A DNA stretch of 64,000 bases, from positions 15,828,140 to 15,892,139 of the forward strand of contig CP154954.1 in NCBI GenBank assembly GCA_039621445.1, written 5' to 3'. Positions 1-64,000 of the stretch are shown here, piece by piece; the stretch's first letter is position 1, and each line of letters starts with the position of its first letter. The notes under the pieces are model-generated. The model saw only the letters and a program-made list of their open reading frames with translations, made no database searches and was not told the DNA's origin. Both the position numbers and the translations under genes were made by a program. This stretch comes from Euglena gracilis (Eukaryota).

Positions 1-689
1 CACCCATCAACCTACCAAAAACTGCCGGGAAAAAAAGTCGGCAGAAAATTGTGAAAGGGAGCACCTCATCCCAATCACCCCAGGGGCCAAAACTGGAAAC
101 ACGGGGGTCACAACGGGTTGAATGAATGATGGCCTCAACATTGCTTCATGAAATTTCTATTTGGTACCTTTTTTTCCTGCACTCTTCTTTTTCCCGCTCT
201 CTCTCTCTCTTTTTCAAATTTTCTGTAACCAATCAAAGGCAAAATTGCATAATGCTCGACTTTTGAAAAGTGCATCAATGCAATAGAGACAAAACTCGAT
301 GTTTTTAGATGCATAACCGTGTGGGAACGTAATTTCAGGTCGTCTGATGCCGCATAACTGAAAGCCCTCTAAGTCAGCCACCAGCCTTGACTTACTGTAT
401 CACAAACACAAATGAAGCACTATGTGTGCGATGTTGATTCATTTCTGTCGAGCATTGCGAAAAATGTGGAAATAATAAGTTTGTCATGTATCCTGCATAC
501 TTTGTGAGGCCTTCCGTGCGAGATATAGTTCATTCATTTAATGTGATGTACCAAATCTCGGACCAGCTGGAAAAGAAGGGAAGCCAGTGAGCCAAGAAAA
601 AATAAGTACTCCACCAAGCCTGCGTGGGGTGGGTTGCAACCCCGGCGCGCAAAACCGAGCCCATCGCTCTCCACCCCCCCCCCCCTTCA

Positions 690-850
690 GCTCCTCGGCC
701 TCGAGGCCCGGCCCTGCCCTCCTCCGCTGGGCTCGGCAACGCCGGGGCTGCCGGCTCCCCGGCCGCCTCGCTCTTGCCCGCCACGGCCTCGGCAGCCCCG
801 TCGGCCTCCCGGCGGGCCTTCTTGGCGGGTGGTTCGGGCAGGGCGGAGCG
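690..850 (-). CDS. Probable exon with NLS-like PPAKKARR motif (copy B equivalent ~34581-34745)
   Basis: GC-rich island between MITE-like and AT-rich DNA. Frame EPPAKKARREADGAAEAVAGKSEAAGEPAAPALP has high GC3. Boundaries are approximate. Confidence 0.45.
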
Positions 851-954
851 GGAGGGGGGGGGCAGGTTGGGGGGGGGGGGGGCGACAGACATTACTTCTT
901 TAAGGCACCTTAAAACCCCTGAAAAAAAATGTGATCAAAAACGCTGTAAAAAGC

Positions 955-1230
955 TTTAATTTAATTGATTAATTAATTCCAAATTAAATTAATTAATGGA
1001 TTGATTGATTTAATTAATTAATTTTCAATTAAACTATTAATTAAAATAATAAATTCTTTTTTAATTGGATTAATTAATTAATTAATTAAAATAATTGATT
1101 CATTTTTGATTCAATTAACTAACTATTATTTATTAATAGATTACCACATAAATTAATTTATTTTTTATTAAATGAATTAACTAATTAAATTAATTAATTC
1201 ATTTTGAATAAAATAAGTAATTAATTAATT
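955..1230. repeat. AT-rich TTAATTAA low-complexity tract (also 14855-14960, 16320-16390)
   Basis: Dense TTAATTAA repeats. Confidence 0.85.
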
Positions 1231-1504
1231 TTTTGAGTTTCCTGTCTTAAAACATGACTCCAACTTGGCGTCGACCCCCCCCATCCCCCACCACCCGTAG
1301 GGTTCCCGGATTCCCGTGCAGCCCTGGGCTCGGGGGCCTCCTCCGCCGCCATCACAGCCCCACTGTCCGCCGCCAGCGGGTCGGGAGGGTCGGGAGGTCG
1401 CTCTGCAGGAGGGCAGGACGGCAGGCGGAGAAGCCGTGGCGTGAGGTGGGGCGGCGGAAATGGAACAAGTTTAAGAACGAGAACTTAACCTGTGCGTCCC
1501 TATG

Positions 1505-2237
1505 AGTGTGTGTGTCGTGTGTGGGTGTGCGTGTGCGTGTGTGTGCATGTGTTGTGGGTTTATGTGTATGTGTTCTGTGTGGGTGTGTGAATGTGTTGTG
1601 TCTCTTGTGTGTATGTGTGTGTGTTGTGTGGGTGTGGGTGTTTGTGTTGTATGCGGGTGTGTTGTGTGTGTTGTGTGTGTTGTGTGTGTTGTGTGTGTTG
1701 TGTGTGTGTGCGTGTGTGTGTTTGTGTGTGTGTGGGTGTGTGCTGTGTGCGGGTGTGTGTGTGTATGTGTCGTATGCGGGTGTGTTGTGTGTGTTGTGTG
1801 TGGGTGTGGGTGTGGGTGTGGGTGCATGTGTTGTGTGCTTATGTGTATGTGTTGTGCGTGGGTGTGGGTGTGTGTTGTGTGTCGTGTGTGTGTGTGTGTT
1901 GTGTGGGTGTGGGCGTATGTGTTGTATGCGGGTGTGTGGGTGTATTGTGTGTGTTGTGTGTGTTGTGTGTGGGTGTGGGTGTATGCGTTGTAGGCGGGTG
2001 TGTTGTGTGTGGGTGTGTGTGTGCTTTGTATGGGTGTAGGTGTATGTGTCGTAGGCGGGTGTGTTGTGTGTGTTGTGTGTGTTGTGGGTGGGTGTGGGTG
2101 TGGGTGTGGGTGCATGTGTTGTGTGTGTTGTGTGTGGGTGTGTTGTGTGTGTTGTGTGTGGGTGTGTTGTGTGTGTTGTATGTGGGTGTGGGTGTGGGTG
2201 TGTGTGTTGTATGTGGGTGTGTGGGTGTGTGGGTGTG

Positions 2238-2312
<75 letters not shown>

Positions 2313-2335
2313 TGTGTGTGTGGGTGTGTGTGTGT

Positions 2336-2384
<49 letters not shown>

Positions 2385-2453
2385 GGTGGGTGGGTGGGTG
2401 GGTGTGGGTGTGTGTGTGGGTGTGGGTGTAGGTGTGGGTGTGGGTGGGTGGGT

Positions 2454-2533
<80 letters not shown>

Positions 2534-2550
2534 GTGTGTGGTGTGTGGGT
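1505..2550 (+). repeat. Compound (GT)n/(GTGG)n microsatellite; copy B ~35413-36312
   Basis: Visible directly in the sequence; source of the His-Thr and Cys-Val pseudo-ORFs. Confidence 0.97.
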
Positions 2551-3235
2551 GTCCATAAATATTCATACCTCTATAGGCGGAAACCATGTTCCATTTGTGA
2601 AAGATTCCAAACCCATCCATGGCAGATCAAATGGACTTACCTTTCCCCAAAAGGCACCCTTTAACGTTTTATCCTGGCAGACACCTCTGTGTGCATTCAG
2701 CAGCCAACACCACATCCGTTGATACTTGGAAACGTATTTTGGTCCCTCTTGTCAAAACATTCATTTTAACAATTCCAAAAAAACTGACACAAAAAAAAAA
2801 AGAAAACCACTGCCAAAACATTGGAATACGGGGGGGAAATATGGAAAATTTGGAAAATTTGGAATATGGGGGAAGACCAATCAGCAATTTAAACATTCCT
2901 TCAAATTTCGGCAGCACGTTTGGGCAGCCAAAGTCCCAGGCCGGGGGTATACTGTTTGGGGGGTTCACTTGTGGCCCCGGAAAGGTCGAAAGGTTGGCAA
3001 GGACAAGGGGTCAGCAAATATTTCCAGCTCCGAAAAAGGAGAATATCACACCGACGGGCTGGGTATTTTCAGATAATTTATTCACACCATTATGCCCACA
3101 TTTTTGTGGTATCCTGGCCATCACAGAGCTGAACAGGAATCCCCTAAATGGAGCCATCTGCAATGGCGTGACGCATTTTTCCTGATCACGGGTTTTATTT
3201 GGTGTGTTTTTTAAAACCGAATAACCCCCCCCAAA

Positions 3236-3420
3236 AAAAACCTGGTGGGGTGCCAGGTTATCGGAGCCACCTTTTGGCCCCTCTGCCAGGTTGTTTGGGC
3301 CCTTTTTCAGCGCTGTAAAGGAATTTTACCTTCCAAAGGGGGGTACCAAGTTACTGGAACCACCTTTATAAAATAAACCTGGCAGGCCCTTGCTCCTGGC
3401 AGTGGCCGAACACCTTGGAA
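3236..3420 (+). repeat. Dispersed repeat family member (others at ~16430-16640 minus, ~27615-27825 plus)
   Basis: Shared core CTGCCAGGTT(A/G)TTTGGGCCCTTTTTCAGC...AAGGAATTTT(A/G)CCTT...CCAA(G/A)TTACTGGAACCA. Confidence 0.8.
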
Positions 3421-4142
3421 GGGGGAGGGGGAAAAAAGGTATTTGGTCAGTGCCAGGAGGAAGGGCCTGCCAGGTTGGTTTTATAATGATAAATCAACCT
3501 GTTAATAACTTTATCAATAAAAAAATTTGGGGGGGGGGTTAAGGTAACTTCAGGCCAACATGCAGGCCGATCTAACTTAAGGTCAACCTGAACTTATGAC
3601 GACCTGAATGTGGACAAAAAATTTGGATTTAATACAAGATACGGTACCAGCAGCGGGCCATTGAGTGGGAGGCGCTGTGGGGGGGGGGGGTATTTGCTTC
3701 CTGTTTGGTGGTGTAGTAGATAAGGTTGCCGGTCGGCATTCTTCCTGCCGGGGATCCTTCACCTGCTTGGTTCCCCACGAGGCACACAATGCGACGACCA
3801 AGCCCACACACAGCGTTCTGTCATGTACCGCATTGAGTGCACGACAGACATCAACTTGCTTCATAGAGGCAAGGAGGAGAGCAAGGGCCCTCTATCTGCA
3901 CTGGCAACCGTTGGGTCTTTTAGGTTGCAGTCCCAAAAGAGCCCCCCCCCCAAGGTGCGAAGTCGCAGGTTGAAACGAAGAACAATCAAACGGGGCATCC
4001 CTTTGTGGGTCTCTAGTCAACTTTCTGAGACAAAGAACTGCCCTGTGTACATACAGCACAGCCAACGCTGCCAGACAAGAGCAGGCTCAGAGAGAATAGT
4101 TATAATATTTTTTTGGTATAAGAAGCGGGGTTGAGGGAGGAC

Positions 4143-4552
4143 CAGGGTTCGATATAAGGACAGGTGGGGGGGGGGGTGGTCCGGACCCCCCCCTGCGGGC
4201 CAGGAGGGGGGGGGGGGGGGGGGGGGGCACCCCCCCCCACCTAAACAGGTGCGCGGTCAGGGTGGCCGAAAATTTTTGACCCCCCAAAACGACCAAAAGT
4301 GCCATTTTGGGCACTTTTGGGGCAAAAATGTGCCAAAAATGCAAAAAATTTTCGGCGCGAAGCGCCGGAGGAAAAAATTGACCCTTTTTGGGGGGGGTCA
4401 ATTTTTGCCCCCGAGGGTCGGTCCGGACCCCCCTTGCAGGTGGGGGGGGGGGTGGTCCGGACCCCCCCCTGCGGGCCAGGCGGGGGGGGGGGTGGGGGGG
4501 GGGACACCCCCCCCCACCTAAACCATGTACGCCCTCCTTATATCGAACCCTG
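4143..4552. mobile_element. hAT-type MITE (410 bp); copy B at 37906-38314
   Basis: Perfect 18-bp TIR CAGGGTTCGATATAAGGA / TCCTTATATCGAACCCTG and perfect 8-bp TSD GGGAGGAC (4135-4142, 4553-4560). Internal repeats of GGTCCGGACCCCCC. Confidence 0.92.
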
Positions 4553-6150
4553 GGGAGGACAGCGGCAACCCGCTTTGGCTTAGACGGAGGCAGCAACTGC
4601 AAAAAGGCAAAGACCCCTGTGCTCGTTGAACTGAAACCAAGCAAAGAACACTTCACAAATCACTGACCCAAGTCAATACTTTCCTTGAGGGCAATTCTGC
4701 GCCGTTGCATCCGCTTTGGATCAATGAAGTTGGGAGGCAGGTCGAGTTGGGGGGAAACTGGCAATTTGTGCCAAAAGCAGGAGCCAGGGGGGGGGGGGGG
4801 GGGGCGTCTCCACACCCACCCATCCCCTTGGGTGGATCCCAGGGTCTCACTTTTCCCCCAAAATGGCTAAAAATCACGAAAAATGCCAAAAAAATAGCAA
4901 CTCTTTCAAAAAAAATTGGCGCTTTCGTATAGTATATCCCCCCTGGGGGGGACTCACGGAGGGGGGGGGGAGGCACCGAGACCCCAGCGGTGCCCAGCCT
5001 CCTCGCGGCGGGAGGGGGGGCAACGTGCCGAAAGGCACGGCAAACCGGGCAAGAAATTTCTGGGAAGAGGTGGGCACCCCCACCTTCGCCCCCCCCCCTT
5101 CAGTCCCTCACGATGTCCAACGCCGACCCCTCGTCCCCCCCCTCCTCGTCTTTTTCAGTCCCTGTCGTTGTTCTACGAGCGGCGCTGGCTCTTGGTGTGC
5201 CCGCGGGCGGCGTGGTGCTTGGCTGTGCCCACGCTGACCCGCGGCACTGCGCCTTGCATGAGAGCCACACCAAACCAAACCAAACCACCCTTCCCCCCCC
5301 CCCGGGTCCAAGGCTAAAAAAAAACCCCTGGAGGAGGCGGGCTGTGCGGGAAGGCCTGGTGAGAGGGGTTGACCCCCCGCAAAAGACGGGGGAGGGGCGT
5401 GGTTTGCAATTCTGCGGGGAAAATACCGGGAAATCTTTGACAAAGGAAAAAAAACACCAGAAAAAGGGACATGTGTGGGAATTCTTAGAACGTCAAACTA
5501 AGTTCCTTTCCACATTCGACAGAGAACCGATCGATTTTGGGAAAGGGGGTGGTCGTGTGCACCATTTGAAAGAAAAGTTCAAAAACCCTGGTTTTGAACT
5601 CTGGGACACACGTGAATTTTCCCAAAACAGGGCCAGAACCCCGCTGTGAGTCCCTCGTTTTTGAAGCCTTGACTGTGTTCCCCACATGGTGCTGCAGAGG
5701 CTGGGTGAATTTTGGTCCTTTTTGTTGCTTTTTTAGGGTGTGTGTGATCTGCCTGTGAAAGTTTGCCTGATGAGGTGTCCAGAGGGTGGACTCTACACAC
5801 ACGTTGTGAAAAGTTGGGGAAACGGCATGTCACAGAGTTGTGATCCCTGGGTGCTTGAAGCGCGTTGAGCGGTACAGTGGGAACCACCCAGGGGGAGGGG
5901 TTGGGGGCAGAGGGTTTTCAGTCGTGGACCCGGGGGGGGGGGGCCTGTTGACCTTTGAAAACAACTTTTTTTCATTGTTGTCTCCAAAATTTTGTTTTTC
6001 ATTTTTGCACGGCGGTCGTTTTTTTCCAGCGTGCATGTGTTTTTTGGGGGGGGGTTTCATTTTTGTAAAATTTGCACCTTTAAACTTTTATTTATGTTTT
6101 TTCTCATTCTTTGAACCCTGCTACACCAGATTTCTGTCTTCATACGGGGG

Positions 6151-6285
6151 CAGGCAAGGACAGTCATTCCCGGTTTCGGTCTCCGGTGGGGTCCGTTGGG
6201 GTCCGGTGGGATCCGGTGGGAACCCACTAGTCAAATGGCCAAAAAAATGGTGGGATCCGGTGGGATCTGGTGGCTGTCCTTGCCT
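6151..6285. mobile_element. Small MITE nested in another repeat
   Basis: TIR CAGGCAAGGACAG / CTGTCCTTGCCTG, degenerate 8-bp TSD (TACGGGGG/ACCGGGGG) and internal CCGGTGGG(A/G)T repeats. Confidence 0.7.
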
Positions 6286-7232
6286 GACCGGGGGGGTCTC
6301 CCTACCCACCCACCCACCCACCCTGTGGGCAGGGGGGGGGGGAGGTCCCAGGGACCCCCCAACTTCTCCCCGAAATAGCCAAAAAATTGCGAAAAATATT
6401 AAAAATAGCACCTTTCCAAAAAAAATTGACGCCTTTGGCGCCAAACAGTATATCCCCCCTGGGGACCCGTCCCCGGGGGGGGCTCCACCGGACCCACCCG
6501 CCTCACCCCCCCTGGGGGTCCAAGACTAAAAAAGACCCTGACGAGGACTCTCTGAAAAATAAAATACAAAAAGCTTCCTCTTTTTCAGCCCCTTGCCCTT
6601 TCTCCATCACGAAGCACCTTACCTCCGCCCCAAAAAGCAAAAGCGGACACACGTGAGCCGAGTAGATCAGCACACTGCCTGCCCCGAGACGATGGGCACA
6701 GGGAGGGGCATATGGGACGCCGGAAATAGACACAGGGAGAGCAACTTCCAAGTGGTGATTGTTGTCTGGGGCAGGGCTGCAGATGCGGGTGTGTGGGAGG
6801 GGACACTGAAACAGAGCTGAAAGTGAACGGCCGCCCAGCATGGAATGTGTGCAGGGAACGGTCTGTCCCTGGACCTCAAATACGGCAGGTGCCCCTGAAA
6901 TCAACAAAAGAAAACAAACCACATGCTGCAGCTTGCAGAAACGTGTGTAAAAAAATAACCATGTGCCAATTTCCGACGTTGCGGAACCAAAAACAAAAAA
7001 AACAAAAAAGAACTTGGAATAAATACACAAAATGAGGGAAATGTCCCATCGGCGCCAACCACATCCCGACAGCCCAAGAGACGAGGGGGTGGTGACCTCC
7101 CCAGGCCAAGAGAGAGAAAAAAGAGTGAAAGTCCTGTACAGCAAAAGGCCTGGGCCCTTCCACACAGACGGGCAGAGGTACATGGCAGGCTGGGCTGCAC
7201 TGACGGGGAACTGAGATAAGGTGGGCTGGGAT

Positions 7233-7468
7233 CAGAGGCTTTTTTAAGACTGGGGGTCCCCCAACCCACCCCCCCCCCAAAAATGGACAAAAATCGCGAA
7301 AATGCCAAAAATAGTCCTATTTCAAAATTTTTCGGCGCCTTTGGCGCCGAAAAGTATATCCCACCAGCCCCTGGGGGGAGCCCCCCCAGACTCGGCCGGA
7401 CCCACCCACCCTAGCCCCCCCCCTCTCCCCCCCCCGGGGGGTCCAAGACTAAAAAAAAAAAAACACTG
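7233..7468. mobile_element. hAT-type MITE (236 bp)
   Basis: CAG...CTG ends with T-run/A-run subtermini and a 7/8 TSD (GCTGGGAT / GCTGGGGT). The GTCCAAG(A/G)CTAAAAAA..CCCTG end is shared with elements ending at ~5330 and ~6540. Confidence 0.7.
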
Positions 7469-8830
7469 GCTGGGGTTTGGGGCCCTTTCAACAGCCGGTG
7501 CACTCGTTGCGAGGTGGGCCCAGTCAGGACCACAAACACTGGGAAGCATCCGGTTCGAGGAGCAGCCGGGGCTCAGCACGCCGCCAACTCACCTCTCACT
7601 TCACCGCCGGCGGGGGAGAGGAGGACGGGAGGGGTTGGCACTCCATTTCGTCACTGCGTTCGGCGGGTCGCGGGCATTCGCCCATGGTTGCCCTCGTCGG
7701 CTGAATGCCAGGGGGAGGGGGGTCCCAATCAAACCCCCTCGGGGGGATTGGGCCGAGTCGGTGCCCTGCCAGAGGCGGGATTTTCTTCTGTTTTCGGTTC
7801 GAAGCGCCAAAAAAAATTGGACCCCAAAATTGACCCCCCAAAAGTCCTCCGGGCCTGGCCCCTGGGTCCTCCGGGCCGGGCCCCCCAGGGGGTGGGGGGG
7901 TGAGTCCGGACCCCCCCCGGGTCCTAAAAAACCTATGGCGGGAATCCCAGGCAAGGAGATAGAATGACTCAGAAAGATGGGTGTGCTTGAGACAAGGGAG
8001 GAGGGAGGGGGTTGGCTTTGGTGCTTCGGGTGGGGACAGGGCAGTTGCCTCCACTAGACACCCACTGTCACTTCCCACTTTGGTGCTGTGCTCGGCATTG
8101 GACGGCAAGTAGTTGTGCGTAGGAGGGGGTGTCAGAAAAATGGCATGTGTGACAACTATAGAAGGCGCTTTTACGCCGCTTTTGCACACCTTTGGCCACT
8201 TTTGGGCCGCTTTCGGGCAGATTTTGGTAACAATGCCAACGTTTGCCAACTTGGCTGACTTTTGGCTCCTTTTGGCCACTGCCGGATGCAACTTTAAGGC
8301 AACTTTGGCTGCTGTTAACTGCTTTTGGTCGCTTGTGTCCACTTTTGTCAACTTTTGGCAACTCTCGGGCAACATCTGGCCACCTTTGCCCCTTTTTGGC
8401 TGCCTTTTGACTGCCTTTGGGAACTTGTGGTCAATTTTGGTCACTAGTGGCTACTTCAGTCACTTTCCAAGAGCTATTTTAAAACCTTTCAAGGAGGGCG
8501 GTAGGGTCTGGGCAACCCATCCTAACATCCAGGGGGGGGTACAGACCAGGTTTTGAATAGTGCTAAGCTCTTAATAAGCGAGCACCCACCCCTTCATTGA
8601 CCCCCCATATAAACCGGCCCACTCCATGGAGCTCTTTTGACTGAAATGCAAGGGTTTTGTGCGCGAAACGGGGCGCCAGGGGTCGAAAAATGCTCATTTT
8701 CGGCGAAAAAATCACCTTTTCTGGGTCCTGGAGGCCAAAAAACATCGTTTGGGGCAAAAAAAGTTTTTCGATTTTTTTCGACTTTTTTGTCCCGAAAATG
8801 ATCCTAAGTGCATTGGTTTCGGGCCCAACA

Positions 8831-9812
8831 GGGGTCTCGAGGGGCGCTGGGGGCCGCCGACAGGGAGCTGCAGCCGAGGAGGGGTGCCCCAGGGGCCATG
8901 ACGAGCCCCCCTCGGTTGCCCGGGTGCCCAGGCGGCCACGAAAAAAGCGAGCCTCCAGTTTCGGCAGAAACCGATGGCCAGGGCTGCACAGTCCCGGACA
9001 CCTCACGGCGGCGGGGTGGAGCCCACCCACCTAAGGTCGCCCAAGCAAGGTGGACGAGTGTCCTGGAACATGGCCCCGGAAGGGCCTGCCAGACACCCAC
9101 ACGCCTTCGGGCGTGTGGTCACTTGGGCGCCCCTGCTACCCATGCAGGGAGGGCAGTGGAGTCGAGTCCGAAAGGACGCTGCCCGACGTGTCAGGCCAAT
9201 TGGTCCCGGAAGGGTGACGCCGCAAGGTCACTTGACCGGGGGTTGCCAGTCCACCTACGACACGGAGAGAGGGGGGCTCTCTCACCTACCGAACTCCCCC
9301 CCCCCCCCCTCCCCGGGTCGGGGCCACCAGGAGAACGACGGATTATCACCATGATCCGGCCCAGTTCCGGAATTTTTTCCAGTCGCGAGCGACTGGATTT
9401 CTAGTTTCCGATCATGGGTTTGACCCCAACTCCCCGCCAGGCCGAGTTATTCACGGGGGGGGGGGGGGTCTAAACTGGGTAGGAGGCCCGCCTGGATAAG
9501 CCCCACCCTTCGGACTCTGCCCTTTCGGCGTCAATTTTCAAAATATCTCCATGGCCAGATCAAAGGAAATGTCCGGAGACCTAAATTGCCCTTGGAACGC
9601 TCTATCTACTGGTATTTGGTTTCCCCGCAGCTCACCGCCTAGCCCGAAGACCATTTTTCGGCCCTTTGGGCCATTTTGTACACTTTTTCCACTGTTCGAC
9701 ACCGTTTCGGCCAAAAAAAATTCGTCGAAAGCCCGAAACGATGTTTTTTGGGCTCCCGGACCCGGGCTGTTTTTGGCCGATGAGCTCGACCCAACAGCGC
9801 CCGCCCCGTTTT
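8831..9812. other. Segment inverted relative to copy B (42590-43656)
   Basis: Copy A: GGGCCCAACA|GGGGTCTCGAG...GCCCGCCCCGTTTT|GACCTCC. Copy B: GGGCCC|AAAACGGGGCGGGC...CTCGAGACCCCG|GACCTCC. Confidence 0.92.
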
Positions 9813-10715
9813 GACCTCCGGCCGGAGCCGCACAGCTGCAGGCACCCGCCGGGCTGCATGGGCTTCCCCTGCCTGACCGGCCGCCCCTCCAGGCCCCCCC
9901 GGGGGTTGCCCGGACGGCACTGAAGCCGCTCGGGATCCCTTCGGGGCGGTCGGCCCACCCCACCCTCCTCCATGCCCACGCGCCGCGGGGAGCAGCGTGT
10001 GGGTTTAGGAGGGGTGCGGCCTGCGTTGGCGGCATGCCTCGGCTCCATGGCATGCCCCCGGGGTACCACCGTGCCACTGAGGCTGGAGGTGCAGGTCCGA
10101 CTTGGTACCCCGGGAGGGGGGAGGGGGGTCGAGGGGGAGGGTTTCGCCAGGGGTAAGCTTCGCTCTTACCCTAAAGGGATAAGAGCTGACCCCCCCCTAC
10201 CACCGACCTCAAAACTGAAGGGCTTCCCATCTGTCCATTCCCACCCTGGGGGTGTGACCTTCCTTAAAAAAGAAGCCCAATTTGTGTACAGCTCTGGGAA
10301 CCCCCCACAGCCAATTGAACAAAAGGTCTTCCAATCATTTCCCTGCCATGAACCCTCGGGGTGGGGCTGTCAGGGATGGGCCCACCCGCAAACCCAAGCT
10401 GCTTCGCAAGCAGCGCAGAGGGAACGCGACGCACGATTCGGAAAGCTTGCAGAGCCTGCAGGAGCTTTCGAGCCAAGAGCACGAAAATTGGGGCCCTTGG
10501 CTCTGGGAAAACCGAGGGGATGGTCCACAGGCTTGAGCGGCACCGGCAAATGCCGGGCACTGTGGAATGCAGGCCAAAGTTTCTGTGTCTGCAGCACAGG
10601 TGTTTTTAGGCCATTGGCAGTTTCTGGGCGGCTGGTTTTTTTTCTTTTGCACGTCAACTCCAGACACTGCGACCAATGGCGAGAGAGAGGGATATGTCTT
10701 CATCGGGAGAGAGTC

Positions 10716-10936
10716 ATGGCCAGGACCCCGCAGGACCCCCCCAGGACCCCCCCAGGACCCCCCCAGGACCCCCCCAGGACCCACCGGGGGGCGGCACCCA
10801 GATGACCCACTGACCGTGGAGTTCCGGGCGCCTTCGGCGCCCGCTACCGGGGGGGCTCCCGCCCCCCCCCCCGACCCCCCCGGGCTTCAAAATAACCTCA
10901 TCTTGTGCTGCAAAAATTTTGCCAAAAAGTTGCGGG

Positions 10937-10969
<33 letters not shown>

Positions 10970-11167
10970 AGGACCCCCCAGGTCCCCCCCAAGACCCCCC
11001 CCCCAGGACCCCCCCAAGGACCCCCCCAGTACCCCCCCAGGACCCCCCAGGACCCCCCCAAAACCCCCCCCCCCCCCCCCCCAGACCCCCCCAGGGCCCC
11101 CCCCAGGACCCCCCCAGGACCCCCCCCAGGACAGGGTCCTGGGGGGGGGGGGAACTGGCCATAAATG
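10716..11167. mobile_element. MITE-like element built from (GGACCCCCCCA)n repeats
   Basis: ATGGCCAG / CTGGCCAT inverted ends, ~11-bp tandem C-rich units and a central GGGCGCCTTCGGCGCCC hairpin. Confidence 0.55.
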
Positions 11168-11794
11168 GAGAACCACCGTATGGTTTACCTCCCCCCATGA
11201 TGAACATTTTACTACGCCATCAAAAGATGAATCTTAACAGCAAAAAAAAACGAGAAAAATGCAAACAAGGTGCCAAAAAGAAAACCGGAGAAGATGGATC
11301 AATCAGCAGAAACTGTGCACAAAATGAAAAGCATGTAAATTCCAAGAGCATGTGAACAAAGGAGAACACTAAAGTCCAGTATCATTCTGGAGGAATGCTG
11401 GAAACAAAACCGGAAATTAGAAGGGGGAAAGCGAAGGGGCGGGTGTCATCAGGAACAAGGAATATGACGTTTGAGAGGTATCCTCCATCATAAAGAATGG
11501 CTCACAATCACCTTCGCATAAGTTGTCATCCCCGCACCCATGCGCTCCCATTGTCCTTCAATCTTTTCCTTTGCCTTCACAAGACCACGAGGGGCCTTTC
11601 TTCCGGCGCCTTTAGTGCCGTGCGCCATTTTTGGTCATTTCCGGTCATCCCCCCCCCGTTCCTGGCGTGCCCAGTGCCCAAAAACCAATCAGTGGACCAA
11701 ACACCCCTGATGGTGGGGGGGGGGGGGCGGGAAGTGGCACACACTAAGCAAACAGCGGGGTTTGCATGCTGTGCGTGGACGGTTTGTGTGAACC

Positions 11795-11862
11795 AGCCCG
11801 GCCTCCTTCTTTGCAGCCGCAGTGCAAGCCGCGGTGCAAGCCGCGGTGCAAGCCTCGTGGAC
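11795..11862 (-). CDS. Probable small exon containing a 12-bp x3 in-frame repeat
   Basis: gtcttcccccAG acceptor, VHEACTAACTAACTAAAKKEAGL, then GTtcac donor. Confidence 0.35.
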
Positions 11863-13704
11863 CTGGGGGAAGACGTAGCTGGGGGATGGTGTTGCGGCCA
11901 GGCTGCTGTTCTTATTGAACATGCGCTGGGTGGCTTTGCATTCTTGTCCCTTTCAATAGCTGTCCCCCAACCTCAGCACCGCCAAGCAGGGGTTTTCTAA
12001 GAGAAATCCACCAGGCTTTTGCTTAAGGACCCGGGGGGGGGGTCCACTGGCTAGCCACTATTGCTGGAGGTGGGGAAAATGGACTGGCTAGACCCCCCTC
12101 CTCCCCGGGGGTCTCCCCCGGCTGGAAAAAATTCCTCCAGCGCTGCGCACCCAGGTGGGAATGAGGTTTTAATTGCATTTTTGGCTGATTTTGTTCCAAA
12201 AAGAAATCCCAAATTGGGCATTTTTGGCCATTTTGGGGGGCCAAAATTTTCGGCGCTTCGCGCCGGTCACTGGGACAAATTTTTACACTGGATGACCCGG
12301 CTAGCGGACCCCGCTCCTGGGGATTTCTACCAGCCAACACAATTTGGACCAGCTGCAGCCCAGCCCCCCCCCCCCGGATACTGCGAAACCTTTACCTCTA
12401 CGAGGAGGGGGGGTCCCGCGGACTGGCTGGAATAAGGATGCTGTGCCGCCTGCCCGGCTGGATCCCAGAAACCAGACAAAAAGGCCCAAATCCATCTGGG
12501 TTGCATTCAGCCAAAAATCTGGAGGTGAAAACCAAAAACCTCAAGAGTGCCGTTTTTTGGGGGCTGTTTTTGACTCCTTTTCTTCTAAAAAATTTTCCGT
12601 GCGTTTTCTTCCAAAAAAATTCTGGCCCATTCCTCTTCGCCACTGTCGCCAGTGGCGCAGTCGCCAGGCTGCCCCAACTTCATTTCAGTAGACCCGGGGG
12701 GGGGGGTGTTCAATGGAACGTCTTTGAAGTCTTGATTCTGATGAAATACGTTGAAGGTAACCCTGTTCCCCTGCATTGAGGAAGAAAACAGCCTTCTTGC
12801 AATCGCTTTAAAATATATGCGGTCGCGTTGCCCAGGAAACGATGCCCCAGCCCAGCAAGAGGGGGCAGCTGGCGGATGACGTGGGTTGCGAATGGGCGAG
12901 GACAAGGCTCCCCATCCAACCAGTGCGGACACACAAGAGGCAAAGGGCAGCAGAACGCAGTTTTTGATGGCGCGACCCAGATGGTTGTGTCCAGGTTGAT
13001 GCGCATGTTCCTCACCGAGCGACGTGACGAGGTCGAGGGTGAGATTGGTGCTGTCGAATGTCAAGCAGGTTGGAAGCACACCCCGGACGGTACGACAATT
13101 GGTACTGGTGCTGACGCACTGTCTCAATGGGTTAGGGTGCAGCTGCCCGTTAGGACAAGGAGTGATATTACATTACATACCACATACTGTGTTTGCCAGC
13201 CAACCGCACACAACACACTGACGAGTGTTCATGCGCGCATATGATGTTCTTGGACCTATGATGTTTTTGGGCGTGAGGCATGTTGGTATGTGCAATTGCA
13301 CACACAAACAAATTTTTGGTACATATTATGGATTCCATTCTGGTCTGGTGACAGGTCCCAGGAAAGGTAGAGACAGGGGATCTCCTGAAGGTGGGAGCAG
13401 CCACCCAATAACGGCGCACGTCCGCTGGCACCGATTTTAGGATCCCAACGGCCCTGCCTCTGGCCACAGCCTGGGCTCCGCTGCTGCAGCTACACTAGCT
13501 GCTGATGCTTCAGCACCCACCAGGCCGGCATCGACCTCCCCAGTGCAACAGTACCGTACCCACCGAAGCAGACATGTTGTTCACCAACCCATAATACCAG
13601 GTGTTAGAGGAGACAATGTGGTCATTGGGGTTGAACCCCTTCAGAAGCCACTAAAAGTGGTTGTTGAAGGGCCGAGTGATGCCGCTTTTTATTACTCCAT
13701 TGGT

Positions 13705-14355
13705 GGTTAATTTGTGCATTAGTGCGCCAGTGCGCAAATGACCCACTTCTGAATTTCTGCAAATGGCTCATTTGCGCCTTGGCGCCCACGAACAACGTGA
13801 TGTGCGCTTTAGCACAAACGAACCACCAGCGATTCACCGGCGTTTGACGGTTGTATATTTTGTCACAACGTTTATGAGCAAACTGTGTTCATGGGCATAA
13901 ATGCGCACACAAAAAATTTTGAGCGCGCTTTAGCTCCCAAGAACTGACGCCGTCGATAAACGGTGTGACAAACCCACCAAAATATACTTCTGGACGGCCT
14001 GCTGGTCTGCGCCGTCACAACCCAATTGTTTATCGACCACATCATCTTCGGCGCAAGCACACAATTTCATTTATGGGCGCAAATGCGCGCACAAACAAAA
14101 TTGTGTTTGTGCGCGCATTTGCACCCATCAAGACAATTTTGTTTGTGCGTGCATTAGCGCCCACGGTTTGTTTGCTAGGTTCTTTGCAACTAAACTGAAT
14201 TCCCAGTACAGGTTGGGCGGGAATTCCCCTCAGTTGGCTGTCCCCAAAACAGGAATTTGCTCATTTTTTGCCCTCTCTTGTCGCTGTGTTTCCAAAGCCC
14301 TAGTTACGCAGCCCAAAAAAGTTTCGTCTCAATTTTCACAAATGCGCAAACTAAC
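13705..14355. mobile_element. Foldback/MITE-like element with GCGCAAATG-type repeats
   Basis: GTTAATTTGTGCATTAGTG / CACAAATGCGCAAACTAAC inverted ends (16/19) and an internal near-perfect palindrome at 14073-14128. Confidence 0.5.
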
Positions 14356-14956
14356 ACAAAAAAAGGCTTAAATGCGAATTTGGCTACCTAAGATGCAACC
14401 CCATGAAAAAGGAGAGAGTTAACAACAAGGCCTGTCAACCATGGCAAGAATTTTGTGATACTACAGGGGAACACACGGTTTGCACATGGAACTTGCGGGG
14501 GAAGATGCAAGGCACAAAAACCCCCGACATTCGACCAGAGTGTATAATTCCACTGATATTTTGGGCAACGTGTCGGTCCAGCTGAGGTGCCTTGTGCTGG
14601 TCCATCCCAGAGGGCTTTGCACAAATGGCACAGCGACACCACGCCGGCTGACAACCAAAACACACAAACACACATGCACCCGCGAGCGCACGCACGCACG
14701 CACGCACACGCACACGCACACACACGCGCGCGCGCACGCACGTGCGTACAAGCACGCACAGCCACGTGTGGGCAGGAACAAACAGTGTACAGATGCGGCT
14801 TGCCAGGTAGGGCTGCAACGACCCAGCCACTGCCCCACACCTGAGATTATCCGCTTATTTAATTATTTAATTGATTAATTCAAGTGTTCATTATCATTAA
14901 TCTAATTATTTTGAGTAGCATTTCCCTAACGGATTTTTTGTTATTAATTTAATTTA

Positions 14957-15011
<55 letters not shown>

Positions 15012-15012
15012 A
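14957..15012 (+). repeat. (TTGA)n microsatellite
   Basis: Visible directly in the sequence. Confidence 0.95.
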
Positions 15013-17379
15013 TTTGCTTTTATTTTGTCAATTTAGAAGATGCATGAACTGACTAAGCCATCTCTTGAGGACCTCCTGGCCAGAGCATTGTTTTTAAGCA
15101 CCTTAAAAATCCTCAAAATGTCTTGCAATCTGCCTTACAGTTTTTGGCCAAAAATCCTTAAAAATTGGGACTAGCAGAATTTTCTTCTACTGAGCAAAAA
15201 TGAAATTGTCCAAAATTTTTTGCAAAAACAGATCAGGGAAGGAAAATGATTTCTGGCATCGCTAAAACATCATCCATTTGACCAAAATTCGAAGAAAAAA
15301 AAAAAAGAGGTTTGATTTTTTTTTGATTTCGGACTGTGCGCAAAAATCAAAAACGTTGGTTTGATGTCCAGACCGCCTTGGACCCTTAAAAAAAAAATGC
15401 CTTAAAATGCCTTAGGGGGGGAATGCCTCGGGGTTCAGGCCAATTTCACTGTCTGTCTGGAAAGCCAGCAGCTTGAGGCTGCCCCACCTTCTCCATCAGG
15501 GGGGGGGTCTGAAAAACAAAAGGGGGACAAGGGCTGGGACAAGGGACAAGGGAGGTGAGGTCTTGTGAACTGTTCCAGAAGTCCCAGTCAGGCGCATTTG
15601 AATACCCCCCCCCGGGGGAAGGCATCATCTGGCAAATACGAGTGGCCTTGGTGACAAATATCAGGGTCAGAAAATAATAATATTTTTGCAAAATTACACT
15701 GAAATAATGCATCTTTAATGAAATTCCTCACATATTTTTTGTGAGAAACACCAAAATATTTTCGCCATAACCACTCAATGGTCGAAGAAGGAAGGTGCTT
15801 CATGGATGAAAGTTAGGGCACACCAGAGCAGGTGTCAACTCAATATCCAAGGCACAATGACCTAGTTTGTGTGTTTGGGAACCTTCCAACGGCTGCCTCT
15901 TTAAGTTGGTGTATTGCTTGAACAATTCGGAGCAGGTGAGACGGAGGCCAGCAAGCTGTCATGAACACTTTGATCTTACAAAAAAAAGTGGGTTGTTTAG
16001 CACAATTGCGAAAAGGAACCACTTTTGCAGAAAAACTGAACAGCACGTTTGCGCAACTGCTAGAGCGGGCGGTTCCCACAAGGCTTAGGTGGTTCCTTTG
16101 CACTTACAAACCAAGCAGGTGCTCTTTAGAGGGTTAATCGAACATATCGAGGTTCGGATGGGGAAATTAGGAGTTGCCTGGAAATTCCAGTTTCAACCCA
16201 TGCCATTTTAAATGGTTTAAGATGGAACATGATGGGTTCAAACATGTATTCACACTGCAATGAGGGGGGGGGGGGCGCCATTTGTTGGCGCCATCCGTTC
16301 TCACACTGTAAAAACAAAACGTGATTAATCATTGATCAAACGTGATTAATAATTAGTCAAATAATTAAATAATTAATCAGCTAATTAAGTTGTTGACCCA
16401 AATTGGCTAGTTAACACACCAACTTTGTTCAAACCCCCCAAAAAACCTGGCGTGGTCCTTGCTCCTAACAGTGGCCAAATAACTTGGCGGCGGGTGGGGC
16501 AAAAAATGATGGTTCCAGTAACTTGGCACCCCCCCTTTTTAAGGCAAAGTTCCTTTATGACGTTGAAAAAAGGGCCGAAATAACCTGGCAGGGGGGGGGC
16601 AGGGCCAAAAGTTGGTTCCAGTAGCCTGGCACCCCACCAGGTTATTGGGGGGGGGGGGTTAGTGCGACCGCGGCGCCAAAGGCGCCACTGTCCCCGAGCA
16701 AGGGCGGTCTTTGACAAAAAAAAAGACTTCCCATCCCAGCACATTCAATGAAAAATTCGTAGGAAAAAGGAACGAAAAAATGGCCATATATTTTGGCGAA
16801 AATGGGTCGACTTCAGAGAAAAAAGTGATTTCTGGCACCCAAAACGTCAAAAAATGTGTTTTTGGATTTTTTCTTGTTTTTGACCCCGTTCAATCCCCGG
16901 ATTGGCCGGGGCCCTTAAGGGAAAAAACTTTCCGTCCCTTATTGCGCTGAGCTTGGGCTCCCCCTAAATTGTCCTTGTGAAAGAGGCTTTCAACAACAGG
17001 AAGCACAGAATTTTGTAGCGAGCCTCACTGCGCTAGTGTGAAACTACAGAAAAGTTCAAAGCAATTTGTATTTGATTGAAACTGGGCAGTTTTTTTTGGT
17101 CAATCCACCTGGGGTTAAAAATGAAAAACCAAATAAGAAATAAATATAAATATAACAATTAGCCACACTCACAAAAACAAATCAACTCGCATTCAGCACT
17201 GACACCATGAGGACATGCCCCGGGCATGTCCCAATGCCCTAATGTCATTATGGCATGTCTTTATGGCACAAAAAAGTGTGAGGATGAAAGACATTTGAAC
17301 TTCATGACGGCGTTGGGTCGTGGGGGAAACCATCGAGTGGGTGTGTTTATGACTTAAAAACGTCCGCATTCGGGGGGGG

Positions 17380-17655
17380 TATACCCACCAAGCTGTCACC
17401 TGACAGGTTGGCCAGTACCGGGGACCCTGACAACTTCCTGTCATGACAGGTTGGCTGGTACCAAGGACCCTGACAGTTTCCCGGGGGGACCCAGACATTT
17501 TCCTGGGCAAAGAATTTCAAGGGAAAATAAATGAAAATGACCCTGACAGGTTCGACGGTACCAGGGGCCGGTAACAGTTACCCTGACAGTTTCCTTGGCG
17601 GGACCCAGACCGGTTCTCGGGCATGATAATTTCCCAGGGTGGGGGGTAGGTATAA
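17380..17655. repeat. MITE-like segment with repeated GGTACC...CCCTGACAG units
   Basis: Five to six CCTGACAG-type units flanked by TATACCCACC / GGTAGGTATA. Confidence 0.45.
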
Positions 17656-18391
17656 TGCAACACTCTGACGTGGTTCTTTGACCAACTAAGACATGCTGCA
17701 CAAACACTCGAGTTCGTGGATTCTGTTTCCACTATCCTCCTGTCTCAGAATTCTTCGTTGTCAAGGCCTTGAAAAATGAAATTAACTTTGGGACGCTTGT
17801 CAAATAAACCACATGATAAATCATGCACCATTTTGAATCGTTCCTTTGCGTAATTGCGAACTTCACAACTTTTATTCTCCAGATCCAAACAGGTCGACTT
17901 AGGAGGCTGTTGGTTGATTTGAAGTGGTTCCTTTGTGAAATTGTGCAAAAAGAACAGAGAAGGTTCCTTTGAGAATTTGCACAAAGGATGGGTGTTACAG
18001 AGTCTCAACTTAAGTGGGGTGATGTGGCAAACCTGCCACACAGCTCAACAAACTGGTGGAAGCCCATCTGTGCTCTTTGTCCTTTTCATCTACGAGAAAC
18101 CTTCTCCAGGAGTTAGCTTCCACACAGGGGTTCAAAATTCCACAACATATTTTGAGGGGAAAAAAACACCAAATTCCGCCCTTTCCCAGGTTTCACCCCG
18201 AAAACTGTGGAACTGCACAGGCCGCCATGCAACCGGGAATTCAGAAGCCTAACTCCCTTGAAATCAAAAAACACTTTCCTTTGCGCAAATGTGCACGGGA
18301 ACACGAAGGCATAAACCCTACAAATATAAAGCCCCCCCCCGGCTTTGTATTTGGGTCAGATTTCAAGACCCTCAGAGGTTTTTTTTTTTTA

Positions 18392-18424
18392 NNNNNNNNN
18401 NNNNNNNNNNNNNNNNNNNNNNNN
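18392..18424. other. Assembly gap (33 N)
   Basis: Run of N. The equivalent sequence is resolved in copy B at ~52199-52245. Confidence 0.99.
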
Positions 18425-19826
18425 ATGTTGGGGGGGCTGAAACCTATTTCTAACACAAACGTTATGAATTATGGCAAATCCTGAACCGTGCAGTGACGGT
18501 ATCAGCAGGGATGCAGACCTGTCACCTTAGGGCTGTCTCCCCCTGCTTATCTGCCCCCCCCCCTTGCCCAACAACGGTTTCCTACAACCTGCGACATGGG
18601 GGAGGGGGGGGGGGGCTCAGAGGCACTCCCTCACCTGCAAGCCCAACCAAGGTTGATGGGTATATAGGTGGACGGTGTGCAACGGGGGGACCAAAGGAAG
18701 CACCCGGCCAAAGCCACTGCTTTGGTGCTGGCCCGCCTTTTCAGTCAAACGGAAAGGGGCAACCAGCAGCAGTAGCGGCTACCGGGGCGGGGGGGAGGGG
18801 GGGAAGGGGGGAGTTGTCAGTGATCCGGTTTGGAGTGCCGCCACGGCAAGCGTCAGCCATTCTCATTCCCATCGACCGCCATCCAGATGGGGAACTGGCA
18901 CAGATTCACTGAACCTCTGCGCGACCCATGTGGGGCAGGCTTTCAAAGGCAGGTGTTTGGAATTGGTGTTTGGCATGGTGGGGTGCTTTGAAAAATGGCG
19001 CTGGTGGGTCTGGGGGGGCGGGGGTGTTGGACTTAACTGGAGCCCGAAAGCAGCAAAAAAAAAAAAACAGTCCAAATACAGCTAGGTGGAGATTAGGGAA
19101 TTTCTTAAGGACCCCCCCCCAGGGGAGGGCCCAGCCTCCGGCTGGCAAAAAGGCTGCTGGCTGGACCCCCCTGGGGGGTGGGGGGGGGGGGGGGGGGTCC
19201 GGGGGTGGAGGGGGCTGGGCTGGGCTGGGTCGATGAAAACCAAAATTTTCTAAAACATTTTTTTCATTTTCGACATTTTGATGGATGGAGCTAGATCAAG
19301 GGCGGGGGGCTGTGATGGAGGAAGCTGTGATGAGGGGAAAACAAGCATGGATAGGTGAGCTGGGCAGCCCAGCTGGCTGGCCAGCCTGCGGCCGCCTGGC
19401 CCGGCCTCCGGCCGCCTGGCCCGGCCTCCGGCCGGGCTGGACCCGACCGGGGGGAGCAGTTTTTCCCAGGCCCAAACCCACCCAGAATGTTTCCCGCAAA
19501 AAAAATCCCATTCGACGTTTTTCCCCCTCCGGTGTCTCCTTGCCTCTCCAGTATCGCCTTGGATGTGAGGAATGGCTGGGGCTGTCAGCAAGTCCAACTG
19601 GCCTGGGAGGGTGGACGTGCCACCCATCCATAGAACAAGCCGCTGATGGCGCAAAAAAGCCAATGGCTGGGGTGGGCGGAGGGGTCCAGGCCCACATGGG
19701 TGGCAGTTGCAGCACAGGGTTGTCCTGCCTCATATTTGCCGGGGAAAAAAAACAAACCAACAACCTCTGGGAAAACGTCTCCAGACAAGTCAGGTGAGAG
19801 ACACAGGTACACAGGTCCAGAGAGAG

Positions 19827-20205
19827 GTAAACCCCCCCTAATTGTAGAGCGGGTGCTCTTGTAGTGGACGCTCGCTTCGCCAGAGGTGGGGTGCTCTTCT
19901 TCTTGTAATGGACATCACACACATTTTCCTACAGCCTCCCTTCCTCCACCTAAACCGGCAACCAAGTGCCAACGGCAGCCGACGTTGGGGGAATTGTTCA
20001 GCCGCTGAGCTCTGGGAAGCTTGTCTTTTTGAGGCAAGTTACAAACCTTTTCACAATCACATGGAATGACTTGCCTCGCTTCTGCTTCCATTGGTTTTCC
20101 AGGGGGATGCTCTTGTAGTGGACGCTCGCTTCGCCAGAGGGGGGGTGCTCTACTATTTGGACCCTGCTCTTGTACAGGGCACGCCCTACTATTAGGGGGG
20201 GTTAC
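19827..20205. mobile_element. Degenerate MITE with ~24-bp TIRs (Tc1/pogo-like termini)
   Basis: GTAAACCCCCC(C)TAATTGTAGAGCG versus CGCCCTACTATTAGGGGGGG(G)TTAC, plus an internal ~44-bp direct repeat (19853-19897, 20108-20151). Confidence 0.6.
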
Positions 20206-21399
20206 ACAGGTGGAAACAGGTCCCTAAAAGGGCAGATCAGCGTGTATGGGGGTAGAGGACAGTTTCCGGGGAGGGGGGGGGGCAGGTATATGCATCAGCC
20301 TGTGCTACTGGCCTTGTCCCATTGAGAAATGATTTTTGTCATCATAAATTACCTTTACAACAGAGCAACAAAGGGAAGGTTCTCTCTATCTATGAGTTCA
20401 AAAATGTGAGATATTTAGATCGTTTCCAGGGTTTTTAAACCTGGAGGGAGGGTAAATCGTGCAGAGAAAAAAATGAGCAACTCTGGGGGGAGCAGCAGCT
20501 GGTCACTTAGAAAATTAGAGAAGACTAAAAGTTGATGAAAAAGATTGTGGAAAAAATAGTTTGATGAATTTTCTATTCTGGATGATTATTTTTGCTAAAG
20601 ATTAATAATCAACTATTTTTTGCACTCTTTTGCCACGTGTCGATCAGTTTTATACTTACGCTTCATTGAAAGAATCGAACAAATGAAGGCTGTTTTCCAT
20701 CAAAATGCCAACATTTGCCGACATCCATGCATTCTCTGGCCATCAAGACCAGTTAACAACCATTTTTGATCAATTTAGGATGGATCCTTCATAGGAGGGT
20801 GTCAAGGAATTGACAGTGGTCGAAAATTAAATTAAAAAATTGAAAAAAATAAAAAAAAGAAATCAACAAGTGTGAAGAAATTAAGGTAAGAGTTGGGGGA
20901 CTTTACCAAAATTTCTCTCCGCCCGATGAGGCGGGGGACGCCGGACTTGCCGGAGCGGACCAGAAAGCCGGCTGTGTCGTGGCAGAAAAGACCACCGCAT
21001 GAGACCATCACAAGAGGTTCATTATTTACGGGATTCGGGCGACACAACTTCAGAAAGTAAATATCAAATAATTTTCACTCCGAGGCCGCCGCGGGAGAGG
21101 GCTTATCATTGTGGGCATATGCCAGACAGAGCCAAAACAACCTTCAAAATAAAAGGAAGGCAGTTCCCTCCCCCGTCCAGTCTCGAGCCTGGCCATGGGA
21201 ACAAAATTCATGAGAACCCCGCGCTGTCTCCTGTCGAGACGAGGGGAAAATACAGAGTCATTGCATCACCCTTGCTGCAGCAAGGGCATTGGAAACCCCT
21301 CGGGTGCCATCCACAAGAGGGGGAATTTCGCCCAGAAAACCACATTTTTTTGACCAGTTGAGTCGTTCAGCCGTTCTGTTCATTTTTTTTTATGCATGA

Positions 21400-21620
21400 G
21401 TTGGCCGAGTGCAAATGACCAAGTGGCCCAACTGCGTGACCAAGGGCACCAAAGAAAATCTGCACCCGAGTAATCTGGGGACGTTTTATCCTCAACCCTG
21501 AGGAGTGTGTGAACACCAGAACCCACCCGCCACCCCAGCTACCCAAACAGTCCCACAGTGCATTGATGGGCTGATATGGAAAGGCAGCACACAAATTTTG
21601 TCGGAATGGCAGCAGCAGAC
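21400..21620 (-). CDS. Pair of probable small exons separated by a GT-AG intron
   Basis: tttcAG acceptor, LLLPFRQNLCAAFPYQPINALWDCL, GTagct...cctcAG intron, then GLRIKRPQITRVQIFFGALG in the same phase. Lower boundary is approximate. Confidence 0.35.
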
Positions 21621-21984
21621 CTGAAACTCAGGTTGGAGGGGCTGTTCGGCAGCTTCCTTCCCCAGGGTTGGGCGGGAAGGCTGGGAGGGGGGAAAGCCAC
21701 AAAAGGACACTGCAAAGATGGAGTTTCAACACCAACCAAGGCCGGGTCCTGGCATCCAACACCCCAGGAGGCAAGCCAGAGGTCAGAGGGCTGCGAAGTG
21801 CCCGCAAGGCAGGAACCCCGCACCGCTTGAACCGAACCAGGGGCCACTGGGCTTCGGCTGCGGAGGACACACTCAGAGCATTGGGCAGGTGGGTGCCTGA
21901 CCGGGGTGTTGGTGAGGGAGGTTTGACACACGGGTGCCGGCCAAAGAACCCGGAAGCTACTGGATGTATGCGGCGCCTCATGTT

Positions 21985-22144
21985 ATCTTATTTTTATTAT
22001 TTTTGTTATCATTTATTTTATTGCTTTTATTATAGTTATTATTATTATTATTATTATATTATTATTATAGTAGTCGTAGTAGTAGTAGTAGTAGTAGTGT
22101 AGTAGTCGTCGTGTAGTAGTAGTAGTAGTATCGTAGTAGTAGTC

Positions 22145-22177
<33 letters not shown>

Positions 22178-22335
22178 ATTAAGTAGTAGTATTAATATTA
22201 TTTTATTATTATTTATTTATTTATTATTTATTATTTATTATTTATGTATTTATTTATTTATTTCTTCATTTCATTCTTATTATTCATTTATTTATTTATT
22301 TTATTATTTATTTTATTATATTTTTTTTATTATTG
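21985..22335 (+). repeat. Compound (TTA)n-(TAG)n-(TTTA)n microsatellite
   Basis: Visible directly in the sequence; copy B ~55800-56160. Confidence 0.93.
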
Positions 22336-22922
22336 CCTCCTGTGCTATTTTATTTTTTGCTATTTTTTGGCGTGGCAAGCTGCAAAGCTGGAAAAGAAAA
22401 GCGTGGCAGCAGATGGGCGCCTCTGTGCCACACATTGTTGCCAGGAGGCTGGATTTGACCACCCCGGGGTGAGGAAGGGGACATCGGAGTTCCGGGTGCA
22501 TTTCCAGGCAGGGACTACCCCCCGGGTCGCACCTACCACAAAAAAAATTGCCCGGAACAGAACCTTTTTGGGATTCCAGCAACATATGCACCGGCGGTGG
22601 GGGGGGGGTGTCGACCCCACCACCCATAGGGTTCTGGGCACTCCCGTACCCCGGGGGGTCGTGAAACAGATCAACCGAAAAGGTACTCAAACCCCACTGT
22701 TCATCATTTCTGGAAATTCGAGGATATTGTTTCACCAGGGTTGCCTGAGAAAGAGACGTTGTGAAACCTCTGTAGGCCCATCAACGGTGCTTTGCATCAG
22801 ACACTTTCAGCCCGACCCACACCCGGGCCCTAGCGTGAGACTGGCTGTTCCGCATGAAAAACGTCTGTGTGCTAATTTGTGAAGCCATTTCCTTTCTCCC
22901 CACCAATCATCCTTATCCTTAC

Positions 22923-23384
22923 CATGGGCTTGAACTTTTTCGCTTGAACCTTGGCCTTGGGTCTGGGTGAAAAGCACAGCGGAGCTCCACACTTGTGGCA
23001 TAAAAAATGAGCGGCTCCTGCCGTCAGGGTTTGAACCATGCTTGTGCTTACCAACCGGGGGGGGGGTGGATGCTCTAGGGTGCCTGCCCCTAGCAGGCAC
23101 ACCCCCAGGGGGGGGGTCCGGGGGGACCCAGAAAATTTTCATTGAAAATGGCCTTTTCCGGGCCCCCGGCGCCAAAGGCGCTGGGGTCGGAGGGGGGGTG
23201 CCTGCTAGGGGCAGGCACCCCCAAAACCCCACCCCCCGGGGGGGGGGTCGGATTGGGTGCTATGGGGTGCCTGCCCCTAGCACCCCCCCCTGTGGGGTAG
23301 GCACCCGACTAAGCACAAGCCTGGTTTGAACCAAACTTGTCAGGGTGAGCAACCCGACGGAAGCTACCACACGTTCCCCTCCAG
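22923..23384 (-). CDS. Probable exon interrupted by a MITE (23037-23323)
   Basis: Pyrimidine-rich ...ttccttgttgtgcaAG acceptor upstream and a GTAAGG donor at ~22922. Two frames stay open once the MITE plus one TSD are removed, one reading FRRVAHPDKFGSNPDG. Confidence 0.45.
23037..23323. mobile_element. hAT-type MITE (287 bp)
   Basis: TIR CATGCTTGTGCTTA / TAAGCACAAGCCTG and perfect 8-bp TSD GTTTGAAC (23029-23036, 23324-23331). Internal GGGTGCCTGCCCCTAGCA repeats in both orientations. Confidence 0.9.
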
Positions 23385-25297
23385 CTTGCACAACAAGGAA
23401 AATATCAGTCAGCCACCTCCTTCTCCGGGTGAGCCAGTAAACAAGCAAACAGCAAACTGCGGGGCGGGGCAGCTCGGCAGACAACCTGAGCCTAAGCCTC
23501 AGCAGGAGCCGTTGGGCTGACCCAGCAGAGGAAGGGGCAACAGACAAGACTGGAAAGCCTTGGGAGAGAAGGTTTTCTTTACCAAGCACCCCTTGGCTCC
23601 ATCGTGGCAGGGACGAATTGTACGCCTCCCGGGGGGGGGCAGAGTCATGAATATCGCTGAAAAGTTGGTGGATTCGACCACCAACCCGTATTGAAAAACA
23701 AGCGCAACCTTCTTTATCCCAAGGGTTCATTTTTTCAACACAGACACATAACTCCCTCCAATTGCAAACACCTGGGGGTCTTGAAATGCTGCCTGAATAT
23801 AAACATGGGGGATTAAAGTTGACAGCATCTGTTCATATGGACAAATGGTTCATCCGGCGGGGGGATACCATGTGGTTCCACCTGGGCCCCACTTTCGGGG
23901 AAAGTCGTGATCCTTCAGATAGGATCAGGGTCATGGCCGGACTGCTGTGGACTCTCTTTTTTTTTGGATTCCGGAAGAAGTTAGTTTCCGGAAGGATTCC
24001 GGAAGAAGTTTTTGGGGATTTTTTTCCTTAAAAAATGATCCCTGTTTGACACATGGCCTTGGCTGTTCATCACACAGGGAAAGGGGGGTACTTTCTCTAA
24101 AAGACAGCAAATCATTTCAGTGACACAACGAACAAAACGTGTCAAACAAAAAGACAAAAAGTGTCAAACAAAATGATTGCTGAGTCCTGATGATCATGAC
24201 TATGACGATTTCATGCCAGGTGGGAGGATTAGGGCTAAGACACAAAATTGAATGGGGAAAACAGAGCTTCTTGTTTTGAGAAAAGTATCATCGACTTTAG
24301 GATGGCATTACACAGAAACCGTGAAGATTTCGACTCCCTGAGTTATCACGCTGAGAAGAGGCAAAGGACTCGTTGGCAGAGAAACCACTGACAGGTTCGA
24401 CAGCATCCGGAGGAAATTGTGAGTGGATTCACTTCCGCCACCGCTGCTGCCATTCCGTAGCCCGCTCCCAGTCAGGTCTGGCTTCAGGGCAGGAGAGCCC
24501 AACGAAGTGCTGGGTTGCCCACCTGCCGTTCTCTGCTCTGCAGGAGAGGATATCGTATAGCAAGGCCCATTGCAAGACAGCCGGTGCAATGAGCCGCGGG
24601 TCGGAGAGAGGGTGGACATAACACAGCAGCATCCCACTGGGCGAAGTGTAATGCGACGCTGCATCCCCATAGGAGGGGGAAATGAGCGGGGGTCAAAAGA
24701 GGGTGTGAACTTCCTGAAAAGTCGGGATAGGCCATTCACCAGGAAATAAATCATCCTGCAATGTGATCACAGAGTTAGACGACGACACATCATTCTGGCA
24801 GACAAAGAAGCCATACCAATGAAAACAAGGTCAGGTCCTTTGACGTGTCCACACTAAAATTGCAGTTGACCATACGTTGGTGTGGCTTCTGTGTCTGAAG
24901 AGCTCCCATGCACAAACATGTGGGAAGACCAACAAATAATTGTTATTTGGCGACAAAATTTTCTAACAATTCCGAAACTAGGAAAACGAAATGCAATACA
25001 CCACATCCCTCACCCTGCGGACAAGAAAACATTTGAAACTTGTGGATGAATGAAAAACTGCAAAAAACCAGCAAACGAATGAAAAACTTGGTGCCTTTTC
25101 CACCCTGTCAAACGTACAGTACAGGGCGAGGCTGCACTTGTCATCAAGGTACTCTTTCGTGTCGAAATCCAATGTTTTTTTCATTCAAATGTTCTTATTT
25201 TTGTTGATATCCCCGGTCGATTCCTCATTGCATTGCCTTGGTCAAGTCAGCACTAATCTCTTAAATGTTTGAACAAATACCTTTCTCTGCATGTTAA

Positions 25298-25585
<288 letters not shown>

Positions 25586-26491
25586 TTCCTTGCTTGTTTG
25601 TCTATCTGTTTACAGGTTGGTCGGGCTGCAGCTGTATGTATGAAGGTCAGAAATTCACTAGGACCATTCAACAGGCTCAAAAACATTGAAAAAAACTGCA
25701 GTATGCTTCGAAAGAAAATTTTAAAAATCGTGCAAAAAATTAACCCCAGAAAAAAATTGAACAAGCGAGAGAAAATTGCAAGCGATCAGAATAATTGCAA
25801 GCGAATGCAAAAGATGAAATGTCAACTGTGAAAGAAAAATTAAAAAAAGGTCAAAAAAAGTGAAAATTACTCAAAAAACACTGGAATGCACGTTTGTGAT
25901 TTTTTGCACAAAATACAAAAAAAAATGTTAAAATGCACAGCACATCCCTCCTTGCTGCCTGTCTGTAGGTCTGTCTCTCTGCTTGTCTGTTCTCCGGGAG
26001 TCGCACAACAACCCCACTGGCAGGGGTCTTGGCCAGAGCGTCGCAAATTTGGGCTGGAAGGGATGCTGCCCCCCTTTCTCAGTCCTGGGTTCCGGATTGG
26101 GCGAATGGGGCCAAAAAAGTCCTGTAAATCAAAGAATCCGTGACCCAATTTGCGATCCAAGGGGGAAGAGAATGCTGCCAGTTGGTTCATCCCTGCCCTT
26201 ACAAACCCACGAATTAGTAGGATTTTGTTGGATTGAAGGGGGATTGTAGGGTGGGATATTTCTCGAATTGTTGCCCCAAACACCCAAATAAAGCCGATGA
26301 ATGGTACTTTTAACAAAGTTCGTCAAAATCGAATCGCATTGAATAGAAATTATATATATAAACTTCAGTCCCTTGGGATTTTGAAGGTTTTGTGAACTTC
26401 CTCAGATGCCCTCTGTTTCTTTACCAGAGGTGGGGGGAATTATTGATGAGGTTGTTATGGGGTGGGTAGATCCCCAAAGCCCTCATCACAC

Positions 26492-32943
<6,452 letters not shown>

Positions 32944-35190
32944 CTTGAGGAGGCAAGCTGCACCACTGTCCCGGAGTCATGGCCAACTGAGCTGGCGGTG
33001 AAAGTGAGCAATTGAGAAGGCTACAGGTATTCAACGCAGGGCTCATTCAATGAACTGGGGCCAAAACCGCACAGTAAAAAAAGCTCAATCGACCTTGAAA
33101 AATGGGCCGGAAATTGGGCAACGTAACGTAGCGAATCTGGTTGGGATTTTGATGGTCCCAAATTTTTTCGGCCTAAAACTGCAAACAGATTCTCAAAATA
33201 CAACAGACTTGGGACTCAGGGAGAAAGCTGCCTCGAAAAAAAAAAGCAACAAGAAGTTCTGGGGTCAATTCACCTGATAATTTTGAATCTCGATATCAAT
33301 TTTACCCCAATATCCGGCAATTTTCTCAAAATTGATCCCCCTCCCCACAAAGGGACATACAAAGGGTTCACTAGGAAACTCACAGGCCATTTTGGTACAT
33401 CCTCCCCCCGCCCCAACTGGGAGACAATAGGGAATAAGTGAATAATCAAAAGTCTCATCCTGGACAGAAAGAAATACCCCCCCCAGGTGCTTGGCCCGGG
33501 CCATGATTGAAGGTAAGGCCATGGGGGCCGACCTTAGGGGGGCCAGGTTTGTATGTTAAGAATTTTGGCGGCCATGTACAAAAGGCCTAAGGCCAACTTT
33601 AGGGGGGCCAAGTTTGCACGTAAGGAGGAGGGGGGCCAAGCGCTCGGGGGGGGGGGGGCAAGCGCCCAGGGGGGGGAGGTAGCTCAAAATCGATGGTCGT
33701 TTCAAAATAAACCAGGCAACAACTTTCGGTCGTTTCCTGTGAATCCCCCCCCCCCCCGGAGGGAGGGAGTTTAGAGCCCAAAAAGCAGTCAGTCACCCTG
33801 ATATGGGTGGGTTAGGCACGTTCTAAGCAAAGGAATGGTCCAGAAACCCTCCTCACACCCTTCCTAACATATGGGTCCACCTGTCCACCCATCAACCTAC
33901 CCAAAACTGCGGGGAAAAAAGTCGGCAGAAATATTGTGAAAGGGAGCACCTCATCCCAACCACCCCAGGGGCCAAAACTGGAAACATGGGGGTCACAACA
34001 GGTTGAATGAATGATGGCCTCAGCATTGCTTCATGAAAATTCTATTTGGTACCTTTTTTTTCCTGCACTCTTCTTTTTCCCGCACTCTCTCTCTCTCTTT
34101 CAAAATTTTCTGTAACCAATCAAGGGCAAAATTGCATAATGCTCGACTTTTGAAAAGTGCATCAACATCATCAATGCAATAGAGACAAAACTCGATGATT
34201 TTAGATGCATAACCGTGTGGGATGGCAATTTCAGGTCGTCTGACGCCGCATAACTGAAAGCCCTCTAAGTCAGCCACCAGCCTTGACTTACTGTATCACA
34301 AACACAATGAAGCACTATGTGTGCGATGTTGATTTATTTCTGTCGAGCATTGCGAAAAATGTGGAAATAATATGGTTGTCATGTATCCTGCATACTTTGT
34401 GAGGCCTTCCGCGCGAGATATAATTCATTCATTTAATGTGGTGTACCAAATCTCGGACCAGCTGGAAAAGAAGGGAAGCCAGTGAACCAAAAAAAAATAA
34501 GTACTCCACCAAGCCTGCGTGGGGTGGGTTGCAACCCCCGCGCTCAAAACCGAGCCCATCGCTCTCCACCCCCCCCCCCTCCAGCTCCTCGGCCTCGAGG
34601 CCCGGCCCTGCCCTCCTCCGCTGGGCTCGGCAATGCCGGGGCTGCCGGCTCCCCGGCCGCCTCGCTCTTGCCCGCCACGGCCTCGGCAGCCCCGTCGGCC
34701 TCCCGGCGGGCCTTCTTGGCGGGTGGTTCGTGCAGGGCGGAGCGGGAGGGGGGGGGGCAGGTTGGGGGGGGGGGGCGACAGACATTACTTCTTTAAGGCA
34801 CCTTAAAACCCCTGAAAAAAAAAACTGTGTTCAAAAACGCCGTAAAAAGCTTTAATTTAATTGATTAATTAATTCCAAATTAAATTAATTAATGGATTGA
34901 TTGATTTAATTAATTAATTTTCAATTAAATTATTAATTAAATTAATAAATTCTTTTTTAATTGGATAAATTAATTAATTAATTAAAATAATTGATTCATT
35001 TTTAATTCAATTAACTAACTATTATTTATTAATAGATTACCAAATAAATTAATTTATTTTTTATTAAATGAATTAACTAATTAAATTAATTAATTCATTT
35101 TGAATAAAATAATTACTTAATTAATTTTTTGAGTTTCCTGTCTTATAACATGATTCCAACTTGGCGTCGACCCCCCCCATCCCCCACCAC

Positions 35191-35361
35191 CCGTAGGGTT
35201 CCCGGATTCCCGTGCAGCCCTGGGCTCGGGGGCCTCCTCCGCCGCCATCAAAGCCCCACTGTCCGCTGCCAGCGGGTCGGGAGGGTCGGGAGGCCGCGCT
35301 GCAGGAGGGCAGGACGGCAGGCGGAGAAGCCGTGGCGTGAGGCGGGGCGGCGGAAAGCCTG
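35191..35361 (-). CDS. Probable upstream exon of the minus-strand gene (Pro/Ala-rich)
   Basis: ttccattgccAG acceptor, GC-rich open frame GFPPPRLTPRLLRLPSCPPAARPPDPPDPLAADSGALMAAEEAPEPRAARESGNPT, then GTggtg donor. The copy A equivalent (~1295-1458) lacks 12 nt that include the acceptor. Confidence 0.5.
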
Positions 35362-36011
35362 CTGGCAATGGAACAAGTTTAAGAACGAGAACTTAACCTG
35401 TGCGTCCCTATGAGTGTGTGTGTTGTGTGTGGGTGTGCGTGTGCGTGTGTGTGTGCATGTGTTGTGGGTTTATGTGTATGTGTTCTGTGTGGGTGTGTGA
35501 ATGTGTTGTGTCTCTTGTGTGTATGTGTGTGTGTTGTGTGGGTGTGGGTGTATGTGGTATATGCGGGTGTGTTGTGTGTGTTGTGTGTGTTGTGTGTGTG
35601 GTGTGTGTGTTGTGTGTGTTGTGTGTGTGTGCGTGTGTGTGTTTGTGTGTGTGGGTGTGTGTATGTGTCTATGCTGTTTGTTGTTTTGTGTGTGGGTGTG
35701 TTGTGTGCATGTGTTGTGGTTGTGTTGTGGGTGTGTGTGTGTGTGTGTGCTGATGTGTGTGTGTGTGTGGGGGGTGTTGTTTGTTGTGTGTTGTGTGGGA
35801 TGTGTGCATGTTCTGGGTGTTGTGTGTGGTGTGGTGTGGGGGTAGGTGTGTGTGTTTTTGTTTGGGGTTGTGGTGGGGTTTTGTGTGTTGTTGTGGGTGT
35901 GGTTTTGTGTGGGGGTTGTGTGGTGTGTGGTGGGTTTGTGGTGGGTGTGTGTGTGTGTTGTGTGGGTGTGTGTGTTGTGTCTGTGGGTGTGTGTGTGTGT
36001 GTGTGGTGGGT

Positions 36012-36090
<79 letters not shown>

Positions 36091-36232
36091 GTGTGTGTGT
36101 GTTGTGTGTGTGTGTGTTGTGTGTGTGTGTGTGGTGTGTGTGTGTGTGGTGTGGGTGGGTGTGTGGGGGGTGTGTGTGGGGTGGTGTGGGTTGTGTGTGG
36201 TGTGGGTGTGGGTGGGTGGGTGTGTGTGTGCC

Positions 36233-36263
<31 letters not shown>

Positions 36264-39200
36264 GTGTGCGTGTGTGTGTGTGTGTGTGTGTGCGTGTGTG
36301 TGGTGTGTGGGTGTCCATAAGTATTCATACCTCTATAGGCGGAAACCATGTTCCATTTGTGAAAGATTCCAAACCCATCCATGGCAGATCAAATGACTTA
36401 CCTTTCCCCAAAAGGCACCCTTTAACGTTTTATCCTGGCAGACACCTCTGTGTGCATTCAGCAGCCAACACCACATCCGTTGATACTTGGAAACGTATTT
36501 TGGTCCCTCTTGTCAAAACATTCATTTTAACAATCCCAAAAAAATTGACACAAAAAAAATGAAAACCATTGCCAAAACATTGGAATACGGGGGGGAAATA
36601 TGGAAAATTTGGAAAATTTGTAAATTTGGGGGAAGACCAATCAGCAAGTTAAACATTCCTTCAAAATTTCGGCAGCATGTTTGGGCAGCCAAAATCCCAG
36701 GCCGGGGGGGGGGGTATACTGTTTGGGGGGTTCACTTGTGGCCCCGGAAAGGTCGAAAAGCAACGGGCCAAGGACAAGGGGTCAGCAAATATTTCCAGCT
36801 CCGAAAAAGGAGAATATCACACCGACGGGCTGGGGATTTTCAGATAATTTATTCACACCATTAAGCCCACATTTTTGTGGTATCCTGGCCATCACAGAGC
36901 TGAACAGGAATCCCCTAAATGGAGCCATCTGCAATGGCGTGACGCATTTTTCCTGATCACGGGTTTTATTTGGTGTGTTTTTTAAAACCGAATAACCCTC
37001 CCCAAAAAAAACCTGGTGGGGTGCCAGGTTATCGGAGCCACCCTCTGCCAGGTTGTTTGGGCCCTTTTTCAGCGCTGTAAAGGAATTTTACCTTCCAAAG
37101 GGGGGTACCAAGTTACTGGAACCACCTTTATAAAATAAAGGCTGGCGGGCCCTTGCTCCTGGCAGTGGCCGAACACCTTGGAAGGGGGAGGGGGAAAAAA
37201 GGTATTTGGTCAGTGCCAGGAGGAAGGGCCTGCCAGGTTGGTTTTATAATGATAAATCAACCTGTCAATAACTTTATCAATAAAAAAATTTGGGGGGGGG
37301 GTTAAGGTAACTTCAGGCCAACATGCAGGCCGATCTAACTTAAGGTCAACCTGAACTTATGACGACCTGAATGTGGACAAAAAATTTGGATTTAATACAA
37401 GATACGGTACCAGCAGCGGGCCATTGAGTGGGAGGCGCTGTGGGGGGGGGGGGTATTTGCTTCCTGTTTGGTGGTGTAGTAGATAAGGTTGCCGGTCGGC
37501 ATTCTTCCTGCCGGGGATCCTTCACCTGCTTGGTTCCCCACGAGGCACACAATGCGACGACCAAGCCCACACACAGCGTTCTGTCATGTACCGCATTGAG
37601 TGCACGACAGACATCAACTTGCTTCATAGAGGCAAGGAGGAGAGCAAGGGCCCTCTATCTGCACTGGCAACCGTTGGGTCTTTTAGGTTGCAGTCCCAAA
37701 AGAGCCCCCCCCCCAAGGTGCGAAGTCGCAGGTTGAAACGAAGAACAATCAAACGGGGCATCCCTTTGTGGGTCTCTAGTCAACTTTCTGAGACAAAGAA
37801 CTGCCCTGTGTACATACAGCACAGCCAACGCTGCCAGACAAGAGCAGGCTCAGAGAGAATAGTTATAATATTTTTTTGGTATAAGAAGCGGGGTTGAGGG
37901 AGGACCAGGGTTCGATATAAGGACAGGTGGGGGGGGGGGTGGTCCGGACCCCCCCCTGCGGGCCAGGAGGGGGGGGGGGGCGGGGGGGGAGACCCCCCCC
38001 CACCTAAACAGGTGCGCGGTCAGGGTGGCCGAAAATTTTTGACCCCCCAAAACGACCAAAAGTGCCATTTTGGGCACTTTTGGGGCAAAAATGTGCCAAA
38101 AATGCAAAAAATTTTCGGCGCGAAGCGCCGGAGGAAAAAATTGACCCTTTTTGGGGGGGGTCAATTTTTGCCCCCGAGGGTCGGTCCGGACCCCCCTTGC
38201 AGGTGGGGGGGGGGGGGGTCCGGACCCCCCCCTGCGGGCCAGGAGGGGGGGGGGGGTGGGGGGGGACACCCCCCCCCACCTAAACCATGTACGCCCTCCT
38301 TATATCGAACCCTGGGGAGGACAGCGGCAACCCGCTTTGGCTTAGACGGAGGCAGCAACTGCAAAAAGGCAAAGACCCCTGTGCTCGTTGAACTGAAACC
38401 AAGCAAAGAACACTTCACAAATCACTGACCCAAGTCAATACTTTCCTTGAGGGCAATTCTGCGCCGTTGCATCCGCTTTGGATCAATGAAGTTGGGAGGC
38501 AGGTCGAGTTGGGGGGAAACTGGCAATTTGTGCCAAAAGCAGGAGGCCAGGGGTTTTTTTGTTGGGGGGGGGGGCGTCTCCACACCCACCCACCCCCCTG
38601 GGGGGATCCCAGGGTCTCACTTTTCCCCCAAAATGGCTAAAAATCACGAAAAATGCCAAAAAAATAGCAACTCTTTCAAAAAAATTTGGCGCTTTCGTAT
38701 AGTATATCCCCCCCTGGGGGGACTCACTGGGGGGGGGGCACCGAGACCCCAGCGCCCAGCCTCCTCGCGGCGGGGGGGGGCAACGTGTCGAAACGCACGG
38801 AAAACCGGGCAAGAAATTTCTGGGAAGAGGTGGACACCCCCACCTTCGCCCCCCCCCCTTCAGTCCCTCACGATGTCCAACGCCGACCCCTCGTCCCCCC
38901 CCCCCTCGTCTTTTTCAGTCCCTGTCGTTGTTCTACGAGCGGCGCTGGCTCTTGGTGTGCCCGCGGGCGGCGTGGTGCTTGGCTGTGCCCACGCTGACCC
39001 GCGGCACTGCGCCTTGCATGAGAGCCACACCAAACCAAACCAAACCACCCTTCCCCCCCCCCCCCCGGGTCCAAGGCTAAAAAAAAACCCCTGGAGGAGG
39101 CGGGCTGTGCGGGAAGGCCTGGTGAGAGGGGTTGACCCCCCGCAAAAGACGGGGGAGGGGCGTGGTTTGCAATTCTGCGGGGAAAATACCGGGAAATCTT

Positions 39201-42200
39201 TGACAAAGGAAAAAAAACACCAGAAAAAGGGACATGTGTGGGAATTCTTAGAACGTCAAACTAAGTTCCTTTCCACATTCGACAGAGAACCGATCGATTT
39301 TGGGAAAGGGGGTGGTCGTGTGCACCATTTGAAAGAAAGGTTCAAAAACCCTGGTTTTGAACTCTGGGACACACGTGAATTTTCCCAAAACAGGGCCAGA
39401 ACCCCGCTGTGAGTCCCTCGTTTTTGAAGCCTTGACTGTGTTCCCCACATGGTGCTGCAGAGGCTGGGTGAATTTTGGTCCTTTTTGTTGCTTTTTTAGG
39501 GTGTGTGTGATCTGCCTGTGAAAGTTTACCTGCTGAGGTGTCCAGAGGGTGGACTCTACACACACGTTGTGAAAAGTTGGGGAAACGGCATGTCACAGAG
39601 TTGTGATCCCTGGGTGCTTGAAGCGCGTTGAGCGGTACAGTGGGAACCACCCAGGGGGAGGGGTTGGGGCAGAGGGTTTTCAGTCGTGGACCCGGGGGGG
39701 GGGGGTCCTGTTGACCTTTGAAAACAACTTTTTTTCATTGTTGTCTCCAAAATTTTGTTTTTCATTTTTGCACGGCGGTCGTTTTTTTCCAGCGTGCATG
39801 TGTTTTTTGGGGGGGGTTTCATTTTTGTAAAATTTGCACCTTTAAACTTTTATTTATGTTTTTTCTCATTCTTTGAACCCTGCTACACCAGATTTCTGTC
39901 TTCATACGGGGGCAGGCAAGGACAGTCATTCCCGGTTTCGGTCTCCGGTGGGGTCCGTTGGGGTCCGGTGGGATCCGGTGGGAACCCACTAGTCAAATGG
40001 CCAAAAAATGGTGGGATCCGGTGGGATCTGGTGGCTGTCCTTGCCTGACCGGGGGGGTCTCCCTACCCACCCACCCACCCACCCTGTGGGCAGGGGGGGG
40101 GGAGGTCCCAGGGACCCCCCCAACTTCTCCCCGAAATAGCCAAAAAATTGCGAAAAATATTAAAAATAGCACCTTTCCAAAAAAAATTGACGCCTTTGGC
40201 GCCAAACAGTATATCCCCCCTGGGGACCCGTCCCCGGGGGGGGCTCCACCGGACCCACCCGCCTCACCCCCCCTGGGGGTCCAAGACTAAAAAAGACCCT
40301 GACGAGGACTCTCTGAAAAATAAAATACAAAAAGCTTCCTCTTTTTCAGCCCCTTGCCCTTTCTCCATCACGAAGCACCTTACCTCCGCCCCAAAAAGCA
40401 AAAGCGGACACACGTGAGCCGAGTAGATCAGCACACTGCCTGCCCCGAGACGATGGGCACAGGGAGGGGCATATGGGACGCCGGAAATAGACACAGGGAG
40501 AGCAACTTCCAAGTGGTGATTGTTGTCTAGGGCAGGGCTGCAGATGCGGGTGTGTGGGAGGGGACACTGAAACAGAGCTGAAAGTGAACGGCCGCCCAGC
40601 ATGGAATGTGTGCAGGGAACGGTCTGTCCCTGGACCTCAAATACGGCGGGTGCCCCTGAAATCAACAAAAGAAAACAAACCACATGCTGCAGCTTGCAGA
40701 AACGTGTGTAAAAAAATAACCATGTGCCAATTTCCGACGTTGCGGAACCAAAAACAAAAAAAACAAAAAAGAACTTGGAATAAATACACAAAATGAGGGA
40801 AATGTCCCATCGGCGCCAACCACATCCCGACAGCCCAAGAGACGAGGGGGTGGTGACCTCCCCAGGCCAAGAGAGAGAGAAAAGAGTGAAAGTCCTGTAC
40901 AGCAAAAGGCCTGGGCCCTTCCACACAGACGGGCAGAGGTACATGGCAGGCTGGGCTGCACTGACGGGGAACTGAGATAAGGTGGGCTGGGATCAGAGGC
41001 TTTTTTAAGACTGGGGGTCCCCCAACCCACCCCCCCCCCAAAAAAATGGCCAAAAATCGCGAAAATGCCAAAAATAGTCCTATTTCAAAAATTTTCGGCG
41101 CCTTTGGCGCCGAAAAGTATATCCCACCAGCCCCTGGGGGGAGCCCCCCCAGACTCGGCCGGACCCACCCACCCTAGCCCCCCCCCTCTCCCCCCCCCGG
41201 GGGGTCCAAGACTAAAAAAAAAAACCCTGGCTGGGGTTTGGGGCCCTTTCAACAGCCGTTGCACTCGTTGCGAGGTGGGCCCAGTCAGGACCACAAACAC
41301 TGGGAAGCATCCGGTTCGAGGAGCAGCCGGGGCTCAGCACGCCGCCAACTCACCTCTCACTTCACCGCCGGCGGGGGAGAGGGGGACGGGAGGGGTTGGC
41401 ACTCCATTTCGTCACTGCGTTCGGCGGGTCGCGGGCATTCGCCCATGGTTGCCCTCGTCGGCTGAATGCCAGGGGGAGGGGGGTCCCAATCAAACCCCCT
41501 CGGGGGGATTGGGCCGAGTCGGTGCCCTGCCAGAGGCGGGATTTTCTTCTGTTTTCGGTTCGAAGCGCCAAAAAAAATTGGACCCCAAAATTGACCCCCC
41601 AAAAGTCCTCCGGGCCTGGCCCCTGGGTCCTCCGGGCCGGGCCCCCCAGGGGGTGGGGGGGTGAGTCCGGACCCCCCCCGGGTCCTAAAAAACCTATGGC
41701 GGGAATCCCAGGCAAGGAGATAGAATGACTCAGAAAGATGGGTGTGCTTGAGACAAGGGAGGAGGGAGGGGGTTGGCTTTGGTGCTTCGGGTGGGGACAG
41801 GGCAGTTGCCTCCATTAGACACCCACTGTCACTTCCCACTTTGGTGCTGTACTCGGCATTGGACGGCAAGTAGTTGTGCGTAGGAGGGGGTGCCAAAAAA
41901 ATGGCATGTGTCACAACCATAGAAGGCGCTTTTACGCCGCTTTTGCACACCTTTGGCCACTTTTGGGCCGCTTTCGGGCAGATTTTGGTAACGTTTTGCC
42001 AACGTTTGCCAAATTGGCTGACTATTGGCTCCTTTTGGCCACTGCCGGATGCAACTTTAAGGCAACTTTGGCTGCTGTTGACTGCTTTTGGTCGCTTGTG
42101 TCCACTTTTGTCAACTTTTGGCAACTCTCGGGCAACATCTGGCCACCTTTGCCCCTTTTTGGCTGCCTTTTGACTGCCTTTGGGAACTTGTGGTCAATTT

Positions 42201-45200
42201 TGGTCACTAGTGGCTACTTCAGTCACTTTCCAAGAGCTATTTTAAAACCTTTCAAGGAGGGCGGTAGGGTCTGGGCAACCCCTCCTAACGTCCAGGGGGG
42301 GGTACAGACCAGGTTTTGAATAGTGCTAAGCTCTTAATAAGCGAGCACCCACCCCTTCATTGACCCCCCATATAAACCGGCCCACTCCATGGAGCTCTTT
42401 TGACTGAAATGCAAGGGTTTTGTGCGCGAAACGGGGCGCCAGGGGTCGAAAAATGCTCATTTTCGGCGAAAAAATCACCTTTTCTGGGTCCTGGAGGCCA
42501 AAAAACATCGTTTGGGGCAAAAAAAGTTTTTCGATTTTTTTCGACTTTTTTGTCCCGAAAATGATCCTAAGTGCATTGGTTTCGGGCCCAAAACGGGGCG
42601 GGCGCTGTTGGGTCGAAAAACGCTCATTTTCGGCTCAAAAACAGTTTTTCTGGGTCCGGGAGACCAAAAAACATCGTTTCGGGCAAAAAAAAATTCGATT
42701 TTTTTCGAATTTTTTTTGGCCGAAAACGGTGTCGAACAGTGGAAAAAGTGTACAAAATGGCCCAAATTGGCCGAAAAAATGGTCGTATCTCGGGCTAGGC
42801 CGTGAGCTGCGGGGAAACCAAAATACCAGTAGATAGAGCGTTCCAAGGGCTTTAATTTAGGTCTCCGGACATTTCCTTTGATCTGGCTTCATTTTGGAGA
42901 TATTTTGAAAATTGACATTTTTTGGCCGAAATGGCAGAGTCCGAAGGGTGGGGCTTATCCAGGGGCGGGCCGATCCTACCCAGTTTAGACCCCCCCCCCG
43001 CGTGAATAACTCGGGCCTGGCGGGGAGTTGGGGGTCAAACCCAGGTGATTCGGAAACTAGAAATCCAGTCGCTCGCGACTGGAAAAAAAATTCCGGGAAC
43101 TGGGCCGGGATCATGGTGATAATCCGTCGGTTCTCCTGGTGGCCCCGACCCGGGGAGGGGGGGAGGGGGGGGGAGTTCGGTGGGTGAGAGAGCCCCGCTC
43201 TCTCCGTGTCGTCTGTGGCCTGGCAACCCCCGGTCAAGTGACCTTGCGGCGTCACCCTTCCGGGACCAATTGGCCTGACACGTCGGGCAGCGTCCTTTCG
43301 GACTCGACTCCACTGCCCTCCCTGCTTGGGTAGCAGGGGCGCCCAAGTGACCACACGCCCGAAGGCGTGTGGGTGTCTGGCAGGCCCTTCCGGGGCCATG
43401 TTCCAGGACACTCGTCCACCTTGCTTGGGCGACTTTAGGTGGGTAGGCTCCACCCCGCCGCCGTGAGGTGTCCGGGACTGTGCAGCCCTGGCCGGGGGTC
43501 GGTGGTCTCTGCAGGGCACTGGAGGCTCGCTGGGGCCGGGTTGTTCGTGGCCGCCTGGGCACCCGGGCAACCGAGGGGGGCTCGTCATGGCCCCTGGGGC
43601 ACCCCTCCTCGGCTGCAGCTCCCTGTCAGCGGCCCCCAGCGCCCCTCGAGACCCCGGACCTCCGGCCGGAGCTGCCCAGCTGCAGGCACCCGCCGGGCTG
43701 CCTGGGCTTCCCCTGCCTGACCGGCCGCCCCTCCAGGCCCCCCCGGGGGTTGCCCGGACGGCACTGACGCCGCTTAGGATCCCTTCGGGGCGGTCGGCCC
43801 ACCCCACCCTCCTCCATGCCCACGCGCCGCGGGGAACAGCGTGTGGGTTTAGGAGGGGTGCGGCCAGCGTTGGCGGCATGCCTCGGCTCCTTGGCATGCC
43901 CCCGGGGTACCACCGTGCCACTGAGGCTGGAGGTGCAGGTCCGACTTGGTACCCCGGGAGGGGGGAGGGGGGTCGAGGGGGAGGGTTTCGCCAGGGGTAA
44001 GCTTCGCTCTTACCCTAAAGGGATAAGAGCTGACCCCCCCCTACCACCGACCTCAAAACTGAAGGGCTTCCCATCTATCCATTCCCACCCTGGGGGTGTG
44101 ACCTTCCTTAAAAAAGAAGCCCAATTTGTGTACAGCTCTGGGAACCCCCCACAGCCAATTGAACAAAAGGTCTTCCAATCATTTCCCTGCCATGAACCCT
44201 CGGGGTGGGGCTGTCAGGGATGGGCCCACCCGCAAACCCAAGCTGCTTCGCAAGCAGCGCAGAGGGAACGCGACGCACGATTCGGAAAGCTTGCAGAGCC
44301 TGCAGGAGCTTTCGAGCCAAGAGCACGAAAATTGGGGCCCTTGGCTCTGGGAAAACCGAGGGGATGGTCCACAGGCTTGAGCGGCACCGGCAAATGCCGG
44401 GCACTGTGGAATGCAGGCCAAAGTTTCTGTGTCTGCAGCACAGGTGTTTTTAGGCCATTGGCAGTTTCTGGGCGGCTGGCTTTTTTTCTTTTGCACGTCA
44501 ACTCCAGACACTGCGACCAACGGCGAGAGAGAGGGATATGTCTTCATCGGGAGAGAGTCATGGCCAGTTTTCCCCCCAGGACCCCCCCAGGACCCCCCCA
44601 GGACCCCCCCAGGACCCCCCCAGGACCCACCGGGGGGCGGCACCCAGATGACCCACTGACCGTGGAGTTCCGGGCGCCTTCGGCGCCCGCTACCGGGGGG
44701 GGCTCCCCCCCCCCCGGACCCCCCCGGGCTTCAAAATAACCTCATCTTGTGCTGCAAAAATTTTGCCAAAAAGTTGCGGGACCCCCCCAAGGCCCCCCCA
44801 CGACCCCCCCAGACCCCCCCAGGACACCCCCAGGGCCCCCCCCAGGCCCCCCCAGGACCCCCCCAAGACCCCCCCCCAGGACCCCCCCAAGACCCCCCCA
44901 GGACCCCCCCCAGGACCCCCCCAGGACCCCCCCAGGACCCCCCCCAGGACAGGGTCCTGGGGGGGGGGGGCCTGGCCATAAATGGAGAAGACCACCGTAT
45001 GGTTTACCTCCCCCCATGATGAACATTTTACTACGCCATCAAAAGATGAATCTTAACAGCAAAAAAAAACGAGAAAAATGCAAACAAGGTGCCAAAAAGA
45101 AAACCGGAGAAGATGGATCAATCAGCAGAAACTGTGCACAAAATGAAAAGCATGTAAATTCCAAGAGCATGTGAACAAAAGAGAACGCTGGAGTCCAGTA

Positions 45201-48200
45201 TCATTCTGGAGGAATGCTGGAAACAAAACCGGAAATTAGAAGGGGGAAAGCGAAGGGGCGGGTGTCATCAGGAACAAGGAATATGACGTTTGAGAGGTAT
45301 CCTCCATCATAAAGAATGGCTCACAATCACCTTCGCATAAGTTGTCATCCCCGCACCCATGCGCTCCCATTGTCCTTCAATCTTTTCCTTTGCCTTCACA
45401 AGACCACGAGGGGCCTTTCTTCCGGCGCCTTTAGTGCCGTGCGCCATTTTTGGTCATTTCCGGTCATCCCCCCCCCCCCGTTCCTGGCGTGCCCAGTGCC
45501 CAAAAACCAATCAGTGGACCAAACACCCCTGATGGTGGGGGGGGGGGGGGCGGGAAGTGGCACACACTAAGCAAACAGCGGGGTTTGCATGCTGTGCGTG
45601 GACGGTTTGTGTGAACCAGCCCGGCCTCCTTCTTTGCAGCCGCAGTGCAAGCCGCGGTGCAAGCCGCGGTGCAAGCCTCGTGGACCTGGGGGAAGACGTA
45701 GCTGGGGGATGGTGTTGCGGCCAGGCTGCTGTTCTTATTGAACATGCGCTGGGTGGCTTTGCATTCTTGTCCCTTTCAATAGCTGTCCCCCAACCTCAGC
45801 ACCGCCAAGCAGGGGTTTTCTAAGAGAAATCCACCAGGCTTTTGCTTAAGGACCCGGGGGGGGGGGTCCACTGGCTAGCCACTATTGCTGGAGGTGGGGA
45901 AAATGGACTGGCTAGACCCCCCTCCTCCCCGGGGGTCTCCCCCCGGCTGGAAAAAATTCCTCCAGCGCTGCGCACCCAGGTGGGAATGAGGTTTTAATTG
46001 CATTTTTGGCTGATTTTGTTCCAAAAAGAAATCCCAAATTGGGCATTTTTGGCCATTTTGGGGGGCCAAAATTTTCGGCGCTTCGCGCCGGTCACTGGGA
46101 CAAATTTTTACACTGGATGACCCGGCTAGCGGACCCCGCTCCTGGGGATTTCTACCAGCCAACACAATTTGGACCAGCTGCAGCCCAGCCCCCCCCCCCC
46201 CCCGGATACTGCGAAACCTTTACCTCTACGAGGAGGGGGGGTCCCGCGGACTGGCTGGAATAAGGATGCTGTGCCGCCTGCCCGGCTGGATCCCAGAAAC
46301 CAGACAAAAAGGCCCAAATCCATCTGGGTTGCATTCAGCCAAAAATCTGGAGGTGAAAACCAAAAACCTCAAGAGTGCCGTTTTTTGGGGGCTGTTTTTG
46401 ACTCCTTTTCTTCTAAAAAATTTTCCGTGCGTTTTCTTCCAAAAAAATTCTGGCCCATTCCTCTTCGCCACTGTCGCCAGTGACGCAGTCGCCAGGCTGC
46501 CCCAACTTCATTTCAGTAGACCCGGGGGGGGGTGTTCAATGGAACGTCTTTGAAGTCTTGATTCTGATGAAATACGTTGAAGGTAACCCTGTTCCCCTGC
46601 ATTGAGGAAGAAAACAGCCTTCTTGCAATCGCTTTAAAATATATGCGGTCGCGTTGCCCAGGAAACGATGCCCCAGCCCAGCAAGAGGGGGCAGCTGGCG
46701 GATGACGTGGGTTGCGAATGGGCGAGGACAAGGCTCCCCATCCAACCAGTGCGGACACACAAGAGGCAAAGGGCAGCAGAACGCAGTTTTTGATGGCGCG
46801 ACCCAGATGGTTGTGTCCAGGTTGATGCGCATGTTCCTCACCGAGCGACGTGACGAGGTCGAGGGTGAGATTGGTGCTGTCGAATGTCAAGCAGGTTGGA
46901 AGCACACCCCGGACGGTACGACAATTGGTACTGGTGCTGACGCACTGTCTCAATGGGTTAGGGTGCAGCTGCCCGTTAGGACAAGGAGTGATATTACATT
47001 ACATACCACATACTGTGTTTGCCAGCCAACCGCACACAACACACTGACGAGTGTTCATGCGCGCATATGATGTTCTTGGACCTATGATGTTTTTGGGCGT
47101 GAGGCATGTTGGTATGTGCAATTGCACACACAAACAAATTTTTGGTACATATTATGGATTCCATTCTGGTCTGGTGACAGGTCCCAGGAAAGGTAGAGAC
47201 AGAGGATCTCCTGAAGGTGGGAGCAGCCACCCAATAACGGCGCACGTCCGCTGGCACCGATTTTAGGATCCCAACGGCCCTGCCTCTGGCCACAGCCTGG
47301 GCTCCGCTGCTGCAGCTACACTAGCTGCTGATGCTTCAGCACCCACCAGGCCGGCATCGACCTCCCCAGTGCAACAGTACCGTACCCACCGAAGCAGACA
47401 TGTTGTTCACCAACCCATAATACCAGGTGTTAGAGGAGACAATGTGGTCATTGGGGTTGAACCCCTTCAGAAGCCACTAAAGGTTGTTGAAGGGCCGAGT
47501 GATGCCGCTTTTTATTACTCCATTGGTGGTTAATTTGTGCATTAGTGCGCCAGTGCGCAAATGACCCACTTCTGAATTTCTGCAAATGGCTCATTTGCGC
47601 CTTGGCGCCCACGAACAACGTGATGTGCGCTTTAGGACAAACGAACCACCAGCGATTCACCGGCGTTTGACGGTTGTATATTTTGTCACAACGTTTATGA
47701 GCAAACTGTGTTCATGGGCATAAATGCGCACACAAAAAATTTTGAGCGCGCTTTAGCTCCCAAGAACTGACGCCGTCGATAAACGGTGTGACAAACCCAC
47801 CAAAATATACTTCTGGACGGCCTGCTGGTCTGCGCCGTCACAACCCAATTGTTTATCGACCACATCATCTTCGGCGCAAGCACACAATTTCATTTATGGG
47901 CGCAAATGCGCGCACAAACAAAATTGTGTTTGTGCGCGCATTTGCACCCATCAAGACAATTTTGTTTGTGCGTGCATTAGCGCCCACGGTTTGTTTGCTA
48001 GGTTCTTTGCAACTAAACTGAATTCCCAGTACAGGTTGGGCGGGAATTCCCCTCAGTTGGCTGTCCCCAAAACAGGAATTTGCTCATTTTTTGCCCTATC
48101 TCTTCGCTGTGTTTCCAAAGCCCTAGTTACGCAGCCCAAAAAAGTTTCGTCTCAATTTTCACAAATGCGCAAACTAACACAAAAAAAGGCTTAAATGCGA

Positions 48201-48783
48201 ATTTGGCTACCTAAGATGCAACCCCATGAAAAAGGAGAGAGTTAACAACAAGGCCTGTCAACCATGGCAAGAATTTTGTGATACTACAGGGGAACACACG
48301 GTTTGCACATGGAACTTGCGGGGGAAGATGCAAGGCACAAAAACCCCCGACATTCGACCAGAGTGTATAATTCCACTGATATTTTGGGCAACGTGTCGGT
48401 CCAGCTGAGGTGCCTTGTGCTGGTCAATCCCAGAGGGCTTTGCACAAATGGCACAGCGACACCACGCCGGCTGACAACCAAAACACACAAACACACATGC
48501 ACCCGCGAGCGCACGCACGCACGCACGCACACGCACACGCACACACACGCGCGCGCGCACGCACGTGCGTACAAGCACGCACAGCCACGTGTGGGCAGGA
48601 ACAAACAGTGTACAGATGCGGCTTGCCAGGTAGGGCTGCAACGAACGACCCAGCCACTGTCTCACACCTGAGATTATCCGCTTATTTAATTATTTAATTG
48701 ATTAATTCAAGTGTTCATTATCATTAATCTAATTATTTTGAGTGGCATTTCCCTAACGGATTTTTTGTTATTAATTTAATTTA

Positions 48784-48834
<51 letters not shown>

Positions 48835-51800
48835 ATTTGCTTTTATTTTGTCAATTTAGAAGATGCATGAACTGACTAAGCCATCTCTTGAGGACCTCCT
48901 GGCCAGAGCATTGTTTTTAAGCACCTTAAAAATCCTCAAAATGTCTTGCAATTTGCCTTACAGTTTTTGGCCAAAATTCCTTAAAAATTGGGACTAGCAG
49001 AATTTTCTTCTACTGAGCAAAAATGAAATTGTCCAAAAAAATTTGCAAAAACAGATCAGGGAAGGAAAATGATTTCTGGCATCGCTAAAACATCATCCAT
49101 TTGACCAAAATTCGAAAAAAAAAAAAGAGGTTTGATTTTTTTTTGATTTCGGACTGTGCGCAAAAATCAAAAACGTTGGTTTGATGTCCAGACCGCCTTG
49201 GACCCTTAAAAAAAAAATGCCTTAAAATGCCTTAGGGGGGGAATGCCTCGGGGTTCAGGCCAATTTCACTGTCTGTCTGGAAAGCCAGCAGCTTGAGGCT
49301 GCCCCACCCTCTCCATCAGGGGGGGGGGTCTGAAAAACAAAAGGGGGACAAGGGCTGGGACAAGGGACAAGGGAGGTGAGGTCTTGTGAACTGTTCCAGA
49401 AGTCCCAGTCAGGAGCATTTGAATACCCCCCCCCCGGGGGAAGGCATCATCTGGCAAATACGAGTGGCCTTGGTGACAAATATCAGGGTCAGAAAATAAT
49501 AATATTTTTGCAAAATTACACTGAAATAATGCATCTTTAATGAAATTCCTCACATATTTTTTGTGAGAAACACCAAAATATTTTCGCCATAACCACTCAA
49601 TGGTCGAAGAAGGAAGGTGCTTCATGGATGAAAGTTAGGGCACACCAGAGCAGGTGTCAACTCAATATCCAAGGCACAATGACCTAGTTTGTGTGTTTGG
49701 GAACCTTCCAACGGCTGCCTCTTTAAGTTGGTGAATTGCTTGAACAATTCGGAGCAGGTGAGACGGAGGCCAGCAAGCTGTCATGAACACTTTGATCTTA
49801 CAAAAAAAAGTGGGTTGTTTAGCACAATTGCGAAAAGGAACCACTTTTGCAGAAAAACTGAACAGCACGTTTGCGCAACTGCTAGAGCGGGCGGTTCCCA
49901 CAAGGCTTAGGTGGTTCCTTTGCACTTACAAACCAAGCAGGTGCTCTTTAGAGGGTTAATCGAACATATCGAGGTTCGGATGGGGAAATTAGGAGTTGCC
50001 TGGAAATTCCAGTTTCAACCCATGCCATTTTAAATGGTTTAAGATGGAACATGATGGGTTCAAACATGTATTCACACTGCAATGAGGGGGGGGGCGCCAT
50101 TTGTTGGCGCCATCCGTTCTCACACTGTAAAACAAAACGTGATTAATCATTGATCAAACGTGATTAATAATTAGTCAAATAATTAAATAATTAATCAGCT
50201 AATTAAATTGTTGACCCAAATTGGCCAGTTAACACACCAACTTTGTTCAAACCCCCCAAAAAACCTGGCGTGGTCCTTGCTCCTAACAGTGGCCAAATAA
50301 CTTGGCGGCGGGTGGGGCAAAAAATGATGGTTCCAGTAACTTGGCACCCCCCCTTTTTAAGGCAAAGTTCCTTTATGACGTTGAAAAAAGGGCCGAAATA
50401 ACCTGGCAGGGGGGGGGCAGGGCCAAAAGTTGGTTCCAGTAGCCTGGCACTGCCCCCACCAGTTGGGGGGGGGGGGGGGGTTAGTGCGACCGCGGCGCCA
50501 AAGGCGCCACTGTCCCTGAGCAAGGGCGGTCTTTGACAAAAAAAAAGACTTCCCATCCCAGCACATTCAATGAAAAATTCGTAGGAAAAAGGAACGAAAA
50601 AATGGCCATATATTTTGGCGAAAATGGGTCGACTTCAGAGAAAAAAGTGATTTCTGGCACCCAAAACGTCAAAAAATGTGTTTTTGGATTTTTTCTTATT
50701 TTTGACCCCGTTCAATCCCGGATTGGCCGGGGCCCTTAAGGGAAAAAACTTTCCGTCCCTTATTGCGCTGAGCTTGGGCTCCCCCTAAATTGTCCTTGTG
50801 AAAGAGGCTTTCAACAACAGGAAGCACAAAATTTTGTAGCGAGCCTCACTGCGCTAGTGTGAAACTACAGAAAAGTTCAAAGCAATTTGTATTTGATTGA
50901 AACTGGGCAGTTTTTTTTGGTCAATCCACCTGGGGTTAAAAATGAAAAACCAAATAAGAAATAAATATAAATATAACAATTAGCCACACTCACAAAAACA
51001 AATCAACTCGCATTCAGCACTGACACCATGAGGACATGCCCCGGGCATGTCCCAATGCCCTAATGTCATTATGGCATGTCTTTATGGCACAAAAAAGTGT
51101 GAGGATGAAAGACATTTGAACTTCATGACGGCGTTGGGTCGTGGGGGAAACCATCGAGTGGGTGTGTTTATGACTTAAAAACGTCCGCATTCGGGGGGGG
51201 TATACCCACCAAGCTGTCACCTGACAGGTTGGCCAGTACCGGGGACCCTGACAACTTCCTGTCATGACAGGTTGGCTGGTACCAAGGACCCTGACAGTTT
51301 CCCGGGGGGACCCAGACATTTTCCTGGGCAAAGAATTTCAAGGGAAAATAAATGAAAATGACCCTGACAGGTTCGACGGTACCAGGGGCCGGTAACAGTT
51401 ACCCTGACAGTTTCCTTGGCGGGACCCAGACCGGTTCTCGGGCATGATAATTTCCCAGGGTGGGGGGTAGGTATAATGCAACACTCTGACGTGGTTCTTT
51501 GACCAACTAAGACATGCTGCACAAACACTCGAGTTCGTGGATTCTGTTTCCACTATCCTCCTGTCTCAGAATTCTTCGTTGTCAAGGCCTTGAAAAATGA
51601 AATTAACTTTGGGACGCTTGTCAAATAAACCACATGATAAATCATGCACCATTTTGAATCGTTCCTTTGCGTAATTGCGAACTTCACAACTTTTATTCTC
51701 CAGATCCAAACAGGTCGACTTAGGAGGCTGTTGGTTGATTTGAAGTGGTTCCTTTGTGAAATTGTGCAAAAAGAACAGAGAAGGTTCCTTTGAGAATTTG

Positions 51801-54800
51801 CACAAAGGATGGGTGTTACAGAGTCTCAACTTAAGTGGGGTGATGTGGCAAACCTGCCACACAGCTCAACAAACTGGTGGAAGCCCATCAGTGCTCTTTG
51901 TCCTTTTCATCTACGAGAAACCTTCTCCAGGAGTTAGCTTCCACACAGGGGTTCAAAATTCCACAACATATTTTGAGGGGAAAAAAACACCAAATTCCGC
52001 CCTTTCCCAGGTTTCACCCCGAAAACTGTGGAACTGCACAGGCCGCCATGCAACCGGGAATTCAGAAGCCTAACTCCCTTGAAATCAAAAAACACTTTCC
52101 TTTGCGCAAATGTGCACGGGAACACGAAGGCATAAACCCTACAAATATAAAGCCCCCCCCCGGCTTTGTATTTGGGTCAGATTTCAAGACCCTCAGAGGG
52201 GGCTTTGCATTCGGGGGGGGTTAAGCGCGAGATCTACCACCTAAGATGTTGGGGGGGCTGAAACCTATTTCTAACACAAACGTTATGAATTATGGCAAAT
52301 CCTGAACCGTGCAGTGACGGTATCAGCAGGGATGCAGACCTGTCACCTTAGGGCTGTCTCCCCCTGCTTATCTGCCCCCCCCCTTGCCCAACAACGGTTT
52401 CCTACAACCTGCGACATGGGGGAGGGGGGGGGGGCTCAGAGGCACTCCCTCACCTGCAAGCCCAACCAAGGTTGATGGGTATATAGGTGGACGGTGTGCA
52501 ACGGGGGGACCAAAGGAAGCACCCGGCCAAAGCCACTGCTTTGGTGCTGGCCCGCCTTTTCAGTCAAACGGAAAGGGGCAACCAGCAGCAGTAGCGGCTA
52601 CCGGGGGGGGGGGGGGGGGGAGGGGGGAGTTGTCAGTGATCCGGTTTGGAGTGCCGCCACGGCAAGCGTCAGCCATTCTCATTCCCATCGACCGCCATCC
52701 AGATGGGGAACTGGCACAGATTCACTGAACCTCTGCGCGACCCATGTGGGGCAGGCTTTCAAAGGCAGGTGTTTGGAATTGGTGTTTGGCATGGTGGGGT
52801 GCTTTGAAAAATGGCGCTGGTGGGTCTGGGGGGGCGGGGGTGTTGGACTTAACTGGAGCCCGAAAGCAGCAAAAAAAAAAAACAGTCCAAATACAGCTAG
52901 GTTGAGATTAGGGAATTTCTTAAGGACCCCCCCCAGGGGAGGGCCCAGCCTCCGGCTGGCAAAAAGGCTGCTGGCTGGACCCCCCTGGGGGGAGGGGGGG
53001 GGGAGGGGGGGTCCGGGGCTGGAGGGGGCTGGGCTGGGCTGGGTCGATGAAAACCAAAATTTTCTAAAACATTTTTTTCATTTTCGACATTTTGATGGAT
53101 GGAGCTAGATCAAGGGCGGGGGGCTGTGATGGAGGAAGCTGTGATGAGGGGAAAACAAGCATGGATAGGTGAGCTGGGCAGCCCAGCTGGCTGGCCAGCC
53201 TGCGGCCGCCTGGCCCGGCCTCCGGCCGCCTGGCCCGGCCTCCGGCCGGGCTGGACCCGACCGGGGGGAGCAGTTTTTCCCAGGCCCAAACCCACCCAGA
53301 ATGTTTCCCGCAAAAAAAATCCCATTCGACGTTTTTCCCCCTCCGGTGTCTCCTTGCCTCTCCAGTATCGCCTTGGATGTGAGGAATGGCTGGGGCTGTC
53401 AGCAAGTCCAACTGGCCTGGGAGGGTGGACGTGCCACCCATCCATAGAACAAGCCGCTGATGGCGCAAAAAAGCCAATGGCTGGGGTGGGCGGAGGGGTC
53501 CAGGCCCACATGGGTGGCAGTTGCAGCACAGGGTTGTCCTGCCTCATATTTAAAAAGAAAAAAAAACAAACCAACAACCTCTGGGAAAACGTCTCCAGAC
53601 AAGTCAGGTGAGAGACACAGGTACACAGGTCCAGAGAGAGGTAAAACCCCCCTAATTGTAGAGCGGGTGCTCTTGTAGTGGACGCTCGCTTCGCCAGAGG
53701 GGGGGTGCTCTTCTTCTTGTAATGGACATCACACACATTTTCCTACAGCCTCCCTTCCTCCACCTAAACCGGCAACCAAGTGCCAACGGCAGCCGACGTT
53801 GGGGGAATTGTTCAGCCGCTGAGCTCTGGGAAGCTTGTCTTTTTGAGGCAAGTTACAAACCTTTTCACAATCACATGGAATGACTTGCCTCGCTTCTGCT
53901 TCCATTGGTTTTCCAGGGGGATGCTCTTGTAGTGGACGCTCGCTTCGCCAGAGGGGGGGTGCTCTACTATTTGGACCCTGCTCTTGTACAGGGCACGCCC
54001 TACTATTAGGGGGGGTTACACAGGTGGAAACAGGTCCCTAAAAGGACAGATCAGCGTGTATGGGGGTAGAGGACAGTTTCCGGGGAGGGGGGGGGGCAGG
54101 TATATGCATCAGCCTGTGCTACTGGCCTTGTCCCGTTGAGAAATGATTTTTGTCATCATAAATTACCTTTACAACAGAGCAACAAAGGGAAGGTTCTCTC
54201 TATCTATGAGTTCAAAAATGTGAGATATTTAGATCGTTTCCAGGGTTTTTAAACCTGGAGGGAGGGTAAATCGTGCAGAGAAAAAAATGAGCAACTCTGG
54301 GGGGAGCAGCAGCTGGTCACTTAGAAAATTAGAGAAGACTAAGAGTTGATGAAAAATATTGTGGAAAAAATAGTTTGATGAATTTTCTATTCTGGATGAT
54401 TATTTTTGCTAAAGATTAATGATCAACTATTTTTTGCACTCTTTTGCCACGTGTCGATCAGTTTTATACTTACGCTTCATTGAAAGAATCGAACAAATGA
54501 AGGCTGTTTTCCATCAAAATGCCAACATTTGCCGACATCCATGCATTCTCTGGCCATCAAGACCAGTTTCCAACCATTTTTGATCAATTTAGGATGGATC
54601 CTTCATAGGAGGGTGTCAAGGAATTGACAGTGGTCGAAAATTAAATTAAAAAATTGAAAAAAATAAAAAAAAGAAATCAACAAGTGTGAAGAAATTAAGG
54701 TAAGAGTTGGGGGACTTTACCAAAATTTCTCTCCGCCCGATGAGGCGGGGGACGCCGGACTTGCCGGAGCGGACCAGAAAGCCGGCTGTGTCGTGGCAGA

Positions 54801-56038
54801 AAAGACCACCGCATGAGACCATCACAAGAGGTTCATTATTTACGGGATTCGGGCGACACAACTTCAGAAAGTAAATATCAAATAATTTTCACTCCGAGGC
54901 CGCCGCGGGAGAGGGCTTATCATTGTGGGCATATGCCAGACAGAGCCAAAACAACCTTCAAAATAAAAGGAAGGCAGTTCCCTCCCCCGTCCAGTCTCGA
55001 GCCTGGCCATGGGAACAAAATTCATGAGAACCCCGCGCTGTCTCCTGTCGAGACGAGGGGAAAATACAGAGTCATTGCATCACCCTTGCTGCAGCAAGGG
55101 CATTGGAAACCCCTCGGGTGCCATCCACAAGAGGGGGAATTTCGCCCAGAAAACCACATTTTTTTGACCAGTTGAGTCGTTCAGCCGTTCTGTTCATTTT
55201 TTTTTATGCATGAGTTGGCCGAGTGCAAATGACCAAGTGGCCCAACTGCGTGACCAAGGGCACCAAAGAAAATCTGCACCCGAGTAATCTGGGGACGTTT
55301 TATCCTCAACCCTGAGGAGTGTGTGAACACCAGAACCCACCCGCCACCCCAGCTACCCAAACAGTCCCACAGTGCATTGATGGGCTGATATGGAAAGGCA
55401 GCACACAAATTTTGTCGGAATGGCAGCAGCAGACCTGAAACTCAGGTTGGAGGGGCTGTTCGGCAGCTTCCTTCCCCAGGGTTGGGCGGGAAGGGCTGGG
55501 AGGGGGGAAAGCCACGAAAGGACACTGCAAAGATGGAGTTTCAACACCAACCAAGGCCGGGTCCTGGCATCCAACACCCCAGGAGGCAAGCCAGAGGTCA
55601 GAGGGCTGCGAAGTGCCCGCAAGGCAGGAACCCCGCACCGCTTGAACCGAACCAGGGGCCACTGGGCTTCGGCTGCGGAGGACACACTCAGAGCATTGGG
55701 CAGGTGGGTGCCTGACCGGGGTGTTGGTGAGGGAGGTTTGACACATGGGTGCCGGCCAAAGAACCCGGAAGCTACTGGATGTATGCGGCCTCCCTCATGT
55801 TTATTTTTATTTTATTATTTTTGTTATGTTTTTTATTTATTTTTTATTTTTATTATTATGATTATTATTATTATTATTATTATTAGTAGTAGTATTATGT
55901 AGTAGTAGTGTAGTAGTGTAGTAGTAGTATCGTAGTAGTGTAGTAGTAGTAGTATGTAGTAGCAGTAGTGTAGTAGAAGTAGTAGTGTAGTAGTAGTAGT
56001 AGTAGTAATAGTATTAGTATTAATTAATATTTATTATT

Positions 56039-56093
<55 letters not shown>

Positions 56094-56114
56094 TTCATTC
56101 ATTTATTTATTCAT

Positions 56115-56145
<31 letters not shown>

Positions 56146-59100
56146 TTTTCATTATATTTTTGCCTCATGTGCCTCATGTGCTATTTTTTTTGCTATCGCA
56201 AGCTGCAAAGCTGGAAAAGAAAAGCGTGGCAGCAGATGGGCGCCTCTGTGCCACACATTGTTGCCAGGAGGCTGGATTTGACCACCCCGGGGTGAGGAAG
56301 GGGACATCGGAGTTCCGGGTGCATTTCCAGGCAGGGACTACCCCCCGGGTCGCACCTACCACAAAAAAAATTGCCCGGAACAGAACCTTTTTGGGATTCC
56401 AGCAACATATGCACCGGCGGTGGGGGGGGGTGTCGACCCCACCACCCATAGGGTTCTGGGCACTCCCGTACCCCGGGGGGTCGTGAAACAGATCAACCGA
56501 AAAGATGCTCAAACCCCACTGTTCATCATTTCTGGAAATTCGAGGATATTGTTTCACCAGGGTTGCCTGAGAAAGAGACGTTGTGAAACCTCTGTAGGCC
56601 CATCAACGGTGCTTTGCATCAGACACTTTCAGCCCGACCCACACCCGGGCCCTAGCGTGAGACTGGCTGTTCCGCATGAAAAACAACGTCTGTGTGCTAA
56701 TTTGTGAAGCCATTTCCTTTCTCCCCATCAATCATCCTTATCCTTACCATGGGCTTGAACTTTTTCCCTTGAACCTTGGGCCTTGGGTCTGGGTGAGAAG
56801 CACAGCAGAGCTCCACACTTGTGGCATAAAAAATGAGCGGCTCCTGCCGTCAGGGTTTGAACCATGCTTGTGCTTACCAACCGGGGGGGGGGGTGGATGC
56901 TCTAGGGTGCCTGCCCCTAGCAGGCACACCCCCAGGGGGGGGGTCCGGGGGGACCCAGAAAATTTTCATTGAAAATGGCCTTTTCCGGGCCCTCGGCGCC
57001 AAAGGCGCTGGGGTCGGAGGGGGGGTGCCTGCTAGGGGCAGGCACCCCCAAAACCCCACCCCCCGGGGGGGTCGGATTGGGTGCTATGGGGTGCCTGCCC
57101 CTAGCACCCCCCCCTGTGGGGTAGGCACCCGACTAAGCACAAGCCTGGTTTGAACCAAACTTGTCAGGGTGAGCAACCCGACGGAAGCTACCACACGTTC
57201 CCCTCCAGCTTGCACAACAAGGAAAATATCAGTCAGCCACCTCCTTCTCCGGGTGAGCCAGTAAACAAGCAAACAGCAAACTGCGGGGCGGGGCAGCTCG
57301 GCAGACAACCTGAGCCTAAGCCTCAGCAGGAGCCGTTGGGCTGACCCAGCAGAGGAAGGGGCAACAGACAAGACTGGAAAGCCTTGGGACCCCTTGGCTC
57401 CATCGTGGCAGGGACGAATTGTACGCCTCCCGGGGGGGGGGGGCAGAGTCATGAATATCGCTGAAAAGTTGGTGGATTCGACCACCAACCCGTATTGAAA
57501 AACAAGCGCAACCTTCTTTATCCCAAGGGTTCGTTTTTTCAACACAGACACATAACTCCCTCCAATTGCAAACACCTGGGGGTCTTGAAATGCTGCCTCA
57601 ATATAAACATGGGGGATTAAAGTTGACAGCATCTGTTCATATGGACAAATGGTTCATCCGGCGGGGGGATACCATGTGGTTCCACCTGGGCCCCACTTTC
57701 GGGGAAAGTCGTGATCCTTCAGATAGGATCAGGGTCATGGCCGGACTGCTGTGGACTCTCTTTTTTTTGGATTCCGGAAGAAGTTAGTTTCCGGAAGGAT
57801 TCCGGAAGAAGTTTTTGGGGATTTTTTTTCCTTAAAAAATGATCCCTGTTTGACACATGGCCTTGGCTGTTCATCACACAGGGAAAGGGGGGTACTTTCT
57901 CTAAAAGACAGCAAATCATTTCAGTGACACAACGAACAAAACGTGTCAAACAAAAAGACAAAAAGTGTCAAACAAAATGATTGCTGAGTCCTGATGATCA
58001 TGACTATGACGATTTCATGCCAGGTGGGAGGATTAGGGCTAAGACACAAAATTGAATGGGGAAAACAGAGCTTCTTGTTTTGAGAAAAGTATCATCGACT
58101 TTAGGATGGCATTACACAGAAACCGTGAAGTTTTCGACTCCCTGAGTTATCATGCTGAGAAGAGGCAAAGGACTCGTTGGCAGAGAAACCACTGACAGGT
58201 TCGACAGCATCCGGAGGAAATTGTGAGTGTATTCACTTCCGCCACCGCTGCCGCCATTCCGTAGCCCGCTCCCAATCAGGTCTGGCTTCAGGGCAGGAGA
58301 GCCCAATGGCGTGCTGGGTTGCCCACCTGCCGTTCTCTGCTCTGCAGGAGAGGATATCGTATAGCAAGGCCCATTGCAAGACAGCCGGTGCAATGAGCCG
58401 CGGGTCGGAGAGAGGCTGGACATAACACAGCAGCATCCCACTGGGCGAAGTGTAATGCGACGCTGCATCCCCATAGGAGGGGGAAATGAGCGGGGGTCAA
58501 AAGAGGGTGTGAACTTCCTGAAAAGTCGGGATAGGCCATTCACCAGGAAATAAATCATCCTGCAATGTGATCACAGAGTTAGACGACGACACATCATTCT
58601 GGCAGACAAAGAAGCCATACCAATGAAAACAAGGTCAGGTCCTTTGACGTGTCCACACTAAAATTGCAGTTGACCATACGTTGGTGTGGCTTCTGTGTCT
58701 GAAGAGCTCCCATGCACAAACATGTGGGAAGACCAACAAATAATTGTTATTTGGCGACAAAATTTTCTAACAATTCCGAAACTAGGAAAACGAAATGCAA
58801 TACACCACATCCCTCACCCTGCGGACAAGAAAACATTTGAAACTTGTCTATGAATGAAAAACTGGAAGAAACCAGCAAATGAATGAAAAACTTGGTTGCC
58901 TTTCCCCCTCAAAGTCGTGGGCGAGGCAAGCAACAAGGTACTGGGGACAAGCATTCAAACGGAGAGGGTGATTCCTCGTTGCTGGTCGTCAGCCTAATTA
59001 TAAGGTATTGTAAAGCTCTGGCATGAAACCGGGGTTGAGGTGTCTCAGGGGGGGGGGGACGGGGTGGAGGGGCTGTGAGCGCGGACAGACCGACTGGAAG

Positions 59101-60588
59101 ACGCGACGTAGGTCTTGAGTGAAGCTTGCTGCAGTCTGTCCCGGAAACTCGGTTGGAAAAACGGAAATGAGACCTCATGCAGCAGAAGACCAAAAAAACA
59201 TTTCTTTTTGATCCACACTAAACTGCAAACAAACCAGCAATGTGAAGTGGCATTTTTGACCACAAACTTTCACAAAATCTAAAAATTCCGACTAGGAAAG
59301 ACGAAAGTCAACATCCCTGTGCCATAAATTGACTGGTCGAACAAAACCATGCCGCATACACCCTTGACACTTGGTTTGCTTCTGCTTCAAGCATGAACAT
59401 ATATTTTTCGCGTGTCGGTCCAATGTTTCGTTTTTTTTTTTTTTTTGGGTTTGTTGCTTATTGTTTTTGTGCTGCCTACTTCGTTTGTTCATGTCTGTCT
59501 GTTTGTGTGTGTTGTTTGTTTGGTTGTTTGTTTGTTTTGTTGGTTTGTTGTTTGTCTGTTTGTCTGTCTGTTGTCTGTCCTGTCTGTCTGTCTGTCTGTC
59601 TGTCTGGTCTGTCTGTTGTCTGTCTGTCTGTCTGTTCTGTCTGTCTTGTGGTTGCTCTGTTGTTGTTTGTTTGTTTGTTTGCTTCCTTGCTTGTTTGTCT
59701 ATCTGTTTACAGGTTGGTCGGGCTGCAGCTGTGTGTATGAAGGTTAGAAATTCACTAGGACCATTCAACAGGCTCAAAAACATTGAAAAAAACTGCAGTA
59801 TGCTTCGAAAGAAAATTTTAAAAATCTGACAAAAAATTAACCCAAAAAAAATTGAACAAGCGAGAGAAAGAGTTGCAAGCGATCAGAATAATTGCAAGCG
59901 AATGCAAAAGATGAAATGTCAACTGTGAAAGAAAAATTAAAAAGGTCAAAAAAAAATGTGAAAATTACTCAAAAAACACTGACTGGAATGCACGTTTGTG
60001 ATTTTTTGCACAAAATACAAAAAAAAAATGTTAAAATGCACAGGACATTCCTTGCTGTCTGTCCTGTCTGGTCTGTCTTTCTTCTGTCTCTCGGGAGTCG
60101 CACAACAACCCCACCGGCAGGGGTCTTGGCCAGAGCGTTGCAAGTTTGGGCTGGAAGGGATGCTGCCCCCTTTCTCAGTCCTGTGGTCCGGCTTGGGCGA
60201 GTGGGGCCAAAAAAGTCCTGTAAATCAAAGAATCCGTGACCCACTTTGTGCGATCCAAGGGAAATGCGGCTGCCAGTTGGTTCATCCCGCCCTTACAAAC
60301 CCACGAATTAGTAGGATTTTGTTGGATTGAAGGGGGATTGTTGTAGGGTGGGATATTTCTCGAATGGTTGCCCCAAACACCCAAATAAAGCCGATGAATG
60401 GTACTTTTAACAAAGTTCGTCAAAATCGAATCGCATTGAATAGAAATTATATATATAAACTTCAGTCCCTTGGGATTTTGAAGGTTTTGTGAACTTCCTC
60501 AGATGCCCTCTGTTTCTTTACCAGAGGTGGGGGGAATTATTGATGAGGTTGTTATGGGGTGGGTAGATCCCCAAAGCCCTCATCACAC

Positions 60589-63500
60589 CCGAGACTGGGT
60601 TGCACGCAGTGGGACGCTGCCTCTTCACCACAAGCACAGCATGCGTGTGGCGTGGACTCGGCGGCAGCAACCATCCTGCGACCCCACCCCAAACCCCCTG
60701 CCAATTTTCAGCAGAAAATGCAAAGCTCGACCCCCCAAAAACAACGGGGTCACCAGATGAAGAAGCAGCAGAGTCCAATTCTAATTCCCAAATGTCGCGA
60801 TAGGTCGGTGTAGGTCACTATCCACTCATTGTGTGCCCACTGAACCCTTAGGGCGTTAGGGCGTTTAGCTCATTCATATTATCCCTACCGCTTGGCCAGC
60901 ACCAATGAAGGCTAGGGGCAAACCAATTATCGAATCAACATTGAGAACAGAGGCCCCTGAAAACAAAAGGGGGGCAAAACTAATGCCACAATAAAAAAAT
61001 CACTCCACCATCAAATATTTCTATTCCACCATCAAAATTTTCCATGCCACCATTAAAAAAAAATCACCCCCCACCCCCCCCAAAACACTCCCCAAAGCAG
61101 CCAAAGCTGACATTTTTTGGTTAAAACAACGAAAATGCGAATTGGCATCTAAACTGACCCCAAACATTGGAGAACTCATTTTCACGGAGAGGGGCTGAAA
61201 ATTCCATCTGAAACGGAAGGACAATAACTCCAATCAGCTCCGCAGATGCTACCACGGGACACAAGGTGGTGGCTGTCCAAGTTCGCAGGTGTACAAAAGA
61301 GGTAGCGAGGGGACGGGAAAGTCCGTACACAGGTTGTCGGTCTTTAGAGTCGATCATGAGGTCGCTTGGACCACAAATTGAGGGCCATCGCAAGGGTCCT
61401 GGGGCCAGGGGTCAGGTTCGGAAACGAGGAAGAACTATTGGCCCTAAAATTTGGAGAACAAACAAAAAAGGGGAGCGTCTTTGAAATATGGGGGGGGGCA
61501 GAAGTATGCAATTCTAGGAGATCTTCATGGAAAATCCGATAAAATCAACAGAACAATGATTGAAATGGTAGATCACGAAATGCGCGCTTTCCTTTTTTAC
61601 CCGCCTCGTTTAAACCCCCAAAATAGCCTGGCGGGGTGTTGGAACCAGCTTTTGGCTCTGCCCCCCTGCCAGGTTATTTGGGCCCTTTTTTCAGCATCGA
61701 AAAGGAATTTTGCCTTAAAAAGGGGTTCCAAATTACTGGAACCATCTTTTTTGTCTGCCCCCCCCCCCGCCAAGCTATTCGGCCACTGACAGGAGCAAGG
61801 GCCCCGCCAGGTTATTTGGGAGGGGGGTTTGTACTCCGGGAGTTAGACGAAAAGTGAACACCCACAGACACACACACCGCTGCACTGCAAACTGAACATT
61901 GCCAAAGGACCTTCAAAGGAATACGGATTGTGCACCATGTGGTGGTGGGCTGCCACCTTCCTGGGCGACATGGGGGGAGGCAGGCTGGGACCCATCAGAG
62001 GGGGATCAGAGGCAGGCAGACCCTCACCGCGGCATCAGTTGCCTGTCTGTCAGAGGATCTGCCTGGCCGCCATGTACCTCGGGCCGCAGGAGTGTGTGGG
62101 AGAGTGGCACGTCAGCCGCAGCGATGACAATGCCATGCTCTGCCGGCGAGACAGTCCCACCCATGCTGTTGCTTAGCTTGAATGAGTGGCAGGCAAGCAC
62201 CCACAGTCATCCAGAATCCCAGACCCAGTCATGCCCGCTCACGCCCGGTCATTTCATAGGTGCTTGGTGGCAAGCACTCACTCGGGAGGTACGCTGGACA
62301 AGTCAGGTTTTGGGGCAAAAATGCAAACTCCCCCCCAAAACAAAACCACACAAAGCAACGTCGAGAGAAACGCAGACGCCAGAAACCAGACGCCCTGCCA
62401 AAAGGGGTATCGGTTTTCCCAAACCAAAAAAAAGCAGCCAGGAGGGGGAGGGCAGGCATAAGCAACCCTGCATGTCCCCACATCCGGCAGCACGGTGCGG
62501 GGACGGGCGGGTGAGCGGCGCCGACGGGCCCGCCGCCCTGTCAGCCCGGGGAGCCCCGGCGAGCCGCAGCCCGCAGTGCGGGGGGCAGCAGTCCAGCACC
62601 CCGGGGGCCAGGGGTGCGGGGGCGGGCAGGGCGCTGGCAGCCCTGTCCTCCAAAGGCGCGGGCCTGCAGTGTAACGCAGCTACTGACCCCCCCGGCACAG
62701 CAACGTTGGAACGTTCCAAAATAGAATCTCTGTCCAATGTTCAATTATCCACGTCTGCCAATGTCAGGCAAAACTTAGAAAAAATCACACGGGAATCCGG
62801 CCTCGCAGGCTGGAGGAGAGGACTGGGAGCCGTAGGGGGACTTGGGGGAACGACGAGGGGGGAGAGGGCCCCCAGGTTTGGACGGGTCGGGACTTGGGAG
62901 CAGTGCTGGGCACCACGCTGGCCATGAGACAGCATCCAACTCCCTGCCGACCATGAGCTGTCTGTGGTCAAAGCAGGCAGTAATTATTTCAGGGCACCTA
63001 AAAAAAAAAACCTTAAAAAACCTTAAAACATTAAAAACCCTTAAAAAACCAGAAAAATGGCCAAAATAAAAAAAAAAAAAAAAAAAAAAACTCTTAAAAA
63101 TCATTCTGGCAAAGCTTGTTCCTGACGAGCAAAAACGATGTTGCAAAAACTCGACAAAAAAGCAAACCAACTCCGGGAAAAAATGATTTATGGCACCACT
63201 CTAACTGGGGAAAATGGGTTTCAACTTTTTTGTTAATTTTGGACCCCATTTGATGCCCAGGCGGACCCTAAAAAATATCCTGGGAATCTAAAGAATCCTA
63301 AAACACCGAAAACCCCAAAGAAAGAAAATCCGAAGAAAAAAATACTAAAACAAACCTGCAAAATGCCGACTTTAAAACCTTTGAAATGTTTCAAAATATT
63401 TGACTTAAAAAATAATGCCTGAAAGCAGGGCTTTACCTACAACAGGGTGGGCGTCCGGTAAACCCCTGGATCCGTAAGAGGATGGACAGAGTGTTATGAC

Positions 63501-63900
63501 CATGACCATACAACCACTCTTGCCTGCGCAGCGCTGGTCTGAAAAATTAAATATTTGGTGGCTGGAAAGCCCGCTGAATTGAAAGCAACCTGCCCTCCAT
63601 CTCAGGTAGGGTGAATCTCCTCTGCTGCCACCCCACAGCCAAAAAAAATGGGGGCTGTGGACGGCACGCACCCTCCCATTGCCCAAATACCTCATCGGTT
63701 TCGGCCGCTTTCACAAAAGCATCGACAAACTTTTTTGCATCGTATGGCACACCCGTGTGGCTGCAAAGAGTGGGAATTGACGTCGTCAATGCATGCGAGA
63801 ACGTGGCAACTACTGCCAGTTTTATCTTTCGCTGGTGTGACCGATTCAAAAGCATTCCCGCTGGCGCTCGTGGGTCCGCCCACCCTTGCAAATTTGTCAG
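60589..63900 (-). pseudogene. 5'-truncated copy of the same multi-exon gene
   Basis: Same exons as 26492-29918, but cut inside the 29956-29902-equivalent exon by the 63900 junction. A 34-nt deletion near 62811 removes an exon end and its GT donor. Confidence 0.6.
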
Positions 63901-64000
63901 GAGAAGACCACCGTATGGTTTACCTCCCCCATGATGAACATTGTACTACGCCATCAAAAGATGAATCTTAACAGCAAAAAAAAACGAGAAAAATGCAAAC
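63901..64000 (+). repeat. Start of a third partial copy (equivalent to 11168+/44985+)
   Basis: GAGAAGACCACCGTATGGTTTACCTCCCCCATGATGAACA... matches 44985 onward and 11168 onward. Confidence 0.93.

What the first reader, a model, noticed from the sequence alone, without database searches (positions are those of the whole stretch)
4135..23331. hAT-type MITEs whose geometry reproduces the euglenid non-conventional intron signature (possible introner system)
Seen: several unrelated short elements end in CAG...CTG (or CAG...ATG on the minus strand) and have 8-bp TSDs (4143-4552, 7233-7468, 23037-23323). Established: hAT elements make 8-bp TSDs, and euglenid non-conventional introns are hairpins with CAG at +4..+6 and CTG at -8..-6, usually followed by a purine. 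Inference: 3 nt before CAG plus 5 nt after CTG equals one 8-bp TSD, so splicing at the non-conventional positions removes the MITE plus one TSD and restores the pre-insertion exon exactly. The TIRs supply the stem. All three insertions leave a minus-strand frame open when removed this way, so the window may show MITEs turning into introns.
Basis: partly seen in the sequence, partly recalled or inferred. Interest (0 to 1): 0.82.

Follow-up and report, generated by a model that had tools for sequence, protein, structure and literature searches.

The report
hAT-like MITEs in gene-free repeat DNA
The short elements are real cut-and-paste transposon relics with 8-base target duplications whose ends match the shape of Euglena's odd introns, but nothing shows that they sit in genes or are spliced here.

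Summary
The sequence observation holds. Elements 4143-4552, 7233-7468 and 23037-23323 have inverted ends starting CAG (one end of the third reads CAT) and 8-bp direct flanks matching 8/8, 7/8 and 8/8. Ten shuffles gave no such element. I accept three more: 29018-29441, 839-1326 and 21733-24065. By target-duplication length and end sequence they are hAT-like MITEs. No transposase could be sought, because no genome is held.

The intron reading is not supported in this window. None of 290 ORFs of 60 aa or more has a Pfam domain. The two flanking ORFs I searched have no relatives. The minus-strand frames left open after removal (74, about 150 and 221 aa) are no longer than at random positions (median 122 aa). 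On the minus strand, none of the three meets all four published requirements of the Euglena non-conventional splicing code. Only 4143-4552 meets them all, and on the plus strand.

The RNA test could not be run, and I could not name the host.

The MITE origin of these introns has been in print since 2013. The new part is the arithmetic: a 3-nt plus a 5-nt spacer equals one 8-bp hAT duplication. A 2016 report of 8-nt repeats at a newly gained intron fits it.

The parts
4143..4552 (.). E1, a 410-bp MITE. Perfect 18-bp TIR starting CAGGG. Internal 86-bp direct repeats (element positions 19-104 and 295-381). Central GGCGC-GAA-GCGCC hairpin at 4354-4366. Copy 2: 37906-38314.
   Evidence: In the RNA fold the ends are paired by the TIR: MFE -277.4, z -9.55, 12/12 terminal pairs.
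4135..4142 (.). Left target-site duplication of E1, GGGAGGAC. The right copy is at 4553-4560.
   Evidence: 8/8 identical. Identical in copy 2.
7233..7468 (.). E2, a 236-bp MITE. Ends CAGAG...CACTG. Weak TIR based on a T-run against an A-run. Flanks GCTGGGAT/GCTGGGGT (7/8). Central GGCGCC-TTT-GGCGCC hairpin at 7334-7348. Copy 2: 40994-41229.
   Evidence: No terminal stem in the fold: z -0.84, 0/12 pairs.
6290..6540 (.). Decayed relative of E2, 70% identical over 169 bp. Its 3' end ...AAGACTAAAAAAGACCCTG ends at 6540. No intact 5' end or flank repeat was found. The left boundary is approximate.
23037..23323 (.). E3, a 287-bp MITE. Ends CATGCTTGTGCTTA ... TAAGCACAAGCCTG (TIR 13/14). Flanks GTTTGAAC at 23029-23036 and 23324-23331 (8/8). 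Copy 2: 56863-57147.
   Evidence: Fold z -9.30, 11/12 terminal pairs.
21733..24065 (.). E6, a candidate 2333-bp non-autonomous element. Ends CAACCAAGGCC / reverse-complemented CAGCCAAGGCC. Flanks TTCAACAC/TTCATCAC (7/8). E3 is nested inside it.
   Evidence: Weaker than the others, because it comes from the relaxed scan, whose controls are noisy.
29018..29441 (.). E4, a 424-bp A/T-rich element. CAG...CTG ends, TIR 10/14. Flanks AAAGCAGG 8/8. Copy 2: 62978-63421.
   Evidence: No terminal stem in the fold, 0/12 pairs.
839..1326 (.). E5, a 488-bp element. Ends CAGGGCGGAGCGGG / reverse-complemented CAGGGCTGCACGGG (11/14). Flanks GGTTCGGG/GGCTCGGG (7/8). A/T-rich repeat core. Copy 2: 34733-35222.
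   Evidence: 8/12 terminal pairs in the fold.
12173..12264 (.). Fragment related to the E1 centre (79.5% over 83 bp), with the GGCGC-TTC-GCGCC core at 12252-12264. No ends were defined.
1..33885 (.). Copy 1 of a 33.9-kb tandem duplication. Copy 2 runs from 33886 to 64000 and is cut by the end of the window. Outside repeat tracts the copies differ mostly by 0-1.5%.

Best explanation
These are non-autonomous cut-and-paste DNA transposons (MITEs), most likely of the hAT superfamily. They inserted into repeat-rich DNA with no recognisable gene, each making an 8-bp target duplication. They were then copied passively when a 33.9-kb segment duplicated in tandem.

The termini (CAG...CTG), the inverted ends and the 8-bp flanks are the footprint of the transposase. 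They are not evidence of splicing at these sites. Because the Euglena non-conventional splicing code consists of just these features, an element of this kind that landed in a euglenid exon would be predicted to be removed precisely from the RNA. Here only E1 on the plus strand meets every requirement of that code.

Shown: the ends, the flanks, the folds, the duplication, and the lack of coding signal. Inferred: the hAT assignment, past mobility, and the host.
For: - Structure: TIR plus 8-bp flank repeats for E1 (8/8), E3 (8/8), E4 (8/8), E2, E5 and E6 (7/8 each). The strict scan gave 3 hits against 0 in 10 shuffles.
- Superfamily: hAT is defined in print by 8-bp TSDs and short TIRs. A known hAT MITE, Mar, has the TIR CAG(G/A)GGTAGGC (PMC3517528; PMC3942097).
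- Age: all elements are in both copies of the duplication at about 98.3% identity, so they inserted before it.
- No coding signal: 0 of 290 ORFs of 60 aa or more have a Pfam hit at E<=0.01. ORF 23263-23832(-) had 0 hits among 508 candidates. ORF 7599-8450(-) had 0 hits among 1.84 billion representatives.
- No RNA genes: no Rfam family at gathering score and nothing close to it; no tRNA.
- Frames open after removal are no longer than background.
Against: - No autonomous hAT transposase and no further family copies could be sought, because no genome is held. A metagenome scan with the E1 end gave only 8 single chance matches.
- No empty site exists in the window, so mobility is inferred from structure alone.
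- The flank sequences do not fit the Buster target consensus nnnTAnnn (0 of 6; consensus).
- Other superfamilies also make 8-bp duplications (P, Merlin; recalled, not tested).
- Pfam scans of ORFs of 60 aa or more can miss short exons of lineage-specific genes.
- Transcription of the region was never examined.
Confidence: 0.7

Rival explanations
1. The MITEs interrupt exons of one or more minus-strand genes and are removed from the pre-mRNA as non-conventional introns, at 3 nt before CAG and 5 nt after CTG. This would restore the pre-insertion reading frame.
For: - The geometry is exact, and the published code asks for nothing more than these features.
- Minus-strand frames of 74, about 150 and 221 aa stay open across the healed junctions.
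- E1 and E3 fold with their ends paired.
Against: - The open frames are at or below background: median 122 aa, at least 200 aa at 15% of random positions.
- 0 of 290 ORFs have a Pfam domain, and both flanking ORFs searched are orphans.
- On the minus strand, E1 has C at the acceptor exon start, E2 has no stem, and E3 has ATG in place of CTG. Each of these failed in the knock-in assays of PMC12501133.
Confidence: 0.07
2. The region is transcribed without coding, for example as a long non-coding RNA, an untranslated region or read-through. Elements that fit the code, E1 above all, are cut out as circular RNAs with no consequence for any protein.
For: - E1 on the plus strand meets all four published requirements.
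- Excised non-conventional introns are reported as circular RNAs (review PMC11282704).
Against: There is no evidence of transcription either way. The host was not identified.
Confidence: 0.13
3. The elements are MITEs of another superfamily that also makes 8-bp duplications (P-like, Merlin-like or Mutator-like), not hAT.
For: - E3 starts CATG and E4 CAGTA. Their fifth base is not G, unlike the hAT end consensus I recall.
- The flanks do not fit the Buster target consensus.
- A paper title in a search listing reports Merlin transposons in Discoba (PMC8101967; listing only).
Against: E1, E2 and E5 start CAGGG or CAGAG, like classic hAT ends and like the Mar hAT MITE. Five of the six elements have CAG at both ends; E3 has CAT at one.
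Confidence: 0.12
4. These are not mobile elements. They are chance palindromes or slippage products in DNA that is rich in G/C runs.
For: - The unit holds 111 G or C runs of 7 nt or more.
- The relaxed scan gives 6-7 hits even when the compared flanks are moved outward.
- Some relaxed hits are plainly artefacts (4228-4494, 14092-14145).
Against: The ends of E1, E3 and E4 are not low-complexity sequence. Their 8-bp flanks are exact and differ from one another. The strict scan found nothing in 10 shuffles.
Confidence: 0.03

Closest known systems
hAT-superfamily MITEs (for example Mar and Vege of Drosophila willistoni; Ds-type elements)
   Same: Short size, no coding capacity, short imperfect TIRs that begin with CAG, and 8-bp target duplications.
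   Different: - They are very G/C-rich, with many homopolymer runs (E1-E3: 57-69% GC), where MITEs are usually A/T-rich.
- Several otherwise different elements share a central GGCGCC-loop-GGCGCC hairpin module.
- No autonomous partner is known.
- Copy number is unknown.
Euglenid non-conventional introns (Milanowski et al. 2014 and 2016; PNAS 2025 splicing code)
   Same: CAG and CTG set 3 nt and 5 nt inside the boundaries if the boundaries are drawn within the flank repeats, a terminal stem (E1, E3, E5), and a purine after the 3' spacer on the plus strand in E1-E5.
   Different: - No exons, transcripts or excision are shown here.
- E3 has a broken motif.
- E2 and E4 lack the stem.
- The host is unidentified.
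Introners (Micromonas, Polarella, Amoebophrya and others)
   Same: They are MITE-like DNA transposons whose duplication and ends supply the signals for removal from RNA (review PMC11282704).
   Different: Introners are defined as many near-identical copies inside genes, mostly removed by the spliceosome, with 3-5 nt duplications in the cases cited. Here there is one copy per family per unit, no genes, and 8-bp duplications.

Membership tests
hAT superfamily (non-autonomous member) | 8-bp target-site duplication | tested here: met
   E1, E3 and E4 match 8/8; E2, E5 and E6 match 7/8. Definition from PMC3517528 and PMC3942097.
hAT superfamily (non-autonomous member) | Short TIRs (5-27 bp), typically starting CAG or TAG | tested here: met
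   TIR matches: E1 18/18, E3 13/14, E5 11/14, E2 and E4 10/14. All ends start CAG except one end of E3, which starts CAT. The fuller end consensus (pyrimidine-A-purine-N-G) is recalled, not taken from a call. E1, E2 and E5 fit it; E3 and E4 do not.
hAT superfamily (non-autonomous member) | An autonomous element with the same ends that encodes a hAT transposase | not testable with these tools
   No genome is held. None is in the window: 0 of 290 ORFs have any Pfam domain.
hAT superfamily (non-autonomous member) | Target consensus of a hAT family (Buster, nnnTAnnn) | tested here: not met
   0 of 6 flank repeats have TA at positions 4-5 (consensus). The Ac-type consensus is only recalled, and six sites are too few to judge it.
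MITE (as a class) | Many copies at unrelated sites, each with its own duplication | not testable with these tools
   Within one 33.9-kb unit, each family has one copy, plus one decayed relative of E2. The metagenome scan found only chance matches.
Euglenid non-conventional intron | Lies between exons of a transcribed gene and is absent from the mature RNA | not testable with these tools
There is no coding signal around the elements.
Euglenid non-conventional intron | A CAG / CTG motif (more generally C-D-G with a complementary C-H-G) 3 nt and 5-6 nt inside the boundaries | tested here: inconclusive
   E1, E2, E4 and E5 meet it by construction if the boundaries are placed inside the flank repeats. 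E3 does not (CAT...CTG, or CAG...ATG on the other strand) (rule).
Euglenid non-conventional intron | Purine at the first base of the downstream exon | tested here: inconclusive
   Plus strand: G, G, A, A, G for E1-E5. Minus strand: C, A, A, T, A (rule).
Euglenid non-conventional intron | Base pairing just inside CAG and CTG that brings the ends together | tested here: inconclusive
   Terminal pairs formed in the minimum-energy fold: E1 12/12, E3 11/12, E5 8/12, E2 0/12, E4 0/12.
Euglenid non-conventional intron | The host is a euglenid (or a diplonemid) | not tested
   Run labels are coded. The window holds no conserved gene or RNA that could place it.
Introner | A family of near-identical copies that make up introns in many unrelated genes | not testable with these tools
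   No genome or annotation is held.

The most novel reading that the evidence does not exclude
The euglenid non-conventional splicing code may be the RNA image of a hAT insertion. CAG...CTG would be the transposon termini. The 3-nt and 5-nt spacers would be the two parts of one 8-bp target duplication. Splicing would then be a precise excision, at the RNA level, of a hAT-type MITE.

[quoted passage not shown] Under this reading, both junctions are copies of the same target, with a pyrimidine at position 5 and a purine at position 6.

It would also explain the eight-nucleotide direct repeats at the newly gained gapC intron of E. agilis ACOI 323, which its authors put down to double-strand-break repair.

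On this reading the elements in this window would be the free-living, non-genic members of the pool that seeds such introns.
Probability: 0.3. Interest if true: 0.8.

Novelty: new member of a known kind. Interest (0 to 1): 0.45.

Why it matters
Where euglenid non-conventional introns come from, and what removes them, has been open for over two decades. The 2025 code paper still calls their origin unclear and points only to "MITE-like" elements.

Genomic MITEs with CAG...CTG ends and 8-bp duplications would turn that vague idea into a checkable one. It names a superfamily. It predicts an 8-nt peak in the junction repeats of young introns. It predicts intron families that match non-genic MITE families. 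It also points to a hAT transposase or a host factor that recognises hAT ends.

This window supplies only the transposon half of that argument, and only if the host is a euglenid.

Tried and rejected
- **RNA evidence.** The look-up of sequencing runs listed no holder on record as RNA. It did list four raw-read RNA runs with the same species label.
- **Whole genome.** None is held.
- **Metagenome scan** with the 18-nt end of E1: 8 loci, each with a single match and no further similarity. These are chance matches.
- **Pfam.** 290 ORFs of 60 aa or more from copy 1, 0 hits. Low-complexity ORFs were left out: of the 118 ORFs of 110 aa or more, those in the repeat tracts, and among ORFs of 60-109 aa, those whose three commonest residues make up 45% or more.
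- **Homologues.** ORF 23263-23832(-): none. ORF 7599-8450(-): none.
- **Rfam.** Nothing at gathering score. With E<=0.1, six weak matches, all far below their cut-offs.
- **tRNA.** None.
- **Codon-position test between the two copies.** Dropped, because there are too few substitutions (mostly 0-8 per 500 bp).
- **Search for an empty site between the copies.** None; all elements are in both copies.
- **Relaxed-scan hits rejected.** 4228-4494 and 4505-6795 are G/C runs. 14092-14145 is part of a perfect palindrome. 16785-17533 and 28466-30424 have weak ends.
- **Literature search for the hAT end consensus by its IUPAC spelling.** Found nothing relevant.


Full report
**What is in the sequence**

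The three elements are as described.
- E1 (4143-4552, 410 bp) has a perfect 18-bp terminal inverted repeat starting CAGGGTTCGATATAAGGA. It is flanked by GGGAGGAC on both sides.
- E3 (23037-23323, 287 bp) has ends CATGCTTGTGCTTA and, reverse-complemented, CAGGCTTGTGCTTA (13/14). Its flanks are GTTTGAAC on both sides.
- E2 (7233-7468, 236 bp) has CAG...CTG ends. Its inverted repeat is mostly a T-run against an A-run (10/14). Its flanks match 7/8 (GCTGGGAT/GCTGGGGT).

Chance does not explain these.
- A scan of copy 1 for exact 8-bp flank repeats next to at least 11/12 inverted ends gave 3 hits, against 0 in each of 10 dinucleotide shuffles. One of the 3 is a G-run artefact.
- A relaxed scan (CA...TG ends, flanks at least 7/8, TIR at least 10/14) gave 11 hits, against a mean of 1.3 (maximum 5) in 30 block shuffles.
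- The same relaxed scan with the compared flanks moved outward by 8, 16 and 24 nt gave 0, 6 and 7 hits. Relaxed hits are therefore unreliable in this G/C-run-rich DNA and were judged one by one.

From the relaxed scan I accept three more elements and reject five hits.
- E4: 29018-29441, flanks AAAGCAGG, 8/8.
- E5: 839-1326, flanks 7/8, CAGGGC at both ends.
- E6: 21733-24065, flanks 7/8, accepted more cautiously. E3 is nested in it.

**Context**

The window is a tandem duplication of about 33.9 kb. Copy 1 is 1-33885 and copy 2 runs from 33886 to the end of the window. Outside repeat tracts the copies are mostly 98.5-100% identical. Every element is in both copies with the same flanks, at about 98.3% identity for E1-E3. 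They therefore inserted before the duplication, and the window holds no empty site.

The elements are not fully unrelated.
- E1, E2, a decayed E2 relative ending at 6540 and a fragment at 12173-12264 share a central module, AAAATTTTCGGCGC-loop-GCGCCG.
- The pattern GGCGCN(2-8)GCGCC occurs 10 times, against 0.31 expected.
- E1-E3 are 57-69% G+C and packed with G or C runs.

**Is there a gene?**

I found no sign of one.
- No Rfam family reaches its gathering score, and the six matches at E<=0.1 are far below their cut-offs.
- There are no tRNAs.
- 290 stop-to-stop ORFs of 60 aa or more from copy 1 gave 0 Pfam hits at E<=0.01. Low-complexity ORFs were left out.
- The 190-aa ORF that abuts E3 on the minus strand had no relative among 508 word-sharing candidates.
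- The 284-aa ORF upstream of E2 on the minus strand, the longest ORF that is not low-complexity, had no hit among 1.84 billion cluster representatives.
- The translations look like read-through of non-coding DNA.

- Removing 3 nt + element + 5 nt takes out 418, 244 and 295 nt. Each is 1 modulo 3.
- It leaves spanning minus-strand frames of 74 aa, 147-150 aa and 221 aa.
- At random positions in 4000-24000 the longest minus-strand spanning frame has a median of 122 aa. It is at least 150 aa at 38% of positions and at least 200 aa at 15%.

Short exons of a lineage-specific gene cannot be excluded this way.

**Fit to the published splicing code**

The PNAS 2025 study (PMC12501133; I read passages and section 5) defines the code by knock-in assays. 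It has four parts:
- a CAG-CTG motif, in which single substitutions abolish splicing;
- a 3-nt spacer before CAG, with no length tolerance, and 5-6 nt after CTG;
- base pairing just inside the motif, without which function was lost.

Fit of each element to the motif, the acceptor base and the terminal stem, by strand. The two spacers are not listed, because they are met by construction once the boundaries are placed inside the flank repeats:

| Element | Plus strand | Minus strand |
|---|---|---|
| E1 | meets all requirements (GAC\|CAG...CTG\|GGGAG\|G; 12/12 terminal pairs; z -9.55) | C at the acceptor base |
| E2 | motif and purine met; no terminal stem (0/12; z -0.84; 39 of 200 shuffles fold as well) | same as plus strand |
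| E3 | CAT...CTG, motif broken | CAG...ATG, motif broken |
| E4 | motif and purine met; no terminal stem (0/12) | T at the acceptor base; no terminal stem (0/12) |
| E5 | motif and purine met; 8/12 terminal pairs | same as plus strand |

**What could not be done**

- No genome is held. Family copy number and an autonomous transposase are therefore untested.
- A metagenome scan with the E1 end gave 8 single matches with no further similarity, which I take as chance.
- The run search listed DNA holders and four raw-read RNA runs with the same coded species label.
Expression and splicing are therefore simply unknown.
- The host is coded and I could not place it. All statements about non-conventional splicing depend on its being a euglenid.

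**Comparison with what is known**

By the criteria used for MITEs (duplication length and ends), these are hAT-like: 8-bp duplications and short TIRs, with CAG starts as in the hAT MITE Mar (PMC3517528 passages; PMC3942097 passages).
- Against a Buster-type assignment, 0 of 6 flank repeats have the central TA.
- Other superfamilies that make 8-bp duplications are not excluded.

The idea that non-conventional introns descend from MITE-like elements is in print:
- Milanowski et al. 2014 (PMC3935182 passages);
- the 2016 and 2018 papers;
- a 2024 review that shows TIRs and "TSD-like" repeats (PMC11282704 passages);
- a diplonemid study;
- the 2025 code paper, which still calls the origin unclear.

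None of the passages I read names hAT or equates 3 + 5 nt with an 8-bp duplication.
- A full-text search for Euglena + hAT + MITE + intron found 0 papers.
- Searches found none either, judged from the listings and the passages read.
- The review contains no "8 bp", "8-bp" or "superfamil".
- Subscription journals and supplementary files were not searchable.

The 2016 paper reports a newly gained, strain-specific non-conventional intron in E. agilis gapC. It has "eight nucleotide direct repeats" at its junctions, longer than in the other introns analysed there. The authors ascribe this to double-strand-break repair.

[quoted passage not shown] That is what two copies of one target would give. 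This link is my inference.

**Verdict**

The elements are best read as hAT-like MITEs in non-genic, recently duplicated repeat DNA (confidence 0.7). The claim that this window shows MITEs becoming introns is unsupported (about 0.07 for the exon version).

The general hAT-geometry hypothesis refines a known idea. It is plausible, and I did not find it in print. It can be tested directly on public data. I give it about 0.3.

Noticed in passing
window 1-33885 and 33886-64000: The whole window is a tandem duplication of a unit of about 33.9 kb. The copies are mostly 98.5-100% identical outside repeat tracts. DNA runs of only 1-2 billion letters hold about 60-65% of the sampled words of 3600-13500. 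That could mean the unit is multi-copy, but I did not test this.
   Followed up: partly
window 8831-9813 versus 42589-43655: A segment of about 1 kb is inverted between the two copies (89.7% identity in reverse). In copy 1 it lies between 33-nt inverted repeats at 8723-8755 and 9731-9763 (91% complementary). This fits inversion by recombination between the repeats, or an assembly artefact.
   Followed up: partly
window 4354, 7334, 10827, 12252, 16672 (and the same sites in copy 2): A recurrent hairpin core, GGCGC(C)-loop-(G)GCGCC, often preceded by AAAATTTTC. There are 10 matches against 0.31 expected. It forms the centre of several otherwise different MITEs. It could be a shared internal module or a binding site.
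   Followed up: partly
window 10720-11140: Long arrays of CCAGGACCCCCC-like units and C-runs of up to 32 nt. The unit as a whole has 111 G or C runs of 7 nt or more.
   Followed up: no
window 1500-2550 and 35410-36310: A complex GT-rich tandem array, about 80% self-similar at many offsets. It is the most divergent part between the two copies (14-16% mismatches).
   Followed up: no
window 26902-26997: A 96-nt tract, almost pure A, is present in copy 1 and absent from copy 2. Conversely, copy 2 has a 209-bp insertion at 58980-59188 that copy 1 lacks.
   Followed up: no
window 14075-14130: A near-perfect palindrome of about 55 nt (GCGCAAATGCGCGCACAAACAAAATTGTGTTTGTGCGCGCATTTGC). It gave weak, sub-threshold microRNA-precursor matches in Rfam. 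A similar one lies near 14684-14751.
   Followed up: no
window 18392-18424: A run of 33 N in copy 1. It is either an assembly gap or a masked stretch. Copy 2 is continuous there.
   Followed up: no
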